From Klebsiella phage KP13-16: a stretch of 64,000 nt of DNA. How positions within the stretch are numbered: position 1 is the stretch's first letter; the number at the start of each line of letters is the position of its first letter. The stretch lies in sequence record OP617741.1. One strand, written 5' to 3'. Below, in pieces: positions 1 through 64,000 of the stretch. The notes under the pieces were generated by a model. That model did no database searches, was not told the DNA's origin, and was given only the letters and a program-made list of their open reading frames with translations. The translations under genes were made by a program, and so were the position numbers.

Positions 1-405
1 AGGTTAGATCAAGTATCTGTAGAGTATGGCTATTATGATGACAAAACGCATGATGCTTCTGGTTTACCTATTGGTTCTTTAGCCCTTATTCAAGAATATG
101 GTAGTGTTAAAAGAAATATTCCAGCAAGACCTTTTGTTTTTTATAGTGTAAAACTATTAAATGATAAAGATATTTCTGCAATGAGAAAGGGAATGATAGA
201 TTATCTCTTCAAAAGGAAAGATGCTAATTCTTCATTCAAGCCAGTAGGTGTGACTGGTGTAAGAACAATACAAAGAAGTATTATGTCTCAAAGATTTACT
301 CCATTAGCACCATCCACTGTTGCGAAAAAAGGAAGTTCCACAATTCTTGTAGAAACTTCTGAATTACTTAATAGCGCAGAATATAAGATTAATGAGAAGT
401 CTTGA
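1..405 (+). CDS. 5'-truncated structural (head-tail joining/tail completion?) protein
   Basis: Frame 1 is open from base 1 to the stop at 403-405. It lies at the head of a co-oriented late structural gene block. No recognisable motif. Confidence 0.45.
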   Translation, partial: RLDQVSVEYGYYDDKTHDASGLPIGSLALIQEYGSVKRNIPARPFVFYSVKLLNDKDISAMRKGMIDYLFKRKDANSSFKPVGVTGVRTIQRSIMSQRFTPLAPSTVAKKGSSTILVETSELLNSAEYKINEKS

Positions 406-450
406 TTATTATACTATTTTCGTGCTAAAATTAAGTGTAGAGGAGGTTTT

Positions 451-870
451 GTGTTATTAGAACAATTAACACTCATAGAATTAAAAAATTATCAAGGAAG
501 ACATAGAGAATATGTTAAATCAACCCAAAGCGTCTTTAAAAATTCCTACGCTACAGTTAATTACACAGATTTTACCATCGAAGATTGTAGTTTGCAACCA
601 ATAGATGGAAGAACTCTTCAAGCTCTACCAGAAGGTTATAGATCAAAAGCTGCTTATCAGTTCTGGTGTAAAACAGAAATGAAAGGTTTAGAACAGAATA
701 CTAACCAATTAGCTGATCAAATACAAATTAATGGGGAGTGGTTCTCTATATATAATTTCAAAGATTGGACCAGAACATCTTATCTATCACACTACCATTG
801 TGCAGCAGTTCGAGAAGAAATTAATAACTCAATGGACTCTTCAAATACAACTGGAGGAAACTATGGTTAA
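451..870 (+). CDS. hypothetical virion/tail protein
   Basis: 139-aa ORF with a GTG start preceded by AGGAGG (441-446). Tight spacing with the neighbouring structural genes. Confidence 0.5.
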   Translation: MLLEQLTLIELKNYQGRHREYVKSTQSVFKNSYATVNYTDFTIEDCSLQPIDGRTLQALPEGYRSKAAYQFWCKTEMKGLEQNTNQLADQIQINGEWFSIYNFKDWTRTSYLSHYHCAAVREEINNSMDSSNTTGGNYG

Positions 871-1438
871 TGCAGATAAAATGGAATTAGTCGAAGACTA
901 TCTGCTTGAGAACATAGGAGCCTTCATTCAAGAAGTAACTGGTTTAAGTTTATTTCTGATAGATCAACCATGGCCTGATGAAACAGTACCATCTGTGGGT
1001 GTCCATATTTTATCATATGACGACTCAAATGGATGGGGTAATACTAATGAAATCAATGAAGATGGTAGATATATAGCTAAAACAGATTTAACCTTTACTG
1101 TAGAATTAGTAGCAAGATTTGGAAGACCTATGGCAACACTTGCACTACTAATACAAGCTTTTAGAGGTTTTCAAGAATTAAGATATCAACATCTCTACTC
1201 TAAAGGAATTGGTTTATTAGATGTTTCTAATGCCACACCTGCTAACACTGTCTTTGATGGAATTGAAACAGAAAAAAGAGCAAGAATGCTTGTAACATTC
1301 AATGCAAGAATCTCTTCACTTGATACTAATGCCCCTAATTTAGTTGAAACTATAACAGGGTCAATATATACAAATAAATACGAGGGAGATGTTAACCCCG
1401 TTATTCAAGGCATAAATGTCACTTTCCTTACAACTTAA
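863..1438 (+). CDS. hypothetical virion/tail protein
   Basis: ATG at 863 preceded by GGAGGA. It overlaps the upstream stop by 8 nt (ATGGTTAA), the usual coupling arrangement. The annotated longer start at 731 would overlap the upstream gene by 140 nt and was not used. Confidence 0.5.
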   Translation: MVNADKMELVEDYLLENIGAFIQEVTGLSLFLIDQPWPDETVPSVGVHILSYDDSNGWGNTNEINEDGRYIAKTDLTFTVELVARFGRPMATLALLIQAFRGFQELRYQHLYSKGIGLLDVSNATPANTVFDGIETEKRARMLVTFNARISSLDTNAPNLVETITGSIYTNKYEGDVNPVIQGINVTFLTT

Positions 1439-1455
1439 AAAGGGGATCTATTGTA

Positions 1456-2823
1456 ATGGCAACTTTAATTGATAAAGTTATTGACGTAACACTAGTCTTC
1501 GGTTCAGCAGTAATTGAAACTGCTGTATTCGATATTGCACTGATCCTGGCAGCACACAACGTCACTGAAAATACTGTTGATGTTTATACTTCAACTGATG
1601 CAATGCTTCAAGCAGGTTTTGCTAGTGACTCCCCAACATACCAAATGGCATCTTTAATGTTCCAGGGTGTTGGTGCTCCAGATCAGATCGTCATCGGACG
1701 TAGACAACTAGAAAATTATACTATCACTCCAACTGCTGTAGCAAATGCTATTTACACAGTTACTTTAAAACATGGCTCAGTATCTAAAGCATTCCAGTTT
1801 GTGGCGACTTCTTCACCAACAGTAACAGAAATTGCAACTGGACTGCAAACTTTAATTAGTGCAGATACTACATGGAATACCAGAGTAACAGCATCTGTAA
1901 CTGGAAACAATCTGGTACTTACCCCTGTAGAAGGTGAAGCATTAGATGTATCTGTAGGGACTAATTTAGTTCAGGTACGTAATGTAAGTTCAGATATTCT
2001 GGAAGATATTACTGCTGTTGCAGACGTGAATAATACTTGGTTCTGGATGGTTTCTGATAGTCATGTACCAGCAGATGTTATGAATCTTGCAGGTTATGCC
2101 CAAGAGCATGATAAGATTTATTGGACAAGTTCACAAGATACCGCTGTAGTCAACGCAGAAGATGGCAACATTCTTCAAGAACTGATGCTCTCAGGTTATC
2201 GTAATACTGGTTTTGCAATGTGGCGTACAGATGCAGATACTACATTCCCAGAAGCTGCTGTTGTAGGTGCTATTGCTGCTGCTGATCCTGGTACTACTAC
2301 CCTACATGGTAAAACCCTAATTGGTCTTGCAGTACAGAAACTAACAACTACACAAGAAACAAATATCGTAGCTCAGAATGGTAACATCTATCGTCGTGAA
2401 TATGGACAGAACTTCTATCGTGATGGTAGAATGGTCGATGGTAACTTCTGTGATACAATTCACCATGCATTGTGGGCTAAAGCTCGTGTAGCTGAAAGCC
2501 TGTTTGCACTGCTTAAACGCCGTTCTGATCTGTTATCTGGAGTAAGATTTACTTCTGTAGGTCTGGGTCAAGTTCGTCAAGCTATTTGGGATAATCCTCT
2601 TAATCAGGGTATTTTAAATGGATCTATTGCGAATGAAATCAACGTCTCTACTGAAACAGGTATGAGAGAAGATTTAAGACCTACTGTCTATGTCCCTAAT
2701 AGAGCAGATATTCCTACGAATGACATTGCACAACGTGTTCTGAATGGTGTTGTGGTTGAATATGTTTATGCTGGTTTCATTCACTACATCAAAGTTCAGG
2801 TAAACGTTCTGGTTGACCGTTAA
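1456..2823 (+). CDS. putative tail sheath protein
   Basis: 455 aa. It sits immediately upstream of a tube-sized protein, the chaperone pair and the tape measure. Size and order fit a contractile-tail sheath. No diagnostic motif verified. Confidence 0.45.
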   Translation: MATLIDKVIDVTLVFGSAVIETAVFDIALILAAHNVTENTVDVYTSTDAMLQAGFASDSPTYQMASLMFQGVGAPDQIVIGRRQLENYTITPTAVANAIYTVTLKHGSVSKAFQFVATSSPTVTEIATGLQTLISADTTWNTRVTASVTGNNLVLTPVEGEALDVSVGTNLVQVRNVSSDILEDITAVADVNNTWFWMVSDSHVPADVMNLAGYAQEHDKIYWTSSQDTAVVNAEDGNILQELMLSGYRNTGFAMWRTDADTTFPEAAVVGAIAAADPGTTTLHGKTLIGLAVQKLTTTQETNIVAQNGNIYRREYGQNFYRDGRMVDGNFCDTIHHALWAKARVAESLFALLKRRSDLLSGVRFTSVGLGQVRQAIWDNPLNQGILNGSIANEINVSTETGMREDLRPTVYVPNRADIPTNDIAQRVLNGVVVEYVYAGFIHYIKVQVNVLVDR

Positions 2824-2830
2824 TTATAAA

Positions 2831-2847
2831 GGGGAGTAAAGCTCCCC
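2831..2847 (+). other. short stem-loop (GGGGAG-taaag-CTCCCC) after the sheath gene
   Basis: 6-bp GC-rich stem read directly from the sequence. No following U-run, so an mRNA-stabilising or processing hairpin is likelier than a terminator. Confidence 0.3.
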
Positions 2848-2865
2848 ATATTACTGGAGAATATA

Positions 2866-3333
2866 ATGGATCAAATGCTAACAGGTCTAATGGCCTACGA
2901 TCCTTCAGAAGTTACGTTACTTCTGGGTGGTTGGGCACCTTATGGTTTTGCTACAGATACTAAAATCACTATTACTAAGACCAGTGATATCATTGTTCCT
3001 TATTCAGGGACAGATGGTGACGTATCTCTTGCCCTGCAAAGAAATAAACTAGGAACTCTTACTCTATCACTGCAAGCAACGTCTAGTGCTAATGATGTTA
3101 TTACAGCGTATCATGAGCAGATGTATTTAACAAGAGAAGTTGCTTTCCCTGTGTATATGGAAGACCCCCGTGGTTTTATTATTAATACAATTGGCTGGAT
3201 TCAAAGTCAAGGTGAAAATACAATCGGTTCAGAAGTTACTTCTGTAGATTGGGTGATTGGACTTAAAGATTGTAGTCTTGTAAGAGGAACTACTGCAATT
3301 TCTCTGAACTCTATCCAAGGTATTACTGTTTAA
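2866..3333 (+). CDS. putative tail tube protein
   Basis: 155 aa, located between the sheath-like gene and the chaperone/tape-measure genes. Confidence 0.45.
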   Translation: MDQMLTGLMAYDPSEVTLLLGGWAPYGFATDTKITITKTSDIIVPYSGTDGDVSLALQRNKLGTLTLSLQATSSANDVITAYHEQMYLTREVAFPVYMEDPRGFIINTIGWIQSQGENTIGSEVTSVDWVIGLKDCSLVRGTTAISLNSIQGITV

Positions 3334-3366
3334 GTTGTTTTAAAATAAAAATATTTATGTTATAAT

Positions 3367-3400
3367 AAAAGCACGGCACAATGTCGTGCTTTATTTTTAT
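3367..3400 (+). terminator. rho-independent terminator
   Basis: aaagcacggc-acaat-gtcgtgcttt stem (about 10 bp, one G-U pair) followed by ttatttttat. It sits after the tube gene and before the chaperone gene. Confidence 0.6.
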
Positions 3401-3409
3401 GGAGATAAT

Positions 3410-3901
3410 ATGCAAAGTATTCAAGGTATGCAACAGCAATCTACAATGAAAAGATTAGCTGCACCAGAGACAACGTTTACTGCTGAGTGTATTAGCGGTG
3501 AAAAAATGAATTTCAGGATTATCCACTGGAGTCCAACTAAAACTTTTTCAAGAATTTCTAAAATCGGTAAGTATTTTGCTGTACCTGTTTCTATGATGGT
3601 CGATACAAAGCCAGGAGAAGCTAGCTTTTCTGAAGCCCTTCCTGCTGCTCTGTTACAGCTATTTAATACAATGGATGAAGATGATCTTCTTCAATTCATT
3701 GCTCTGTTGTTAGATGAAGTTTATTATGAGAATACAAGTGTTCTTGAAAACTTTGATACTCTTTTTATGGGTAAAAACGAGGTTATTTTACAACTAATGG
3801 CTAAAGTTGTTGAGATAAACTACTCCCCTTTTTTCAAGACAGGTTTCGGAAAACTTATTCGCTCGATCATTCCAGTGGTGGGTCTGAGCAAAGCCGAGTA
3901 A
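3410..3901 (+). CDS. tail assembly chaperone (lambda G / P2 E-like)
   Basis: ATG at 3410 with GGAG at 3401-3404. The listed start at 3386 lies inside the terminator hairpin. Its position directly upstream of the tape measure is typical. Confidence 0.6.
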   Translation: MQSIQGMQQQSTMKRLAAPETTFTAECISGEKMNFRIIHWSPTKTFSRISKIGKYFAVPVSMMVDTKPGEASFSEALPAALLQLFNTMDEDDLLQFIALLLDEVYYENTSVLENFDTLFMGKNEVILQLMAKVVEINYSPFFKTGFGKLIRSIIPVVGLSKAE

Positions 3902-4143
3902 ACCCTAGCATCAAAAGAGCCATGGATGTTGCTAGGAAAAGTTCGTCTTTAACTTGGTATGATTATATGTTTTTTAAAGTAGTATCAGAGACATCAGAAA
4001 CGAGATACTCTTTAGATCAATATGGTATTGACTATTTCTTACAACTTCATGAAGCAATTGCACTTAAAGAGTATATAAGAGATCTTGAATATAGAGATAT
4101 TGAGGTTAAAAGACTTTCTGAGAAAAATAAACCTAAAATATAA
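3410..4143 (+). CDS. tail assembly chaperone frameshift fusion product (G-T / E-E' like)
   Basis: A -1 slip at 3829-3835 joins the 3410 frame to the 3922..4143 frame. This matches the conserved arrangement between tube and tape measure in tailed phages. Confidence 0.5.
3829..3835 (+). promoter_or_regulatory. -1 programmed ribosomal frameshift slippery heptamer T_TTT_TTC
   Basis: The heptamer is in frame with the chaperone ORF as X_XXY_YYZ. The -1 frame is open from 3814 through the downstream 73-aa ORF to 4143. Confidence 0.55.
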
Positions 4144-4154
4144 CAGGAGTTATT

Positions 4155-6098
4155 ATGGCTACTAAGGTAGAAGCCGCAACACTTGTCAACAGGATTGTCT
4201 ATAAAACAGACACCAAGAGTTTGAAAGCTGTCAGAAATGACATGAAAAAGCTTCAACAAGAGTTTTCTAAAACTGCTTCTAATGCCATAGCATCTCCTGT
4301 AGCTGCGAGAGCAACCGTAAGAAATGCTAAAAAAATAGCAACCCAAGTTATGGATGCTCATATAAAAGCTATGGAAGATGTTGCAAAGCTTAGAAGTAAA
4401 CAAGCGGCAAAAAATGTTCAAAACTCATATAATAAAATACTTGGTGTAAATAAGACACCTGGGAAATCTGCAAGAGATAGTGCTAACGTTTTTAAAAAAG
4501 CTTTTGCAGAAGATAACGAAAGGGTAAAAAGACAAAATGCTGAAATGGCAAGATATACTAGGGATATGCTTGATCAGCAAAAAAACGTAGATAAAATTCG
4601 TGAAAGGATCGCAAGAGAAGCTTTGCTTGCAAGAAGAAATCAAGAAAAACGAGATAGTAAATCTGGCTTAAGAAGTAATCAATTAGCTTTTGAAGTGAGT
4701 AGATTAAATCTTGGTGCTAAAGAAGCTAGACAATTCTCAAGAGAACTAGAGAACTTAAACAGAAGATATCGTTCTGGTAAAATAGAATTAGATCAATATA
4801 GAGAAAGCACAAGACAGCTTTTAAGAAGCACAAGAGATCTTTCAAAAGAGCATATGACTCTCAGAGAGAGGATTGGTGACTTAAGAAAAGGTGGATCAGG
4901 TGGTCTAGGCTTCGGCGGTGCTATTGCAGGGGCTGGATTAATAGGTGCAGGTGCATTAGGTTACATGGGCTACTCTCGTGCCGTCATGGCTCTCCAGAGC
5001 GCCGTATTGCAATCTAGAGGGTTAAGTCGTGTTAGCTCTATGGGTATCATGCCTGAAGAGACCCAAGCTTTGCAACTTGCAGCCCTAAGATCAACAGGAT
5101 TCGATCTATCTTTCGAGAAAATTTCTGATATTTCTAAAGACGTGCAGGATAAAATTGGTCAGTTAAGCCTTGGTGAATGGAAACAAAATAAGAAAACTGG
5201 GGATTGGTCTTTTAGCGGTGGTGGTGAAATGGCTGACTGGTTAAAGATCATGACTGAACGTGGTGGTTTTAGCCGTGAAGGTGCACTGGCAACACTAAGA
5301 AGCGTAAAAGGCCCAGTTGAACTGGCAGTCTTACTTGAAGGTTTACGTAAAAGTGCGAAACTTACAGATTCTGAATTTACTGCGTTAGCAGAAGCAATAA
5401 ATGACTTCTCTTATATTGCTAAATCTGTTGGTAGAGATGGTGAAAATGTTGTTGCAACTCTTAATGAACTAACAGACGCAGGTTTGCTTTATACCAAAGT
5501 TCAACGGGATAATTTGAAAGATCTTTCGGATATGTCTGCAACCTTTAGTAAAACAGCAGATTTTATGGAAGGTCAATTTGGTGCTGCGTTTGTTCAAGGC
5601 TTGAAAGATGCAGGTATAAATAGCAACAATCTTTCAAAAGAATTGTCAGGTTTCGTTCCTGTTATTCAAGCTTTAGGTAAAGTCACAGGTGATTTAACTG
5701 GTTCATTAATCAAGCTTGGTGGGGCTATTAATAGTCTTTTAGACTGGAGAAAGAACTTCCAAGCTTCTTTAGGCATTACTCAAAGTGATTTGCCTTTAGC
5801 TGTGATTGACCCTACTTCTATGAGTCTATCTGATCAGTTAACATACCTTTGGGATAACTGGTTCTCAAGTGGTTCTAACGCACCAAGTGCTATGTATGCA
5901 AATCAGAATAACTTTGGTGGGAATAATCCATTTAACCTTCCACAGTATAATTTAAATATTACACCAGCACCTGTGGTAGTTCAAGTAGAACCTTCTGAAG
6001 AATTTGGCAACCTGATTGATGCACGTGCTGACCAAAGAATTGAGTGGGCATTCGATGATCAGAACTTCCAAATTAATCAAAGTATTTTAGGGGAATAG
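4155..6098 (+). CDS. tail tape measure protein
   Basis: 647 aa. The N-terminal half is long, alpha-helical and rich in K/R/E. A Gly-rich hydrophobic segment follows (GGSGGLGFGGAIAGAGLIGAGALGYMGY). It lies just after the chaperone frameshift pair. Confidence 0.8.
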   Translation: MATKVEAATLVNRIVYKTDTKSLKAVRNDMKKLQQEFSKTASNAIASPVAARATVRNAKKIATQVMDAHIKAMEDVAKLRSKQAAKNVQNSYNKILGVNKTPGKSARDSANVFKKAFAEDNERVKRQNAEMARYTRDMLDQQKNVDKIRERIAREALLARRNQEKRDSKSGLRSNQLAFEVSRLNLGAKEARQFSRELENLNRRYRSGKIELDQYRESTRQLLRSTRDLSKEHMTLRERIGDLRKGGSGGLGFGGAIAGAGLIGAGALGYMGYSRAVMALQSAVLQSRGLSRVSSMGIMPEETQALQLAALRSTGFDLSFEKISDISKDVQDKIGQLSLGEWKQNKKTGDWSFSGGGEMADWLKIMTERGGFSREGALATLRSVKGPVELAVLLEGLRKSAKLTDSEFTALAEAINDFSYIAKSVGRDGENVVATLNELTDAGLLYTKVQRDNLKDLSDMSATFSKTADFMEGQFGAAFVQGLKDAGINSNNLSKELSGFVPVIQALGKVTGDLTGSLIKLGGAINSLLDWRKNFQASLGITQSDLPLAVIDPTSMSLSDQLTYLWDNWFSSGSNAPSAMYANQNNFGGNNPFNLPQYNLNITPAPVVVQVEPSEEFGNLIDARADQRIEWAFDDQNFQINQSILGE

Positions 6099-6102
6099 TA
6101 AA

Positions 6103-6804
6103 ATGGCAACTAAATCTACAGTGTCAAATACCTCTGGGAGTACTTCTCAGGAGGGAAATACTGTAACATATTTATTTCTTGCCTCTCGACTGTTTACTGC
6201 CAAGGAAGGTGGTAATATAAAAACTGATGAGCAAGGAAATAAAACACAGAGTGATCAGCAAAAAATAATTGCACTAGATGTTACAACAAAGTTCAATACT
6301 AAGTGGGAAGGTGATTTAACAAAGTATCCTGTGTCTCAAGGTTCAGATATTACTGATCACATTACCATAAGAAATAATAAATTTACACTAGAGGGTGTTA
6401 TTTCAAATACTCCTTTCGAAACTCATGATGGAGAGTATTTCAGTACTTACGGGACAGGCACACAAAGAACTAAGGCTGCTGTAGACTATCTTGAAGAATT
6501 CTTTAAAAATAAAACATTATTTACCTTGTATAGTGAGTTTCAAAAGATAGATAATTGTATTATCACTGGTATAGAATTTGATCAAGAAGCACAGGAGGCT
6601 ATTAATTTTAAAATAGCCATAGAACAAACTCGTTTAGCTTTTGCTAAACAGGTAACTTTAAATGTTTCAAAAAGTACTAAGAAGAGTGTGGCATCTAATA
6701 CTAATAGTGGTGGTTCTGCAAAATCTGAAGCTGCTGTTGCAGCACAGGATAAGTATAAAACTGAAAGAGATGCAGCAATAAAAAGAAATGAGGCAAATAA
6801 TTAG
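6103..6804 (+). CDS. hypothetical tail/baseplate protein
   Basis: 233 aa, first gene after the tape measure; no motif recognised. Confidence 0.4.
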   Translation: MATKSTVSNTSGSTSQEGNTVTYLFLASRLFTAKEGGNIKTDEQGNKTQSDQQKIIALDVTTKFNTKWEGDLTKYPVSQGSDITDHITIRNNKFTLEGVISNTPFETHDGEYFSTYGTGTQRTKAAVDYLEEFFKNKTLFTLYSEFQKIDNCIITGIEFDQEAQEAINFKIAIEQTRLAFAKQVTLNVSKSTKKSVASNTNSGGSAKSEAAVAAQDKYKTERDAAIKRNEANN

Positions 6805-6812
6805 CTGGAGGT

Positions 6813-7154
6813 GTGATGTCAGTTTGGTATCTAAAAAGTGGAGAAGATGTTGATGTCACTTATACTGTTGTGCTGGAAGGTAACACTTACGATCTAAGAT
6901 TAAAATGGATTGATAGAGATGAATCTTGGCAAGCATATATAGGTATTACAGGTGAAGATCCTTCTGCTTCATTTAAAATAACTAATGGATTTGATTTATT
7001 AAGACCATATAAATATATGGATGGTGTACCTAATGGATCTCTTTATGCCATAGACCTTGTAGCTATATGGGGAAGAGTAGACTACGATAATTTTGGTATT
7101 GATAAGAGATATAGATTAGTTTACTTTGATTCAACAGAAACTGTAACATTATGA
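6813..7154 (+). CDS. hypothetical baseplate protein
   Basis: 113 aa, within the baseplate gene block. Confidence 0.4.
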   Translation: MMSVWYLKSGEDVDVTYTVVLEGNTYDLRLKWIDRDESWQAYIGITGEDPSASFKITNGFDLLRPYKYMDGVPNGSLYAIDLVAIWGRVDYDNFGIDKRYRLVYFDSTETVTL

Positions 7155-7163
7155 GGAACTTAA

Positions 7164-8129
7164 ATGGAAAATTATAGATTTCTTCATCAGTACAGGTTAA
7201 GATTTGGTACTGGTGTACCTTTATCACAAAATTTATCCACAAATTCTTCCTTCACAGTGCCTGTTGATTTAGATAAAAATATTCAGGATTCTAAAGGAAG
7301 AACAAATGCTTATGAGTTGACAACTCATCAAATTTCCTTTACAATAAAGAAAGATAATAATAAAGAGCCTAATAGTACTGAGATAACAATATTTAACTTA
7401 GATGATAACCTTGTAAACTATATTAAAACTAATATTGAAAACTATTTAGTTCTAATTTTAGAAGCTGGCTGGGTTGGAGAAGTTAAAACTGTCTTTAAAG
7501 GTACTGTTGCAAAAATAATTGATAAATGGGAAAGGGAAACAAGACAAACTACACTTAAATGTGCAGATGGTGCTGTGAATGTAAAAGAGGCACTAACGTC
7601 AAGGACGTACCCTGCTGGGACAACATATGATCAGATCTTTAATGACCTAGCAAAAGATTTAGGAACTCCTGTAGGTAGAATTGAAATAGACTCTTCTGTG
7701 CCTACAACTACAACGCCTGTTTCTTTTGTAGGTGGAACATCTAATCAATTAGGAAATCTTGCCAGTGGGATTAACCACTCTTATTCAATTCAAGACGGCT
7801 CTATTTATGTGTTACCTAATAATAAAAGATTAACTCAGCAATCTGCGTATTTGTCAGATGAGACGGGACTCAAACAGGGACCAGAGCCATTAAGTCAGAG
7901 TGAGAAAAAATCTAAAAAGAATAAAACACCTGCAAACGGTATATCTTTGGAGTGTCAACTTGATGGTGCTATTATTCCTGATTCTACAATTTATGTCAAG
8001 GCCCGGGGCTATGACGGTGCATTTAGAGTCACAAAAGTTACTCATAAAGGAAGTTATGAAGAGTCTGAGTGGACAACCCGTGTAGAAGCAGTTCCAATAG
8101 ATGCTACTATATCAAAACAGGGGGCTTAA
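7164..8129 (+). CDS. putative baseplate hub protein (P2 gpD / Mu gp44-like position)
   Basis: 321 aa, immediately upstream of the gpV-like spike. Assigned by gene order only. Confidence 0.35.
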   Translation: MENYRFLHQYRLRFGTGVPLSQNLSTNSSFTVPVDLDKNIQDSKGRTNAYELTTHQISFTIKKDNNKEPNSTEITIFNLDDNLVNYIKTNIENYLVLILEAGWVGEVKTVFKGTVAKIIDKWERETRQTTLKCADGAVNVKEALTSRTYPAGTTYDQIFNDLAKDLGTPVGRIEIDSSVPTTTTPVSFVGGTSNQLGNLASGINHSYSIQDGSIYVLPNNKRLTQQSAYLSDETGLKQGPEPLSQSEKKSKKNKTPANGISLECQLDGAIIPDSTIYVKARGYDGAFRVTKVTHKGSYEESEWTTRVEAVPIDATISKQGA

Positions 8130-8783
8130 GTGAATCCAGATAGATTTACAACAACATTAGGAGATCTGGTCACAAGTAAACTGGCAGATGTCCATACAGC
8201 AGTTCCGGCGAGATTAACCTCTATTAACTATGGCTTAGGGAAAGGATCTGCACAACCACTTGTGAAAACTGCCATAGGTACAAGTAAAACAATACCCTAT
8301 CCAGAATTGTTAGATATTCCTATTGTAGTACAATCTGGTAATGGTGGTAAAGCAAAAATTACTTTCCCTATTAAACCGGGTGATACAGTGTTAGTGGTCT
8401 TCTCTGAAAGAGACCCATCTAACTTCCTTTCTGGAAATAATGGTGACAATTTAAGTGAACCTGCTCAGAGAACTTATTTAGGTTTATATCCTATTGCGAT
8501 TATACCATGTTTATCTGCTGGAAATAGTTCAACAGAAATAGATAGTGAAAATTTGGTCATTGCTAATGATCAATCTAAATTTACCTTATATCCAGATGGA
8601 ACAATTATTATTGAAAATTCTGGGGGGAAAATTGAAATGGGTTCGGATGGAACTATTAACTTAAATGGTTTAAAAATATCTCCTACTGGACAATTAACAC
8701 TTGTAGATGGTTCTGTTGTTGATAAACATACCCATGGTGGTGTTGAGAGTGGTGGAAGCAGTACTAATCCACTTGGGAGTTAA
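8130..8783 (+). CDS. baseplate central spike (gpV-like)
   Basis: GTG start. The C-terminal repeat-like beta segment (FTLYPDGTIIIENSGGKIEMGSDGTINLNGLKISPTGQLTLVDGSVVDKHTHGG) resembles gpV/VgrG spike tips. It precedes a gpW-like gene. Confidence 0.55.
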   Translation: MNPDRFTTTLGDLVTSKLADVHTAVPARLTSINYGLGKGSAQPLVKTAIGTSKTIPYPELLDIPIVVQSGNGGKAKITFPIKPGDTVLVVFSERDPSNFLSGNNGDNLSEPAQRTYLGLYPIAIIPCLSAGNSSTEIDSENLVIANDQSKFTLYPDGTIIIENSGGKIEMGSDGTINLNGLKISPTGQLTLVDGSVVDKHTHGGVESGGSSTNPLGS

Positions 8784-8785
8784 TT

Positions 8786-9310
8786 ATGAGTTTTGATTTT
8801 AAACTTGATAAGGATACAAATGATCTTATTTTTGTGGATCAAGATTTAACTTTTACATCTAAGAAAGACGAAGAGTTAGGTCAAAGATTGAAAATAAGAC
8901 TTAATACTTTTGAAACTGAGTGGTTTATAAACCAAGATTATGGGATACCCTATCAACAAGAGATTATAGGTAAAGCCCGTAATAAAAAAGATGTAGATAC
9001 AATTTTTCTTAATGAAATTAGACAAGAAGAAGGAGTTAACTCTATTGATTCCTTCTCATCTACATGGGATAGACAATTAAGAATTTATGATCTAAAAGTT
9101 TCTGTAGTAACAGACGATGGTGTTATTTTTGTTGATGCAGAAATTTCTCCACAGGCTGAATGGGAATACCCAGATTTTGGTGATGATAACCCTCATATTG
9201 ATTGTGGATTAGGGGATCAAATAACTTATGTGAATAAACTATACGAGTTTATTAATTTTAATGGTCTACCTATAAACACTTATGCAACTTGGTGGAATAA
9301 CTGGGGATAG
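8786..9310 (+). CDS. baseplate wedge protein (gpW / gp25-like)
   Basis: 174 aa. The motif RLNTFETEWFINQDYGIPYQ resembles the GPW_gp25 core. Positioned between the V-like and J-like genes. Confidence 0.55.
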   Translation: MSFDFKLDKDTNDLIFVDQDLTFTSKKDEELGQRLKIRLNTFETEWFINQDYGIPYQQEIIGKARNKKDVDTIFLNEIRQEEGVNSIDSFSSTWDRQLRIYDLKVSVVTDDGVIFVDAEISPQAEWEYPDFGDDNPHIDCGLGDQITYVNKLYEFINFNGLPINTYATWWNNWG

Positions 9311-9316
9311 TTAGAG

Positions 9317-9604
9317 GTGCAAATGATAAATTTTTTAAAATCTTTTTTATTTGCCTTTAGACCTGGTGGGCAATATTCACATACAAGGTTTTGGAGTAAT
9401 GTTGGCTTTCTATCTATGACCTCAGTATTCATTTACTTTGGTTTTTTCATAGGATTACCTGAATGGTATGCATGGATTTATGCATGTATCGTAGTTACCC
9501 CTAATCTTGCAAGTAAATTAATGAAGTATCGTTACGGAGATTTTAATCAAACTGAAGACGATCAAGAGCCTAGACCTAAAGGTAAGGACGTAAATAATGA
9601 GTGA
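9317..9604 (+). CDS. small membrane protein
   Basis: 95 aa with two hydrophobic segments, embedded in the baseplate operon. Confidence 0.4.
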   Translation: MQMINFLKSFLFAFRPGGQYSHTRFWSNVGFLSMTSVFIYFGFFIGLPEWYAWIYACIVVTPNLASKLMKYRYGDFNQTEDDQEPRPKGKDVNNE

Positions 9605-11081
9605 CTTTGGATTAAAGGATTTCGGTTTCATAATGCCTTCTTATGATGACTGGAGATCTGCATATTATGAAAACGCAAGGGCAACATTTGGTAGTGATGT
9701 AAATATCGGAGACTCTTCTGTTATAGGACAGTTTCTGAGTATCTTTGCATTTCAGGATATCTACACTTGGCAAGGATTGCAAGCTGTTTATAATAGCCAA
9801 ACTTTGAATGGTGCAGAAGGTATTTATCTGGATGAAATCCTCTCAAGACGTGGTGTATTTAGAAAGACAAGCGCAGCCGGGAATGGTTATGCATTTATTA
9901 AGACAAATAATACTGCACTATGGACGACAAGTATTCCGCTGTCAACATCTTTTAGATCATCTAGTGGTCAAACATACCAAGTGTCTATAGAAACAGCATT
10001 ACGAGATCGTATTGCTGCTTACACTGTTACTAAATCTCAATTGACTTCTGCTGGGTCATCTATTACATTTTATATTACAAATGTAGTTAGTGGAGCCTTG
10101 AATACTGCAACTTTTGCAACAAACTCTTCAACATTGATGACAGATCTGGCAACTTTTATATCTTCTAACGTTGCATCATCTGAGACCAGTAAAGTTTTTG
10201 TTCAGAATAATACTTTATATGTAGGATTTAATAGTACAGATTTAACCAATCCTGTTGGTTTAAATTCTTCTGTTAAATTCTATGCAACAGTTAACGTAGG
10301 AACTAAGTGGAGTCTTATTCCTGTAACAGCAACTGAGACTGGGGTTTATGATGTCTTTCCTGGTGGGATTGTTAGTATAACACCTTCCATTACAGGGCAA
10401 CTTGCTGTAGGTAACTTTACTGAGTTTTATCCTGGTCGTGATGTTGAGACAGACGCAGAGTATCGAGCAAGATTCAATGATGTTATTGATGAATCAAATG
10501 CTGCAACAAGACCTGCAATTTATAAAGCTATCTCTGATTTAGATGGTGTTGAAAAAGTTAGAATCTATGATAATCCAACTATTAATGATACACCAGAGGC
10601 TCCAGCATTTACATTTAACACAGTAGTACTAGGTGGAGATCCTCAAGAAATTGCAACTACGTTATATAATAAAAAACCTATTAACACTCTGACATCAGGT
10701 ACTGTGAGTTATAATCAAGCGCTTCCAGATGGTGGTATTGAAGTTATAAAATATACTCCTGCTACTGAAACTGAATATAGTCTCAGAGTAAGATATAGAA
10801 CAGTAGATGACTCTCCATTGACACCAGAAGAGCAGACAGTTATTCAAAATAACTTTGTTAATCTGGCTTCATCTTTTGAGATTGGGACAACCATATTTAA
10901 CGTTCAACTTCAAAGTGTTGTTTTTAGTTCTATTACTTTCGGGAGATTGAGTTACTTAGAAGTTCAAACTAAAAAAGCATCTGATCCTGATTCAAGTTTC
11001 TCTACTTCAGACATTACTCCAGCGTTTTCTGAAATTGCAGCCATCTCTACAGAAAATGTTTCGTTTGAACAAGTGATTTAA
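9597..11081 (+). CDS. baseplate J-like protein
   Basis: 494 aa, following the gpW-like gene and followed by a gpI-like gene (P2/Mu order V-W-J-I). Confidence 0.5.
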   Translation: MSDFGLKDFGFIMPSYDDWRSAYYENARATFGSDVNIGDSSVIGQFLSIFAFQDIYTWQGLQAVYNSQTLNGAEGIYLDEILSRRGVFRKTSAAGNGYAFIKTNNTALWTTSIPLSTSFRSSSGQTYQVSIETALRDRIAAYTVTKSQLTSAGSSITFYITNVVSGALNTATFATNSSTLMTDLATFISSNVASSETSKVFVQNNTLYVGFNSTDLTNPVGLNSSVKFYATVNVGTKWSLIPVTATETGVYDVFPGGIVSITPSITGQLAVGNFTEFYPGRDVETDAEYRARFNDVIDESNAATRPAIYKAISDLDGVEKVRIYDNPTINDTPEAPAFTFNTVVLGGDPQEIATTLYNKKPINTLTSGTVSYNQALPDGGIEVIKYTPATETEYSLRVRYRTVDDSPLTPEEQTVIQNNFVNLASSFEIGTTIFNVQLQSVVFSSITFGRLSYLEVQTKKASDPDSSFSTSDITPAFSEIAAISTENVSFEQVI

Positions 11082-11090
11082 GGAGGTCAC

Positions 11091-11714
11091 ATGGCTAACA
11101 GTGTTGACCATATCCAATATAATCCTGATTATGTAAAAGATACCTTTGATTTACTTTTAGAACAGTTTAAAGGATCTGATAATCTTGTCAAGCTTTTACA
11201 AGTTATTGCTAGTATGAAAAAGCAAATAGATGACGAAGTTATCTTTTTGGGTAAACATAGAACCATAGACACAGGAACAGGGATTGTTCTTGATAATATT
11301 GGGGAAGAACTAGGGGTTCCTAGAAATGGGGCTTCTGATGATGACTACAGGAATATACTAAAAATAAGATCTTATAGAACTAAAACTTCTGGAACTATGC
11401 CAGAAATTATAGACCTTTTAGTTAGGTTTACCGGAGTAGATGCACAAAGCATAAATATTTATATTGGTAGTCAAAAATCTTTTGATATTGCATTTTATGA
11501 AGGATGTTTAAATGCAGAAAAGGCAGAAGAGGAATTAACAGAGATTTTCCCAATTCTTAGTAGTTACAGACTTCTATTGAAATCAGGGACACCTTTGGGT
11601 TTTGGATCAGTCTATGATGATACACCTTCGGATGTTTTCCAAGGATTTGGTTCTGTATTTGATGAGAATTCATATGGTGGGCATTTACCTTCACTATTAA
11701 CCGCCACACCTTAA
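11091..11714 (+). CDS. putative baseplate/tail protein I-like
   Basis: 207 aa. Assigned by gene order; RBS GGAGG. Confidence 0.4.
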   Translation: MANSVDHIQYNPDYVKDTFDLLLEQFKGSDNLVKLLQVIASMKKQIDDEVIFLGKHRTIDTGTGIVLDNIGEELGVPRNGASDDDYRNILKIRSYRTKTSGTMPEIIDLLVRFTGVDAQSINIYIGSQKSFDIAFYEGCLNAEKAEEELTEIFPILSSYRLLLKSGTPLGFGSVYDDTPSDVFQGFGSVFDENSYGGHLPSLLTATP

Positions 11715-11726
11715 AAAGGAGATATA

Positions 11727-12644
11727 ATGGCACAACCTACATACTATCCTGATTGGGCTACAGAAGATACTACATTGCCTTCTACAGGACAAACAAATAA
11801 GGTTAGACCTAAGAATAGCCTTTTAACTATTGGCTGGGATAAAGGTCAAATCCCTAGTGCAGAAGAGTTCAACTGGGAACTAAATAATCTTGGTCAATGG
11901 ATTAGATACTTAAATGATGAAGTTATCGCAGGACTTCCTGATGTGTACTTACCTAAAAATGGTACGCAATTAACCTTTGAAGGAGATATTTCAGGAACTG
12001 CTACTTGGAATGGTGACGCTGTTACTTCTGTGACTCTATCCTCTGCAACCTTAAATGCAGCAACTTATAACCCTACTCCAAATACTCTTGTAAAAAGAGA
12101 TAGTGGTGGTGGATTTGGAGCACTACAAAACTTTTATGGATATGCTCCAGCAGGTCAAAATTTTGACTATAGAATTTATGACCAAGCCGCAAGTAATGTT
12201 CAAAAAGCATCCTTTGCTTGGGATAGATCAGCAGATGTCGTTACTTTATATAGAGGGACTCCTACAGCAAAAACATCTGAAATTGTTCTATATGTAGGTA
12301 GAGTAGAATTAACTTCTCCTCGATCAAGAAGTACACAAGGTACAGATAATGCAGACCTTACAAGAAAAGATTATGTTGATGGTATAAAAAATACCCTACA
12401 AACTAATATTGATATGGTAGCAAATGACTTAAGTAACTTTATTACTACAGCAAACAACACTTATGTTAAAGCTATTAGATTAGGTACAAGAGGTACAATA
12501 GGTGTTTCAGGTTCCTTACAAGATGCCCCTGACGGAAACGTACTTGTTGGTGGTGGTGATTTCGGTGCAGATGATGGTTCTTATGCTTATCGTTTACTAC
12601 AATATCAAATTAATGGAACTTGGTACACAGCTAGTGTAACGTGA
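11727..12644 (+). CDS. putative tail fiber / tailspike-adaptor protein
   Basis: 305 aa, Gly/Thr/Asn-rich beta-type composition, downstream of the baseplate genes. Confidence 0.4.
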   Translation: MAQPTYYPDWATEDTTLPSTGQTNKVRPKNSLLTIGWDKGQIPSAEEFNWELNNLGQWIRYLNDEVIAGLPDVYLPKNGTQLTFEGDISGTATWNGDAVTSVTLSSATLNAATYNPTPNTLVKRDSGGGFGALQNFYGYAPAGQNFDYRIYDQAASNVQKASFAWDRSADVVTLYRGTPTAKTSEIVLYVGRVELTSPRSRSTQGTDNADLTRKDYVDGIKNTLQTNIDMVANDLSNFITTANNTYVKAIRLGTRGTIGVSGSLQDAPDGNVLVGGGDFGADDGSYAYRLLQYQINGTWYTASVT

Positions 12645-12650
12645 GGATAA

Positions 12651-13190
12651 ATGAAATATTTAAATTATAAATTGAAAGAAAATCTTTCTGAATTTGAACA
12701 AACATTAAGAGACCAACATGGTATAGTTTTTCTTGAAGATGAAGATCAGAATGATTGGTATGAGAGTTTAAAGGAGATAATGTCAGAAGGTTTTAAGATG
12801 ACACTTAAAATTTCTTCTACCGGGGACATTATCTCTTACTCTACTGATCCAACTTCATTACTAGCTGAAGAATCTATTTCATTAGTTCCTTTAGAAAAAG
12901 AATTTAACTTTAAACCAGATGTTAAATACAGATATAATTTTAAAAAATCCTGTATTGAGACTAGAGAATTAAATTCAAAAGAAAGAATTCATACAAATCG
13001 CAAGGCTGTTAAAAATAAAAAGACAGAACTTCGAGACCTAATTTTTACACTTAAATGTAAGGAAGATTTAGGATTACTAACCAAAGACGAAGAAAAAGAA
13101 CTTTTAACTTTTAAAAATATTTTTGTGAAATTGTCAGAATTATCAGATGAAGACTTAGCAGATAAGAATTTTAAACTACCAACAGAATAA
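12651..13190 (+). CDS. hypothetical protein
   Basis: 179 aa, charged and K/E-rich. Confidence 0.45.
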   Translation: MKYLNYKLKENLSEFEQTLRDQHGIVFLEDEDQNDWYESLKEIMSEGFKMTLKISSTGDIISYSTDPTSLLAEESISLVPLEKEFNFKPDVKYRYNFKKSCIETRELNSKERIHTNRKAVKNKKTELRDLIFTLKCKEDLGLLTKDEEKELLTFKNIFVKLSELSDEDLADKNFKLPTE

Positions 13191-13202
13191 GGGGAAACAA
13201 TA

Positions 13203-13529
13203 ATGCTTTCATTGCCTATACTTTGGGATATTGTTAAAGTTGCAGTTTTCCCTGTCTTGGGTTTAATTTATGCAATATTCCAACAAAAACTTTCTAGGAT
13301 GGATATGGATATTGAAAAGTTGAATATGGCAAATTCAGACCTTGAAAAGAAAATAATCAAAATGGAATCCTCATTTGTAACTCAAGACCAAATGAGGGAT
13401 CTATTCCAAGAATTCTTAAGCAATCTTGAAAAAAGTAATAATACGTTGGAGACAAGAATCGAGAAAACAATGGACCTAAAAATCGGTCCTGTCAAGGATA
13501 TGTTGTCTAAACTTATTGATAAAAAGTGA
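13203..13529 (+). CDS. membrane-anchored coiled-coil protein
   Basis: An N-terminal TM helix (LPILWDIVKVAVFPVLGLIYAIF) followed by a helical region. Confidence 0.45.
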   Translation: MLSLPILWDIVKVAVFPVLGLIYAIFQQKLSRMDMDIEKLNMANSDLEKKIIKMESSFVTQDQMRDLFQEFLSNLEKSNNTLETRIEKTMDLKIGPVKDMLSKLIDKK

Positions 13530-13558
13530 TTTTTAATGTAGAATAACTAGGAGGTAAG

Positions 13559-14044
13559 ATGTTATTGTATGAACAATATCTTCTAATATACCTCCTGGGA
13601 ATCTTTTTGATTAAAGATACAAACATTAAAATTGTTTTTATCATTTTGTGTCTGGACTACCTATTTGATACGATACTTTATGATCTACTAGTTTCACCTA
13701 TTGAGTATCTAATTAGTATAACATTTCTAGAAATGATTCTAATGTTTATAGGATTACCTTTTGTAAAAGATATTAGACTGAGATTAGTATTTTCTTTTGC
13801 TGTAATTCTAACATTGTTAAATCCAATGTTTATACTTGCGATTGATTTCTTTATACAAAGAGATGATGCATTAAGTTACTATCTCTACTTGTTTTGTAAA
13901 CATTCTTCTGCTTATGCAAACGAGATTTTAATTACCTACCTTTTGACTGTATTAAAAAGAGTAGATAAAAGAACAAATTTTTGGCTAACTTTTGTAGCAT
14001 GTAACTACATACTTGTTATTGCCTCACACTTTAAGGAGATATGA
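13559..14044 (+). CDS. polytopic membrane protein
   Basis: 161 aa with about 4-5 hydrophobic helices. Its stop overlaps the tailspike start (ATGA). Confidence 0.45.
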   Translation: MLLYEQYLLIYLLGIFLIKDTNIKIVFIILCLDYLFDTILYDLLVSPIEYLISITFLEMILMFIGLPFVKDIRLRLVFSFAVILTLLNPMFILAIDFFIQRDDALSYYLYLFCKHSSAYANEILITYLLTVLKRVDKRTNFWLTFVACNYILVIASHFKEI

Positions 14045-16947
14045 TGGCAGATAATTTTCCACAATACCCTGCTACTTCATTCGACCAAGCTGTAGATCTT
14101 ACAATATACGCTAGTAACCAGCTTGGTGATGTAATCAATGGGGATGCAACTTCAGTCGTAAGTACTGAGAGTGGTGATATCCCAACATTAAGAAAAGCTT
14201 TAATTGATAATTTTTATTTTAAAAATCCTATTCAATGGAATCCGGGAAATACTAATACAGTCTTTAACCAACTTTATGTTTTTGATACAGATAATATCAA
14301 TAAAGGTTGGTACTATGCACCTACAGCGACAGCTACAAACCCAATTTTAATGGGTAGCACCCCAGTTGGTGATGCAAACTGGAAGCTTTACTCATTAGTT
14401 GCTACAGGGATTCCTGCACAAGTATTTCCTTGGTCAACAGAGATCACCCAGGTAACAAGTTCTATAGTCCCTCCATATGAATTTGATACAGCTATTGTAA
14501 CGTATAATAGTGGGGTTTTAGTACCAGGCAAAGATTATACTATTGCAAATAATACTATTACTTTTACTCCACCATTATCGCCAGAACCTGACGCAGAAGT
14601 CCCTGATATTTTATTTTGTTATATTGGTAAAGTGGAGGAAGGTAATCCTAATATTAACTATGTAACTTATAATAGTTTAGCTGCCCCTACAGCAGCGGAT
14701 ATCATTGGAACAAGTTCCGGTGAAACTGTGCAAACAGTGTTAAATAATAAAATAAATATAAATGAACTTAATTATGTTACGCCGGAAATGTCAGGCTTTG
14801 TAACTGGTGTAGGTAACGCTGATGACGATACCGCTGCTATCCAGTGGGCGCTCAATCAGGGGGCGGCACTCGTAGTTTTCGATTCGACAAAAACATATAA
14901 CATCCAGCCTGGAGTTATTCAGCACACCGGTAAAATCAATGTTGATGCCGGGACAGCTAAAATTGTCTGTGACGGCATAGCTGTTGATATTATTGACGGT
15001 GCTGGTTCCGTATGGAAAGGTGGTAACTTACTTAGCAAAACAACTCCGTGGACAGTTGTCTATGACGAAGATTTCAACATTGTTGAAAGCGGAAACCTGG
15101 GTTATGGTCGTATGCCATACCAGGACGATGCAAACGTTGATTCTTCTCACTATTACCAGCAAATTTGTTGCTCCCTTGTGTTTCGTTCCTCTACCTCGGA
15201 CGTTCTTGACGGGTTAACTGTATCTGGTGTGAATGGCAGTTATGCCGCAGTTGTGGCTGCTGGTTTCAAGAATACCAAGTGGACGCATAACAAGATTCGA
15301 GGTGGTGCTCTTGCTGGGGCAATCATGGTACTCAATGACTGTGAGTTACCTGTTACGGCTGGTTTTGGATGGAATGCTGGCGTAGACGTGTCTTATGGAA
15401 ATCCTTTTAAATGGGCGCGTGGAAGCAATCACACCTTTGAAAACTGTGACCTCTTCGAAAGTCGGCAGATGGGTCTTTGCGTCACTGGCTCAGACTGTGT
15501 GACCATTTCTAACGTCAACACCTATGATAATGCAGAATCTGGTGTCCAGACAGGTCAATACAGTTCCGCGTACCCACAAGAAAGCATCATCTGTAAGCAC
15601 GTCATTCAGATAGGGTGTAAATCGTGGGGTAACTATTATGACGGTCTTGACCATGCCTCAGTAACTAGCGGTGCTGCTGGTCCCTACTTCGATAAATACC
15701 TTAACGTCTCTAACTGTGAGAGCTTCAATAACCGTGCTACTGGTATATTTGCCCAGGGCAACAATCTTCAAATTAAGGGAAATAACTTTCACGACAATGG
15801 CGCTCACGGGATACGGGTTCAGGATTCAGCAGTCGTTGACCTTTCACGTAACCAATGTACCTATAACGGGAGGTTAGCAGGTGGTTATCAAATAGCGGCC
15901 GTAGGTTCAGATATGTCTGTGGATGATAACACAGTTTTGAATACCTCGCAGACTGATTCCCACTTAGTCAACATCAGCATTGGATTGCAAACACAAAAAC
16001 AGTTTGGTGTTAAGTTTAAAAATACACCCCTAAGCACTCGTTCTTCCCCTAAGACTGTCATTGGCATAGGGGTGTTGATGAGCAGTGACGAAAAGACATC
16101 AGATGGAAGTGATGCATCTTATTCTGGGGTCAGAGCTTCAGGGTATATTCCGGCCCCCATTGCTGGGGTCACAAGCACAAAGAGTGTAGCTTCAGAGGCA
16201 GGAGCAGTTGCCGCATGGAAACACCCGACTACTGGTGCCTGGATGCGGTTGTTTACCAACGACCTGACTGGTGCAACTAACACCGGTTTCTCATTCGGCT
16301 ATAACTGGGGGAAAAACACAAATAGCCCGTCAGGTTATTGGGATAATGCCGGTATAGGCGGTACGTTACTTACACTTTACCCAACAGCTATTGTATTCGA
16401 TATACATGCCGCAGGAAACATGTCTAGTGTTGGTGGTATTACGATTGCCTCGACCGTTCTACGTCCTAATATTGATAATGCAATATCGGGCGGCCAATCT
16501 ACATTCCGTTTTACCCAGTTATTTGCAACCAATAGTACGATAGGTACTTGTGATGCAGATGAAAAAATGGAGCCTGTTGCCCCTAATGAAGCGGAAATTA
16601 ATGCTTTCTACGAAATAAGTCTGCTGCCTTGGGTGTGGCAGTGGCTTGAAAAATATCAAGTAGAAGGTGATAACGCGAGATTGCACTCAGGGCCAACGGT
16701 GCAAGCAGCAATCGCCATAATGGATAAACATGGTCTTGACTGGACTCGCTATGCCGCATTTTGTTATGACGAGTGGGACGCCTGGGAGGGTGGTATTGAC
16801 CCAGAAACTGGAAAATACGTAGCACCTTATGAAGCTGGTCATCGTTATGGATTCAGGAAAGAAGAACTGCTTCTGTGGATGCTGCGAGCAATGGTGGAGA
16901 AACAAAAATCTCTGGAAGACCGAATACTAGTGCTGGAGAATAAATAA
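14041..16947 (+). CDS. tailspike protein 1 with pectate-lyase-like (depolymerase) domain
   Basis: 968 aa. The motif GVGNADDDTAAIQWALNQG matches the Pectate_lyase_3 signature. GC content rises in the enzymatic and C-terminal parts. The C-terminus is W-rich. Confidence 0.75.
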   Translation: MMADNFPQYPATSFDQAVDLTIYASNQLGDVINGDATSVVSTESGDIPTLRKALIDNFYFKNPIQWNPGNTNTVFNQLYVFDTDNINKGWYYAPTATATNPILMGSTPVGDANWKLYSLVATGIPAQVFPWSTEITQVTSSIVPPYEFDTAIVTYNSGVLVPGKDYTIANNTITFTPPLSPEPDAEVPDILFCYIGKVEEGNPNINYVTYNSLAAPTAADIIGTSSGETVQTVLNNKININELNYVTPEMSGFVTGVGNADDDTAAIQWALNQGAALVVFDSTKTYNIQPGVIQHTGKINVDAGTAKIVCDGIAVDIIDGAGSVWKGGNLLSKTTPWTVVYDEDFNIVESGNLGYGRMPYQDDANVDSSHYYQQICCSLVFRSSTSDVLDGLTVSGVNGSYAAVVAAGFKNTKWTHNKIRGGALAGAIMVLNDCELPVTAGFGWNAGVDVSYGNPFKWARGSNHTFENCDLFESRQMGLCVTGSDCVTISNVNTYDNAESGVQTGQYSSAYPQESIICKHVIQIGCKSWGNYYDGLDHASVTSGAAGPYFDKYLNVSNCESFNNRATGIFAQGNNLQIKGNNFHDNGAHGIRVQDSAVVDLSRNQCTYNGRLAGGYQIAAVGSDMSVDDNTVLNTSQTDSHLVNISIGLQTQKQFGVKFKNTPLSTRSSPKTVIGIGVLMSSDEKTSDGSDASYSGVRASGYIPAPIAGVTSTKSVASEAGAVAAWKHPTTGAWMRLFTNDLTGATNTGFSFGYNWGKNTNSPSGYWDNAGIGGTLLTLYPTAIVFDIHAAGNMSSVGGITIASTVLRPNIDNAISGGQSTFRFTQLFATNSTIGTCDADEKMEPVAPNEAEINAFYEISLLPWVWQWLEKYQVEGDNARLHSGPTVQAAIAIMDKHGLDWTRYAAFCYDEWDAWEGGIDPETGKYVAPYEAGHRYGFRKEELLLWMLRAMVEKQKSLEDRILVLENK

Positions 16948-16967
16948 TTCTAGAATTATTTATTCTC
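16936..16967 (+). terminator. perfect 32-nt palindrome overlapping the tailspike 1 stop
   Basis: gagaataaataattc tag aattatttattctc read directly from the sequence. The stem is AT-rich and the U-tract is weak (ttatat). Confidence 0.4.
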
Positions 16968-17049
16968 TTATATCAAGGCTAATATATAAAGCTAAAATTT
17001 GATAAATATAATTTTATCATTTTTATTAAATTTCAACTTGGAGATTTTA

Positions 17050-19206
17050 ATGATCCAATTAACACAACCAAAAGGTATGGTCTCTAAGGAGACCAATAAA
17101 GAAGCAATAGCCCGAGTTTTCGGGCTTAAAAAGAGACAAGTTGGATATTTATCTACTTCAGCCGCAGTAGATTCATATACAATTTTATATGATTCAGCTA
17201 CTCAGACTTCTTGGTTTAGAGGTTCAGCTACTGGAACCCCGTCAAGCTGGACTATCACAAATGGGGTAATGGTTTTAGTTACCTCAGCAGGGACTTTTAA
17301 CTTAAGTCTTGCTGATCTTCGTCAAAACTTGGGTTCAAGTGACGGGGCTGGACTGGTTGGTCTTTCACAAGGCGGGTTTGTCAGCGATGCTATCAAATGG
17401 GTAACACCGGAGATGTTTGGTGCTGTTGGCGATGGTGTTGCTGACGATTCTGACGCACTACAAAACGCAATGAATGCTTGTGTTGATTTCGTATGGCAAG
17501 GAAATGTTTCTGATACTGATGCTCGCGGGGCAACTGTTAAATACTATTTGATGCTGCCAGGACGTTATCGTTTCACCAGAACTATGATAATTCCACCTTA
17601 TCTCCGAATGAGTGGAATTGCACAATCTTATTTGGGTGATCCAACGAATAATTTCACAAAGTTCATTCCAGATTTTTCCATGCAGGATGGCTATGCATTT
17701 GAATCACTAAACCTTGATCAAACAGGTGCGCACACGGCAAAGGTTGATTCATATTCTGCCAGTGCGAGCGACAGGCGAGAAATCACGCGCTGCCCTGGGT
17801 TACTATTGGAGAATTTCTCCGTTGTTGCTGGGGCCAACACTTCCCTGAAGGGGATTTTCAATTTCCGCCTCACACATGGTGCAGTACTCAAGAGCATTTG
17901 TGCACGCATTACATCCCGAGCAGCAGTGGGGGCCAACCTCACCTGTACGTGGAATGGTGCATTCAGGGATTGCATTTTCAGGACTGCAACAATTGCTCTG
18001 ACACTGAGAAATAACGTTACGACTTGGCTGTTTGATAACTGCTACTTCCAGACTACCCAGGGGCCAAACCCACTGTCATGGTTTACTGATTTCCCTGAAT
18101 TCTATGGGTATTCAACAAGACAAGCCTGGACAGCTTGTGTGGCTGGGTCATGGTCGTCCCCACATTTTAAGGATTGCACACTAGAAAATTCTCAAAACGG
18201 TTACAGGCTTCACAGATGCCAGGGTGGTTCTGAGCACGGAACTTACTTTGAGAATATCGAAGAAGAATGCTACGCCCTCATGGAGTGCGTAATGAGTATG
18301 ACCCCTGGTTATTTTTACAATAATAAAGGGGCAGCAGCTACCACACGCATGGTGTTTTTGTCAGGGTCTCCTGCAAACTCAGCAAGTATTGACATGACCA
18401 ATACTAACTACTTTAGCCAGACTGTTGACCCATATAACTGTCCTGGTTCCAGTAAGTTGGTTGTAAAACACGCTGGCGATATGCGAACCAGGATGAAAAT
18501 TACATACCCTAACAAGGTTATTTTTAACTGTTACTCTCAGTTTTCTGGTTATTGCGATATCTATATCTCGGCATCCGGTGATGACAGTTATAACGGGTAT
18601 AGCTCAAGCTATCCAGTTAAGACATTGCAGGAAGCATTGCTTCGCTGCCAGCCAAATTATAAAAACAGGATTTATATTGCTGCTGGTAATACGGTAACAA
18701 CAACCAAATACTACTCAGATGGCTACCAGCCAAACAGTAGGTTTTTTGAGAATTATGATATTCAGGTAGTTGGTGATGCCACAACAAGACCTACTCTAGA
18801 AATTGGAGAAGACCCAGCATGGTTGTCAGGAATTGGGATTAAAAATGGGAGAATTTCATTCAAAAATTTGAATATCACTCTCACCTTATCCTCATCAACA
18901 AGTGCCGCAGCAAAGGCATTTGGTGCTCTGGTTTATGTTTATGGTGACTGTGGGGTTTCGTTTGATAACTGTACAATATCAGGAAGTGATGCCACTTATA
19001 TACCGTTCCTTGTTTCTCCTGCTCAGAAACCAGGTGTAGTAAAACTATCGCTGAATTCCTGCTCATTATCAAATATGAACATAGTTCAGGGATCGAATAT
19101 AAGCGGGTTTGGCCTTGCTTATATCCTAAACCACGATTCTTGTACTTTTTCTTCAGTTGCTGAAGGTAGTACAATTGCTAAAATTTACTCGCGTGCAATC
19201 GCGTAA
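17050..19206 (+). CDS. tailspike protein 2 with pectate-lyase-like (depolymerase) domain
   Basis: ATG at 17050 with GGAG 7 nt upstream. The listed 16999 start lacks an RBS. The motif FGAVGDGVADDSDALQNAMNAC matches the Pectate_lyase_3 signature. A GC-rich central segment is present. Confidence 0.75.
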   Translation: MIQLTQPKGMVSKETNKEAIARVFGLKKRQVGYLSTSAAVDSYTILYDSATQTSWFRGSATGTPSSWTITNGVMVLVTSAGTFNLSLADLRQNLGSSDGAGLVGLSQGGFVSDAIKWVTPEMFGAVGDGVADDSDALQNAMNACVDFVWQGNVSDTDARGATVKYYLMLPGRYRFTRTMIIPPYLRMSGIAQSYLGDPTNNFTKFIPDFSMQDGYAFESLNLDQTGAHTAKVDSYSASASDRREITRCPGLLLENFSVVAGANTSLKGIFNFRLTHGAVLKSICARITSRAAVGANLTCTWNGAFRDCIFRTATIALTLRNNVTTWLFDNCYFQTTQGPNPLSWFTDFPEFYGYSTRQAWTACVAGSWSSPHFKDCTLENSQNGYRLHRCQGGSEHGTYFENIEEECYALMECVMSMTPGYFYNNKGAAATTRMVFLSGSPANSASIDMTNTNYFSQTVDPYNCPGSSKLVVKHAGDMRTRMKITYPNKVIFNCYSQFSGYCDIYISASGDDSYNGYSSSYPVKTLQEALLRCQPNYKNRIYIAAGNTVTTTKYYSDGYQPNSRFFENYDIQVVGDATTRPTLEIGEDPAWLSGIGIKNGRISFKNLNITLTLSSSTSAAAKAFGALVYVYGDCGVSFDNCTISGSDATYIPFLVSPAQKPGVVKLSLNSCSLSNMNIVQGSNISGFGLAYILNHDSCTFSSVAEGSTIAKIYSRAIA

Positions 19207-19217
19207 AGGATAAAAAA

Positions 19218-19484
19218 ATGTCATTTACAATATCAAAGCAGTGTTCAGTTGTTAAAAACTATCCAGAACTTGGAATAGTTAGTCCATCAGATAGCGAAAT
19301 TCTAACAACAACTTATGAGGCCATCATGGTAAATTCTGTAGCCGCAGGGATAGCTGAGGTTCAGTTCAGTGTAAAAGCTGACGGGATCGGTGAAGGGATA
19401 ATTACTTATTCCTTCCCCCATAATGGATTAGATAACCTACTGGTACAGGCAGAAACCTCGCTAGAATCCAGTCTTAGTGGTTGA
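19218..19484 (+). CDS. hypothetical protein
   Basis: 88 aa, the last + strand ORF before the convergent terminator. Confidence 0.4.
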   Translation: MSFTISKQCSVVKNYPELGIVSPSDSEILTTTYEAIMVNSVAAGIAEVQFSVKADGIGEGIITYSFPHNGLDNLLVQAETSLESSLSG

Positions 19485-19533
19485 TGCTTTCCGATTAGGC
19501 AGACCTCCTGTAATAAAATACTGGAAGTCAGTA

Positions 19534-19566
19534 AAGAAAAAGGGAGCCATTAGGCTCCCTTTATTT
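19534..19566. terminator. bidirectional rho-independent terminator
   Basis: aaaaaGGGAGCC-atta-GGCTCCCtttatttg. The stem is perfect, A-tract and T-tract flank it, and it sits between convergent genes. Confidence 0.8.
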
Positions 19567-19569
19567 GTA

Positions 19570-20439
19570 TTAGAACGGAATATCATCGTCAAAATCGATT
19601 GGCGGTTCTGGAAGGTCTGAAGGATTCTGCTTAGGTTCTTCCTTTTTAACTTCTTTCTTTGCTTTTGGTTTTACAGATTTAGCTTCTTCTTTAACTTCAC
19701 CCTTGATAAATTTAGTTACTTCTTCTGCAATAGCCAGAACACGTTTAGCCTCTGCAATCAGTTCATCCTTATCAATCTGACCACCTTGGAAGTTGCGGCA
19801 AGCATTAAGAACAGCATGGCCTACAGAAGCACCGATGTCATAATCAGAAACATCTACTCCTTTCTCTTTTGCAACTTCTGCTTTTAGGTCTACAGTAATC
19901 TGATGAACCAGTTTAGCCAGTTCTACTTCATCATCCACAACAGAACCACCACGTAAAAGCTCCAGAGCACCATTCAGGGCGTGTCCAGTCTCCATCCCTG
20001 TCATATCACGTTTCTTATAAGAACTCTGCCCTACGTTTGATTTAGGTGCCTCATTTTGACTACCAGCATTCTCATTACGCTTGGTTACTTTAATACGAGA
20101 AACAGAGGTCTGATAATAAGTTTTATCACCTACTTTATTGACGTCTTTCATCTGGATTTTAACTTCATCTCCAGCATTAAGAGTGTGCCAAGTTTCACTA
20201 CCTTTCTTACCTTCAGCATAACGAATCTGAGGCTCTTGCCCATCTTTAATTTTAAGAGAGAGGTTTACGAAAACATCATCTTCACCTTGAGCCGCCAGAA
20301 TAATAGAGGCGTTATGAGTAGTATCATATTTCTTCTGTGCTGCACTTGCATCTTTAAACAGAATACGTTTTACAAGGCCAGTAGCCAGGGTTACTTCGGA
20401 ATCATCTACAGGGTTAACTACAGTAGTAATAATAGACAT
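19570..20439 (-). CDS. SSB-like protein with host-SSB C-terminal tip
   Basis: 289 aa. It has a K-rich linker and ends with DFDDDIPF, the final 8 residues of E. coli SSB. The N-terminus has a beta-rich, OB-like composition. It sits next to the DNA polymerase. Confidence 0.5.
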   Translation of the reverse strand: MSIITTVVNPVDDSEVTLATGLVKRILFKDASAAQKKYDTTHNASIILAAQGEDDVFVNLSLKIKDGQEPQIRYAEGKKGSETWHTLNAGDEVKIQMKDVNKVGDKTYYQTSVSRIKVTKRNENAGSQNEAPKSNVGQSSYKKRDMTGMETGHALNGALELLRGGSVVDDEVELAKLVHQITVDLKAEVAKEKGVDVSDYDIGASVGHAVLNACRNFQGGQIDKDELIAEAKRVLAIAEEVTKFIKGEVKEEAKSVKPKAKKEVKKEEPKQNPSDLPEPPIDFDDDIPF

Positions 20440-20527
20440 AAATTTGAGTCTCCTCTTTTAGTTTTAGAAAATAGCCAGATTAACTGGCTGGGTTATATTA
20501 CAACATTTATATATGGTAAGTCAAGAA

Positions 20528-23500
20528 TTAATGGCAGCTAGCCCAAGAATTACCAATATCATATCCAGCAGTAAGTTCTACATTAAGGTTATAGAATTCT
20601 CCTGCTTTTTTAACAGCAATTGAAGCTAATTCTCCTGCACGACTATATGCAGTAAACCAACCTCCTTTCGGAGATTCATGAACATTCGCCCAAATCTTCC
20701 CTGTTTTGCTTTCCTCCTCATGTTTCCATGCATTTACTTTAGCAATACATTCTTTGTCGATTTTTTCTTGTTCTTTTTCATCTTCGACTTGTTTCCAACC
20801 AAGTGATTCTTTAGGGAACCATTTGAATTCTACCAAATCACGAGTTACTTCCAATTGTGCCTCATCATGATAGGCAATCATTTGCTGAACAAAGGATTTA
20901 TTTTTCCAGTCATCAACGAAGAAGTCAACAGCTAAACCTTCCTCTTCAATTAAGTCATCATAAATTACCATCGCTCGTTTCGCACAAATCACACCACCAC
21001 TTTGAAAAAGAGAGTTTAATATTGCATGAGCGGATCGCGTAGGTACTTTACGACCATCAATACCTAAGATATATTTCTTACCAGTTTTAACCCAGAAATC
21101 ATGAAGTTTTTCTTTAAGTAACGCTAAAGGTTTAGCAGCTACCCAGAAAGCATTATATACTAATTCCCCTGTGTGAAGATCACTACCAATAGTCTTTGCT
21201 ACCTTAGCAGCTTGACTACCATAAGTAATTCCATACTTAACGCTTTTAGCTGGAGACCGTTCAAATTTACGACCAATAACTTCAGTAATACGTTTAGCCA
21301 TCATAGTATGAACATCGTTAGGTTTTTCCAACAACAATGCATTACAATACTCATGAGGTTCTTGCTCATATCTCCAACAATTACCTGTGATGGTAATACA
21401 ATCACCTTGACGCATTACCCAAGTACCTAACTCGGTTTGAGGGCACCATACATCCTCCACACCCCATTCACTGACGGTAAGACTTTGAACAGGAATGTGT
21501 GAGCGGTTCGCTAATGTCGCAACCTTGACCTTTTGTTCCTTTGTATTAAATGCAACTGAAATATTTCCAGGGTGTACTAAGTAAGAAGCAGTCAGTGCAG
21601 CTTCAAATAGCTCACCAGGGTTTTGCGCCCATCTCCAAACAGGTTTCTGTTTATGCTCATGCCAGTAACCATCTGCAATCAAAAAACCTTCCAAGAAAGC
21701 AATACGTTCTGCATGAGACATGTTTACGATACGTTCCACCCAAGGCTTATTATATTTACCTTGCATCACTCCTGAAAGACTGTTATCACAGTCTTGCTCT
21801 ACATTAAACGGAGCGTTACAGATAATATTATCACCTGTGCTTAGTTCTAACGTAGTTTTTACTTTAGGTACGTATGTATTACCGTGACTACGACTATTTA
21901 CATACCAGCGATGATCAGCAGTGGCACGATAAGTATGAGATTTACCTTTAATCTCAAAGGTCTTACTGTTGGGATAGAAAACTTTACCTTTAACTTTTGT
22001 CCACTCTTTCAAGCCAGTTTCTGCATTGTAACCTAAAATCTCATCTCCCTCTTTAAGATCGTGGTATCCTATCCATCCTTTACGAGTTAATGCTTGAGCA
22101 TCCATAGGTACGCAATAATGGCTCTCTATTTTTGCTTCTAATGAATCAAAGTCATAACCTATCTGAAAATATCTTGGCACTTCTACACCAAACATGTTTC
22201 TCATTTCAAAACCATATAGAGATGTTACACGAGGTATATTAGCTACCAATCTATGCTTCATACGTGAAGTAGCAGCATCACATGTCGCAGCAGGAGTTGG
22301 TATTCTCCCATCAGCACGAACAGCAGCCAAGAATCCTTTATTGTACTCTGGGTCTTCTTCTTCCTCTTCCCATTCTGCTCCACCTCCAAGAATAGAATTC
22401 CTACGGTGTTTGTAAGTCAAATACTCTACGATTTGTGTAGCATAAGGAAATTTTTCACCTAACTTTTGCAGATTAGGACAGATCTCTTTTTCTTGCCCTT
22501 TAGTAAACGATGGATTAGTAAGTACTTTGACCCCACGACCGTTTGACTTTTTAATCCTATCTCTTAGTTTCCATTCTAAAGTTTCTGGAGTACATTCTAA
22601 ATGTTCACAACGATCAGCACAAAAATTCGACTCTAAGGTTTGTTTAACATAGTCTACAATACCTTTCTCTAGTTCCTGCTCATTTTTCTTGATTTTAGTC
22701 CCTGATTTAAGTGTTAAATCTTTATCTTTATATTCAGAAGGACTCCAGCCTAATCCAACGAGCCAATTTTTAATATGTGTTGTATCATTCAATGTAGCTG
22801 GGACATTTGGATCACATATAGGCTCTCCTTCTGCAAGTGGTAATGTTAACTCCTTACCGAATATTTGTAAAACTATTTCATCATTTTTATTTACTAATGT
22901 ACCACCATGTTTTTCAACAAAAGATATCAAACGGCTAGATGGTTCTCCATTTTGTTTAAATTGTAATTTTGGTGGAATGAATGCTTTTAGATATCCTTTT
23001 GTTGCTGGTTTAAGTGGAAGAATAGGTTCAATCAAAATACGAGCAGCTTCCATTTTCTTATCTAAATCTTTAATATTTTCTTCTGCTTGTTTTAGATTGA
23101 ATTGAAATCCACGGTGCTCTTGTCTGGTGATGATGTCTGCAATACGTAATTCCAGTTTAAAAGGCTCTTCCCATTTTTTATAATCACCCCATTCTTCCAT
23201 AAGATAATTATAAACAGCGGTATTAGCCTTATTATCATAGATACAGTAATACAACATATCCGCAGCAAATGTTTTAAATCGATCTTCTACAGGAATGTTT
23301 TTTCTAAAATCTATTTTAACATCTCCGCCAGCTTTTTTAGATAAATCTTCCAAGCTGTGACCACCAAAACGATCTGGATTAAGTGTTTTACTTAATACCA
23401 AGGAATCACAAATTTCAACTTTAGATTTGCCCCAAGTATTATACTTCACACTATAATTAAGACCAAAAAATAATTTAGTAGCCAACCAGTCAAAATTTAT

Positions 23501-23854
23501 GCCGTTATGAGCCACAGCTTTAGAGATTCTATACTGAGGAGTATTTTTAAAACGGCCTTCAGCATTAACAAAATCAGGAAAATCATTTAAAGGGAAGTGT
23601 GTGTAATCTTGAGCAATATACTCCTTGAGCGTATAAGTATATTTATCATCCTTTTCAATATAAGGTCTTCCATCAAAGATATATTTCGGACCATCATGAA
23701 ATGCTACAATCTCTCCCGTTTCATGATTTTCTAAAACTATACAATGAATCTTGAATGTATCTTTTAGTTTATAAGGACTAGCTAAATAATCTATAGTTTC
23801 ATTATTTAAAAGATTAGTAGACTCAATATCCCAAGTCCAACATTGCTCTTTCAT
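20528..23854 (-). CDS. family A DNA polymerase (3'-5' exo + pol) containing an intein
   Basis: The N-terminus has a WDIE exo motif. Motif A is present as GYDFDSLEAKIESHY. Motif B is RSPAKSVKYGITYG. Motif C is YHDE. A 245-aa Hint/LAGLIDADG insertion lies between motifs A and B. Confidence 0.85.
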   Translation of the reverse strand: MKEQCWTWDIESTNLLNNETIDYLASPYKLKDTFKIHCIVLENHETGEIVAFHDGPKYIFDGRPYIEKDDKYTYTLKEYIAQDYTHFPLNDFPDFVNAEGRFKNTPQYRISKAVAHNGINFDWLATKLFFGLNYSVKYNTWGKSKVEICDSLVLSKTLNPDRFGGHSLEDLSKKAGGDVKIDFRKNIPVEDRFKTFAADMLYYCIYDNKANTAVYNYLMEEWGDYKKWEEPFKLELRIADIITRQEHRGFQFNLKQAEENIKDLDKKMEAARILIEPILPLKPATKGYLKAFIPPKLQFKQNGEPSSRLISFVEKHGGTLVNKNDEIVLQIFGKELTLPLAEGEPICDPNVPATLNDTTHIKNWLVGLGWSPSEYKDKDLTLKSGTKIKKNEQELEKGIVDYVKQTLESNFCADRCEHLECTPETLEWKLRDRIKKSNGRGVKVLTNPSFTKGQEKEICPNLQKLGEKFPYATQIVEYLTYKHRRNSILGGGAEWEEEEEDPEYNKGFLAAVRADGRIPTPAATCDAATSRMKHRLVANIPRVTSLYGFEMRNMFGVEVPRYFQIGYDFDSLEAKIESHYCVPMDAQALTRKGWIGYHDLKEGDEILGYNAETGLKEWTKVKGKVFYPNSKTFEIKGKSHTYRATADHRWYVNSRSHGNTYVPKVKTTLELSTGDNIICNAPFNVEQDCDNSLSGVMQGKYNKPWVERIVNMSHAERIAFLEGFLIADGYWHEHKQKPVWRWAQNPGELFEAALTASYLVHPGNISVAFNTKEQKVKVATLANRSHIPVQSLTVSEWGVEDVWCPQTELGTWVMRQGDCITITGNCWRYEQEPHEYCNALLLEKPNDVHTMMAKRITEVIGRKFERSPAKSVKYGITYGSQAAKVAKTIGSDLHTGELVYNAFWVAAKPLALLKEKLHDFWVKTGKKYILGIDGRKVPTRSAHAILNSLFQSGGVICAKRAMVIYDDLIEEEGLAVDFFVDDWKNKSFVQQMIAYHDEAQLEVTRDLVEFKWFPKESLGWKQVEDEKEQEKIDKECIAKVNAWKHEEESKTGKIWANVHESPKGGWFTAYSRAGELASIAVKKAGEFYNLNVELTAGYDIGNSWASCH
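21380..22114 (-). mobile_element. intein with LAGLIDADG homing endonuclease in DNA polymerase
   Basis: The insertion starts with Cys (CVPMDAQALT). Block B is TADH. The LAGLIDADG motif is LEGFLIADGYW. It ends ...ITITGN and is followed by Cys (+1). Codons were checked at both junctions. Confidence 0.65.
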
Positions 23855-23864
23855 TCAACCTCCT

Positions 23865-25679
23865 TTAGTAACCTCCTGATTCTGAAAAATTATCAGGATT
23901 ATTAAAATAATCATTATAATCGTGACATTTACTTTTGTCAAACTCATAATACCATTTGCCAGCCGCCCCTGTCTTACCACCACGACATTTTGGTAAATCA
24001 ACTTCTGTAGTATTTCTTTCTACAGGATTCTCTGAAAGTTTATCTCTATTCAGAACAATATTGTATGCAGCAGACTGTACAAAACTACCTGTACCTAAAG
24101 CATCATATTCTGTAACTTTACGAATCTTGCCATCTGCACTTTGTCCAGGTTTACGTGTGTGTAAAACATTCACAGTGGTAACACCATTCTTAGCCATATT
24201 TCTTTGGAAGTTCATATGATCTTCGGAATGTTCTTCACTGGAACCACGGAGCAAATCTGAAAGCACATCAATAACAAAGAGTTTACTATCATGTTTCCTG
24301 TAAAGCATTTCTAATTCTGCTTCCAAATCTTTAATGCTACCAGCCCGTTCATCTAAGATAAAGAATCGCGGCTGTCCGTCTTCTTTATAAGCAAGTTCCC
24401 GATATACCTTTTGACCTTCTTCTGTCTTCATCCACGTGATAATTTCTTCTGGGGTCATTTTCCAGAGTAAGTTTACTTCTAAATGAATGGATAACATTTC
24501 CAGCATATACTGTGCAGCAGTTGCTTCAAGACTGACAATAGTTGGAGTAACAGGACTGTTGAAAATCCAATGATAGACCATACGGTTAACATGGGTAGAT
24601 TTACCACTAGATGTATCTGCAATGATGTTTGCAATCCTACCTTGAATCATACCCCCACCCATCATTACCTGCATCTCATGCATGTATTCTGGAAGGGTAA
24701 TACGTGGCTTTCTTAGCTCTTCTTCAATCTCATCCAAGCCGTCTGCTGCACTTTTTACACCATGGGGAGTATAAGGTTTAGCTGCCCAGAAATCATTGAT
24801 GAACTCTTGTTCTTTATGGACTAATTTACCTGTTTCTTTATTATAAATGTATTCATTAGGATCTTTATAGCGCATTTTCATCACAAAGACTTTACCTTTT
24901 GGTAAAACTTCATGAATTCGTTCAGTGGCTTCAGCACCTGCTTTATCTGCATCCATACAGATGACAATCTTCTTAAACTGATTAATGAAATCATAATTGT
25001 TTTGAAGCTGTTTGTAAACAGAAGATTCCCCAGTTGTGCCACTAACTACTGCAATTGGATCATAATTCTTATTTTTCTGAGCGTCAACTAACATTTGATA
25101 TGCCGCTAACTGGTCATGTTCCCCTCCAACTATTAACAAAGTATTGCTGAAGGTCTTAAAGCGGAATTGCCCAAATAAGTCACACTCTTTTCCAGTTTCA
25201 CCAATTGGTCCTGGTGACTTAAAGTTTTTAGGATGTGTTCTTTGTTTATAACCAGATATCTCATAAGAAGTAGTTGTAGGATAAAGTACAGCTTTTACTG
25301 TTTTACCATCTGTTTCATCATATTTGTATCTTACACCGAAGAATTTTGAGATTTCATCTCTAATCCCTCTATAACCATTGGATTTAAGGCCAGTGGTTTC
25401 TTTAAGTTTTTCATGAATTTCTGAGTTAAACTCACTACCCAATATATCCTCCTCTTCATAATCTTCATCATTTTCTTCCATCCAAACTTGGTCTGGTATG
25501 TGGTGATCATCATTCTTGAAGCAGTGAGCACCTTTGTGTTTACCATCCGAGTCCAGACCATATACCATTAAGTTATCACCATTTCTGTCGCCACCTTCTT
25601 TTCTACACCAAGGGCAAGCGGTGTGACCTTCTATGGACAAATCTACGGTATACCCAAATAACTTCTTAATAAAACTCAT
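23865..25679 (-). CDS. T7 gp4-like primase-helicase
   Basis: Zn-ribbon CPWC...HC...C, a TOPRIM segment, Walker A (ADTSSGKST), and a DnaB-like C-terminal half. Confidence 0.85.
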   Translation of the reverse strand: MSFIKKLFGYTVDLSIEGHTACPWCRKEGGDRNGDNLMVYGLDSDGKHKGAHCFKNDDHHIPDQVWMEENDEDYEEEDILGSEFNSEIHEKLKETTGLKSNGYRGIRDEISKFFGVRYKYDETDGKTVKAVLYPTTTSYEISGYKQRTHPKNFKSPGPIGETGKECDLFGQFRFKTFSNTLLIVGGEHDQLAAYQMLVDAQKNKNYDPIAVVSGTTGESSVYKQLQNNYDFINQFKKIVICMDADKAGAEATERIHEVLPKGKVFVMKMRYKDPNEYIYNKETGKLVHKEQEFINDFWAAKPYTPHGVKSAADGLDEIEEELRKPRITLPEYMHEMQVMMGGGMIQGRIANIIADTSSGKSTHVNRMVYHWIFNSPVTPTIVSLEATAAQYMLEMLSIHLEVNLLWKMTPEEIITWMKTEEGQKVYRELAYKEDGQPRFFILDERAGSIKDLEAELEMLYRKHDSKLFVIDVLSDLLRGSSEEHSEDHMNFQRNMAKNGVTTVNVLHTRKPGQSADGKIRKVTEYDALGTGSFVQSAAYNIVLNRDKLSENPVERNTTEVDLPKCRGGKTGAAGKWYYEFDKSKCHDYNDYFNNPDNFSESGGY

Positions 25680-25686
25680 GAGCCTC

Positions 25687-25938
25687 CTACTCTAAATATA
25701 ATGTTTGGGAGATAACAAGTTCACGAATATATTCACGACAAATTTGCTTAAGTTTATTCAGATTTATTTCATCAGGATAATTAGAGGCATAGTCTACAAT
25801 ATCAAAACATCCATAATAATCCCAGTCAGAATCATTTTGATTTAAATCTGGGAGTTGATAATCAATTTCAACATCTACATAAAATGTCTGTGAAGTAGAT
25901 GTATTGTACGGGACGCACAAAGAGATAATATTTTTCAT
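25687..25938 (-). CDS. small acidic protein
   Basis: 83 aa, very D/E/Y-rich (net charge strongly negative). Confidence 0.45.
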   Translation of the reverse strand: MKNIISLCVPYNTSTSQTFYVDVEIDYQLPDLNQNDSDWDYYGCFDIVDYASNYPDEINLNKLKQICREYIRELVISQTLYLE

Positions 25939-25974
25939 AACACCTTCCGTAAAATGCCCAAAGGATGGACAATG

Positions 25975-26979
25975 TTAATTAAATGATTCAATAATATGTT
26001 TTCTTAAGATATTAATATCTTTTAAATTATACTGTAATCTTACATGTTCAGATAAAGCTTTACCTACATCTTCATTGTATGCTTCATATTTTATAAGATT
26101 ATTTACATGTGTTTCCCATTCATGTTTTGTTTCTGCATATAAAACATATTTGGAATCAATAGAATTGTAGTAGGGTTCTACTTTAGAGCAGACGATAGGT
26201 AATCCTTTAGCTCCAGATTCTAACACTTTTAAGTTAGATTTGCAAGCATTAAAGTCAGAATTTAATAAAGGTGCAATGCTAACTTTATGACCATCGTATA
26301 AGTCCATATAATTAGACTCTTGTAATCCTTTTTCATATGTGGCTGTCGGATGATCATCTCTGATCTTTAACCACTCCTCATGTGTAAGTCCTGGTTTAGG
26401 TTCATAGCCACAAAGCGTCGGTGGCTTGATAAAAGAACAACCTTTAATTTCTTTTAAATCTGGATAATGAGATGCACCACCAACCCATACAATAGGACTT
26501 TTGAAGTCTTTATCTCTACTAATTGTAAACTGGCTTTCATCAAAAGGTAAAGCGTTAGGAACAACAAAAATATTTTTATTGTAGCCTTTTAACCGACTAG
26601 CTAACAGGGGAGTAGTTGTCAATACCACATCCGCCAATTTCAAGTTAGCTATGATATGAGCAGTCATTCCTGAACTTTTAAATATTTCATATAGATAATG
26701 ATCTTTACTTAGAAAAGGTAGATCATCTATATCCATAATGATTTTAATACCTTCTTTCTTCATTTTATATAGAGCATCTAAACCCAAAGAGGATATTCTA
26801 TTAAAGATATAAATAGGAACTTTAGGTTTGACCTGAAGGTACTTAAAAGGCACTGTTACCCTATGATAATCACAAGAACTTCCATGTTTAATATCCAGAG
26901 TAAGATATTTATCAAAACTCGTAGAAGAGTTTATCACTTCGGATTTCTTTGTTATAAGTTTCTTGATTTTGGTGAACAT
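25975..26979 (-). CDS. putative glycosyltransferase (GT-B-like?)
   Basis: 334 aa, adjacent to two GT-A-like genes. No motif verified. It overlaps the upstream gene by 68 nt. Confidence 0.3.
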   Translation of the reverse strand: MFTKIKKLITKKSEVINSSTSFDKYLTLDIKHGSSCDYHRVTVPFKYLQVKPKVPIYIFNRISSLGLDALYKMKKEGIKIIMDIDDLPFLSKDHYLYEIFKSSGMTAHIIANLKLADVVLTTTPLLASRLKGYNKNIFVVPNALPFDESQFTISRDKDFKSPIVWVGGASHYPDLKEIKGCSFIKPPTLCGYEPKPGLTHEEWLKIRDDHPTATYEKGLQESNYMDLYDGHKVSIAPLLNSDFNACKSNLKVLESGAKGLPIVCSKVEPYYNSIDSKYVLYAETKHEWETHVNNLIKYEAYNEDVGKALSEHVRLQYNLKDINILRKHIIESFN

Positions 26980-27547
26980 ATTTTAGTTTTTCCTCCATAG
27001 TCATATTTTGGATAGCTGTTACTCCAAAGATATCTTCACTATGGATGTAAGCCAAACCACGTAAAGGGAATGAGAAATAGTGTGGATCTCCTGTCATGCC
27101 AGCTTTCCTTGCCCTATAAGTCCTTGCAGCGTCTTCTAAGCCATACTTGACATAAGCATTATTGTAGCCGCCAATAGCCTCTATACAATATCTTGTTTGA
27201 TAAATGAAACAACCACAAGCACCATCCCAAAACATCATTTCCCCACAATTCTGACCTTCAAACCCTGTTTTAAATACCTCTGGGATAGCCATATAATCTA
27301 CTCCAGCTTCATTAGCTTGGTCAATAAAATACTTTTCCCAGCCGTCCATTACAGGGTAACAATCATCGTCAAAAAGGAAAATATAATCGCACCCTTCATC
27401 ATAAAGTTTACGTAAACATTGATTACGTGCATAAGCTGGACCTTTACGTTCTTTGTCTACAAAGGTATAGAATTGTGTACCTTCTGCAAGACGGTAATTT
27501 TTAAGGGGTCTAATACCCGCAGTAATTACACCAACACCTACTTTCAT
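26912..27547 (-). CDS. glycosyltransferase family 2-like (GT-A)
   Basis: ARNQCLRKLYDEGCDYIFLFDDDCYP matches the GT2 ARN...G.Y..FLD.DD signature. Confidence 0.6.
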   Translation of the reverse strand: MKVGVGVITAGIRPLKNYRLAEGTQFYTFVDKERKGPAYARNQCLRKLYDEGCDYIFLFDDDCYPVMDGWEKYFIDQANEAGVDYMAIPEVFKTGFEGQNCGEMMFWDGACGCFIYQTRYCIEAIGGYNNAYVKYGLEDAARTYRARKAGMTGDPHYFSFPLRGLAYIHSEDIFGVTAIQNMTMEEKLKYVHQNQETYNKEIRSDKLFYEF

Positions 27548-27557
27548 ATTACCTCTT

Positions 27558-28112
27558 TTAAAATTTGTGACAATTTAAAATATGATCTATTTCAATGAAT
27601 GGATTCTCTGCTTCATATCTATATAAATGAAATAAATAAATTCCTTCGCAGATACCTAGTTTACCACCAGAGTTTTTAATTTGTTCAGATAAGATCATGT
27701 CAAATTGAATGGAATGTTCTTGAAACTTGAATTTATCCCATAAAGATTTCCTGAATAGCATAAACATACCAGCAACAACTTCTTTTTTAGGAAGTGGTGT
27801 TATGTCTCCATAATACAAGGTTTCTCTTTCTTTTGCAACCTGAATATGCTTTAAAATTGAATCTTCCCAAAACATATCGTAAATAGCTTGACATTGAGAT
27901 TTTAAACGGTTTGTTCTGCATCCCAGTAAGTCATACTCAGGATTTTTATCTACTATGTCTTGGATTTGTTTTTGTTGTAAAGGTGTTAGGAAAAGCGTAT
28001 CACTATCTCTGAGGCAAATCCAGGCATTATCTGGAAGGATCTCAATACATTCATTGATACCCTTTCCAATGTTACCTTCGCAGTATGGTGTGATGTAAAA
28101 AACTTTACTCAT
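27558..28112 (-). CDS. putative glycosyltransferase (GT-A-like, DxD)
   Basis: CLRDSDTLF is a DxD-like motif near the N-terminus. 184 aa. Confidence 0.4.
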   Translation of the reverse strand: MSKVFYITPYCEGNIGKGINECIEILPDNAWICLRDSDTLFLTPLQQKQIQDIVDKNPEYDLLGCRTNRLKSQCQAIYDMFWEDSILKHIQVAKERETLYYGDITPLPKKEVVAGMFMLFRKSLWDKFKFQEHSIQFDMILSEQIKNSGGKLGICEGIYLFHLYRYEAENPFIEIDHILNCHKF

Positions 28113-28290
28113 TATTCTTCCGATTACTAATCTCTAATTCAATATTAATATATCGTTGATTAGCTTCTTCATACTCTGAGAAACAATCCCTTACGTTGTC
28201 TTTAGCAACGTCACGAAGTTTATACAGCTTGTCCAGGGATACTTTTGTGAGATCGGTATAATCTTTAGTTGTCATTTTTATAAACTCCAA
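28105..28290 (-). CDS. hypothetical protein
   Basis: 61 aa, charged helical composition. Confidence 0.4.
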   Translation of the reverse strand: MEFIKMTTKDYTDLTKVSLDKLYKLRDVAKDNVRDCFSEYEEANQRYINIELEISNRKNNE

Positions 28291-28756
28291 AAACTTTAGT
28301 AATTAATTCATCAGCCCATTTTGTGCTTGGCACTTCAGTACTTTCAGTAGCAGTATTCCAAACAAGATCTACTAACTCACGTAATTTATGTTGTTCAAAA
28401 TTTACCATAATATCTTCATCTAAAGAAAAAGGTAAAATATCTTTATGCAGCATCTTTTGAGAGGATAGATTATCTAAGGCTTTTATAACACGAAGTTCAT
28501 CAAACACTCCCGACCTATATGCAAGATAACCAACTACTTGATAAGATTCAGCACAAATATTTTTCAACTCATCAACTGTTTCTTCTAGTGTTTTATTATC
28601 TTCCCTAAGTTGCTGTAATTCAGTAACTAAACTCAACACATTCCCAGGGTAGACTAGGTTATAGAATTCTTGTTGATAATTAGGATCAGAATGGCACATG
28701 GCCTCTCCTGCATACCATTTAATATTTGATAATTCTGTATTTGACAAGTTATTCAT
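28265..28756 (-). CDS. hypothetical protein
   Basis: 163 aa. Confidence 0.45.
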   Translation of the reverse strand: MNNLSNTELSNIKWYAGEAMCHSDPNYQQEFYNLVYPGNVLSLVTELQQLREDNKTLEETVDELKNICAESYQVVGYLAYRSGVFDELRVIKALDNLSSQKMLHKDILPFSLDEDIMVNFEQHKLRELVDLVWNTATESTEVPSTKWADELITKVFGVYKNDN

Positions 28757-29169
28757 TTATAAATGATCTCAAGTTTTATATTAGATTCATTACACGCTTC
28801 AGAGAAAGCTTTTACACAAGAATCTACTGTGTCTTTATGAAACTGATAAAAAGCTTTTGCTACCCATGGAGCAAAGGTGTTTGGCTCTGATGTATATTTT
28901 AACACCACAGTAATAGCTCTGTTATCCGGCACTACCGGCTGCTGCGCGTGGTGATAAATCGGTGCAACCTTGGTCCCAGCAGAGACAGAGATTGCCTTCC
29001 TCATCCTAGCTGTATCGGTTGAACAGAAAAGTTTTCGTTCCTTGCAATCTGGCTCGCTGTCCATTGCGGCCAGCGCCATGCGGGCGAGATACGATGCCTC
29101 ACCACACTGCACGTGATCGGTTTCAATAATTTCGAGTAACTGCTCTCTGGTTATGGTTGATTTGGTCAT
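28753..29169 (-). CDS. hypothetical protein (GC-rich, likely horizontally acquired)
   Basis: 138 aa; local GC is clearly higher than the flanking sequence. Confidence 0.5.
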   Translation of the reverse strand: MTKSTITREQLLEIIETDHVQCGEASYLARMALAAMDSEPDCKERKLFCSTDTARMRKAISVSAGTKVAPIYHHAQQPVVPDNRAITVVLKYTSEPNTFAPWVAKAFYQFHKDTVDSCVKAFSEACNESNIKLEIIYK

Positions 29170-29180
29170 TTGCTAAATCC

Positions 29181-29720
29181 TTAATGTAGTTCGATATCGT
29201 TGGGGAACATCTCAACGTACTCCTCGCCATTTTCATCAATTCGATACGGAAGCATTTCAACATGACCATTAGAGTACGTTGTTAAAACGCCGTCTTCCTT
29301 TAATTCTTGAAGGACGATTCTTATCTTCTCAGCCTCCACCTCGATGCCAGCGGCGGCGAGCGATACCAGTACTTCATCCACTTTGTAGACCATTTCGTTG
29401 TGATAGTCGTTGAATCCTTTGCGAAACTGCGTGATGTGACGCTGAGGCAGCTTCACGGTGCGGGACTCCAGCTCGGCGATGCGCTGCTGCGCCTTCTCCA
29501 GCTTTTCACTGACAGCGGTAGCTGTTTTTCTCCACGTTGCGCAAATACGTTTCTCTGATTCCAGTGCCTCTACCAGCGCGAGGATATTTTCCGGCGTTAC
29601 AATTCTTTCCCAGATTTCAGAAGTTTCGGAGACATCTCGGCAAATCATCTCTCTATCTGCTGCCGCTTTCAGGCTCTGCGCCAGTTCGGTGATATCAGTC
29701 ATTGCTGTCTTCCTCATCAT
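29181..29720 (-). CDS. hypothetical protein (GC-rich, likely horizontally acquired)
   Basis: 179 aa, helical, GC-rich codons (GCG/CGC/CTG-rich). Confidence 0.5.
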   Translation of the reverse strand: MMRKTAMTDITELAQSLKAAADREMICRDVSETSEIWERIVTPENILALVEALESEKRICATWRKTATAVSEKLEKAQQRIAELESRTVKLPQRHITQFRKGFNDYHNEMVYKVDEVLVSLAAAGIEVEAEKIRIVLQELKEDGVLTTYSNGHVEMLPYRIDENGEEYVEMFPNDIELH

Positions 29721-29955
29721 ATTTCCACTTACAATCTTCAGCAGTTGCTTTTATATCCAGGGAGCAATTCTTGCATATTGCTTCTTCAGAACGTTGTTTA
29801 GTTCCTTCACGAAGAATAATTCTTGGCATATTCTCTTTATCTTTGCGAGAATCATACTGGAAAGCTGTTTTGCAAACAAGACATTTCCAAGGTGTAATTA
29901 CATATTTTTCAATCTTTTTCTTTTCTTTGAAATCAAAACTGATAACTTCACCCAT
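29695..29955 (-). CDS. small zinc-ribbon protein
   Basis: CLVC...CKNC gives a CxxC...CxxC pair. Confidence 0.5.
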   Translation of the reverse strand: MGEVISFDFKEKKKIEKYVITPWKCLVCKTAFQYDSRKDKENMPRIILREGTKQRSEEAICKNCSLDIKATAEDCKWKYDEEDSND

Positions 29956-30367
29956 TGAAATACTCCTCGTTAAATTTAATACGATTAGTAGATGTTTGCC
30001 AGTGTTTCTTCTTTTTGTTCCACTGAAGATAAATCTTAACCAGAGGAGAAGAGTTGACAGCTTCTTTTAGATCAAACGTATAACTCTTAACATAATGTAC
30101 ATGCATTTGAGGAACTTGGTAAAATCCTTTATCACCAATAAGAAAGAAACCAGTATTATGCAAAATTACTGCATCTTTCCAGGTAAGTTCCTTTGGAAAA
30201 CGTTTATCCTCTCCTTTGTAAGTAAAGGTAGTTCCGTTCTTATTCTTGTAAACATAGTTTAGAGAATCCATGAACATTCCCAGACTTGCCAGTTGCAATC
30301 CTACCGTAGACAACTCTTCTTTTGATTCTGACAGGATCTGTTTCAGAGAGATAATTAATGATTTCAT
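29948..30367 (-). CDS. hypothetical protein
   Basis: 139 aa. Confidence 0.45.
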   Translation of the reverse strand: MKSLIISLKQILSESKEELSTVGLQLASLGMFMDSLNYVYKNKNGTTFTYKGEDKRFPKELTWKDAVILHNTGFFLIGDKGFYQVPQMHVHYVKSYTFDLKEAVNSSPLVKIYLQWNKKKKHWQTSTNRIKFNEEYFNG

Positions 30368-30591
30368 AATTGTTCCCCTGTTAAAACATCAACAAATGGT
30401 TTAAAAGAATCATCAACAATTGTTGAATTTAAATATTCACAAATGGATTTTATCATTCCTGCATGTGTTACCGGTTCACCTTCATATGAAGTTTCAAAGT
30501 GAAAATACTCAAATTTCAACTTTTTGCCATCGAAAGTGATATGACCAAATTGTTCAACTTTCATGCAATTCCCCTTATTTATTTTTACCAA
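30364..30591 (-). CDS. hypothetical protein
   Basis: 75 aa. Confidence 0.4.
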   Translation of the reverse strand: MVKINKGNCMKVEQFGHITFDGKKLKFEYFHFETSYEGEPVTHAGMIKSICEYLNSTIVDDSFKPFVDVLTGEQL

Positions 30592-31399
30592 GATACCACA
30601 TCAGAAATTTAAAGTTAATCTGATATTCTTTAATCTTATGATAACCTTCACTTAAGCAACCATAGTATAATTTCTGGATGAACTCAATGTCAAGGTCTTT
30701 AATAACTTTTTCAAATTCCGCAGGATCACGGCTCATCAGGAACTTAATAGGACGCACAATCAGATGGTGGTTCTTTTCTGCTGTCAATGCGACATAATCT
30801 CGTGCATCACGGATCCCGGCAAAGTTCAATGCTGCTTCAATATTAGCATCTACTGCACCTTTTGTGTACTTAGCATAGTACAGGAAATATGCATCATTTT
30901 TAATTTCATTCTGATCCAAGATTTCAATCAGTTTGTCTTCATGCGTCCCAGTGATATTGACGTCGTCGATAAAAATGAGTTTCTTACCTTCAAGAAAACC
31001 TTTGTTCAAATGGAACACATCTCCATCAATCAAAGCTTTACGCTTCTCTTTATCGAGGAAACCATAGTCGTTAATATAAGAAACTTTACGATTAATGACA
31101 GACCATTCGAGATTTGAACCACCATGAGAAACCAACAGGTCATTCATACGATCCATGAAATGTTCAGACATGATTGTTGCAGCATTCTTAACTTGATTAT
31201 AAGGTGATGGAATAACTACACCTTTGTGTTCAATAAAATCATCACCATAATGCTTGAAGAATGAGTCTGCAAGATCATAACCAAATTCTTTAGCTACTTT
31301 ATCACTACCAAACTTCAAACGAGAATATTTCTCAGGTGAAAATGGTGCAGATTTCAGTTCAGAAAAAGCGTGAGTAAAGAATTGAGTTTCATTACGCAT
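30575..31399 (-). CDS. phosphoribosyltransferase-like (PRTase/Prs-like) protein
   Basis: KKLIFIDDVNITGTHEDKL matches the PRPP-binding loop hhhhDDhhxTGxT of type I PRTases. Confidence 0.55.
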   Translation of the reverse strand: MRNETQFFTHAFSELKSAPFSPEKYSRLKFGSDKVAKEFGYDLADSFFKHYGDDFIEHKGVVIPSPYNQVKNAATIMSEHFMDRMNDLLVSHGGSNLEWSVINRKVSYINDYGFLDKEKRKALIDGDVFHLNKGFLEGKKLIFIDDVNITGTHEDKLIEILDQNEIKNDAYFLYYAKYTKGAVDANIEAALNFAGIRDARDYVALTAEKNHHLIVRPIKFLMSRDPAEFEKVIKDLDIEFIQKLYYGCLSEGYHKIKEYQINFKFLMWYLGKNK

Positions 31400-32049
31400 T
31401 AGATTACTTCTCCATTAATAAGTTTGTTTAAAAGGTCTTCAGGGTTTTTAATATGGCAGAACTTAAATCCTAAGTCAACACATTTTCCATCAAAAACTTC
31501 ACTATCCCCAATGTGCAAAATTTCGTAGTTTGCTAGGTTAGACAGCTTACTAGAAAGCAGAGTTTTAGCAAAGAATAAAATGTCTGGTTTACAAAGCAGA
31601 TGTTCATCCGAGAAATGCATAAAACTCCACCAGGGCATTCTATCAAAGCCTACAGCTTCAGACAAGATCCTTCCTGAAATAAAGTTAGTATTGCTTTTAA
31701 TACTCAGTTCATACTTGTCATCAAGGCTTATTAATTGGTCAACTAAATCTTCATTTAAACGTGGTGAGAATGCAAGAAAAGCTTCTTCACATTCGCGTTG
31801 CATTTGAGTAATTGCTTTTGGTTCCATGTTTAAATTTTTACCTAAAACATGCCAAGCAGTCGAGGTAAAACTACAAATACCTTTTTCTGCGTTTTGGTCT
31901 AAATATTTCTTTACTTTCCTATACATTGTACCTGCTTCACGATCAGTTACATTTGCATACTTTGCAATTATTTTAGTACGAATTTCACTATATAAAGGAT
32001 TTGCAGTAATCAAAGTATTCCATACGTCAAAAGAGATATGCTTAATCAT
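31399..32049 (-). CDS. HAD-like hydrolase
   Basis: N-terminal FDVWNTL is a variant motif I. C-terminal HIGDSEVFD is motif IV (GDxxxD). Confidence 0.45.
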   Translation of the reverse strand: MIKHISFDVWNTLITANPLYSEIRTKIIAKYANVTDREAGTMYRKVKKYLDQNAEKGICSFTSTAWHVLGKNLNMEPKAITQMQRECEEAFLAFSPRLNEDLVDQLISLDDKYELSIKSNTNFISGRILSEAVGFDRMPWWSFMHFSDEHLLCKPDILFFAKTLLSSKLSNLANYEILHIGDSEVFDGKCVDLGFKFCHIKNPEDLLNKLINGEVI

Positions 32050-32324
32050 TATTTTTCTCCAGATGTTTTAAGATCTTGTAAGATTTCTTTGCCTAGTAAT
32101 GAAAGTCTTATACTATACCAACTAGATTTAAGTTTCAAACAATCACTACAAAATTCTACTAGACCTTTTTTATAGAGCACAGGGATTGATTTACAGTTTA
32201 CCCTATCTACGGAGTATCTTACACTTCGATCTTCTTCACCTTTGAGACCATCACCTCTCATGAAGTATCTTGTACCAGAATTCATTCTACGTAAAGTGTA
32301 GATTTGTGCATCTGATAATTTCAT
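32049..32324 (-). CDS. hypothetical protein
   Basis: 91 aa, basic. Confidence 0.4.
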   Translation of the reverse strand: MKLSDAQIYTLRRMNSGTRYFMRGDGLKGEEDRSVRYSVDRVNCKSIPVLYKKGLVEFCSDCLKLKSSWYSIRLSLLGKEILQDLKTSGEK

Positions 32325-32326
32325 TA

Positions 32327-32632
32327 TTAAGCTGCTCCATTACAGGTAAAGAAAAAGTCATAGAATTCGGCTATGATTCCATCATCCATATAATCCTCAA
32401 TACCACCTAGAGCACCATCCTCTTCCCAATTATCAAGGCCAGCCCTAGCACCTTTAAGTGCACAAGCCCAAGCTATCGCATACTGATCTTCTGAACAGTT
32501 ATTCTTAATCTCATTGGCGTATTCAAATATCTTTGTAGCAGAGATTTCAGTAGTGAACTCATTAAAGATATTAAATTCTTCACTTTTGAAAATGAAATCT
32601 TCTGCTTGAAAACCCAGTGTACGTTTCATCAA
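32327..32632 (-). CDS. hypothetical protein
   Basis: 101 aa, acidic. Confidence 0.4.
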   Translation of the reverse strand: MMKRTLGFQAEDFIFKSEEFNIFNEFTTEISATKIFEYANEIKNNCSEDQYAIAWACALKGARAGLDNWEEDGALGGIEDYMDDGIIAEFYDFFFTCNGAA

Positions 32633-32676
32633 TAAGCCCTCTTATGTTTTGATGAACTGATTATGCCACATTCAAA

Positions 32677-33252
32677 TCAAAAAGCAACACCTTTTTTAAA
32701 GTTTCTTTCTATTGCTAGAGATGCCCTTGGTTCAGCAAGACCTGTACCATACACGTAAGGGATACCTTTTGGTGAGATTCTTTCTCCAAAACTTCCTAAC
32801 TCTAAGTCTCCGTACATCACATCATAACCAATATCTGTTTGAATGATGTCTGTTTTTAGATCAAACTCTAGGAAAAACAGAGACATTCTTTTAGCCCAGA
32901 AAACTGAATAATCTACTGGACCTTTAGGGTTATAATCAAAAATTTCTAATTTTAAAAAGATGTTAAAATGAGTCTCATCAAGAATTGGTTCGTCTCTATA
33001 ACAAGGCGTCAATGCAATAAGCGGTTTAATCCCATCTGTTATCTCTCCATCTTTCTCTAGCTGAAGGAAAGATTGTTCTGCACTGGCAACGTATTGTTTA
33101 CCATTGTAGTGTGTCATTCTACGATCTACAACACCAGGTGGACAAGTCCACTTCATAATATCTGGGTCCACTAAGTATGGTACGCTTGATAAAACACAAT
33201 CTGTGCTATACCAATCAATAGCTTTTTGAATCAAGTCGAGGTTTATGTTCAT
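32677..33252 (-). CDS. hypothetical protein
   Basis: 191 aa. Confidence 0.45.
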   Translation of the reverse strand: MNINLDLIQKAIDWYSTDCVLSSVPYLVDPDIMKWTCPPGVVDRRMTHYNGKQYVASAEQSFLQLEKDGEITDGIKPLIALTPCYRDEPILDETHFNIFLKLEIFDYNPKGPVDYSVFWAKRMSLFFLEFDLKTDIIQTDIGYDVMYGDLELGSFGERISPKGIPYVYGTGLAEPRASLAIERNFKKGVAF

Positions 33253-33500
33253 GATCGATGACCTTCTTTAAACGCACGTTTTGTGATATCTGAGAACTTT
33301 TTAAGATCTGCAATCTTCATGTCAGGAAAGTTTTCTTCCATGAAACCTTCAATAGCACCGTATAAATCAGAGAGTTCTACCAACATCATAATGTAGCTAC
33401 CTTGTTGATGTGCATCTAGAAGTTCTTCTACTTCCTCCTGAATCTTACCTAATGATCCATAACGACGTTTTTCAATTTCTTTAATGTGATAACCAGCCAT
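33249..33500 (-). CDS. MazG/HisE-like all-alpha NTP pyrophosphohydrolase
   Basis: EEVEEL (an EExxE motif) and ELSDLYGAI (an ExxD motif) are spaced as in MazG/PRA-PH folds. 83 aa. Confidence 0.45.
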   Translation of the reverse strand: MAGYHIKEIEKRRYGSLGKIQEEVEELLDAHQQGSYIMMLVELSDLYGAIEGFMEENFPDMKIADLKKFSDITKRAFKEGHRS

Positions 33501-33512
33501 TTTTAATCTCCA

Positions 33513-34022
33513 TTATGTATCTGATTTTGGAACATAGAAATCATGGTCTTTATAGCTTGCAACCTTTTTCATTGATTTTAACCAAGCTACTCTTGTACCT
33601 CTCTTGACATAAAAGATAGCACCTTTAGTTCGGTCGTGCAATACCCTCAGAGAAGGATCTTCATTCTCTAATAAAATCAAAAATTTAGCTAAGTTTTTAG
33701 CTTTATTCCAGGTGTCTTTTTCATAAATTCTTACAGGACTTCCTGTTAAGTATGAAAATTGATTCTTTTGATAAACTACTTTTTTGATTTTAGAGGGGTA
33801 ATCTTCATGATTTTTCCTATTTAAAATTACATTACCTACCATCAACATACCTTTTTCACCCTCTCCACGTGCCTCAGCATACATAGAGCACGCCAGAACG
33901 AGCGTGGTTGAATCTTTCTTAGTGCAGGTGTGTAATGGCTTATCTTTACTTGAAGTGCTCGCAGCAGCGTTCTGAAGCGCTAGTATCGCTGTCAACAAAA
34001 TCATTGGCAGTTTCTTTAGCAA
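33513..34022 (-). CDS. secreted SleB-like cell wall hydrolase
   Basis: Signal peptide MLKKLPMILLTAILALQNAAAS. CSMYAEARGEGEKGMLMVGNVILNR is a Hydrolase_2/SleB-like motif. TTG start with AAGGAGG. Confidence 0.65.
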   Translation of the reverse strand: MLKKLPMILLTAILALQNAAASTSSKDKPLHTCTKKDSTTLVLACSMYAEARGEGEKGMLMVGNVILNRKNHEDYPSKIKKVVYQKNQFSYLTGSPVRIYEKDTWNKAKNLAKFLILLENEDPSLRVLHDRTKGAIFYVKRGTRVAWLKSMKKVASYKDHDFYVPKSDT

Positions 34023-34044
34023 AAGTCCTCCTTATATTTTAAAA

Positions 34045-34075
34045 ATAGTAAAGGGGCAATTAGCCCCTTTTAGTC
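34045..34075 (-). terminator. rho-independent terminator (GGGGC-aatta-GCCCC)
   Basis: Perfect 5-bp GC stem flanked by aaa/ttt. A U-run follows on the minus-strand transcript. Confidence 0.5.
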
Positions 34076-34086
34076 AATATAAAATT

Positions 34087-35163
34087 TTATACACTACGTA
34101 ATGCATCCTCCATATCTACCAAAGATTTTTCAATTTTTTTGGCATTTTCTTTACGTACATTATTACCATTCTTATCAATCTCTACAACTTCTTTTATAGA
34201 ATTGATAATGACATTAGTAGCTTCTACCATAATATCTACATCAGCAATCCCTCTTTGATTTGCTTTAGCTGAATCTACCATATTTTGTCCTACCTGTTTA
34301 GCAGTTTCTTGAATTAAGTTGTTAGTAAAATCATCCATAACTTTTGCTTGAGCAATTTGTTGTCGCTGATTTTCTGCGTTTAATGCCAGGGACATTTTCT
34401 TTTCCCAGTATGGGATTGTTAACTCAAGAATATCATTGAACTTATTCACATTATTGAAGTTGGTAACTTGCATCATACGTATCTCTGGTGCAGCAATAGC
34501 ACTCAGTTGGTGCATTTTATTTACTTTATCTGCTTGTTTACTTAGTGCATTAACTTTCATTCGAGTTTCTTCGATTTGATCTACAGAGGCATTTGTATTA
34601 ATTAAGTTTTGTAGGTAACTCTCAGCTTGTTCAAGTGCATCATTAACAAGAATTTTATTTTGCTCCCACATACGAACTTCTTCAAGGTTTGCCTTATACA
34701 TAGATTCTAACCACTTACCTTCTTCTTCCATTTCAATAAGTTTCGTCTTAAGGTTAGCTGCAACATCTGTAATTTGTTTACGCACAGTAGTAAATTGAGC
34801 TTTCACTTCAGCTTTACGATCAATAAACTTATTACGTAAACTTTTTAAGAAACCAACTTTGCCATCAGCTAAAGAACCAATATCTACTTTTTCAGATAGG
34901 GCCATAATTTGAGTAAAGCCTTGTGCCATTACACCACTATCTGCAACAAGAGTTTTAGATAAGATTTGATTATTAATTTCCGATTGTTTTGAATTTTTAA
35001 CAATACCAAAATTTTGAATTTCACTCAATTCCATTGCATAAGTATTACCTTCTGCATCTTTTAAAATAGGTAAAGATTTTACAGGCTGAGTAAATGTTGT
35101 AGAGTTTTTGTTTGCAACATTTTCAGCAGCTTGTGTTTTATTGAATAGATTACCATATGACAT
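34087..35163 (-). CDS. coiled-coil protein, possibly TelA-like
   Basis: 358 aa, long helical and Q/N/K/E-rich. TelA-like size, and its context is next to the TerD genes. Not motif-verified. Confidence 0.35.
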   Translation of the reverse strand: MSYGNLFNKTQAAENVANKNSTTFTQPVKSLPILKDAEGNTYAMELSEIQNFGIVKNSKQSEINNQILSKTLVADSGVMAQGFTQIMALSEKVDIGSLADGKVGFLKSLRNKFIDRKAEVKAQFTTVRKQITDVAANLKTKLIEMEEEGKWLESMYKANLEEVRMWEQNKILVNDALEQAESYLQNLINTNASVDQIEETRMKVNALSKQADKVNKMHQLSAIAAPEIRMMQVTNFNNVNKFNDILELTIPYWEKKMSLALNAENQRQQIAQAKVMDDFTNNLIQETAKQVGQNMVDSAKANQRGIADVDIMVEATNVIINSIKEVVEIDKNGNNVRKENAKKIEKSLVDMEDALRSV

Positions 35164-35173
35164 AATTTAATCC

Positions 35174-36052
35174 TCAAAGTTTATCAATATCATTAATCAC
35201 GTTAAGCGCTTCAGAATCTAAAGTGCTACTCATTAAGGTTTGGATCTTAGCATACAAAAATGGAATTGTCATGTTTTTTAAGTTCTCGTATGCTTCAAGA
35301 TCTTTCTCAAGAAGTTGGTAAGTATTTTTTAATTGCAATTCTGAAATACTTATTAAACCACTTACTTGTTTTAATTTCTCTAATCTAACAGTTCCCTTAA
35401 AATCATCACTATTTATCATGTAAGTTGCAGCAACAATAGCACACTCCAGGTCACTTTTTAAATCCAAAATTTTAGCTTCTATAGATCTCATTTCTGATTT
35501 TAAAAACATGCTGGTGTTATATTTGGACTTGTTCTTAAATTGTTCCAAGTTTAATTTAATCTCTTGGATAACTTCGGTAATAATTTCCTGAGTTAACTTA
35601 AACTCCTCATTAGAACCTAAAATACGTGATAGTAGGCTAGGCTTCTTTTGCGGTCCCTTTAACTTGGAAACAGTCTGTTTTATATCATTGAAGAGGGTTT
35701 GTACTTGAAGTCTGCCACTAGTAAATTCCATTGCTAAATCTAACTCACATTGTGAAACTTCTTGATTGATGGTAGTGAGTTTCTTGAAGTTATTATCAAA
35801 ATTATCTATCCAGCTTATCACAGCATGGGTACTAATTTTAGCATCAATAGTTTGAATATCTTTTACTCGTGCATCAATTTGTTTTTCAGGGAAAACTGAT
35901 TTTATTTTAGTAACTTCGGGAACAGATACCGAATTGCCAAATATATTTTTATATGACATGTTTGATTCCTGTTTAGTTTGTTTTTGACTGTCAGAGAACA
36001 GATTAGAATAATCTTTTTGTTTATTGAAAAGGTTTTTATAGTCTGCACTCAT
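35174..36052 (-). CDS. coiled-coil paralog of the upstream gene
   Basis: It shares the N-terminal YKNLFNK / YKNIFGN repeat with 34087..35163. Confidence 0.35.
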   Translation of the reverse strand: MSADYKNLFNKQKDYSNLFSDSQKQTKQESNMSYKNIFGNSVSVPEVTKIKSVFPEKQIDARVKDIQTIDAKISTHAVISWIDNFDNNFKKLTTINQEVSQCELDLAMEFTSGRLQVQTLFNDIKQTVSKLKGPQKKPSLLSRILGSNEEFKLTQEIITEVIQEIKLNLEQFKNKSKYNTSMFLKSEMRSIEAKILDLKSDLECAIVAATYMINSDDFKGTVRLEKLKQVSGLISISELQLKNTYQLLEKDLEAYENLKNMTIPFLYAKIQTLMSSTLDSEALNVINDIDKL

Positions 36053-36065
36053 TTTAATCCCCTCC

Positions 36066-36095
36066 TAATAAAAGGTGGGCATCGGCCCACCTAAC
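36066..36095 (-). terminator. hairpin terminator/attenuator (GGTGGGC-atcg-GCCCACC)
   Basis: Perfect 7-bp stem. A U-run and then the RBS AGGAGG of the next gene follow. Confidence 0.5.
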
Positions 36096-36109
36096 AGTTT
36101 AAAATGATC

Positions 36110-36691
36110 TTATTGTACTTGGTAAAGTTCAATCCAGTCAGCAATACTCTTAGGGTATGCTGTACTAACGTTCTCTACTTCAAAACCCGTATCCGTGCGA
36201 TTAACAACCACAAACAAGATAGATGTATCATTACTTGAGAAAGTATTCATCTTAATTTCTGCAAGAAGTTCGTCTGTTTCATGATTAAGAATACGAACCG
36301 TGCCATCTTTCATTTGAGAAAGGTTCTGTTTACGTTCCTTAGCCTTATGAAGATCAACAATAATTGGAATATGTTTACCTTTTTCAGGAACTTTATCTAG
36401 GGTAATCAGGAGAGATTCACCGCCATCATCCCCATTTAAATCATCTCCAGAACTTTTGATTGCTGGAGTTTCCTGTTGGTTGAAGAAACAAAAGTGTTTA
36501 GAACCATCCACAGCCTTATTATCTTTGTCTACAATAACTGCAATTACATCAAGATCATAATCATAGCTCTTAAAGAAAGAACTCGTTTTCTCTGGTGCGT
36601 CCCAAGTCATTTCAACACGCAATACTTTCAAATCAGATGCTTGAAATTTATCTAGTGACAGCTTAGAACCTTTATCCAGACTTAAAACCAT
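36110..36691 (-). CDS. terD: TerD domain protein
   Basis: MVLSLDKGSKLSLDK...LKVLRVEMTWDAP and the 193-aa length are typical of TerD. Confidence 0.7.
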   Translation of the reverse strand: MVLSLDKGSKLSLDKFQASDLKVLRVEMTWDAPEKTSSFFKSYDYDLDVIAVIVDKDNKAVDGSKHFCFFNQQETPAIKSSGDDLNGDDGGESLLITLDKVPEKGKHIPIIVDLHKAKERKQNLSQMKDGTVRILNHETDELLAEIKMNTFSSNDTSILFVVVNRTDTGFEVENVSTAYPKSIADWIELYQVQ

Positions 36692-36711
36692 AATATTTTC
36701 TCCTGTTTTCG

Positions 36712-36747
36712 AGATTAAAAAGTGGCACTATCTCCAATAGTGCCTTT
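36712..36747 (-). terminator. hairpin terminator/attenuator (GGCACTAT-ctcca-ATAGTGCC)
   Basis: Perfect 8-bp stem between the two TerD genes; a U-run follows on the transcript. Confidence 0.5.
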
Positions 36748-36753
36748 AACTAA

Positions 36754-37335
36754 TTAGTTAGTAAAAACACCTACCCATTCTTGAAAACTCTTATCATAAA
36801 ACTCATTTACTTGATTGTAAATAAAAGTTCCATCTGCTTGTTTCTCAAATACACCAACAAGAAGCGACTCATCTGTAGAAGAACCTTTTTCAGAGATATT
36901 ACAAGAACCAATAGTTTTACCTGAGTCAAGGTCACGAAGAACAACACTAGCACCATCTACCTGAGCAAAACTCTGATTTCGTGCTCGTGCATTGTAGATA
37001 TAAACCAAAACTGGAATACGATCTCCGTCTGAAGACACATTTTCAAGATTAATATCCAGGAACTCATCAACACCATCACCAATACCAGTTTGATTATCAG
37101 GGGAGACGTTAATTGCTTTAGTCTGTTTTTGCCCCCAGTATGCAACTTCACTAGCTGATACAGCTTGCAGATTTTCATTCTTACAGACTGCGCCAAGAAC
37201 ATCCAGATCAAAATCATGTGAAGATGAATTGGTATTAGGATTCCAGGATAACTCTACACGAACTCGTTTTAGTGGAGTTTTGCCATCTTCTTTAACCATT
37301 GGCAATGAAGAACCTTTTTCCAGATTAAGTGACAT
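36754..37335 (-). CDS. terD: TerD domain protein (paralog)
   Basis: MSLNLEKGSSLPM...LKRVRVELSWNP, 193 aa. Paralogous to 36110..36691. Confidence 0.7.
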   Translation of the reverse strand: MSLNLEKGSSLPMVKEDGKTPLKRVRVELSWNPNTNSSSHDFDLDVLGAVCKNENLQAVSASEVAYWGQKQTKAINVSPDNQTGIGDGVDEFLDINLENVSSDGDRIPVLVYIYNARARNQSFAQVDGASVVLRDLDSGKTIGSCNISEKGSSTDESLLVGVFEKQADGTFIYNQVNEFYDKSFQEWVGVFTN

Positions 37336-37402
37336 ATTTATTTCCTCTCTTAGTTATTCAGTTTAAATATTATATTCAAAGTAAAATTTAAAGTCAACTC
37401 TT

Positions 37403-38116
37403 TTAGGAGACCTTATTAATCCATGCTGCAAGTTCACCATCAATGATTGCATTATACATTTGCTCATCACTAATATTTAGATTGTTAAAATTAACAAATC
37501 CTACATTATCATAACGTTCAGCAATCTCACGAAGGAAAGTGAAGTAGCTATCTGGACCAACACCTACTGTCATCCAATATACAGGCTCATCTTTGATACT
37601 ATCAAGTAGTCGCAAAGTCTCAACCCGATCACTGTTAGAACCATCGGTAATAAAGAAAACAAGTGCGGGAATATCTGAATCTGTTACAGGGACAGTTTTG
37701 GCTTTACCAAAACCAAACAGACCTTTCTTCTCTTCTTTTCCAAAGTAATGATGATGAATGTCTTTCATCACTGGAGCATAATTAGTACCACCCCACTCGT
37801 TTTTATATTTACCCTTCATGATGACGTTGGAGATGTATCCACCATAGTTTTTAGGTGTTGCAGGTTCAACCTCCATTGAGCGAGTATGGAATAGCCAAGT
37901 ATCAATAGTACCATCATCATCCATATTTGCAGAGACTGGGAGGAGTCGATCAACCAACTCTTCAAATTGACCATTACGATAGAAATCTTCTGCTGATCCA
38001 CTTTTATCCAGTGCAAGCGCTACACGGAGACAAATATCCTTGCGTTGAACACCAGCTTTTTCCAGGGACAGTTTTACAGTCTCAGTACGTTTCTCAAGTG
38101 ATAGTTTATTACTCAT
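37403..38116 (-). CDS. vWA domain protein (TerY/TerF-like)
   Basis: The MIDAS motif DKSGS is present, with a downstream T and a ...ITDGSNSD segment. The N-terminus also carries TerD-like SLEK repeats. Confidence 0.6.
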   Translation of the reverse strand: MSNKLSLEKRTETVKLSLEKAGVQRKDICLRVALALDKSGSAEDFYRNGQFEELVDRLLPVSANMDDDGTIDTWLFHTRSMEVEPATPKNYGGYISNVIMKGKYKNEWGGTNYAPVMKDIHHHYFGKEEKKGLFGFGKAKTVPVTDSDIPALVFFITDGSNSDRVETLRLLDSIKDEPVYWMTVGVGPDSYFTFLREIAERYDNVGFVNFNNLNISDEQMYNAIIDGELAAWINKVS

Positions 38117-38136
38117 ATTAGTGTTTCTCCTCTAAA

Positions 38137-38469
38137 TTAACAAATAAAGCCTGTTACAACTACATAATCAATATCTAAAGATTTTACATCTAAGATATCT
38201 TGATAGTCAATCTTATTTTTAAGATATTTTCCTACTTCACTATCCTGCACACCATATTTACTATACTCTTCCTTGTCAGCCCAAGTAGTCTCACCGTATA
38301 GCTTATAGTACCACCGTGTACAATTGTCAAGAATTTCTTCATTCTCTTCTGCATTAATATAGTGTCCATGAATGACGCTCAGATTTTTGATCTCTTCAGA
38401 ATCAGAAGTTTCAAGAACAAAAAGATCTGTTGTTTCTGGAATATTTTCATAGATAATTAAAAACTTCAT
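38137..38469 (-). CDS. hypothetical protein
   Basis: 110 aa, acidic. Confidence 0.45.
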   Translation of the reverse strand: MKFLIIYENIPETTDLFVLETSDSEEIKNLSVIHGHYINAEENEEILDNCTRWYYKLYGETTWADKEEYSKYGVQDSEVGKYLKNKIDYQDILDVKSLDIDYVVVTGFIC

Positions 38470-38481
38470 TTCTCTTCCTTT

Positions 38482-38883
38482 TTAATCACAAGAACTTGAT
38501 GAACTAGAGTCACAACTCCCACTACTATAGCTTCCACCATCATCACTACTAGAATATGAACTCTGAATAATTGCATTATGCACGTAGGTATCATCAATGT
38601 CAACAGTTTTACTTGAAGAAATGTTCCTTACAGAATTTGCTATGGTACTTTTAACTCTTTGAGTTTCTATAAGATGCTTTTTCATAGCAGAGGGATCTGG
38701 AATTTTAGTCTGATAGACACCTCCTAAACACTCAGTCTTTTTCACAGTAGATTGTGAGACATTGATCTTATTTCCACTACCAAAGCTTACTACAGAAGCA
38801 CTGGAATTACTAGATTTAAAAAGAGATTTAAACCAAGTGAAAAATTTCTTAATCATGGTCTTTTCCTTTGTAAACATTACCAA
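38482..38883 (-). CDS. hypothetical Ser-rich protein
   Basis: 133 aa with an amphipathic N-terminus and a C-terminal poly-Ser/Cys/Asp tract. Confidence 0.4.
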   Translation of the reverse strand: MVMFTKEKTMIKKFFTWFKSLFKSSNSSASVVSFGSGNKINVSQSTVKKTECLGGVYQTKIPDPSAMKKHLIETQRVKSTIANSVRNISSSKTVDIDDTYVHNAIIQSSYSSSDDGGSYSSGSCDSSSSSSCD

Positions 38884-39118
38884 GATAAATGAGATTATCT
38901 TTTTTAATATGATCTGTCAACTCTTCTGGTGAAAAATTATAAGCATACCCTACACCACAAAGATAAACTGCATTGATCCCAACTTCTTTTACAAAAAGAT
39001 AGTGATCTGGAGCTGAAAGGAGTCTTCGTTGATTTGGCACTAACCAACAACCATCACCTTTACCTGTAAAGACATCACCAACTTCAAAAACATATTGTTC
39101 AACAATCTTCATCTTCAA
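38849..39118 (-). CDS. hypothetical protein
   Basis: 89 aa. Confidence 0.4.
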   Translation of the reverse strand: MKMKIVEQYVFEVGDVFTGKGDGCWLVPNQRRLLSAPDHYLFVKEVGINAVYLCGVGYAYNFSPEELTDHIKKDNLIYLGNVYKGKDHD

Positions 39119-39302
39119 CCTCTTGACCTAATAATTGTTCATACCAATTGACATAATCTTTCGCCATTTCATATAAATTTTCCGCAGAGTTTTGCTCACT
39201 TTGTGAAAAATCTTCAATTGACTCTGCGTTGCCAATTGCATCAAGACATTGACGAAAATCACCTTCTGTATTTCTAAATTGGCAATAGCTCATGTTGGGC
39301 AT
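39099..39302 (-). CDS. hypothetical protein
   Basis: 67 aa, acidic. Confidence 0.4.
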   Translation of the reverse strand: MPNMSYCQFRNTEGDFRQCLDAIGNAESIEDFSQSEQNSAENLYEMAKDYVNWYEQLLGQEVEDEDC

Positions 39303-39348
39303 TTAACTCTCCTTTTAACCGTATCTAAAAAGCTTGTACGAATCATAG

Positions 39349-40599
39349 TTAATCCTCACACTTTAAAAGAAATTTATTATTAATAACTTTAAAATGAATC
39401 GTTTGATTATTCACTTTATTAATACTTTTATATACATCGCCTTCGGCAATCTTATGTTTGATTGAGGAATGGTCTGCTGATTTCAATGCATCTTGAATAG
39501 AATGATACTCATCAAAGAAGTATACGATATCTCCTTGTGGGACAGTTGTCAACCCGAGAGTTGCACAAAATTCTAAGAAATCACTATCATCCAGAAAACA
39601 TTTGTTATCAATGTCCCATACACGAAAAGCATAAAACTGATGTTCTTCCAACTCTTCACGATTCCCTTGAATACCAGGACCCATACACTCACCTTGAATA
39701 GCAAGTTGACGATTATGCTGTACACAATAATCTTTAAGACGTGCAGGAATATCATCTTTTAATGCTGCTTTCCAAAAATGTGACTCTGGATCAAATTTTA
39801 GTGCCAGATTACGGGAACAAACAGAAATTTGACCATCTTCCCATTGGAAAGGATAAGGCTTCACTTCTACAATATCAAGTTCTCCAGTCTCTGCATTCCA
39901 TTCACGTACCTCATCATCCACTTTTTCAACATAGAATTCAGGATTACTCATAAAAGCAATAGTTTGACTAGAACCATCTAACTTAAGTGATTTACGAAAA
40001 CCAACACCTTTCATCGTTTGGGAATACTTACCAAAAACATTTTGAATACGCTCTTCGTCTGTTTTTGGGATGACAATGGGAAAGTTTCCAGCAGATTTAC
40101 AGTTTTGCAACCCTGTGCCACCATTGCGTTCATCTGGTCTTTCGTATTTTGTTACGTTAAGAAACTCTTCAAGTCCATGACGAGATTCTTCTAGCTCCTC
40201 TAATAATTCTGCCATTGCAGTTTCTACTGAAATAGGATCATCATTATCTTGCCAGATAACAGTTAATAATTCATTCCAGAATGATGAAACTGGGAGTGCC
40301 AAACCTTGTGAAACAACGCCACGAAGTTTTTTAGTCCGAAGCCGAAAACGTTCAACATTTTTATCATCCACTTTGCAGGAACTTCCTGCTAAAAATGCAA
40401 ATTGTTTTGTTTGCACTGGGACGAAAGAATCAATTTCGAAGAAGACACAATAATCTCCGATTTGAAATTCTCCTTTCTTTACTACTACGTCCCAACCATC
40501 TACTGTAGCTTTTACAATAAGATCAGCACCTTCAATAGCTTCAATGTTGTTAATCTTACGGATAGTAACTAAACGACGACCTTCAGTAACTAAATTCAT
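39349..40599 (-). CDS. putative ATP-dependent RNA/DNA ligase (KxDG nucleotidyltransferase)
   Basis: A KLDGSS motif sits mid-protein after an N-terminal beta-rich domain. The architecture resembles DraRnl/Rnl5-type RNA ligases. 416 aa. Confidence 0.4.
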   Translation of the reverse strand: MNLVTEGRRLVTIRKINNIEAIEGADLIVKATVDGWDVVVKKGEFQIGDYCVFFEIDSFVPVQTKQFAFLAGSSCKVDDKNVERFRLRTKKLRGVVSQGLALPVSSFWNELLTVIWQDNDDPISVETAMAELLEELEESRHGLEEFLNVTKYERPDERNGGTGLQNCKSAGNFPIVIPKTDEERIQNVFGKYSQTMKGVGFRKSLKLDGSSQTIAFMSNPEFYVEKVDDEVREWNAETGELDIVEVKPYPFQWEDGQISVCSRNLALKFDPESHFWKAALKDDIPARLKDYCVQHNRQLAIQGECMGPGIQGNREELEEHQFYAFRVWDIDNKCFLDDSDFLEFCATLGLTTVPQGDIVYFFDEYHSIQDALKSADHSSIKHKIAEGDVYKSINKVNNQTIHFKVINNKFLLKCED

Positions 40600-40640
40600 T
40601 TCAACCCCTCATTTTAAATGTGTTTCTCTCAACAAGACAA

Positions 40641-40672
40641 ACTATAAAGCTTGTCTTAGTAAAAGTCAACAT
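40641..40672 (-). promoter_or_regulatory. candidate sigma70-like promoter for the ligase operon (TTGACT-18-TATAGT)
   Basis: Read on the minus strand upstream of 40599. It overlaps a 7-bp hairpin (aagacaa...ttgtctt). Confidence 0.3.
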
Positions 40673-41037
40673 TATTCTACTACAGGAACTTCAAAATTAA
40701 CTTCTACATCTTTTTCTTCATCCCAGAAGAACAACGACCATGTTCTAGGAACATCTACTTTAGCATTGGGCGATGTCCAGAATTCAACAAATGTGACGTT
40801 TTCCACTTGACCATCCATGCTTGAAGCAAAAACCATTTCTAAACGTTTCACAGGTATGACTTCACCTGCACCTGTTCCACAACAGGCAACAATTCCTTTT
40901 GGAAGAACCAGATCAGGAACTTTTAGGATTTGAATATTAGCCCCAGGATATCTTTTCTGAAGGAATGTTAAAGCATTTTCTTCATCTAGACTCCAAGCAT
41001 ATTCTTCCATTTCATCAAAAATATCATTCATATTCAA
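40672..41037 (-). CDS. hypothetical protein
   Basis: 121 aa. Confidence 0.45.
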   Translation of the reverse strand: MNMNDIFDEMEEYAWSLDEENALTFLQKRYPGANIQILKVPDLVLPKGIVACCGTGAGEVIPVKRLEMVFASSMDGQVENVTFVEFWTSPNAKVDVPRTWSLFFWDEEKDVEVNFEVPVVE

Positions 41038-41075
41038 GCTTCCTTTTTAAACTAAAGCCCCTTTCGGGGCTAATC

Positions 41076-42053
41076 TCAAGCTTCTTTTTTCTCAGGAAAA
41101 ACCAGACTTGCAATAATACCCAAGGCCAGAGTCCCAAGCACAATACAAAGACTCACATTTGCTGAGATATCATGTGGCAAGAAAGACCATTTTGCATTTA
41201 GTGTCTCACCAAAAGGATGGTAAATCAGTTTAGCACCTACAAACACTAGAACTACAGCAACGGCTTTTTCCAGATGAACCAAGTATTTAACTGCTACACT
41301 CAGTACAAAGAACAGTGCACGGAGACCAAGAATTGCAAATAACATTGCAGAGTAAACCAGCAGAGGTTCTTGCGTCACACCAATTACAGCCGGGACAGAG
41401 TCAAAGGAGAAAATTACATCAGTAAACTCCACTACAAAGACACACAACAAAGCCGGAGTTGCATACTTGATCCCGTTCTTAATGGTGATAAATTTCTCGC
41501 CATCTAGAGCCGGATGAACAGGAAGAATCTTACCAACCAGACGAGTCGCCCAGTGTTTAGAGTAATCAACTTCATCTTCCTCATCATCACCGCCTTTGAT
41601 AATAGCCAGTGCAGACCATGCTACAATCAGACCGAACAGCACTTGGAAAAACCAGTGTAAATTAAAGATTGCCGTACCTGCTGCCACAAAGATACCTCGA
41701 AATACAATGGCACCAGCAATACCCCAAAGAAGAATCTTATGCTGTAAGTGTGTTGATTTGATCCCGAAGCTAGCGAATATTGCCATGAACACCATCAAGT
41801 TATCCACAGACAATGATTTTTCTAGCACATACCCACTCAGAAACAAAGAGGCAAATTCTTTGCCATACTCTACCCAAATAAAACCATAGTATGCAAATGC
41901 TAATGCGATCCAAAATGCAGACCAAGCCAATGCAGACTTAATACCGATCTCTTTATTTTCCTTGTGTCCAAAGAAATCTACAAGGATTGATAGTGCAAGA
42001 ACTCCAACAAGAACTGCAATATCCAGAAGGGGGAACCCAAAATGATGTGTCAC
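41076..42053 (-). CDS. terC: TerC family integral membrane protein
   Basis: Multi-TM protein carrying LSVDNLMVFMAIF, which matches the TerC SxDN signature. 325 aa. Confidence 0.75.
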   Translation of the reverse strand: MTHHFGFPLLDIAVLVGVLALSILVDFFGHKENKEIGIKSALAWSAFWIALAFAYYGFIWVEYGKEFASLFLSGYVLEKSLSVDNLMVFMAIFASFGIKSTHLQHKILLWGIAGAIVFRGIFVAAGTAIFNLHWFFQVLFGLIVAWSALAIIKGGDDEEDEVDYSKHWATRLVGKILPVHPALDGEKFITIKNGIKYATPALLCVFVVEFTDVIFSFDSVPAVIGVTQEPLLVYSAMLFAILGLRALFFVLSVAVKYLVHLEKAVAVVLVFVGAKLIYHPFGETLNAKWSFLPHDISANVSLCIVLGTLALGIIASLVFPEKKEA

Positions 42054-42081
42054 TATTTTACTCTCCTCAGTTTAAAATAAA

Positions 42082-42288
42082 TTATTTTTGCTTATCAAAA
42101 CAGTACATTGCGTTACTACCTGCATCATTATACACAATATAACAGAATTTTCCATTAATATCATCATTCATGATGTAAATCTTGTTAACAGCAGAGTAGC
42201 CGTTGTACACTCGTTCAACTGTAACGCTATCTTCAGCCATTGTCAAACTACAAAACAGGATCAGACAAAGAGCCATCATTATTTTCAT
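42082..42288 (-). CDS. small secreted protein
   Basis: Signal peptide MKIMMALCLILFCSLTMA followed by four Cys. It overlaps the Bfd-like ORF by 41 nt. Confidence 0.35.
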   Translation of the reverse strand: MKIMMALCLILFCSLTMAEDSVTVERVYNGYSAVNKIYIMNDDINGKFCYIVYNDAGSNAMYCFDKQK

Positions 42289-42439
42289 TTAACACCTCAA
42301 TTATCGTTTGTTTACATTTACCACAACAAGTGGCGACTGGTATATATCTTTGCACATCCTCTAATGACTTGCAAGAAAAATCTTTTATAACTTTTTGTAG
42401 CATTTTGTCATTAATTTTATTACAAAGACATATAAACAT
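42248..42439 (-). CDS. Bfd-like [2Fe-2S]-binding domain protein
   Basis: MFICLCN...IPVATCCGKC reproduces the CxC...CxxC spacing of bacterioferritin-associated ferredoxin. 63 aa. Confidence 0.65.
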   Translation of the reverse strand: MFICLCNKINDKMLQKVIKDFSCKSLEDVQRYIPVATCCGKCKQTIIEVLNENNDGSLSDPVL

Positions 42440-42458
42440 AAGACCGCCGTATATTTAA

Positions 42459-42725
42459 TTATGAAGAACCTAGAAATCCTTTCTTCCAAGGATCTGCTTC
42501 ACTGGAGTTTGGAGTATATTCACTTTCTTCTTCAACATAAAGTATACCCATAAACTCAAATGATCGGGTATCGCCTTTGTATGCTGGCTCTTTTTGAGTA
42601 ACAACCCAAGTTGTGACATTCTCACAAACTTTTTCCAACAGAAGGTGATAAGCCAATCGTGGAAGTTTAATAACACGTTTTTGATTTGTATAATGGATCA
42701 TATTTACCTCATTCATAAGTATCAA
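42459..42725 (-). CDS. hypothetical protein
   Basis: 88 aa. Confidence 0.4.
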   Translation of the reverse strand: MILMNEVNMIHYTNQKRVIKLPRLAYHLLLEKVCENVTTWVVTQKEPAYKGDTRSFEFMGILYVEEESEYTPNSSEADPWKKGFLGSS

Positions 42726-43122
42726 AATTTTCTGTCTTTAAAGTTTTTTCTAAATTGTTTAACATCTCTTCAGAAATATTTTTACTTTCTTGCATTTTCA
42801 GAAAGACAATCATTGCTGCACGAAGAGAATTCTTATCATTAAAACTGATATCAGAATTATTAGTATCATAACATAACCAATAACTAGGCTCATCAGTAAT
42901 CATCGGGGCTGATACTGTGATGTTATTGTTGTAGATAATATCCCATGCATCTGCGGGATTATTACAAGGATTGAAAACAAGCAAAGATCCATCTTTCCAG
43001 TAGCATAGATTACTGTAATTTTCATCAAGATCCGCCCATTCAAGCTTAATGACGTCTCCAACTCTTTTATTAATCTCAAAATCACTCATTCTGCTGTAAT
43101 CAGTATTGCTCATAAGCTTCAT
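42709..43122 (-). CDS. hypothetical protein
   Basis: 137 aa. Confidence 0.45.
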   Translation of the reverse strand: MKLMSNTDYSRMSDFEINKRVGDVIKLEWADLDENYSNLCYWKDGSLLVFNPCNNPADAWDIIYNNNITVSAPMITDEPSYWLCYDTNNSDISFNDKNSLRAAMIVFLKMQESKNISEEMLNNLEKTLKTENFDTYE

Positions 43123-43288
43123 CTTCTCTGTAAGTTAAGACTCTATCTTGTGAGATTAGAGCTTTTGTTTTAGCTTTTATTACCAATCTCTTACAACGAA
43201 AGAGTGTAGTGTGGTCTTCTGGCAACCACAAACTCATCGCAACATAAGCGCCATAGTAGTAAAAGAACTCTTGCCATACCTCTTTCAT
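43100..43288 (-). CDS. hypothetical protein
   Basis: 62 aa. Confidence 0.35.
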   Translation of the reverse strand: MKEVWQEFFYYYGAYVAMSLWLPEDHTTLFRCKRLVIKAKTKALISQDRVLTYREDEAYEQY

Positions 43289-43297
43289 TATATCACC

Positions 43298-43681
43298 TTA
43301 ATTTATTGAATTTGATTGTGATTTTATTACTTCTGCATGTATGCACCAACCATTTTCATATCTCTGAAGCAAATATTTCTTATTCCAAGGGTTAAAAGAT
43401 AAAATCTCATTTTTGACTTTCTTAATAACCTTGTAAACTCCAAAAAGATTGGTGGTATCATGGAAATGGTTTAACATTTCATAGTGGCAAGATAACCATT
43501 CCACTTCACTCATCTTTTGCAACGGTTCATAAAATGAATGTGCACCATTATTTCCATTTACATGTTGGATAAGAAAATATGTATTCCCTCTCTTCAAATC
43601 TTCATAACCACCAAGAACAATGTTAAAATTGTAAATATTGTTCAGTACATGGATTTCTAAATCAGCTTTCCCACTTACCAT
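43298..43681 (-). CDS. hypothetical protein
   Basis: 127 aa. Confidence 0.45.
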   Translation of the reverse strand: MVSGKADLEIHVLNNIYNFNIVLGGYEDLKRGNTYFLIQHVNGNNGAHSFYEPLQKMSEVEWLSCHYEMLNHFHDTTNLFGVYKVIKKVKNEILSFNPWNKKYLLQRYENGWCIHAEVIKSQSNSIN

Positions 43682-44141
43682 TAACTTTTCTCCATAAAAC
43701 TTGGTTATCAGATCCCCTAAAAGGTTTCTTTGTAGGAAGGTTTTTCACAAACTTCCCATCTATGATGACATCCACTGTATCCAGTATTTGAGCATAAAGC
43801 AAGTTATTTTTTATCTCTTGCATTGTTTGCCCACACCACAGCCAAATACTCTTTTCTGGCATCTCTTGTTTAACAGAATAGCAAAGCTTTAACACTGTGT
43901 CAAAATTTTTTCTTTCTAAAGGGTTTCCTCCCAAGATGCTTAACCCATTAATAAAAGGTTTTTTCAAATCTTTCAACAAGTTGTCTTGAAAATCTTTAGT
44001 AAAAGGTTGCCCATAGTTATAGTTCCATGTCTCTTTGTTGAAGCATCCTTCACAACCTTGTGAACACCCAGAAACAAAAAGGGAGCACCTGGCTCCCTCT
44101 CCATTAACCAAGTCACCAAAAATGTAACCTGAATAATTCAT
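43662..44141 (-). CDS. nrdG: anaerobic ribonucleotide reductase activating protein
   Basis: GEGARCSLFVSGCSQGCEGCFN is the NrdG radical-SAM cysteine cluster. Confidence 0.85.
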   Translation of the reverse strand: MNYSGYIFGDLVNGEGARCSLFVSGCSQGCEGCFNKETWNYNYGQPFTKDFQDNLLKDLKKPFINGLSILGGNPLERKNFDTVLKLCYSVKQEMPEKSIWLWCGQTMQEIKNNLLYAQILDTVDVIIDGKFVKNLPTKKPFRGSDNQVLWRKVNGKWES

Positions 44142-44142
44142 T

Positions 44143-44298
44143 ACTGCTCCCGATAGTCATCCAATGCATTTGCAATAGTTTCAATAGGATCATGTTCTTG
44201 ATTAATGATCTCATAAATGCTTTCTGCACTCGCATAGTAACCATCATCTCCAAAGTACCAAGCTAAGGCTGTCATAATTTCTTCATATGCACTCATAA
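44143..44298 (-). CDS. small hypothetical protein (51 aa)
   Basis: MSAYEEIMTALAWYFGDDGYYASAESIYEIINQEHDPIETIANALDDYREQ. Not in the supplied ORF track because it is under 60 aa; it fills the nrdG-upstream gap. Confidence 0.3.
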
Positions 44299-44305
44299 AC
44301 ACCTC

Positions 44306-44596
44306 CTAATAACAGAACCTTGCACCACAAGTAGTACATACCGCACCACCTCTATGAGCACTACCCACGTTCAGATGAATGCAATCGGCAGCACCGTACC
44401 AAAGGTCATTATTCTTTTTATATGCTTCAATAATGGCAGAATAGCCATCTATATAGTTTTCTTTGCCATCAGTAAGATCTATATACTGAAAGTAGTTTTC
44501 ACCGATACCACGCATCCAGTTAATAGCTTCTAAGATAGTTTCAAACTCTCTATATCTCTCAAAAGTATCCATTAACTGGTAGTTAACAATCACCAT
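44306..44596 (-). CDS. hypothetical protein
   Basis: 96 aa with C-terminal CTTCGARFCY cysteines. Confidence 0.45.
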   Translation of the reverse strand: MVIVNYQLMDTFERYREFETILEAINWMRGIGENYFQYIDLTDGKENYIDGYSAIIEAYKKNNDLWYGAADCIHLNVGSAHRGGAVCTTCGARFCY

Positions 44597-44600
44597 AAAA

Positions 44601-46721
44601 TTAAACCCTTATATGTTTTACACGTTGAACAACTTCCTGCATCTTCCCCTTGTTAAAAGGTCTACTGTTAGGTGCAGATAAGTAACCTGAGACTCTCCGA
44701 ATGACGTTGATCGTTCCTTCCTCAGTATTGCCACAATCAGGGCATTCAAAGCCTTCTGCTGTTGCTTTAAACTCTCCATGAAAGCCACACTTCAGACATT
44801 TATCAACAGGTTGATTAATCCCAAAGTAATGAATATTTTCATATCCATAGTCAATCAAAGCTTCCAAGCCTTTCATGTTATTTTTGAGATTTGGTGTCTC
44901 GACATAACCTATATTACCACCTGAACTGATAAAGTCAAACCCTGATTCAACATCCCATTTAGTAAAAGGATCAACTTGTTGGTCTACAGGAACATGGAAA
45001 GAGTTAGTCAAGTATTCTCTCTTGATAGTTCCAGGAAATTTCGCATTGATTTTACTGGCAAATTTATAACACAAAGACTCCGCTGGAGTTCCGTAGATAC
45101 CAAAACCAATACCTGTTTTCTTCTTATAAGCCTCTGCCATTTCTGACATAAGACTTAAAATCTTTTTCCCGTAAGCTTTATATTCCTCTAAACTACAATT
45201 TGGATAGAGAATTTGAATTGCTTCATATAACCCTACATAACCAAAACTTGCTGAAGCATAACCTTTGTAGAAAAGTTTGTCAATAGTTTCTTCAGGATCT
45301 AGTCTAGCTAATGCTCCTTCAACAAACATCACAGGATTTTGTTTTGCTTTAGTTCCCTTAAGGCGATTAATCCTCAACATATGTGCTTCATATGCTGTTT
45401 GCATATGCTTATAGAGTTCTTCCAGGAAAAGTTTACCACTACTGACAGAATCTTTAGCTATCATTGGTAAATTCAAAGAAACTACACCAAGATTAAATCT
45501 ACCATCATATTTCTCACCTTGTTCTGTAGCAAAATAAGAAAGGAAACTACGACATCCCATGCTAGTAACGTGACCTTTTGAAGATTTTGTAACCAGTTTA
45601 TTTCTAGGGACTGAAATAAAATCTGGGTAAATTCTTTCTGCACAACACTCCATTGCTAATTGTTTAAGGTCATAATTAGGATCACCAGGATTCATGTTGA
45701 CACCTTCTTCAAGGAAGAAAATTACTTTTGGGAACACAGGCGTTACTTTATCCTTACCTAAACCCTCTTTGTGGATTTTTAGATAGTTACGAGTAATCAT
45801 TCTACCAAATTCTGAGGTATCTAAACCAAGACTAATGGTGATAAATGGAGATTGTCCATTTACACTCATTAATGTGTTAACCTGGTAGATAAGAGTTTGC
45901 ATTGCATCGTAGACATCTTGCTCTGTAAGTTGCATTGCATTTATTTTGACTTCAGCACCAAATAAATTTCTAATAAGTTTTACATTTTTATTATAAGTCA
46001 GTTCTACATATTGCTTTAAACCTGTATCAATATGTGCGCAAGTTTGTCCACCATATTGGCTAGAGGCTACAGCCTGAATAATTTGTGTCAACACTGTAGT
46101 AGCAACACCAATTGATTTAGGTTTTTCAATGAAAGCATTTCCAATATGGAAACCATTTTCTAACATGTCTTGGTAATTAACGAGACAACAGTTGCTGAGA
46201 GGGCTGATTAGATAATCTAAGTCATGAATATGTCCAAAACCGCTTGTATGCCATTCTGAGAGGTCTTTAGGTAGTATTTGAGTCAATGCTACATGCTTAC
46301 TTAAAATCCCTGCTAAGAGGTCTCTATGAGTATTTACAACGTTACTGGGTTTGTTAGCATTCTCACGAGTAAATTCTTCTGCTGTTTGTTCTAAGAAGCC
46401 AGATATGTCATTATAAAGTTTCCCATTACCTTCACGGATTTTATCTCTGTCGTGCCTATACTCAATATAAGTTCTGGCTATGTCATATGTCTTTGGATTA
46501 GACATAAGGAAATCTTCAATCATTTTTTGAACATTTGAGACTGACTTATTCTCATTGAGATTTTTAACAATATATTCTGTAACCTCGTGAGCAACAAGTT
46601 CTGCTGTGATTGATAATGAAGAGTTAGCTAGTGCTGCTTGATATATTGCATTGTAAACTTTACGTTCATCAAATTGTTCTGTGCGCCCGTCGCGTTTTAT
46701 AATTTTATGTTGATACTGCAT
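44601..46721 (-). CDS. nrdD: anaerobic ribonucleoside-triphosphate reductase
   Basis: The ATP-cone is KIIKRDGRTEQF. The glycyl-radical loop is RVSGYL. The C-terminal Zn site is CLKCGF...CPDCGN. The start was moved to the ATG at 46721, which has a GGAGGA RBS. The listed 46748 start lies in a hairpin loop and has no RBS. Confidence 0.88.
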   Translation of the reverse strand: MQYQHKIIKRDGRTEQFDERKVYNAIYQAALANSSLSITAELVAHEVTEYIVKNLNENKSVSNVQKMIEDFLMSNPKTYDIARTYIEYRHDRDKIREGNGKLYNDISGFLEQTAEEFTRENANKPSNVVNTHRDLLAGILSKHVALTQILPKDLSEWHTSGFGHIHDLDYLISPLSNCCLVNYQDMLENGFHIGNAFIEKPKSIGVATTVLTQIIQAVASSQYGGQTCAHIDTGLKQYVELTYNKNVKLIRNLFGAEVKINAMQLTEQDVYDAMQTLIYQVNTLMSVNGQSPFITISLGLDTSEFGRMITRNYLKIHKEGLGKDKVTPVFPKVIFFLEEGVNMNPGDPNYDLKQLAMECCAERIYPDFISVPRNKLVTKSSKGHVTSMGCRSFLSYFATEQGEKYDGRFNLGVVSLNLPMIAKDSVSSGKLFLEELYKHMQTAYEAHMLRINRLKGTKAKQNPVMFVEGALARLDPEETIDKLFYKGYASASFGYVGLYEAIQILYPNCSLEEYKAYGKKILSLMSEMAEAYKKKTGIGFGIYGTPAESLCYKFASKINAKFPGTIKREYLTNSFHVPVDQQVDPFTKWDVESGFDFISSGGNIGYVETPNLKNNMKGLEALIDYGYENIHYFGINQPVDKCLKCGFHGEFKATAEGFECPDCGNTEEGTINVIRRVSGYLSAPNSRPFNKGKMQEVVQRVKHIRV

Positions 46722-46737
46722 TATTCCTCCAAAATAA

Positions 46738-46759
46738 GAAGCCAGCATTAACTGGCTTA
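46738..46759 (-). terminator. hairpin attenuator (AGCCAG-cattaa-CTGGCT) upstream of nrdD
   Basis: 6-bp stem. On the transcript it is followed by a U-rich tract and then the nrdD RBS. Confidence 0.35.
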
Positions 46760-46805
46760 AAAGTAGATCCTTATTTTAGCTTTTATTCTGGTTTCAAATC
46801 TTGAT

Positions 46806-47234
46806 TTAAATCAGATAAGTTTGAAGAATAGTCTTTGCTAATTGATTATCTACTGTTTTGCCAGCAGCTTTAGCAACCATGTTAATTTTACCCATGAAAC
46901 TCATAGTGATTTTATCACCATTCTGTACCGCAGTATCCAAGAAATCACGAATCTCTTCTTCACTCAACTGTGCAGGAAGATAACTTTCCATAAAAGCAAT
47001 TTCTTCTTCATACTGTTTCAGTTGTGCTTCATGACCTTCAAGACTTGCACGAGTAGATTTTACAGTAGACTTAATCAAGGCAATAGCATCTTCATCAGTT
47101 GAATTTTTATCTTGTGACAATTTTCCTAAAAGAAAGGTTAGAGTAGCAACCTTTTCTTTATCACCGGATTTACGAAAAGCAAGTTGGTCTTGTTTCATTT
47201 TCTCAATAATCATTAATATTCTCCTATTCCACAA
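46806..47234 (-). CDS. hypothetical protein
   Basis: 142 aa, helical. Confidence 0.45.
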   Translation of the reverse strand: MWNRRILMIIEKMKQDQLAFRKSGDKEKVATLTFLLGKLSQDKNSTDEDAIALIKSTVKSTRASLEGHEAQLKQYEEEIAFMESYLPAQLSEEEIRDFLDTAVQNGDKITMSFMGKINMVAKAAGKTVDNQLAKTILQTYLI

Positions 47235-47845
47235 TAAAGAGTTTCTCTTGTATTATTTAAATCTTCAGAAACTCTATTAATTTCTTTTTGTAAGATATCC
47301 TTATACTGAGGATATTTTTCTATCAAAGTTAAACCTTGATTTATATACAACATTTGCCAAGCTCTATGTGCTTCAACAGGATCTGTGAAACCATGTATGG
47401 CAATATCATGAAACCTAGCCCTATATCGAGGTACTTTCTGATATTTATTTTTCTGTTCAGAAACTCCCAATGGTAAATTATTTTTAGAGTATCTTTTTAT
47501 AATATAATTATTTAAATCTTTACCTACAAAACCACAGGTGCTTGGAGAGTATATTTTACTAACCCCAGATAAGAGATCCTTGTCCAGTTCCTTTCCTTCC
47601 CAATCTTGGGTTTCCATCCAGGCACGAAAATTACCAAATGTCAACCATTCTTCACAAACACTACAACCTTTATAAGTAGGAAATCTTCTTTGGTAATTTT
47701 CACTATAACAACGCCTTAGCATATTCGTCCAACGATCATAATATGGATCTCGCCAAAATACAACTTCTTTACCATTCATACGTTTACTTTTTTGAGTTAT
47801 ATCTTCTAGATCATTGTATCCCTTACCAAAAAGTAATTTATTCAT
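47213..47845 (-). CDS. AP2-domain / homing-endonuclease-like protein (paralog A)
   Basis: The N-terminal motif is WTNMLRRCY...YKGCSVCEEW. The C-terminus is AP2-like (RYRARF...HGFTDPVEAHRAW). Paralogous to 52239..52901. Confidence 0.45.
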   Translation of the reverse strand: MNKLLFGKGYNDLEDITQKSKRMNGKEVVFWRDPYYDRWTNMLRRCYSENYQRRFPTYKGCSVCEEWLTFGNFRAWMETQDWEGKELDKDLLSGVSKIYSPSTCGFVGKDLNNYIIKRYSKNNLPLGVSEQKNKYQKVPRYRARFHDIAIHGFTDPVEAHRAWQMLYINQGLTLIEKYPQYKDILQKEINRVSEDLNNTRETLYCGIGEY

Positions 47846-49134
47846 TACAATTCTATCTCAAGTAAGTAATCAAGTCTAACTTGACTCAGGTCAAAGACTA
47901 CAATCTCATCATTTCTCACCCCAGAGTATCCAGCCTTAGCCCAATAAGATTGGTATCCTTTTGGAGGGCGTTGACTTGTTGGTCCTGTTGGGGTATAAGC
48001 ATTTCCAACAGCCACTGAAACTAGAAACATGTAAACTTTTCCATTCCCCTGACCACCACCCGTATAATACATGTTATCACAATATTGGAGACTTTTTGAA
48101 GATTGATTTGCGAAATACAATCCTGTTGAGAACATGGCCCCTGCCTTAACACCAGGACTATCTTTAGGCATCATTAACCCTTTACAGAAAATAGATAACA
48201 AATTAGCTACACGTGTTCCGTGCCACAGTTCATGAACATTACCATACTCTGTGATAGCTTTATCAAATGGTGCTTGCTGATTTCCAAGATTAATTTTATA
48301 GATATTCTTAACTTTAGAACCCATGATGCGACCGCCGTGTTGGGCATTTTTACTTTCATTGTAGTAATTAACAATACGATCAATTGTAGCAGAATCTTCA
48401 ACATGAGAGATACCAAAATTAAAGATTTTTTCTACTTCAACTTCTTCTTTAGGTTTATCTTCCTGATTCTTTTTAAGTTCTTCAATAAGGTCTAATGTTT
48501 CCAGAAGTGCTTTACAGATTTCACGTTGTTCGTCAATGTTTTTGTGACTAAACAGCAAGTGACGTTTATCACGTGTAGTTGCAACTTTATTAGGAATAAG
48601 AACAAAATAAGAATCATTTAAAGTTAAGATCTCATCTTCACCTTTACCACTCTTTTCATATTCATCCAAAAGGGATTCAATATTACCAAGATGGATCATT
48701 GCTTCTTCCACAGCAGCTTTCTTTACAACTCCTAAAGGAGTCTTAAACAGACCATCTTTTTCATCATATTTAATGTTAGTAGAACTGGTGATATTATGGA
48801 TGTTTGCTTTAGCAATTGCTTGAATAAGATTACGACTTGTGTCGTCTTTACAATCAATTTGCTTAAGTGCAATGTCTACTACGTTAACTTTTTGAGTCAA
48901 CCCAGTTTCACCAGAGACAGCTTCTAGTTGTGCTTCTTTATAACCTTTCTTGATTTTAGATGCAACAAGACTGTCAAACTTCTTTTTACCACCAGAGTAG
49001 GAGGTAGTTTGAACCCCGCCACCTACCCGACCAAAACGAACTGCAATATTTCCAACGTCATCTAAGGTTGCTTCATAGAATTTATTGTTATTATTCTTTG
49101 AATCAAACATGATTAGCATTTTACTCTCAGACAT
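47845..49134 (-). CDS. WGR-domain poly(ADP-ribose) polymerase (PARP) catalytic homolog
   Basis: N-terminal WGR-like domain (YEATLDDVGNIAVRFGRVGGG...KGYKE). The C-terminus carries LWHGT and GAMFSTGLYFA. It continues through FLVSVAVGN to RNDEIVVFDLSQVRLDYLLEI. Together these give the PARP H-G-S/T, Y and E motifs (H-Y-E triad). Confidence 0.85.
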   Translation of the reverse strand: MSESKMLIMFDSKNNNNKFYEATLDDVGNIAVRFGRVGGGVQTTSYSGGKKKFDSLVASKIKKGYKEAQLEAVSGETGLTQKVNVVDIALKQIDCKDDTSRNLIQAIAKANIHNITSSTNIKYDEKDGLFKTPLGVVKKAAVEEAMIHLGNIESLLDEYEKSGKGEDEILTLNDSYFVLIPNKVATTRDKRHLLFSHKNIDEQREICKALLETLDLIEELKKNQEDKPKEEVEVEKIFNFGISHVEDSATIDRIVNYYNESKNAQHGGRIMGSKVKNIYKINLGNQQAPFDKAITEYGNVHELWHGTRVANLLSIFCKGLMMPKDSPGVKAGAMFSTGLYFANQSSKSLQYCDNMYYTGGGQGNGKVYMFLVSVAVGNAYTPTGPTSQRPPKGYQSYWAKAGYSGVRNDEIVVFDLSQVRLDYLLEIEL

Positions 49135-49154
49135 TTCACCCCCTGTTAAGTGAA

Positions 49155-49176
49155 TAAAAGGGCTTTCGCCCTTAAA
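49155..49176 (-). terminator. hairpin (AAGGGC-tttc-GCCCTT) overlapping the upstream stop, before the PARP RBS
   Basis: Perfect 6-bp stem, followed by a GGGGGTG RBS and the PARP ATG. Confidence 0.35.
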
Positions 49177-49609
49177 GTTTTTCGAGAAGTTTCAACACAG
49201 CTTCTTTATCAAGAACAGTTGAACCGAGGAGTGCTTCAACCTCTTCAATTTGGAATACATCTCCAAGTTGGTGGGTATTGACTGGAGGACGGATCTTATC
49301 TTTGTGGTTCAGAAAAAGATCTTCTTCAAATCCATCTCGAACATATTTCCCTTTCAAATCTGTAATTTCAACAAGCTTAATCAACTTATGAAGTTTTTCA
49401 ACACGAAACTCAGGTGCTACTTTAGCTTCAACTTCTTCACGGAGGTCATCCAAAGAGCTTCGAACAGTATCAAGTTTCTCATAAACTTCTTCAAAGAAGC
49501 TAGAATCTAAAATATATTCCATATCTTTAAGAAACTCTTTGGGAGAGTTTTCAGCATACTCTTTAAGATCTTCAAACCAATCATTAATTTTATCAAACAG
49601 TGGATTCAT
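49172..49609 (-). CDS. hypothetical protein
   Basis: 145 aa, acidic and helical. Confidence 0.45.
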   Translation of the reverse strand: MNPLFDKINDWFEDLKEYAENSPKEFLKDMEYILDSSFFEEVYEKLDTVRSSLDDLREEVEAKVAPEFRVEKLHKLIKLVEITDLKGKYVRDGFEEDLFLNHKDKIRPPVNTHQLGDVFQIEEVEALLGSTVLDKEAVLKLLEKL

Positions 49610-49636
49610 AAATTACTCCTCTAATTAGTACTACAA

Positions 49637-49996
49637 TTATACCTTTTCAAAATCAATATCATCGCAATCGTTGACATCTTCATAAACGTCACCAAAGTCT
49701 TTAATTGCATCTTTAATAATCTCCATATAGATTTGGTGGTCTCCCCAGTGACCTATGCTAAAGATAATCTTCTCCCCATCATAAATCTCTTTATAATCTA
49801 CAGAACATGAGTGTGTCATAAAGATGATCCTAGACTCTTTTGCAGTAACAAAACCTAACCAAAAATGGTTAAAATCTGAGGTAGAAATTTCTCCTTTAAT
49901 TCGAGTGAAATCTCGTAGAGCAGAATACACTGCCCCATAAACTTCTAAAGCTTTATCTTTTGAACAACAAACAAACACTTTATGATCAACACTCAC
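49637..49996 (-). CDS. hypothetical protein
   Basis: 119 aa. Confidence 0.45.
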   Translation of the reverse strand: MSVDHKVFVCCSKDKALEVYGAVYSALRDFTRIKGEISTSDFNHFWLGFVTAKESRIIFMTHSCSVDYKEIYDGEKIIFSIGHWGDHQIYMEIIKDAIKDFGDVYEDVNDCDDIDFEKV

Positions 49997-50008
49997 AATA
50001 TGCCTCCC

Positions 50009-50656
50009 TTAAAAGGTCTGATTTAGCTCCGTTAGAGTCATAACAGAACCTTCTTGAGTCAGAATAAACTCATTGTCTCCAACAGAGTCAAGAGTATAAC
50101 TTCCTTTTGGTGTTTTTACAAGGAAAGAATCCACATTTACAGTAGTGAAACCAAAAGAATTTTCCTCAAAATATCCATTTTTAACCTCTGGAGTCAAACC
50201 AATGCAGATAGCATCACCTTTAACACATAAAGCTTTTACATTTTTAATGGTATATTTTTCACCTGTTGAATAGTAAACGGTAATGTCAGTTTTCTTACGA
50301 ACTGGGACTGGTTTACGCTTCTTGTGAAAACGTGGTTTTGCTACTTTAATTTCTTTATTCATTTCTTCTCCTAAAAGTGCATTAACAAATTCTTCTGGTT
50401 TAACATAATAGTATTCATTATTAGACATGGCATCTAAGTGCCATCCGGTGAGTGTAGTCCCGGCATTATGACTTACAAGACACCATATATCTTTTTCATC
50501 ATAACTATTGAAATTATTGAAAAATCTAATAAAATCTTTATAACTCCAGTCTTCTGAAACATCAAGAGAAAGAAATATTTTTCCTAAAATACTACGATAA
50601 TTATCTTCACCATAAAATTTAACAAATTCATTTTTTAAAACATAGCCTTTATACAT
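50009..50656 (-). CDS. hypothetical protein
   Basis: 215 aa. Confidence 0.45.
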   Translation of the reverse strand: MYKGYVLKNEFVKFYGEDNYRSILGKIFLSLDVSEDWSYKDFIRFFNNFNSYDEKDIWCLVSHNAGTTLTGWHLDAMSNNEYYYVKPEEFVNALLGEEMNKEIKVAKPRFHKKRKPVPVRKKTDITVYYSTGEKYTIKNVKALCVKGDAICIGLTPEVKNGYFEENSFGFTTVNVDSFLVKTPKGSYTLDSVGDNEFILTQEGSVMTLTELNQTF

Positions 50657-50775
50657 ATTCTATTTACCTATACGATCAATTAAAGTTAAGTCCAATACCA
50701 CCGGAAGGAATAACAACCATCCAGGATAATCTTCTTGAAATAAGTGTCTTAAGACAATATAACTAATTACTGTAA

Positions 50776-51705
50776 TCACTTCTTATCTCCACTTTTACTT
50801 TTCATAATAGAGCTTAAAGATACAAGCGGGGTTTTGGGTACAGGTTTCTTTCTAGGGACATAATTTTTGACAAATGGATTAAGATTTTTAGCAATCTCTG
50901 GGATGGACATTCCTAAGAGTTTGCTTGCTTCTACCATTTTTGATCCCACCTCTTTTCCTACAATTACCATGTTATCTTTAGTATAACCTTGGGTTTGGTC
51001 TAACAGGATAAAGACTTTTTGAGACAGTTCAATTGTCTCTCCTGTTAATTTGCACTTAGTTCCTGAAAACTTAGCTTTAAACTCTGCAAAACTAACTGTA
51101 AACTCTTTCTTTTCCGCAGAGGCATGTTTAGCCATATCAGAATAGTAAGAGGCAATGCGTACATCTGGGGCAATCTGTTTATCTGACATCTTCAGGACTC
51201 CTTGATCATTACGGGATAGTTCAATTTTTTGTGTTAAGACACCATTCAAGTTATCATAAAAATTTGTATAGTCAATATCTTTAAAATAATTTTTATAAAC
51301 ATTAGATTCAAATTTAATTAAATGGTTGTATTTATAAGATAAAAACTTTTTATACCCTGGTGTAACTTTCTCTTGAACCACTCTCAAGATTGCTTCAGAT
51401 GTTTCATTGATCCTTACTACTTGTACTTCGGTTTTGTCAAGAGCATAATCTTTTATTCTATTTACTGCTGCTGAAGTTAAACAAACATTCCCTCGTTCAT
51501 AACCGAGTTTATCATCTAAACGTTCAATGGATATCTTATGTTTATCCTCATCAAAGGTAACACCAGTATAATCACACTTACCGTCATTCCGTAAGAAAAG
51601 TACTTTCATATCTTCAAGGGTTAATTTGAAATCAATACCACGCTTCCTGGCATCTTTTTTCTTAGATTCAAAACGTTTTTTGAGTTCTTGTTCGTCTAAC
51701 TTCAT
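50776..51705 (-). CDS. tandem HNH-like (His-Me finger-like) domain protein, possible homing endonuclease
   Basis: Two repeats of C..TG......I...LD...GY...N pattern (CDYTGVTF...SIERLDDKLGYERGNV; CKLTGETI...ILLDQTQGYTKDNMVIV). The catalytic His is not evident. Confidence 0.3.
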   Translation of the reverse strand: MKLDEQELKKRFESKKKDARKRGIDFKLTLEDMKVLFLRNDGKCDYTGVTFDEDKHKISIERLDDKLGYERGNVCLTSAAVNRIKDYALDKTEVQVVRINETSEAILRVVQEKVTPGYKKFLSYKYNHLIKFESNVYKNYFKDIDYTNFYDNLNGVLTQKIELSRNDQGVLKMSDKQIAPDVRIASYYSDMAKHASAEKKEFTVSFAEFKAKFSGTKCKLTGETIELSQKVFILLDQTQGYTKDNMVIVGKEVGSKMVEASKLLGMSIPEIAKNLNPFVKNYVPRKKPVPKTPLVSLSSIMKSKSGDKK

Positions 51706-51714
51706 ATAGACCTC

Positions 51715-52230
51715 TTATTTGATCACAGTGGCATTTTCAGGGATTTCAGCTTCATCAAGTACATAGATGGTAACATTGTACCCGGCTTCACACAATGTCT
51801 TTTTGATAATATCTTCAACAGAAGACCACTCTGCTCCTCCAAGACCTGCACCAAGTTTGGGAAGTCCAATTTTAAGATCCTGATTTTCAAAAAGCATTAG
51901 CTGTTTAGACATAGCTTTGAAAGAAGATTCAAGCTTATCTAAATCTGTATTTGGTTTTCCATCCTCACGTTTCCACCAACCCCACCGTCCGTATAAATTA
52001 TAAATACTTAAATTATACAATGGAGAATGGGCATATGAGAAATCTCCAAATTTTTTAGGGTCTCCTTTAATAGTTGAATCATCTGCAATAGCGACTTCCG
52101 GGAAAGCTTTATCTAAAAGTGGGGCAATCCCACGTTTACGTGCATTAAAACAGTTACATTGTTGTGCAATAACATTTACTTCTCCACTTTTTGCAGCCAA
52201 TAACAAATCCATCACTTTATATTTCAACAT
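51715..52230 (-). CDS. macro domain protein (ADP-ribose binding/hydrolase)
   Basis: VNVIAQQCNCFNARKRGIAPLL corresponds to the macro VNAAN...GGGV motif. LKIGLPKLGAGLGGAEW corresponds to the second macro motif hhFPxIGxGxxG. 171 aa. Confidence 0.65.
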   Translation of the reverse strand: MLKYKVMDLLLAAKSGEVNVIAQQCNCFNARKRGIAPLLDKAFPEVAIADDSTIKGDPKKFGDFSYAHSPLYNLSIYNLYGRWGWWKREDGKPNTDLDKLESSFKAMSKQLMLFENQDLKIGLPKLGAGLGGAEWSSVEDIIKKTLCEAGYNVTIYVLDEAEIPENATVIK

Positions 52231-52238
52231 ATTACCCC

Positions 52239-52901
52239 CTATAATTTTAATGTCTCTCTATTTAAACTTATATCTTCTTTTATATCTTGGATCCTATCAA
52301 GTAAGGCAGTTTCAACAACCTTATTAAAGTGTGCAGATTCTTTATATTTTTGTAAGCTTTCCTTGATTGCAATAATTTTATAATCTTGCCACTGTTTATG
52401 AGCAAGGTCTGGTGAGTTATGATAACCTAGATAAACAATCTTACCAGATACATGACAATAAGCTTGGAACCTATCCCTATGATGAGGCTTTTTCTTCTTT
52501 TTAAGACTTACCCCTAGTGGGAGGTGTCCTCTTGCAGATCTACTATCTGTTAATAGGCAGTTAATATAGTTCGGAACCATAACGCAAGTCTCTTTACTAT
52601 AAAGCTTATTACCTTTAATTAATATATCCTTATCAATGCATAAATTATCAAAATCCTTAGATATGGCCCAAGCTTTAAAATTTGAAAAGTATTTCCACTC
52701 TTCACTTACAGTACAACCTTCATAGACAAAATAATATGGATCTTTTTGTTTTAAATTATAACATCTTCTAAGAATGTCTTTCCATCGGCTATATATCGGA
52801 CAGAGCCAAATTTGCTTCCATTTACCATCTTCAAATCTATTTATAGAGACAGGGTCTACACTATCATTAATGCCATAGTTATGTACAAGTTTTTGTTTCA
52901 A
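52239..52901 (-). CDS. AP2-domain / homing-endonuclease-like protein (paralog B)
   Basis: WKDILRRCY...YEGCTVSEEW, with a C-terminal AP2-like segment (HRDRFQAY...LGYHNSPDLAHKQW). Paralogous to 47213..47845. Confidence 0.45.
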   Translation of the reverse strand: MKQKLVHNYGINDSVDPVSINRFEDGKWKQIWLCPIYSRWKDILRRCYNLKQKDPYYFVYEGCTVSEEWKYFSNFKAWAISKDFDNLCIDKDILIKGNKLYSKETCVMVPNYINCLLTDSRSARGHLPLGVSLKKKKKPHHRDRFQAYCHVSGKIVYLGYHNSPDLAHKQWQDYKIIAIKESLQKYKESAHFNKVVETALLDRIQDIKEDISLNRETLKL

Positions 52902-52915
52902 TCAAATCTCCAACT

Positions 52916-53299
52916 TTATAGACTAACTTGTTCTGCATCCTTCATCTCCATAAGTTTATCTAAATAATCTTTTGCCATCTTCTTATAATCTTCCGGGAAG
53001 TATTCACGATAGTAGTCTTCAAGAAGCATCATGATGCTTGGCTCTGGTCCACTTTCAATACTTGCACATTGCGGGCGCAAGTCGAAGAAATTCTTTTCTT
53101 TCTGTAACTTTGCTTCTTCGATTAACTTATCAACTTCTTTAATTTCAAGTTTAATCTTATGACAAGTTTTACTGAAATAACTTTGATCCATCTTTTTCCT
53201 GTTCACCGAACATTTTCGAAAGGAATGCAAATCTCTGATAAGTTCATTTCTAAAATTATTCAAAGCTATAACTAGTTTTTTGTTTTTATTCATTACCAA
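52916..53299 (-). CDS. hypothetical protein (family X copy 1)
   Basis: FRNELIRDLHSFRKCSVNRKKMDQSYFSKTCHKIKLEIKEVDKLI is paralogous to 55683..55958. Confidence 0.45.
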   Translation of the reverse strand: MVMNKNKKLVIALNNFRNELIRDLHSFRKCSVNRKKMDQSYFSKTCHKIKLEIKEVDKLIEEAKLQKEKNFFDLRPQCASIESGPEPSIMMLLEDYYREYFPEDYKKMAKDYLDKLMEMKDAEQVSL

Positions 53300-53532
53300 G
53301 GTGCCTCTTCTAATTGGGAATGGGAGATGCCCATCATATCTGCCAGATCGTCTTTTGTCAACAATTTTCTTTCAAACAAATTTGTAACCAGCAAAACAAA
53401 CATCTCACCTACGTTATTATTAGATTGCTCTAATAGTAACTGCTCAAGGTTAAAAGTTTTAGTATCACTATAATCCTCATTCGTAAGGAAGAAATGCTTT
53501 TGTTGTGGGTTTAGCATAGGTCTTTTCCTCAA
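53293..53532 (-). CDS. hypothetical protein
   Basis: 79 aa; it overlaps neighbouring genes. Confidence 0.3.
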   Translation of the reverse strand: MRKRPMLNPQQKHFFLTNEDYSDTKTFNLEQLLLEQSNNNVGEMFVLLVTNLFERKLLTKDDLADMMGISHSQLEEAPW

Positions 53533-53758
53533 ATCTCAGTTCGCCGTTAAGTTTTTCAATTCTATGTGGGAGAACATCCTGGCCCCACCAAGGCTTTTCA
53601 TGAATACGATAACTCCAGACTGTCATGAAAGAGTCTTCTTCAGTGCCTTCTCCTTTGATTCTAACAGTCTTATTATAGATATCCCGGATAGTAGCTTCTA
53701 TCCCATCTACTAAGACAATCTCATGAATTCTGTAAGGCATCTGGTATTCATTAGTCAC
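53477..53758 (-). CDS. hypothetical protein
   Basis: GTG start at 53758 with GGAG 7 nt upstream. It overlaps the NadR stop as GTGA (translational coupling). The listed longer start would overlap NadR by 58 nt. Confidence 0.35.
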   Translation of the reverse strand: MTNEYQMPYRIHEIVLVDGIEATIRDIYNKTVRIKGEGTEEDSFMTVWSYRIHEKPWWGQDVLPHRIEKLNGELRFEEKTYAKPTTKAFLPYE

Positions 53759-55356
53759 AAATATGCTCCAAGAATATGTTCTGAATAAACCTCTTCTAGA
53801 AAATCTTCCCAAAATTCCTTATCTACTGAAGAAGGATAATGAGAGTTTTCTGCTAAAATTTCAACTTCCTGTACAACCTTCTCAAGTTCTTCCTGAACCT
53901 CATTGAAAGGCATGTTACCAGTCTTAACAGATAAAATCAAGGGATTTTGTTCCATAGGATAAACAAGATCACCATGCTTATAAATGTTAATAAGTTGATA
54001 TCCACCACGAAGAGCGTGGCTCAGAGCTTTCCAATCCACACCTTGATTAGCCTCAGCCAAACGTGCTCTATCGCCATATTCTTCCCACAGTTTAAATAAA
54101 GACGTCTTCATTTCTTTTACTGAGACTGTTTGTTGAAACTTTCTTCCAAGAACTTCATAAAAGATTTGATTTACACCATTTTTATCCGTAGCAAAGATCC
54201 AATATGCAAACTCATTGAGTGGAAAATATTCTTTGAAATCACCAACCTTTTTAGAATCATCTATTGTTTTAATACATTCTACAACTTCACGTAATGCTGC
54301 AAGCCTGGAGCCTTTAATTCCATACTTAGATGCTTGTTTCCTTACATAACCAAAAAGCCCTGTCAGCTTTTTAGTATAAAAACGGTGACGATTGTCACGA
54401 ATATATTGCCACGTTTCAGAATTGGTTACGAGCTTACTATCTGTATCTTGCAAACGGAGAGGATCAGCCACCCACTCAACTTCTGGGGAAAGGTATAGCA
54501 CCATGTCGTAGAAGTTATGAGCTTCTTCAACAGCCAACGACATAAACATACCATCATTGTAGCTCACTTTACCAGCACAAATTGCAGAAAAATGTGTTAT
54601 AAGATTGGTTGTATCTGAAATATGCACCACATGTGCCTGATTTGAGTTACTAAATTCCTCAATACGGTGGATCATAGCAATCTTAAGATATGCTTCACGA
54701 TCCATTAAAAATTCACTGCCATTGTACATCTGTTCGCAAATATGCCGCCCTACTTCGGGTGTTGATGTTGTTCCATAGTGCTGTGCTAGAAGCTCAGTCA
54801 TAGTGGATTTGCCAGTGCTCTCAACACCAATGATAGCTACACGTTTTACAAAACGAGGACGAGCTTGATCTGAAAGATACTCGAAGTTATCACGTAGATT
54901 AGTACGAATACGTGTTGCAGAGATATCCACTCCTGTACGCTCTGCATCCAACACAACATGCTCCACCTCTGGGAAATGCTCAGAGAAGTACTCAGTATAC
55001 TCCGGCTCAGAAGAGAAAGCATGTGTCAACACTTCCCCTTCTGGGATTTTAGCACGAATCAACTCAGCATAAGCCTTACCACCTTCTGGATAACCAGGAA
55101 TATCAGACTCATCCACATAATCTACAATCACTTTGTGTTGTAACCCTGAGTCTTGAATTAAAGATTTAAGATCCAATAAACGCTGGGTTAAACCTAGACG
55201 GTCTTGCATCCAAGGTGTTTGAGTGTCGTTAAACTTCTGGTCAAACGACAGAAACAGGTATAGCCGATCAATACCTGAATCTACAGCCATACGAATGAAG
55301 TTGACGTGTCCTGCTGTCAGGGGTGCAAATTTACCTAAAATTAAGCCTACGTTCAT
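53755..55356 (-). CDS. NadR-like bifunctional NMN adenylyltransferase / ribosylnicotinamide kinase
   Basis: The N-terminal GKFAPLTAGH matches the GxFxPxHxGH NMNAT motif. The central Walker A segment IIGVESTGKST resembles the NadR RNK domain (GGESSGKS). 533 aa. RBS AAGGAG. Confidence 0.75.
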   Translation of the reverse strand: MNVGLILGKFAPLTAGHVNFIRMAVDSGIDRLYLFLSFDQKFNDTQTPWMQDRLGLTQRLLDLKSLIQDSGLQHKVIVDYVDESDIPGYPEGGKAYAELIRAKIPEGEVLTHAFSSEPEYTEYFSEHFPEVEHVVLDAERTGVDISATRIRTNLRDNFEYLSDQARPRFVKRVAIIGVESTGKSTMTELLAQHYGTTSTPEVGRHICEQMYNGSEFLMDREAYLKIAMIHRIEEFSNSNQAHVVHISDTTNLITHFSAICAGKVSYNDGMFMSLAVEEAHNFYDMVLYLSPEVEWVADPLRLQDTDSKLVTNSETWQYIRDNRHRFYTKKLTGLFGYVRKQASKYGIKGSRLAALREVVECIKTIDDSKKVGDFKEYFPLNEFAYWIFATDKNGVNQIFYEVLGRKFQQTVSVKEMKTSLFKLWEEYGDRARLAEANQGVDWKALSHALRGGYQLINIYKHGDLVYPMEQNPLILSVKTGNMPFNEVQEELEKVVQEVEILAENSHYPSSVDKEFWEDFLEEVYSEHILGAYL

Positions 55357-55383
55357 GGGGTCTCCTTTGTCTAATCAGTTTGT

Positions 55384-55412
55384 ATCTTAGATTACTATTA
55401 AGTAATTGTCAA
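55384..55412 (-). promoter_or_regulatory. sigma70-like promoter upstream of the NadR-like gene (TTGACA-17-TAAGAT)
   Basis: Read on the minus strand. A consensus -35 and a good -10 are spaced 17 nt apart, about 25 nt upstream of the RBS and ATG. Confidence 0.55.
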
Positions 55413-55537
55413 CTGTTAATTGGTTAATTAGGTATGTAGTTTGTTTTACACTTACAATGATACACCTCTAGGTAGGATAATCAAGGAAATAATAGTAAAT
55501 CGTATAACTACTATGGACATAGTATCCATAATACCTC

Positions 55538-55596
55538 CTATAAAAGAAAAGCTATCCGTCCCTTCCTATCTAACGATAGTCAGGAACGAATAGCTA
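55538..55596 (-). terminator. two-tier stem-loop with trailing U-run (putative terminator or structured RNA element)
   Basis: An outer imperfect 13-bp stem (agctatccgtccc / ggaacgaatagct) encloses an inner 5-bp stem (ctatc-taac-gatag). An A-run on the + strand gives a U-run on the minus transcript. It lies downstream of 55683..55958. Confidence 0.4.
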
Positions 55597-55682
55597 TAGA
55601 ATCTCCCCTCGCTTCGCTCGGCACCTTGTAGGGTTAGGGTAGCATATTTTTCAGCGAAAGTCAATATCCCTGAGACATTTAT

Positions 55683-55958
55683 TTAAGGCAGTGGAAAGTA
55701 AATTGTGTTGGACTCGTAATCGTAGTAGTATTGTATTCCAGTTTCACGAGATACACGTAGCGCCAGCTTAACTCCTGCAATGAGTTTGTCCATTTCAGCA
55801 ATCTCTTTACGGAAGCGTGTTACTGTGTGAGAGAATGCACTATGTGGCACCCATTTACGGTTTACACGATCACGTTTGAAGTGACGGAAATCTTCAATGA
55901 CGTTATTGCGCTGTTTACGCAGTACAGCCATCAGGTGGTAATACGGATGTTTGTTCAT
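55683..55958 (-). CDS. hypothetical protein (family X copy 2)
   Basis: RNNVIEDFRHFKRDRVNRKWVPHSAFSHTVTRFRKEIAEMDKLI is paralogous to 52916..53299. Confidence 0.45.
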   Translation of the reverse strand: MNKHPYYHLMAVLRKQRNNVIEDFRHFKRDRVNRKWVPHSAFSHTVTRFRKEIAEMDKLIAGVKLALRVSRETGIQYYYDYESNTIYFPLP

Positions 55959-55969
55959 TATTTTACTCC

Positions 55970-56248
55970 TTACTTAGGGAACACAGAACCGGGGGTAGCT
56001 TCTTCCATTTGCAGAAGCTGTTCACACATACCATACACCTCTCCGTATGTGATCTCGGTTATACCTGTGTCGTCACAAATCATTTCACACAGTTTATTAA
56101 TGTCTATGCCACCGCAACGCTGCTCGGACTTACGCATCCCTTCACCTTCTTTCCAGTCAACTGGAGACTGGAGAAGAATCAGTTCTCCATTACCCAGTTC
56201 AACCAGGTAATCTGCAATATTTTCGCGTGGGGTATATTGTTCAGTCAT
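55970..56248 (-). CDS. hypothetical protein
   Basis: 92 aa, acidic, moderately GC-rich. Confidence 0.45.
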   Translation of the reverse strand: MTEQYTPRENIADYLVELGNGELILLQSPVDWKEGEGMRKSEQRCGGIDINKLCEMICDDTGITEITYGEVYGMCEQLLQMEEATPGSVFPK

Positions 56249-56670
56249 TTTATCTCCTTAACAAAATCAGATGCACGATCAAACCAGAATGTGCAATGTT
56301 TTTCAGTGGCTTCTATTAAAGCATCAAATGCTTCTTGTGTCAACTCCACAGGGGTATACCGATTTGGACGCTCATAGTATAAACCAGTATAAGTCCTTTC
56401 AAAGTCTTTCTGGCGTTCTTTCAGGCCTTCCACGGTTAAGCCTACCATATACCCATCCTGTTTACTACCCCAGCCTGCTTCAGATTCGATAACAGGGATA
56501 CAGAAGCCATAAAAACGCTCTGTATCGCTCTCCACCGGGTTTTTAGCAGAAGCCGCACCGTTTTCCCATCCCTCTTTAAAAATCGTATACAGCTTCTCGT
56601 AGAGGCTTCTATTCGAGCCTTCTTTGTATGGGTGAAGTTCTTCAAACTTCGCACGAATAGTGTTTGTCAT
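56245..56670 (-). CDS. hypothetical protein
   Basis: 141 aa. Confidence 0.45.
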   Translation of the reverse strand: MTNTIRAKFEELHPYKEGSNRSLYEKLYTIFKEGWENGAASAKNPVESDTERFYGFCIPVIESEAGWGSKQDGYMVGLTVEGLKERQKDFERTYTGLYYERPNRYTPVELTQEAFDALIEATEKHCTFWFDRASDFVKEIK

Positions 56671-56679
56671 AAAAGCTCC

Positions 56680-56814
56680 TTACTCCATTAATGAAAAAAT
56701 CAAACAAAGAATTTGTCCACCAATACAAATAAATCCTGCGGTAAGGTTATCAAAACCCCAAATGAAAACATTTGCTAAAATCATCAATAAAATATTAAGA
56801 CCAAACCACATCAT
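56680..56814 (-). CDS. small hydrophobic membrane peptide (44 aa)
   Basis: MMWFGLNILLMILANVFIWGF..., with RBS GGAGGTG. The upstream stop overlaps its start. Not in the supplied ORF track because it is under 60 aa. Confidence 0.3.
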   Translation of the reverse strand: MMWFGLNILLMILANVFIWGFDNLTAGFICIGGQILCLIFSLME

Positions 56815-57137
56815 TCACCTCCTTTAGGGATGTATTGCGGCATAGGCATGTATGCCACTACAGGCTCCCAGTCAAAGTAGAAACGACCATTAATCACTGC
56901 AAACTTACCACTACCACCCTGTACAACTTGGCAAACACCGTATTCCCCATCAGCCATGATGACAACCCAGTTGCCGAATGGCATGTTGTGGATACCATCA
57001 ACATCAATCCAAGGATGTTGTAAACTGTAAATCTTGTTTACGACCTCTGTGAAGTCTGGATCATACAAACCGAGGTCATGCGCAATGTTCAACAACATTT
57101 CTTTGTACAGTTCTTCACGTGTCATAGATTCAGCCAT
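56811..57137 (-). CDS. hypothetical protein
   Basis: 108 aa. Confidence 0.45.
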   Translation of the reverse strand: MAESMTREELYKEMLLNIAHDLGLYDPDFTEVVNKIYSLQHPWIDVDGIHNMPFGNWVVIMADGEYGVCQVVQGGSGKFAVINGRFYFDWEPVVAYMPMPQYIPKGGE

Positions 57138-57514
57138 TAGCGTACTTCCAAGCTTGGGATTAAGGTTTGTGGAGCAAAGATAACACGAGTGTGATCAACA
57201 CTCACCTGAGCACCATCAATTTGCTCAATGAAATAGGTGGTATCCGTAGAGAGTCCCATATAATGTTTCTTCACAGAACCGTTAGCCTTATCACGACAAG
57301 TGATGATCAGTGTACGATCAGTGCTACTGTTATCTTTCGCACAGTAACCTTCAATACGCATTAACTCTTTGTCTGTACGAGTGTTGATGAAGTGGGTGGA
57401 ACGCAACACTTCGAAGTTATCGCCAGCGGTGGCGATGTTACGACTTGCAACGTCAGCAGCTTGTTCACAACCAGCCAAACCCAAGCATAAAGCAATCAGC
57501 AGAATCTTTTTCAT
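57137..57514 (-). CDS. lipoprotein
   Basis: MKKILLIALCLGLAGCEQ combines a signal peptide with the lipobox LAGC. Confidence 0.6.
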   Translation of the reverse strand: MKKILLIALCLGLAGCEQAADVASRNIATAGDNFEVLRSTHFINTRTDKELMRIEGYCAKDNSSTDRTLIITCRDKANGSVKKHYMGLSTDTTYFIEQIDGAQVSVDHTRVIFAPQTLIPSLEVR

Positions 57515-57516
57515 TT

Positions 57517-57681
57517 TACTCTCCTTCTTTATTCACAATTTTGTAGTATGGAAGTTTCTTAATCAACTCTTCCGGTATACCGCTTTCAGACCAAGTGGCT
57601 CCACCGTCTGTAGAGGCGTAGCCCTTGTTGCCAACGTACTTACGCATGATAGCACGAAACATGTTTTGATAGATAGTCATT
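57517..57681 (-). CDS. small hypothetical protein (about 54 aa)
   Basis: MTIYQNMFRAIMRKYVGNKGYASTDGGATW.... It ends just before the lipoprotein RBS AAGGAG. Boundaries are good only to plus or minus 1 nt. Confidence 0.25.
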
Positions 57682-57753
57682 TACAAATACACCCACCAGA
57701 GAAAATACTACCATAACATTTCTCGCACATAACATCTTCAATAAATAATATTT

Positions 57754-58215
57754 TCATTTCTTCTTCCTCCTTTTAAGTTTGTTGTGACCACGACCTTTCG
57801 TGATACGGAAGTTGTAGTTCTCCTTCTCACGAGGCAGTGTAGGAGATCGTGGAGAGATACCTACCCAGTAGTCCATAGTATCAGCAGTGTAGCATCCTCC
57901 TGTGAACAAAGCAATAACCCTACCCTCTAGTGCAGAGTAATTGTCACATAAAACTACCGCTTTAACTTTCTGACGGTCTTTCCCCGTAGATGCTCCAATA
58001 ACACGCAACTCATCTTTTGTCTCACTTTCAAGAATCATCCATCCTTCATGCTGCCAATCATAGCCTTTGTCCCAACCAGCCATAGGGTAGCCATGCTCAT
58101 CGAAAATTTTACCATCTTCCATATAGAAGAACTCCTCGCTGGTAAAGTGACGGTTCTTAACACGTTTACCTTCACGCATTGCTTCTTGGGCTTGAGTCCA
58201 GGTTAATTCGTACAT
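57754..58215 (-). CDS. hypothetical protein with basic C-terminal tail
   Basis: Start moved to the internal ATG at 58215 (MYELTWTQ...), which follows the upstream stop as TAAaATG and has a GAGAGGG RBS. The listed 58362 start overlaps the upstream gene by 146 nt. Confidence 0.45.
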   Translation of the reverse strand: MYELTWTQAQEAMREGKRVKNRHFTSEEFFYMEDGKIFDEHGYPMAGWDKGYDWQHEGWMILESETKDELRVIGASTGKDRQKVKAVVLCDNYSALEGRVIALFTGGCYTADTMDYWVGISPRSPTLPREKENYNFRITKGRGHNKLKRRKKK

Positions 58216-58216
58216 T

Positions 58217-58456
58217 TTACCCTCTCTTTTCAATTTTAGTAACATTACGAGGCCAGATGATATCTCTGCTATTATAACTAATTGTATCACCTCCTCGGAT
58301 GAAACGATAGTTATTTCCCCACCCTTGTTCCCAAGCGAGGGCAACTTTAAAACGTTCACCATCTTTTGTTTCTATAAAGAAAGTTTCTTCATAATCTGGG
58401 TTGTCATAAATATTATCACAAGCCTGCTCTGTACCACTAAAATTCTTAAAATCCAT
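58217..58456 (-). CDS. hypothetical protein
   Basis: 79 aa. Confidence 0.45.
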   Translation of the reverse strand: MDFKNFSGTEQACDNIYDNPDYEETFFIETKDGERFKVALAWEQGWGNNYRFIRGGDTISYNSRDIIWPRNVTKIEKRG

Positions 58457-58458
58457 TA

Positions 58459-58893
58459 CTATACTCCTTTACAGAAGTTAACCACATCTTCATACGAGAG
58501 TCCAGCACGCTGGACCGCGTTCCGAATAGTTTCCTTTGCTGATTGAATGGCTTGCTCTTTTTCTTTCAAAAGTTGAGCGTTAGTTTTAACTTTACCAACC
58601 CAACCACCATAAGATTGCTGTCTGATTTCTGCAAACAGATGTTCTAATTCATTAGCTGGTTTAGCTATGAGTACTGGATTACCTACCTGAGTAATACTAT
58701 ACTCATAATATTCATTTTTACCAATACTTTTCAAGTACTTAATTGCATGTTCCGGGTTGTCTGCTTCAACATAGCCAAGATGCTTGATAGTACGGCCTTC
58801 GCAATCACCTTCAGTAGTTACTTTATAAATAGGCATCTTTTCTCTCCTCTTGTTTGTATGCAACAATCTTAGCAAACTGAAAATTAAAGTCAA
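58459..58893 (-). CDS. hypothetical protein
   Basis: 144 aa, the first gene of the minus-strand block at the divergent region. Confidence 0.45.
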   Translation of the reverse strand: MTLIFSLLRLLHTNKRREKMPIYKVTTEGDCEGRTIKHLGYVEADNPEHAIKYLKSIGKNEYYEYSITQVGNPVLIAKPANELEHLFAEIRQQSYGGWVGKVKTNAQLLKEKEQAIQSAKETIRNAVQRAGLSYEDVVNFCKGV

Positions 58894-58896
58894 TAG

Positions 58897-58924
58897 TTGA
58901 CATCAAATATTTTTAGAGTAAAAT
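58897..58924 (+). promoter_or_regulatory. sigma70-like promoter (TTGACA-16-TAAAAT) in the divergent intergenic region
   Basis: Consensus -35 and near-consensus -10. The predicted +1 falls after the ATG at 58925, so either that start codon is wrong or the promoter serves downstream genes. Confidence 0.4.
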
Positions 58925-59230
58925 GTGTGTATCTTAACCAAGAAAGCAGGTCAATCTCATAATGAGTACCTTTCAGGCATTTTGTATTCTTCTGATGCGT
59001 GTCGTGTGAAGCTGGCTGACCTTCGTCACAACATAGATATTCGTCGTTTAAAAGGTTTGCGAGAAAAAGACTTTGCAAGAATGCAAAAGTATCTTAAGAT
59101 GTACAAAACTATTGAGATGATGCTTGAATGGGATGTTTTGCATAGCCCAGCAGCTTACTTTTCTCTTGGGGATTATTATGAACATCGTGTTAGTCACATT
59201 GAGGAACTCTTGAATGATAAAGGCAACTAA
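58925..59230 (+). CDS. HD-domain fragment protein (RelA/SpoT-hydrolase-like KLADxxHN motif)
   Basis: VKLADLRHNIDIRRLKGL resembles the conserved KLADRLHNMRTL helix of HD hydrolases. There is no upstream His/HD metal-binding region, and an in-frame TAA lies at 58919-58921. Confidence 0.35.
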   Translation: MCILTKKAGQSHNEYLSGILYSSDACRVKLADLRHNIDIRRLKGLREKDFARMQKYLKMYKTIEMMLEWDVLHSPAAYFSLGDYYEHRVSHIEELLNDKGN

Positions 59231-59501
59231 AAACATTTCAGAAACTGTTGACGGTTATGGGATCATAATTGCTGTCCATGGTGACAATGAAAAGTGGTTA
59301 GCTTCTTTTGAGGAGGACGAAGACCGTAACATCCGTCTGGATGCACCAATCAAGGTTTTGCATCAAGTTGGTGAACAGAAAACATGCTTGAGGTCTTACA
59401 AAGAGTATAGTGTGACGAATGATCTAATAAAAATGCTTGACTTTGTAATTGAGTTGTTCGAAAATGCACCAAAAGACATCAAACGTGTACTTGCATTCTG
59501 A
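59214..59501 (+). CDS. hypothetical protein
   Basis: 95 aa. Confidence 0.4.
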   Translation: MIKATKNISETVDGYGIIIAVHGDNEKWLASFEEDEDRNIRLDAPIKVLHQVGEQKTCLRSYKEYSVTNDLIKMLDFVIELFENAPKDIKRVLAF

Positions 59502-59512
59502 GGAGAACTAAA

Positions 59513-59782
59513 ATGTCCATTGGAAAACTTGAGGTTGGAGATTTACTTTTAACACAGACTTATAGTGGGAAAGAGATTGTTGAGATTTGCCAGTACCGTG
59601 GAGAGACAGGATCTTTAATGTATACGCTTTATCATCCAGATTTACTGTTAAAATCAAATCTTGAACGTTTTGTAAAAGATACAGATTCAATGCCATACTG
59701 TATGAGTATTGTTCGTAAGAGTAACGCAGAAAAATATCAATATATTATTGATATGATTTTAAAAAGTTCTCAGGAGGGATAA
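59513..59782 (+). CDS. hypothetical protein
   Basis: 89 aa; RBS GGAG. Confidence 0.45.
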   Translation: MSIGKLEVGDLLLTQTYSGKEIVEICQYRGETGSLMYTLYHPDLLLKSNLERFVKDTDSMPYCMSIVRKSNAEKYQYIIDMILKSSQEG

Positions 59783-60249
59783 TGGCTATTCCAGATTATG
59801 CAGATCAACGTTCCTACAACCGTTTTCGTAAAAGTTTTGTAGGTAGTTTTCATGGTGAAAATGGCAGTAGTTATAGGATGTATTGGAGTCCTGAATGTAA
59901 CACACAACCAACTAAGATGGTCTTTAGCTCAGGTGCTCCAATTTGTGCATACTGTGGTCATGAAGGTTTACCTTTACAACCTTATATTGAAGAAGGTGAT
60001 TATCAGGTTTACGGTTATGCTTGTGTATGTAAAGGTGCCATGGATGAAGAAGCTTGGCAACAAGAACAAGCTACATTGATAAGCAACCATCAAAAAGAAA
60101 TGGAACTACTTTTAGAACGTAAACCCAAAACAAATCCTGCTGTGATTAAGGGTTTAATTAATACTCTGACTCGTCGTCTCCAAGAAGCTGAAACTTTAGA
60201 TGACGTCAACACAATCTTAGATAAATTAAAATCTATTCACGAAGATTGA
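59782..60249 (+). CDS. hypothetical protein (Cys-rich N-terminal half)
   Basis: 155 aa; CAYCGHEG and CVCKG suggest a possible Zn site. Confidence 0.45.
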   Translation: MAIPDYADQRSYNRFRKSFVGSFHGENGSSYRMYWSPECNTQPTKMVFSSGAPICAYCGHEGLPLQPYIEEGDYQVYGYACVCKGAMDEEAWQQEQATLISNHQKEMELLLERKPKTNPAVIKGLINTLTRRLQEAETLDDVNTILDKLKSIHED

Positions 60250-60275
60250 TTTTTATTTAAATTCAGGAGTTTATT

Positions 60276-60644
60276 ATGAATGGTTACTATGTACCGATTA
60301 AAGTTCAGATTGTACAAGATAAAGATCTGATTAAACAAGAGTTTGATTCCATTAACCCAGATGGGCGTTATAGTTTAAATGAGTTATTCCCTGGTGTTAC
60401 TTCTGGGAAATTTGTCAAAATTGATAGTTTCTTTATCAATGAAGATGATGAACAAATCCTTACTGTTTCTTTCTTCAGGGATGGTGGTCAAGGTACACCT
60501 TACAAAGAAGTTTTATGCAAACAAGAAGCAAAACTTTGCATGGACCACAGTAAACGTAAATTTTATATTGACACTCGTTTTGGTGTGTATTATCTTTCTA
60601 AAGGGGATTTAGACATCGTTCATAAGTTGAAGAGTAGAAAATAA
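60276..60644 (+). CDS. hypothetical protein
   Basis: 122 aa; RBS AGGAG. Confidence 0.45.
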   Translation: MNGYYVPIKVQIVQDKDLIKQEFDSINPDGRYSLNELFPGVTSGKFVKIDSFFINEDDEQILTVSFFRDGGQGTPYKEVLCKQEAKLCMDHSKRKFYIDTRFGVYYLSKGDLDIVHKLKSRK

Positions 60645-60865
60645 TGAATCAAAATACTTTTGTTTGTCCGGGAATGATTGTAAAACTACCATATAAGCTA
60701 GGTGATTCCGTAGTGTATGCTCACTGTGTAGTTGTTCAAGTTTTTAGGTATACAGTTGATATGGAAAATCTTAAAACACGAAATATTTTCCCTGTTGACA
60801 TTTCTTCACTTAGGCAACACGGTGAATTAATTGGCTATAGTTATAAGGAAAAATGGAATGATTAA
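60644..60865 (+). CDS. hypothetical protein
   Basis: 73 aa. Confidence 0.4.
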   Translation: MNQNTFVCPGMIVKLPYKLGDSVVYAHCVVVQVFRYTVDMENLKTRNIFPVDISSLRQHGELIGYSYKEKWND

Positions 60866-60952
60866 ACCTTTAGAGTATCATGGGACGAATAAACCTTACA
60901 CAGCAATGGATTTAATCCTTGCTAAACAAAAACTTATGAATGAGGTAAAATA

Positions 60953-61108
60953 ATGAAATTACTTATTACTGATATCCGTGCATTTGAAAATTACGGTGCT
61001 GCTTTATCCTGCTTAGGTGCATATTCTGTTGGTGATATTTTAGAATACAATGAACATATGCCAATCTTTGAAATCTTAATTGAAAGAGGCTGGGTGGCTA
61101 AAGTATGA
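60953..61108 (+). CDS. small hypothetical protein (51 aa)
   Basis: MKLLITDIRAFENYGAALSCLGAYSVGDILEYNEHMPIFEILIERGWVAKV. It fills the gap in the ORF track, and its stop overlaps the next start. Confidence 0.3.
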   Translation: MKLLITDIRAFENYGAALSCLGAYSVGDILEYNEHMPIFEILIERGWVAKV

Positions 61109-61302
61109 TAACTTTATCTGGTTGGGTTGTAGTTGCTACTTTGAATGGTAAGCAAGAAATAGACCAAGCACAAATTTATAAAACTCCTGCAGAATGTTAT
61201 GTAGCTTTGCATTGGCCTACTACTCAAGGAGATAAAGCTTCATATGATTGTTTTTATATTGAAGGTAAGCCCGTCAAATTAGAAGTTAAGGAGATAAAAT
61301 GA
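61105..61302 (+). CDS. hypothetical protein
   Basis: 65 aa. Confidence 0.4.
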   Translation: MITLSGWVVVATLNGKQEIDQAQIYKTPAECYVALHWPTTQGDKASYDCFYIEGKPVKLEVKEIK

Positions 61303-61493
61303 GTATTGTTAGCAAAGAGACACTTGATTATATTAAGAAAAAACGTTCAGATGCTTTAGCTAGAACCTATTATGAAAACAAATATCATAATGCAATGCGT
61401 GGTTTAGATTCAGCAATTGCTATCTTAGAGCAAATTGAGCATACCACACAAGGTTTGTCTATTGAGACTAAAATTACATTGAGTAAGGATTAG
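61299..61493 (+). CDS. hypothetical protein
   Basis: 64 aa. Confidence 0.4.
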   Translation: MSIVSKETLDYIKKKRSDALARTYYENKYHNAMRGLDSAIAILEQIEHTTQGLSIETKITLSKD

Positions 61494-61501
61494 GAGGAAA
61501 T

Positions 61502-61750
61502 TTGACTAAAGAAAATATTCAAGAGAACACTATTGACTTCTCTGCACACATCTATGATAGTCCACATTTTGATGCCTGGCGTTATTCAGTTAAAACTTCT
61601 CCAGATTTTCCTGATGTTGTCGTCCTTTCATATGAAGAATTTAATGAAAACTTAAAAGACTATGTAAGTAATGGTGAGATCTCTTTTGATCTTGAAACAT
61701 GGAATAAAATTCAACATGCTGTAGATGTTTTATTCAAAAACAATAAGTGA
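61502..61750 (+). CDS. hypothetical protein
   Basis: 82 aa; TTG start after AGGAGG. Confidence 0.4.
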   Translation: MTKENIQENTIDFSAHIYDSPHFDAWRYSVKTSPDFPDVVVLSYEEFNENLKDYVSNGEISFDLETWNKIQHAVDVLFKNNK

Positions 61751-61758
61751 GGAACTAA

Positions 61759-63111
61759 ATGAGTAAAGAATTTGTTATTGAGACTGTATTAAATACATTT
61801 AAATATGAAAAAGCTCTTTTCAAAGAGTGTAATATGATGATTGCAGGCGGTGTTTTTACTTCCCTTTTTACCAAGAAAGAAGTAAATGATGTTGATTGCT
61901 ATTTTCGATCTAAAGCTGATCTTGTTCGCTTTCTGAATTATATTTCTGAGTACGGCGATAATCGTTTTTGTATCTCTATTACTGATAAATCTGTGACGTT
62001 GGTTGGTGGAAGTGTACCAATTCAATTGATCTATTTTAAGTATTTTGAAGATCTTCAAGATGTTTTCAACACTTTTGACTTCACAATCTCAATGTGTGGA
62101 TATGATTTCAAAACTGAAAAACTAGAATATCATCCTGATTTCTTTAGTGATTTATCACAACGCCGTCTGAGTTTTAATAAAAATACAGCATATCCTTTGG
62201 TTAGTGCTTTACGTGTAAATAAATTTAAAGATCGTGGGTATCAGATTTCTCGTAGTGAAATGATTAAGCTTCTTTTAACTGTTTCACAGCTTGAAATTAA
62301 AACACCCCGCCAGTTTATTGAGCAGATTGGTGGTTTCTATGGCAACAGTGCTTTGGCTGCGCTTTCCAAACTGGATGATAAAGATTTTGATCTTGAAAAA
62401 GGTCTGAAGGTCTTGCATGAATCTTCTGAAGGAAGTAACCCAGAAATCAATAAAGTTATTTCTAAACCTAACGAATCTAAGCTTGCTGTTCATCAACTTG
62501 CTCGCTTGATTGATTCAGATAATCCATTAGAGGGTGGTTGGTATCGAGAAGATAATGTGGCCTATTATAAATCTAAATATGGTCGTCATAGTATTCCTTT
62601 GGATATTGCTTTGCTGTTTGCACCTCAAAATGAAGTCTTTGAAAATGTAAACCCAGAAGAGCCTACTAGTGGAATGTTTTATAAATGGGTGCATAAAACA
62701 GAGAATCCAAATATCTTTAAATCTATTCACCGAGATTCTTTCTTATACGAACTGGGTAAAGATGCCGTAGATGAGCAATCTGGCTTATTCTTCTGCAAGG
62801 ATACAGATATTAAAGACCACTACTTTGCAAATCGTGAAGGCGTTGTTATGTTGATGTGTCTTGCAGAAATTAAAGATCGAACGGCTCACAGATCTAATGA
62901 ACTTCGTTTCACTAAGGTTAAAGTTCTGAGTGTTGTTAATGAGCCTTATGTCAAATCTCCTGACCTGTCTACTGTAGATATTAGTAGTAAATTTAATATC
63001 AAAGTCTCAGAGAATCATTGTCGAAATGAAGAACTGGATTTGGAAGATTTGCCTGAAGAAAATGAAGGGAGTACTGTTGAACCCCTCAGTGTAACCGGAC
63101 CAGTGTTTTGA
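61759..63111 (+). CDS. Pol-beta-superfamily nucleotidyltransferase-like protein
   Basis: AGGVFTSLFTKKEVNDVDCYF fits the G[GS]-x12-DxD pattern, with a downstream acidic residue (FDFTISM). 450 aa. Confidence 0.35.
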   Translation: MSKEFVIETVLNTFKYEKALFKECNMMIAGGVFTSLFTKKEVNDVDCYFRSKADLVRFLNYISEYGDNRFCISITDKSVTLVGGSVPIQLIYFKYFEDLQDVFNTFDFTISMCGYDFKTEKLEYHPDFFSDLSQRRLSFNKNTAYPLVSALRVNKFKDRGYQISRSEMIKLLLTVSQLEIKTPRQFIEQIGGFYGNSALAALSKLDDKDFDLEKGLKVLHESSEGSNPEINKVISKPNESKLAVHQLARLIDSDNPLEGGWYREDNVAYYKSKYGRHSIPLDIALLFAPQNEVFENVNPEEPTSGMFYKWVHKTENPNIFKSIHRDSFLYELGKDAVDEQSGLFFCKDTDIKDHYFANREGVVMLMCLAEIKDRTAHRSNELRFTKVKVLSVVNEPYVKSPDLSTVDISSKFNIKVSENHCRNEELDLEDLPEENEGSTVEPLSVTGPVF

Positions 63112-63248
63112 TAATCAAAAATTAGCGGTCTAGAAAGCAATATGAGAGGTTTTTAGAGAGAAGATATCCGTATGGGTTACTTTAAACTAAAACCTCTCAA
63201 AATCGTTTCTAGGTGTCTTAAATTTGATCTGTAGTTTTAAAGGAAAAT

Positions 63249-63533
63249 ATGAGACGATTAACAGATAGAGAACAGATAGAATTCCTTATGGCTTACTTAC
63301 CTTCTGTAGGACATACAAAAGGTACACCATTTGAAGAGGCAACTCTTACTCTGGATAGTGGAAGACCTTTTGACATCTACTCTATGAAAGAAATTTTAGA
63401 GCTTTTGCACCATATGAACATAGTTGCTGCAACAGGTGCTGTATCACCCACAGATAAATTTGTTTATATTTGGTTAAAGCATCATGGAATTATTGATGCG
63501 TTTTCTTACCTAAATGAACATATAAATAGTTAG
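63249..63533 (+). CDS. hypothetical protein
   Basis: 94 aa. Confidence 0.4.
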   Translation: MRRLTDREQIEFLMAYLPSVGHTKGTPFEEATLTLDSGRPFDIYSMKEILELLHHMNIVAATGAVSPTDKFVYIWLKHHGIIDAFSYLNEHINS

Positions 63534-63720
63534 TAACCACTATACCTATATGTTGTGTGTTTTGTCTTTTACAGACACTATAAAAGTCATGAACTTTGAT
63601 CGGGCTGGAAGCCTTGGTATCTCTGGCCTGGAAGCAAAACAGTATTAGGATGGAGTATAGTACCCTCCCAGAAATTATAATAATTATAATTAATCATATT
63701 AATATTAAGTAAGGAGTTAG

Positions 63721-64000
63721 ATGAGTAAGATAGAATATGAAACATCTTATGAAAGGATCCTAAGATTAGATAATAAAAGAATTGGTCAGATGTACCCTAT
63801 AATCTTCAGAGGAAGAAAAGATGGGTGTCATGATATTGTAGAAAATATCTTAGGGTTAATTACAGATCATACTACTAAGCAGAAAGAGATTGAGTGTTAC
63901 AGAACTTTACTTTATAATCTAGTTTATTCTTATTGTTACAAAGGTTATGAAGGTATAGTTTTTTCTTCTAATAAAAATAATTTTAAGAGTTATTATGTAC
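63721..64000 (+). CDS. 3'-truncated hypothetical protein (NUMOD4-like YKGYEG motif)
   Basis: ATG with RBS TAAGGAG. It is open to the window end, and ...CYKGYEGIVFSSN resembles the IKGYEGHYQVSN motif of HNH homing endonucleases. Confidence 0.35.
   Translation, partial: MSKIEYETSYERILRLDNKRIGQMYPIIFRGRKDGCHDIVENILGLITDHTTKQKEIECYRTLLYNLVYSYCYKGYEGIVFSSNKNNFKSYYV

Follow-up and report, generated by a model that had tools for sequence, protein, structure and literature searches.

Few genes for handling ADP-ribose are as common in large phages as those for macrodomains, yet a function has been assigned to only two phage families, Adpp and AdfM (both 2026). The locus studied here, in a window of 64,000 nt (the whole stretch of DNA analysed) from Klebsiella phage KP13-16 (OP617741.1), carries a gene that was proposed from its sequence alone to specify a macro domain protein and candidate ADP-ribose hydrolase, and it raises the question of which ADP-ribose compound the enzyme would act on, and to what end. 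The encoded protein is a genuine macrodomain, and its gene is an ordinary one: the Adpp phosphatases, which help phages to rebuild NAD+, are a common family of recent characterisation. The KP13-16 copy has, however, a unique change at the most conserved active-site residue of the family, and it shares a putatively early gene cluster with a rare PARP.

Fold and family of the macrodomain protein

The open reading frame coincides exactly with the predicted interval (516 nt, ATG start, 171 aa; Table 1), and its product is identical to UYL04440.1 of KP13-16. In the close relative vB_KpM_FBKp34 the gene is annotated as "putative phosphatase", and the protein matches PHROG 335 ("phosphatase") with an E-value of 1.1e-42. 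The Pfam search suggested along with the original prediction placed the Macro family (PF01661) below threshold, with a score of 14.9 bits (E 0.026) where the gathering cut-off is 22, and Pfam alone was therefore not relied upon; precomputed PF01661 matches are present in some of the homologues. The remaining comparisons lie far outside what chance would give. A profile of the family, when compared with solved macrodomains, matched Bt_1257 (3e-22), SCO6735 (9e-18), TARG1 (7e-14), DarG (2e-9) and Poa1p (2e-8). The AlphaFold2 model (pLDDT 95.9, pTM 0.90) has the three-layer alpha/beta/alpha macro fold, and its top Foldseek matches were TARG1, Bt_1257, DarG, Poa1p and SCO6735 (all with probability 1.00, TMt 0.67–0.87). 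Among the 50 matches listed, target-normalised TM-scores ranged from 0.65 to 0.87 (the best), with a probability of 1.00 to many solved macrodomains. The second suggested check, a structure prediction giving the macro fold, thus came out positive, and evidence from fold, profile and family supports the proposal of a macrodomain and candidate hydrolase. By both sequence and structure, the nearest relatives belong to the ALC1-like class (TARG1/DarG/SCO6735/Poa1p) rather than to MacroD or PARG.

Two motif strings had been singled out as diagnostic. Both are present and correspond to the two ligand-binding loops, but the label N-x6-GGGV given to the first does not hold: loop 1 is N-x7-G with one invariant Gly, as in TARG1, SCO6735 and Bt_1257, and is not of the MacroD type (N-x6-GG[VLI]). 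Loop 2 (GAGLGGAEW) matches the phosphate-binding loop that reads GCGLAGGxW in Bt_1257 and SCO6735. In an alignment of 70 family members, N26 and G34 are invariant while G127 and G129 are nearly so; the corresponding counts among 218 sequences are 217 for N26, 212 for G127 and 208 for G129. The features that mark the macro superfamily, the loop 1 Asn and the Gly-rich diphosphate loop, are therefore both conserved. Within the latter, A133 stands where 208 of the 218 sequences have Gly, a difference also seen in FBKp34.

The best solved sequence relatives, SCO6735 and Bt_1257 (PDB 5E3B, 2FG1, 2AFC), form a Gln-type subclass of ALC1-like proteins. They share with the phage family a Gln in place of the catalytic Lys, a mobile loop that exceeds those of TARG1 and DarG by about five residues, the conserved Asn and the GCGLAGGxW loop, but they are bacterial chromosomal proteins of ~23% identity, and the KP13-16 allele lacks the subclass Gln, having Arg82. 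The family profile aligns to Bt_1257 without gaps through the mobile loop, whereas a 6-residue gap is needed against TARG1. Human TARG1/OARD1 (PDB 4J5Q, 4J5R, 4J5S) ranks first by structure (TMt 0.87, Foldseek E 5e-11, ~20% identity); its catalytic Lys84 aligns with residue 82, and the phage protein differs in lacking the Lys84/Asp125 dyad and in having a mobile loop that is six residues longer.

Table 1. Features of the macrodomain locus of KP13-16, with positions in the window
Feature	Position (nt)	Strand	Basis
Terminator-like hairpin and T-run after the YqeY gene; putative end of unit	46739..46758	-	Coincides with annotated terminator of FBKp34
Phage PARP, 429 aa; WGR, PARP regulatory (HD) and catalytic domains	47845..49134	-	Pfam; alignment to human PARP1
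HNH endonuclease/Srd-like gene, immediately downstream of macrodomain gene	50776..51705	-	phrog_3118, 2e-45; phrog_1400 (Srd), 1e-19
Macrodomain CDS; Adpp/PHROG 335 family, ALC1-like class (TARG1/DarG/SCO6735/Poa1p)	51715..52230	-	ORF, PHROG, AF2, Foldseek
Diphosphate-binding loop, residues 122–135, GLPKLGAGLGGAEW	51826..51867	-	Alignment and profile
Codon 82, CGG (Arg); CAG (Gln) in FBKp34; equivalent to SCO6735 Gln85, DarG Lys80, TARG1 Lys84	51985..51987	-	Alignments
Codon 26, conserved Asn of loop 1; equivalent to Gary Adpp N27, SCO6735 N27, DarG N22	52153..52155	-	Alignments; PMC9411070; PMC13309987
Codon 23, Gln; equivalent to His24 of Gary Adpp	52162..52164	-	Alignment, mutant list (supplementary table S4), column counts
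GGGGG Shine-Dalgarno-like run, 4 nt 5' of the macrodomain ATG; overlaps stop codon of upstream HNH gene	52235..52239	-	Read from sequence
HNH homing-endonuclease-like gene, immediately upstream of macrodomain gene	52239..52901	-	phrog_953, E 1e-72
Sigma-70-like promoter match, TTGACA-17-TATGAT, 11/12; putative start of macrodomain and PARP unit	53333..53361	-	Consensus match only
NadR-like NMN adenylyltransferase/ribosylnicotinamide kinase fused to RlaP-type nucleotidyltransferase, 533 aa	53755..55356	-	AAA_28; phrog_3462, 1e-102; phrog_388, 3e-70

Relationship to Adpp and phage NAD+ reconstitution

Among the relatives studied by experiment, Adpp of Vibrio phage Gary (KNV71_gp137), a small-molecule phosphatase, is the closest, sharing 37% identity with the KP13-16 protein over 146 aa (E 8e-27). 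Both are stand-alone macrodomains of the same length class, belong to PHROG 335, and have the conserved Asn (N26 in KP13-16) and the Gly-rich loop; a D50/Y80/W135 core and an NxYGQ motif are also common to them at the family level. In Vibrio phage Morian the protein at the Adpp position is 94% identical to Gary Adpp and encoded between Prs-like and Nampt-like genes; comparison with it gave an hhalign probability of 100% (E 8e-42). Purified Gary Adpp converts ADPR-1''-P to ADPR, and a three-gene operon containing it overcomes aRES systems, which have been cloned from K. pneumoniae, E. coli and Enterobacter, while its N27A and H24A mutants fail (bioRxiv 10.64898/2026.01.28.702374, Osterman et al., January 2026). 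Pakpunavirus macrodomains listed as NARP1-associated in Table S1 of that preprint carry the same motifs as the KP13-16 protein, and the gene for a homologue of 49% identity (P0023) lies directly 5' of Pribosyl_synth and NAPRTase genes.

The pathway in which Adpp works is as follows. Proteins of the RES-domain defence (aRES), which occur in Klebsiella among other hosts, consume NAD+ and leave nicotinamide and ADPR-1''-P, the latter being unusable by NARP1, the phage NAD+ reconstitution pathway. Adpp regenerates ADPR, with release of phosphate, and from ADPR Adps and Namat then rebuild NAD+. In the KP13-16 enzyme, ADP-ribose would be held between the Asn loop (residues 23–36) and the Gly-rich diphosphate loop (residues 122–135), and the group on C1'' of the distal ribose would be hydrolysed, as is typical of ALC1-like enzymes. 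The KP13-16 macrodomain would be a stand-alone enzyme, probably expressed early, that acts in trans with NARP1.

Since the lineage has Adps-like, Namat-like, NadR-like, PnuC, Sir2 and PARP genes, the macrodomain is read as part of a phage NAD+/ADP-ribose toolkit. In FBKp34, gp198 shares 42% identity with Gary Adps, and gp196, Namat-like by sequence, shares 37% with Gary Namat; the Namat-like protein of KP13-16 is UYL04348.1. The NadR-like fusion is an NAD+ synthesis gene found 1.5 kb upstream of the macrodomain gene on the same strand, and it matches TIGR01526 (nadR) at 1.5e-48, a score below the cut-off. Homologues of an upstream ORF of 450 aa carry a Gad2 label, which a Pfam scan did not return for the corresponding protein of the window.

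Several observations count against so direct an equivalence. Gary Adpp is encoded in an operon with Adps and Namat, but the Adps-like and Namat-like genes of FBKp34 (109.5–112.6 kb) are ~66 kb from the macrodomain gene and absent from the annotated FBKp34 region that matches the window; the macrodomain gene thus lies outside the NARP1 operon, and in a putative unit with a PARP instead. Of the residues required in Gary Adpp, N27 is kept as N26 but H24 is replaced by Q23. This change may be tolerated because only His (198) or Gln (20, ~9%) occurs at that position among the 218 family sequences; among the macrodomains adjoining NARP1 in Table S1, however, the motif QQCNC/QQANC occurs in none, against 106 with HQ[CA]NC. 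The Gln found in 217 of 218 relatives, essential in SCO6735, is replaced by Arg82. Finally, the family profile is nearer to the DNA and protein de-ADP-ribosylases Bt_1257 and SCO6735 than to yeast Poa1p (PDB 6LFQ), which is of the same class (Foldseek E 5e-9) and catalyses the same reaction as Adpp, but is a eukaryotic enzyme for a tRNA-splicing by-product and shares only 16% identity. From these relationships we infer, tentatively and as the best explanation of the gene, that it specifies an Adpp-family (PHROG 335) enzyme belonging to the phage NAD+/ADP-ribose toolkit and working in trans with NARP1. The analysis itself establishes the fold, membership of the family, conservation of ligand-binding residues, the gene context and the NARP1-like genes of the lineage; substrate and physiological role are inferences. 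For this Klebsiella therapy-cocktail phage, placement with Adpp predicts resistance to NAD+ depletion of the aRES type, which occurs as a defence in K. pneumoniae.

The arginine at codon 82

Gln is present at position 82 in 217 of 218 family members, and the Arg of KP13-16 is unique among them. Across 1,375 bases (window nt 51619 to 52993) the Q82R codon holds the sole nucleotide difference between KP13-16 and FBKp34, while the flanking blocks differ by 3–4%. The substitution was not mentioned in the original prediction. Because the invariant Gln82 has become Arg, the KP13-16 allele may be inactive, weakened or altered, for example with the Arg gripping the 1''-phosphate instead of positioning the ribose.

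It is a real, if not a probable, possibility that the KP13-16 allele encodes a protein that is catalytically dead or serves only in binding, with Q82R representing either a loss of function (neutral or selected) or a sequencing artefact; a selected change could, for example, let the phage evade host sensing of the enzyme or of its product. Such a reading is favoured by the rarity of Arg82 (1/218), by its being the lone change in a 516-nt gene flanked by sequence that is 3–4% divergent, and by the equivalent residue being essential in DarG (K80A), TARG1 (K84) and SCO6735, of which the Q85A and Q85E mutants are inactive (PMC9411070). The anti-DarT factors AdfA and AdfB also occur as active and inactive alleles that differ by a single residue (PMC11481870). 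Arg is, however, outside the range of substitutions tested; it shares its basic character with the Lys of DarG and TARG1, and could keep or change activity. A single SNP in 1.4 kb may also strike a conserved codon by chance; a post hoc estimate puts this at ~2% for ten invariant codons, or ~6% for the ~39 that are invariant or nearly invariant. As to an artefact, the same Arg82 sequence is found in NCBI and in a Logan assembly, and therefore is no deposit-only typo, although both probably derive from the same reads. If the Adpp placement is correct, Arg82 predicts that KP13-16 may have lost protection against aRES while FBKp34 keeps it, a difference relevant to host range.

DarT, the PARP neighbour and soluble ADP-ribose

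The original prediction had also likened the protein to DarG and proposed an anti-DarT role. In this alternative, the macrodomain would strip ADP-ribose from thymidine in phage ssDNA and so neutralise DarTG2 defence, which we consider unlikely. As membership of a known family, the idea fails. The macrodomain of DarG (PDB 5M31, 5M3E, 5M3I) has the same class and fold (Foldseek E ~2e-9) and the conserved Asn, but its catalytic Lys (Taq K80) is absent, the aligned residue being Gln in the family and Arg in KP13-16; neither a DarT-binding C-terminal domain nor an adjacent darT was found, the protein having 171 aa and its neighbours being HNH endonucleases. Assignment to DarG was rejected, as the matches to the NCBIfam model (NF048014, 27.3 bits against a cut-off of 250; 89–153 of 338 positions covered) and the PADLOC model (positions 1–145 of 329) are weak and cover the macrodomain only; these matches do not discriminate, since the validated phosphatase Gary Adpp scores higher on both. 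The other phage macrodomain with an assigned function, AdfM (PhiKZ gp104), is likewise a stand-alone counter-defence protein, and has the anti-DarT role (PMC13309987), but its kinship to the KP13-16 protein is remote (BLASTP E 0.57; by hhalign, E 6e-6 at a probability of 85%). Of the N/K active-site pair of AdfM the KP13-16 protein has the Asn and not the Lys, and membership was again rejected.

As an activity, rather than as family membership, the anti-DarT2 reading has the following in its favour. After Adpp, the closest solved relatives are Bt_1257 and SCO6735, and the family has the SCO6735-type Gln for the catalytic Lys along with the same long mobile loop. SCO6735, the next-closest characterised relative, removes DarT-made thymidine-ADP-ribose from DNA, both in vitro and in cells (PMC9411070). 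Basic residues (R31, K32, R33, K87, R88, K92) line the two loops of the KP13-16 protein; an Arg also stands just before the invariant Gly in Gary Adpp, so the basic patch is not distinctive and the argument from RKR for a DNA substrate was downgraded. The substrates of SCO6735 are thymidine-ADPr DNA and Glu-ADPr protein, whereas the one activity tested in the phage family is on a small molecule, that of an ADPR-1''-P phosphatase.

Support for the suggestion that the macrodomain trims the output of the phage's own PARP is real but weak. The PARP gene follows on the same strand, 2.6 kb downstream of the macrodomain gene, and its product retains the H-Y-E triad (LWHGTR/GLYFAN/NDEIVVFD). The two genes lie between the same promoter-like and terminator-like sites. 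The promoter match is the best in the region and coincides with a promoter annotated upstream of gp103 in FBKp34; promoter matches overall are not enriched (35 against 36.7 expected from shuffles), and only this coincidence was used. Its position upstream of the macrodomain gene would fit early expression. Linkage of macrodomain and PARP genes (2.6–5.2 kb) is seen in all six lineage contexts that are long enough (the window, FBKp34, 05F01, L004, L006 and L015), although their macrodomain proteins are only 45–68% identical; all six belong to a single lineage and therefore count as one observation. The conserved neighbourhood offers a tractable system for studying the role of a bacterial-virus PARP and its possible reversal by a macrodomain.

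An eraser of this kind would remove terminal or mono ADP-ribose placed by the phage PARP on proteins (Glu/Asp) or DNA ends, the WGR-HD-PARP and the macrodomain forming a writer/eraser pair from a shared putative transcription unit. TARG1 reverses phosphate-linked DNA ADP-ribosylation by PARP2 and PARP3. Glu-linked protein ADP-ribose is also hydrolysed, by TARG1 and SCO6735 (PMC9411070). The PARP is rare, however, with 16 among 50,697 phage records against 662 records carrying the macrodomain family, and on these phyletic grounds PARP dependence was rejected as a general explanation. In related phages (L008) the macrodomain gene occupies a comparable early region that has no PARP, and in jumbo phage XacN1 a PARP is present with no annotated macrodomain within 8 kb. 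An eraser role in KP13-16 is judged improbable. More doubtful still is a wider scenario, in which the Q23-type macrodomain of FBKp34 and KP13-16 would have left its NARP1 role to erase the product of a PARP1-3-like writer (WGR-HD-CAT, H-Y-E) from one early operon, and Q82R would be a selected switch, trapping or inactivating, like the AdfA/AdfB alleles. If true, this would amount to a full cycle of ADP-ribosylation owned by the virus, with host or phage proteins or DNA ends as its targets.

Least probable, and in our view very unlikely, is a general scavenger of soluble ADP-ribose derivatives with no dedicated NARP1 link, acting on O-acyl-ADP-ribose made by the phage's Sir2, on ADPR-1''-P released in tRNA repair, or on immune signals based on ADPR. 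In its favour, genes for an RNA ligase and a protein of the Sir2 family are present in FBKp34, the molecule name in the structure entry of TARG1/OARD1 is that of an O-acyl-ADP-ribose deacylase, a cREC gene follows one homologue (P0006), and phage Macro domains have been predicted mainly to counter soluble ADPr derivatives (Iyer et al. 2022, PMC9503650), but no Sir2, KptA or 2H gene is linked within the window.

Two minor features of the locus may be added. The Srd-like gene next to the macrodomain gene is annotated as 'anti-sigma factor' in FBKp34, and a terminator-like hairpin within the macrodomain CDS (nt 52133..52119) is taken to be a chance match.

The macrodomain and its relatives

The product of the macro gene matched PHROG 335 ("phosphatase") with an E-value of 1.1e-42 and, as a single sequence, the solved macrodomains Bt_1257 (1e-6), SCO6735 (2e-4), Thermus DarG (3e-3) and TARG1 (0.015). 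The family profile returned Bt_1257 (3e-22), SCO6735 (9e-18), TARG1 (7e-14), DarG (2e-9) and Poa1p (2e-8). An AlphaFold2 model, built from a family alignment of 70 sequences (A1), had a pLDDT of 95.9 and a pTM of 0.90 and matched solved macrodomains; its best PDB matches (Foldseek) were TARG1, Bt_1257, DarG, Poa1p and SCO6735, each with a probability of 1.00. The match to the Pfam Macro family, proposed earlier as a check, was below threshold: it scored 14.9 bits (E = 0.026), where 22 are required. Despite this, the PHROG, profile, model and Foldseek evidence confirms that the protein is a macrodomain, of the ALC1-like and not the MacroD class. The original prediction of a macro domain is thus borne out, and both of its quoted peptides are found in the ORF, but its loop label, 'N-x6-GGGV-like', was loose: the real loop is N26-x7-G34, with a single invariant glycine. 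A Shine-Dalgarno-like GGGGG run can be read in the sequence 4 nt 5' of the gene start.

The protein matches exactly UYL04440.1, encoded by Klebsiella phage KP13-16, which has been used in a therapy cocktail against K. pneumoniae (PMC10241881). Klebsiella phage vB_KpM_FBKp34 (MW394390, Stephanstirmvirinae) shares 98% identity with the window, and its counterpart of the macro gene, gp105, is annotated as "putative phosphatase". A tBLASTn search of 50,697 phage records detected homologues in 662, among them phages of Escherichia, Pseudomonas, Vibrio and Klebsiella, and an HMM search of the full library gave 766 clusters (50% identity) at E <= 1e-30. Since about 41% of myoviruses carry macro domains (PMC9503650), the presence of one in KP13-16 is unsurprising. 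Hypothetical proteins of T4-like Escherichia and Shigella phages (H33-H40) match only macrodomain residues 19-110, at about 35% identity, and may be truncated or split macrodomains.

Relationship to Adpp and the NARP1 pathway

A homologue with 49% identity (P0023) lies directly 5' of PRPP-synthetase-like and NAPRTase-like genes, and that of Vibrio phage Morian sits between two such genes, an arrangement that is the NARP1-AP operon of Osterman et al. (bioRxiv 10.64898/2026.01.28.702374). According to that study, the purified macrodomain protein Adpp of Vibrio phage Gary (KNV71_gp137) converts ADPR-1''-phosphate to ADPR, from which the enzymes Adps and Namat can rebuild NAD+ after its degradation by the RES-domain defence aRES; the cloned aRES systems came from K. 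pneumoniae, E. coli and Enterobacter. Gary Adpp and the window protein share 37% identity over 146 aa (E = 8e-27), the alignment of the family with the Morian protein (94% identical to Gary Adpp) gave a probability of 100% (hhalign, E = 8e-42), and the same motifs occur in Pakpunavirus proteins of Table S1 of the preprint. Taken together, the operon-linked homologues, these matches and the shared motifs place the window protein, by homology, in the Adpp family.

The substitutions N27A and H24A abolish the function of Gary Adpp (supplementary table S4 of the same preprint). N27 is kept in the window protein as N26, whereas H24 is replaced by Q23. Across 218 family sequences this second position is occupied by H (198) or Q (20) and nothing else, and the Q23 subclade comprises the window protein, FBKp34 and five further homologues (P0002-P0006). 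The corresponding QQCNC/QQANC motif was absent from the NARP1-adjacent macrodomains of Table S1, where HQ[CA]NC occurs in 106.

FBKp34 encodes Adps-like and Namat-like proteins with, respectively, 42% and 37% identity to their Gary counterparts; the Namat-like protein is also found in KP13-16. Further FBKp34 products are a second NadR-like protein, the NMN transporter PnuC, an RNA ligase and a member of the Sir2 family. This extensive NAD+ toolkit of the lineage lies beyond the window, at 109.5-121.4 kb of FBKp34 (L014), and in it an HNH gene splits the Adps-like and Namat-like genes.

The most likely function, tentatively proposed here, is the one typical of the family, in which the substituent at C1'' of ADP-ribose is hydrolysed; the substrate demonstrated for the family is ADPR-1''-phosphate. 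The product would feed the NARP1-like pathway of the phage and so counter NAD+ depletion of the aRES type.

Gene neighbourhood and alternative functions

Features of the macro gene neighbourhood (window coordinates)
Feature	Position	Strand	Remarks
NadR-like NMN adenylyltransferase/ribosylnicotinamide kinase + RlaP-type nucleotidyltransferase fusion, 533 aa, one ORF	53755..55356	-	upstream of macro gene
Best sigma-70-like promoter match	53361..53333	-	coincides with promoter annotated in FBKp34
HNH endonuclease-like gene	52239..52901	-	phrog_953; flanks macro gene
Macro ORF, 171 aa, ATG start	51715..52230	-	516-nt gene
HNH endonuclease-like gene	50776..51705	-	best match HNH family; Srd-like N-terminus; flanks macro gene
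PARP, 429 aa, WGR + regulatory + catalytic domains	47845..49134	-	H-Y-E triad intact; downstream of macro gene
HNH endonuclease-like gene	47213..47845	-	phrog_953
Terminator-like hairpin	46758..46739	-	coincides with terminator annotated in FBKp34

The original interpretation is borne out in part: an ADP-ribose hydrolase agrees with the sequence evidence, but the protein is not DarG-like. The catalytic Lys, a DarT-binding domain and a DarT neighbour are all absent from the protein or its locus. Removal of ADP-ribose from DNA in opposition to DarT2 is considered unlikely. Matches to the DarG models were weak and limited to the macrodomain, with an E-value of 3e-8 for PADLOC and a score of 27 bits for NCBIfam, whose cut-off is 250, and Gary Adpp outscores the window protein on both models. 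AdfM of PhiKZ, the first phage anti-DarT macrodomain (PMC13309987), is only remotely similar (BLASTp E = 0.57; hhalign probability 85%), and membership of that group is rejected.

It is just as improbable that the macrodomain erases the products of the phage's own PARP. The two genes are bracketed by the sigma-70-like match and the terminator-like hairpin, and they are linked in all six contexts of sufficient length (the window, FBKp34, 05F01, L004, L006 and L015); these contexts represent one lineage, however, and related phages retain the macro gene without PARP. Among the 50,697 phage records, only 16 have a PARP homologue; they comprise two Klebsiella phages, jumbo phages of Xanthomonas and Stenotrophomonas, phages of Cellulophaga, one Bacillus phage and two uncultured metagenomic phages. 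General scavenging of soluble ADP-ribose derivatives is the least probable function.

In a metagenomic relative (L016), a gene at 9508..9858, directly 3' of the macro gene, has a cREC_REC domain, predicted to process ADP-ribose derivatives.

The Arg82 allele and divergence from FBKp34

At position 82, 217 of the 218 family sequences have Gln; the window protein alone has Arg. The residue aligns with Gln85 of SCO6735, an enzyme inactivated by Q85A and by Q85E (PMC9411070), and with DarG Lys80 and TARG1 Lys84. FBKp34 has Gln, and the CAG to CGG change is the sole nucleotide difference across the 516-nt gene; this A-to-G difference at window 51986 is also the only one over 1,375 bases (51619-52993), while neighbouring blocks diverge by 3-4%. 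The Arg82 sequence is present both in NCBI and in a Logan assembly. The substitution may be a loss of function, whether neutral or selected, or may alter specificity; an error is the third possibility. That the KP13-16 allele is catalytically impaired is possible, if somewhat doubtful, and this would be independent of which substrate applies.

Comparison of window 50619..54441 with FBKp34 (L001) revealed a strongly mosaic divergence, in which the block with the single SNP and a difference-free block (53283-54072) alternate with those of 3-4% divergence. The pattern fits recombination or homing around endonuclease genes. Three HNH endonuclease-like genes are interspersed among the macro and PARP genes, the two phrog_953 members being paralogues. 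The one next to the PARP gene appears to be missing from FBKp34, because its position there is taken by gp112, a gene of 468 nt that is shorter and carries no annotation, while the counterpart of the Srd-like gene is labelled 'anti-sigma factor'. The NadR-RlaP fusion corresponds to three CDS in FBKp34 (gp99-gp101, one named 'putative thioredoxin'), a split reflecting either frameshifts in FBKp34 or wrong annotation. A 215-aa ORF (50009..50656, - strand) aligns partially to FBKp34, which has smaller genes there, and weakly matches a PHROG labelled ribonucleotide reductase. A Pfam scan of the 450-aa ORF at 61759..63111 (+ strand) gave no match at E <= 0.001; at this position related contigs (L004 2613..3998, L006 1..344) have a protein of 450-461 aa with a precomputed Pfam match to Gad2 (anti-Gabija).

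Follow-up and report, generated by a model that had tools for sequence, protein, structure and literature searches.

An in-frame chimera of nadR and an RlaP gene in Klebsiella phage KP13-16, probably a redundant product of recent recombination

The stretch of Klebsiella phage KP13-16 DNA analysed here (64,000 nt of OP617741.1, hereafter the window) contains an open reading frame of 533 aa (53755..55356, minus strand, ATG start, TGA stop) in which a shortened NadR-type enzyme is joined to part of an unrelated protein. An identical protein of KP13-16, UYL04445.1, was deposited as a 'hypothetical protein'. We consider this ORF, with a probability of about 0.7, to be a redundant, recent recombination chimera rather than a new pathway, with at most NMN-to-NAD+ activity.

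We compared the translated ORF with NadR profiles and structures. The first 308 residues (58% of the ORF) constitute a NadR-type NMN adenylyltransferase (NMNAT) and ribosylnicotinamide kinase (RNK), matching PHROG 3462 with E=1.3e-102. TIGR01526 (nadR_NMN_Atrans) matched with E=1.5e-48, at 165.7 bits against a curated NCBIfam cut-off of 341.15, and NadR PRK08099 with E=2.2e-41, at 142.3 bits against a curated cut-off of 201; these NCBIfam matches are significant, yet below equivalog level. All PDB matches of the chimera were NadR proteins (9X6F, which is Bas30_86, with E=1.8e-50; 1LW7; 8X7F; and 6GYE). The bacterial NadR proteins among them (1LW7 from H. influenzae, 8X7F from E. coli, 6GYE from L. 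lactis) have the same two-domain fold as the chimera and were its top Foldseek matches (E=2e-15 to 1e-9) as well as phmmer matches. Unlike them, the chimera lacks an HTH domain, as do other phage NadR proteins, and its RNK tail is truncated. The N-terminal domain matched NadR-type NMNAT rather than a cytidylyltransferase of other specificity, and the P-loop domain matched NadR-type RNK rather than a dNMP kinase; the NadR family assignment stands. The preliminary description had read the whole gene as an NMNAT–RNK fusion. This is correct for aa 1-308 but not for aa 309-533, which belong to an unrelated family that it missed, and the layout of the first part is not a new fusion but that of an ordinary NadR without the HTH domain.

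NAD+ reconstitution from nicotinamide riboside (NR) by a NadR-like enzyme together with a PnuC-like transporter was predicted in 2024 (bioRxiv 10.1101/2024.02.11.579819) and demonstrated in 2026 as NARP3 (Sci Adv, Aug 2026, PMC13464706). The suggestion of a distinct NR-salvage route was thus right in kind, but the route is already published. The NARP3 enzyme Bas30_86 of Escherichia phage TrudiRoth (PDB 9X6H/9X6F; PMC13464706) has the same HTH-less layout, an N-terminal NMNAT followed by RNK, and shares 39% identity with the chimera over 295 aligned residues (E=1.8e-50). The residues kept in the chimera include K10, F11, S37, E80, P84, G89, F110, S112, E230, and D275 (Bas30_86 numbering). However, Bas30_86 (351 aa) has a complete RNK domain (residues 167-351) and an adjacent PnuC partner, whereas the chimera's RNK domain stops at the counterpart of about Bas30_86 residue 298, numbered 304 in the PDB chain, its gene has no pnuC after it, and 225 foreign residues are appended.

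The NMNAT domain (54859..55356, minus strand, aa 1-166) is apparently complete. It carries both the nucleotidyltransferase motif GKFAPLTAGH (aa 8-17, 55306-55335), on which the original NMNAT call had been based, and a second signature, ISATRIR (aa 145-151, 54904-54924), which conforms to the ISxTxxR motif. The site-2 residues of Bas30_86 named in the NARP3 paper are mostly kept (K9, F10, S37, E83, P87, Y89, G92, Y96, F114, S116, V143, and I145); two positions differ, W90 being G93 and D115 being E119 in the chimera. In an AF2 model of the fusion, pLDDT in this domain was mostly 80-93.

The RNK domain (54433..54858, minus strand, aa 167-308) is truncated. The P-loop (Walker A) GVESTGKST is present as described earlier (aa 177-185, 54802-54828), together with a Walker-B-like HISDTT (54607-54624), the NR-site residues, and the LID stretch DPLRLQDTDSK. 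E234 and D284 of the chimera correspond to E230 and D275 of Bas30_86, both of which are mutationally required there, and every catalytic or binding residue tested in Bas30_86 maps to the part before the junction, with most of these positions kept. The five-stranded P-loop kinase fold is nevertheless incomplete, as the post-LID helix, strand 5, and the C-terminal helix are absent. Residues 309-355 of the intact NadR, its last 47 codons, are missing, which amounts to 47 of 189 RNK residues, or a quarter of the domain. Accordingly, Pfam AAA_28 covers profile positions 1-135 of 164 in the chimera versus 1-164 of 164 in the intact 355-aa protein (P0001). An AF2 model of the latter (pLDDT 90.9) places a helix at 306-323, a strand at 329-332, and a helix at 337-353, so that the chimera's RNK ends where the first of these helices starts. 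Nine positions in this region are invariant in 28 homologues (K308, R309, T312, L316, Y324, V329, G334, R340, and A344); the chimera keeps K308, and the other eight lie in the lost tail. Every other NadR homologue among the matches listed keeps the tail, the shorter entries P0028 and P0124 being cut at the N-terminus instead.

In the fusion model, RNK had pLDDT values of 54-75 and residues 290-312 values below 50; these are only indicative and weak as evidence because the full-length alignment used (A3) contained some misaligned foreign termini. An alternative alignment of truncated homologues (A4) was dropped, as MAFFT misplaced the RlaP fragments. In a MAFFT alignment, the sequence just past the junction (KLV-TNSETW..D..LTG) shows a weak likeness to the NadR segment that was lost (KREYTNTLLW..D..ITG), so that the start of the RlaP part may in some measure take its place structurally. 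The dN/dS of the NadR part was 0.08-0.13, no different from that between intact relatives; changes specific to the window comprised 6 synonymous and 2 non-synonymous ones. Neither dN/dS nor lineage-specific substitution counts gave a signal of relaxed selection or decay in the NadR part, although the changes are too few to be informative; too little time may have passed since the event for decay to be visible.

The two parts of the ORF trace to two phage lineages. Window positions 50604-54441 are 98.4% identical to phage FBKp34 (98-99% left of the junction), and positions 54432-55379 are 95.7% identical to phage KP2025. The two matches overlap by 10 nt (54432..54441, minus strand), a microhomology reading GATAGTAAGC on the minus strand that is common to the KP2025-like nadR and the FBKp34-like RlaP gene. 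Here a KP2025-like nadR, short of its last 47 codons, runs on in frame into the sequence for the RlaP C-terminal helical domain. The 355-aa NadR of KP2025, KP13-26, and phi1_175008 (cluster P0001) represents the direct donor lineage; the members share 95-97% protein identity with aa 1-308 (97% for P0001 itself) and have the same ribosome-binding site. Unlike the chimera, these genes keep residues 309-355, have pnuC two to three genes downstream, and are co-transcribed behind a 150-aa gene, whereas the chimera has a promoter-like site directly upstream. We also considered whether a simple internal deletion in one ancestor had brought nadR and an RlaP gene together, and rejected this, since FBKp34 and contig L007, the two relatives with RlaP that were examined, have no nadR among the genes upstream of it, and the relatives with NadR show no similarity at the DNA level to window sequence on the left of the junction.

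The architecture appears to be a singleton. Among the matches listed from a search of 5.8 billion protein clusters, none covered more than 62% of the protein; of 2203 phage records with a match, not one had at least 80% of it; and the junction 26-mer was absent from IMG/VR, JGI metagenomes, and GTDB genomes. A further conceivable explanation is a false join of two co-sequenced phages: one study isolated both KP13-16 and the NadR-bearing KP13-26, using a single host, and the junction is supported by one sequencing run only. We give this explanation almost no credence. A 10-nt overlap is shorter than assembler k-mers, which makes a misjoin unlikely, and in an independent Logan re-assembly of SRR21837335 a 137,268-bp contig agreed at 100% identity over 7,602 nt that include the junction. 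In addition, the join keeps the reading frame, and the imported block runs on for more than 3 kb. Cross-contamination from KP13-26 is excluded because the NadR part is only ~95% identical to that phage.

We therefore favour illegitimate recombination between two related Stephanstirmvirinae Klebsiella phages as the origin of the gene. An FBKp34-like backbone received a block of at least ~3.3 kb (window ~54432 to 57680) from a KP2025/FKP3-like phage, and the sequences show that the left crossover lies on the 10-nt microhomology inside two unrelated genes and is, by chance, in frame. The same crossover took away the pnuC found after nadR in the three intact relatives examined. Its predicted product is a complete NMNAT, an RNK with P-loop, Walker B, NR-site residues, and part of the LID, and the non-catalytic half of RlaP.

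This last part (53758..54432, minus strand, aa 309-533) is an orphan C-terminal helical domain of RlaP (PF10127), an RNA-repair enzyme and RNA 3'-nucleotidyltransferase of the Pol-beta, T4 NrdC.11 type. It is 100% identical to aa 94-318 of an intact 318-aa RlaP (P0025) and ~47-60% identical to T4-like and RB43-like NrdC.11 proteins. Positions 119-338 of 351 of PHROG 388 (RlaP/T4 NrdC.11 nucleotidyltransferase) matched it with E=3e-70; Pfam gave no RlaP match for aa 309-533, and a PDB sequence search with the intact P0025 returned nothing meaningful. The fragment is all-helical in the model. Following the domain layout in bioRxiv 10.64898/2025.12.29.696909, it corresponds to the RlaP helical domain and, unlike P0025 and the PfRlaP structure, lacks the N-terminal nucleotidyltransferase (NTase) part with its GS...DTD motif, as it begins only at P0025 residue 94. 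Neither leftovers of the RlaP N-terminus nor the NadR tail were found by tblastn in the 64-kb window. RlaP catalysis requires three Asp of the N-terminal domain (bioRxiv 10.64898/2025.12.29.696909), and the RlaP piece of the chimera would be inert. An in-frame stop interrupts the RlaP gene of FBKp34, the closest backbone relative. KP13-16 also has RNA ligase genes, at 39349..40599 in the window and in other parts of its genome.

The cleft floor in the RlaP helical domain has been proposed to bind RNA (bioRxiv 10.64898/2025.12.29.696909). Together with the domain combination and the RNA ligase genes, this could suggest that the domain, a presumed binder of RNA 3' ends, recruits the NadR adenylyltransferase and kinase to RNA and so creates a new activity, for example a NAD-linked RNA modification or a link between RNA repair and NAD+ supply. 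We regard such a neofunctional fusion as extremely improbable. The NTase domain, against which the last C-terminal helix of native RlaP packs (bioRxiv 10.64898/2025.12.29.696909), is missing here, and the fragment remains 100% identical to the parental RlaP. As the architecture is a singleton without divergence after fusion, there is no evidence of selection on it.

The expression signals of the ORF appear intact. A Shine-Dalgarno sequence, AAGGAG (55362-55367, minus strand), lies 5 nt before the ATG, within a ribosome-binding region common to the nadR genes of relatives. The motifs and the promoter-like site named in the preliminary description were all found at their places, on the minus strand; for the sigma70-type TTGACA-17-TAAGAT (55384..55412, 10 of 12 consensus positions), the claim is borne out as sequence, the -10 hexamer ending 27 nt before the ATG. 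TTGACA-N17-TANNAT occurs four times in the window against 0.58 expected, and none of 100 shuffles reached four, although a looser promoter scan of 52500-58500 gave no excess (16 sites versus 17.2 by chance). Promoters annotated by the authors of FBKp34 have the form TTGAC(A/T)...TAAGAT, as does this candidate. The site lies in a 36-nt stretch unique to the KP13-16 genome (55380..55415, minus strand), in place of which four relatives have, immediately before nadR, ~0.7-1.0 kb of DNA that contains two to four small genes. Searches for the source of this stretch were negative, whether by blastn-short with the window and all fetched loci as targets, by blastn of the phage collection, or by an exact scan of IMG/VR. 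The promoter-like site and the strong ribosome-binding site fit continued expression of the chimeric gene, which would proceed from its own promoter-like site. It is very improbable that we are looking at a newborn functional gene, in which the RlaP helical domain stabilises the truncated RNK or redirects the NadR domains to RNA and the new promoter gives early, independent expression; if true, NAD+ synthesis would be linked to RNA repair or modification during infection.

While pnuC follows nadR in KP2025, KP13-26, and phi1_175008, the genes downstream of the chimeric ORF are FBKp34-type small ORFs, and a tblastn search of the 64-kb window with the KP2025 PnuC detected no homologue (best E=0.058). 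The two-gene NARP3 layout of a NadR-like gene and an adjacent PnuC gene is therefore absent at this ORF. KP13-16 does, however, encode an intact 348-aa NadR (UYL04343.1) adjoining a PF04973 (PnuC-type) transporter. The pair is located at L011 6001-8065, outside the window but on the same contig (137,268 bp), ~57 kb from the chimera, and it adjoins a NARP1-like pair consisting of a NAPRTase-family gene and a PRPP-synthetase-like gene. We infer that this intact pair, of the NARP3 type, is the working NR-to-NAD+ route of KP13-16. Because it would serve that conversion elsewhere on the contig, the chimera is better read as a redundant scar than as a new pathway. The NR-salvage role first proposed for the chimeric gene cannot be upheld, given an RNK without its last 47 residues, the loss of pnuC from its usual place, and the complete NadR and PnuC elsewhere.

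[quoted passage not shown] The strong NadR matches over aa 1-308, the retention of Walker A, E234, D284, and most tested NMNAT residues, the promoter-like and ribosome-binding sites, the lack of an excess of non-synonymous change, and the PnuC elsewhere in the genome are all consistent with this reading. We nonetheless judge it unlikely: the missing quarter of RNK takes with it one core beta-strand, two helices, and eight of the invariant positions, the lost tail is universal among the other listed homologues, and the architecture is a singleton. Less likely still is a product that is entirely inactive, misfolded or degraded with its NMNAT half included, which would make the gene a pseudogene in effect. 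The structural losses in the RNK tail, the orphan helical domain, and a complete NadR/PnuC pair that makes the chimeric gene dispensable point in that direction, and the broken RlaP gene of FBKp34 suggests that the locus tolerates damage. However, NMNAT is a separate alpha/beta domain modelled with high confidence, and the frame is open over 533 codons with intact expression signals. Under the chimera reading that we prefer, the protein, if folded, can at most adenylylate NMN to NAD+, and its phosphorylation of NR is probably impaired.

For NAD+ biology the gene carries little weight, as NARP3 has already been described and KP13-16 has a complete copy of it, along with a NARP1-like pair, elsewhere. 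Judged by a domain scan only, this gene, deposited as a 'hypothetical protein', would pass for a working NadR, yet it is probably not a complete one. A NARP3 system takes more than a NadR match, since the RNK must be full and a PnuC adjacent, and the gene is thus a warning to surveys in which anti-defence pathways are tallied from domain matches. It also offers a clean, datable natural case of phage mosaicism in which a 10-nt microhomology gave rise to an in-frame, multi-domain ORF.

The chimeric ORF lies at 53755..55356 on the minus strand and encodes 533 aa between an ATG start and a TGA stop. Its exact product is database entry UYL04445.1, annotated 'hypothetical protein', from Klebsiella phage KP13-16; this lytic phage was purified and formed part of a four-phage cocktail (PMC10241881). 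The two motifs named in the preliminary description were found, GKFAPLTAGH at aa 8-17 and the P-loop GVESTGKST at aa 177-185; a further NMNAT signature, ISATRIR, occupies aa 145-151. In the HMM comparison to NadR that it had proposed, TIGR01526 (E=1.5e-48) and PRK08099 (E=2.2e-41), both under their curated cut-offs, matched aa 1 to ~308, as did PHROG 3462 (E=1.3e-102). Sequence matches in PDB were NadR without exception, headed by 9X6F/9X6H (39% identity over 295 residues, E=1.8e-50) and followed by 1LW7, 8X7F and 6GYE; NadR structures also ranked top for the model in Foldseek. The NadR-like assignment is thus borne out for aa 1 to ~308, and none of these profile, PDB and Foldseek matches points to a kinase outside the NadR family or to a cytidylyltransferase with a different specificity.

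Comparison with intact relatives showed the ORF to be a chimera in origin. Residues 306-532 matched a separate family, PHROG 388 'nucleotidyltransferase', solely at profile positions 119-338 of 351, and homologues of this part are T4 NrdC.11-like and RlaP (PF10127) proteins. No phage record among 2203 matches covered 80% of the protein, and among 5.8 billion protein clusters searched none of the matches listed exceeded 62% coverage; those listed formed two groups, 355-aa NadR and 318-aa RlaP. Residues 1-308 shared 97% identity with intact NadR (P0001), and residues 309-533 were 100% identical to aa 94-318 of the intact RlaP (P0025). At the DNA level, Klebsiella phage FBKp34 matched window 50604-54441 (98.4% identity) and phage KP2025 matched 54432-55379 (95.7%), the two matches overlapping by exactly 10 nt. 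A three-way alignment placed the switch point within GATAGTAAGC, common to both parental genes, where the protein reads ...DPLRLQDTDSK/LVTNSETWQY... (slash, junction). The window's backbone is FBKp34-like (71% of 24 kb at 95%), and the block from ~54432 to ~57680, with an approximate right-hand limit, comes from the KP2025/FKP3/KP13-26 lineage. The identity of the RlaP part to its parent dates the fusion event as very recent. A junction-specific 26-mer did not occur in IMG/VR, JGI metagenomes or GTDB representative genomes, and no other example of the NadR-RlaP domain combination turned up in the collections searched. Two shorter NadR entries of the same protein cluster (P0028 and P0124) have the N-terminus cut and keep the C-terminal tail.

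It is extremely improbable that the join is an assembly artefact or a cross-sample chimera. Although only a single sequencing run exists for the KP13-16 junction, an independent assembler reproduced the join: the Logan re-assembly of SRR21837335 (137,268 bp) and the window were 100% identical across 7,602 nt surrounding the gene. Assembler k-mers exceed the length of the 10-nt overlap. Moreover, the NadR part is only ~95% identical to co-isolated KP13-26, and therefore did not arise by mixing between samples.

Both halves of the chimera are incomplete. In RlaP, an N-terminal NTase domain bearing three catalytic aspartates is followed by a helical domain at the C-terminus, the last helix of which packs back onto the NTase domain (bioRxiv 10.64898/2025.12.29.696909). 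The chimera keeps the helical part only; the GS...DTD motif falls in the 93 absent residues, of which no remnant was found in the 64-kb window. In contrast to RlaP, the chimera lacks the catalytic domain. In the NadR part, the junction removes all three elements that follow the LID loop in intact P0001 (helix 306-323, strand 329-332 and helix 337-353; AF2, pLDDT 90.9, pTM 0.86). K308, R309, T312, L316, Y324, V329, G334, R340 and A344 are invariant in 28 homologues; K308 is retained, while the other eight sit in the lost tail. The Pfam AAA_28 match spans positions 1-135 of 164 in the chimera versus 1-164 of 164 in P0001. The AF2 model of the fusion (mean pLDDT 71.7; mostly 80-93 in NMNAT, 54-75 in RNK and <50 at residues 290-312) is only indicative, because part of the alignment supplied to it was misaligned.

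Residues named in the NARP3 paper were placed on the ORF via an HMMER alignment, with PDB chain number equal to paper number plus 6, an offset that fitted 20/20 residue identities checked. Most NMNAT-site residues are conserved. The RNK residues E230 and D275 of Bas30_86, the NARP3 NadR-like enzyme, whose mutation abolished function (PMC13464706), are conserved as E234 and D284. Against four relatives, the NadR part showed no sign of decay in dN/dS (0.08-0.13, the same as among intact genes) or in window-specific changes (6 synonymous, 2 non-synonymous), but the event is very recent.

The crossover also took away the pnuC that follows the donor-type nadR. In KP2025, KP13-26 and phi1_175008, a PnuC-type transporter gene lies two or three small genes after nadR (355 aa); tblastn found no PnuC homologue in the 64-kb window (best E=0.058). 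In these three phages and FKP3, a 150-aa gene ends 17 nt ahead of nadR, and nadR is therefore presumably co-transcribed with it. At window 55380-55415, a 36-nt stretch replaces ~0.7-1.0 kb (two to four small genes) of these four relatives. This replacement represents a further rearrangement, the second at this locus, and the stretch matched nothing in IMG/VR, the phage collection or any of the loci compared. The stretch bears the whole promoter-like site of the preliminary description: TTGACA-17-TAAGAT is present at 55412..55384 (-), with 27 nt from the end of the -10 hexamer to the ATG, and an AAGGAG Shine-Dalgarno sequence lies 5 nt ahead of the ATG. The window contains four copies of the exact pattern TTGACA-N17-TANNAT, where 0.58 are expected (a count of four was reached in 0/100 shuffles), and the TTGAC(A/T)...TAAGAT or TATGAT form recurs in author-annotated promoters of FBKp34, the nearest relative, but a looser scan of the neighbourhood gave no excess over chance (16 sites versus 17.2 expected). 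The site is thus a good candidate for a sigma-70-like promoter, not a proven one.

FKP3 NadR (L003, the FKP3 locus, 2734-4740; annotated 'RNA ligase') has a 312-aa intein-like insertion in the Walker A loop (GVES/C...ITGN/CGKST), as do several metagenomic NadR relatives (P0002 and P0003, 667 aa). Without its insertion, P0002 shares 97% identity with the NadR part in the window; the latter lacks an insertion and has T at the +1 position. The FBKp34 RlaP gene (L002 3356-4312 / L004 10282-11238; genes _100 and _101) has an in-frame stop at Q65 of the intact 318-aa protein and is annotated as two CDS, one a 'putative thioredoxin'; many T4-like NrdC.11 homologues in GenBank also bear the label 'thioredoxin'.

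FBKp34 encodes a separate NadR (348 aa) and PnuC pair at ~114 kb, adjoining genes annotated nicotinamide phosphoribosyltransferase and ribose-phosphate pyrophosphokinase. KP13-16 has the same arrangement, as a resident locus ~57 kb from the chimera, outside the window (L011, 32885-45931 of contig SRR21837335_0). There, intact NadR UYL04343.1 (348 aa, 38% identity to the NadR part of the chimera) lies two genes from a PnuC (PF04973) transporter. Divergent from this pair are two genes, one of the NAPRTase family (561 aa) and one PRPP-synthetase-like (266 aa), annotated in the manner of NARP1 (Namat plus Adps). The latter two occupy L011 2291-3976 and 4187-4987, and the NadR and PnuC genes 6001-7047 and 7367-8065. 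The FBKp34 NARP1-like genes are split by an HNH homing endonuclease in an otherwise identical layout, and a SIR2-domain gene ends L011. KP13-16 thus already carries a complete NARP3-type module as well as a NARP1-like pair; the chimera is a second, partial NadR copy.

Elsewhere in the window, a 429-aa protein that combines a WGR domain with the regulatory and catalytic domains of PARP (47845-49134, -), and which would consume NAD+, is encoded ~4.6 kb downstream in the same direction as the chimera. KP13-16 retains RNA ligases despite losing the catalytic RlaP half at the chimera locus: one (PF09414) with a PHA02142 OB-fold domain (39349-40599, -) and a T4 Rnl1-type gene (L011 10536-11240). The same leftward gene block also encodes anaerobic ribonucleotide reductase NrdD (44601-46748, -; ATP-cone, NRDD and glycine-radical domains) and an integral membrane protein of the TerC family (41076-42053, -). 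A 450-aa ORF (61759-63111, +) gave no match in a local Pfam scan and shares 99% identity with a metagenomic protein that has a precomputed PF26128 (Gad2, anti-Gabija) match.

Phage NadR+PnuC operons were suggested as a possible further NAD+ reconstitution pathway in the NARP1/NARP2 paper of 2024 (bioRxiv 10.1101/2024.02.11.579819), and the pathway was demonstrated and named NARP3 in August 2026, with NR import by Bas30_87 and NR to NAD+ conversion by Bas30_86 (PMC13464706). It depends on the transporter as well as on both domains of the enzyme, and the study also solved crystal structures (PMC13464706). The distinct NR-salvage route first proposed for this ORF was therefore right in kind but not new. 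Unlike NARP3, the chimera lacks both an adjacent PnuC and a complete RNK domain. We infer, with moderate confidence, that its product at most adds NMN adenylyltransferase capacity, with NR kinase activity impaired and the RlaP piece inert. The gene would then be redundant, a by-product left by recent phage mosaicism.
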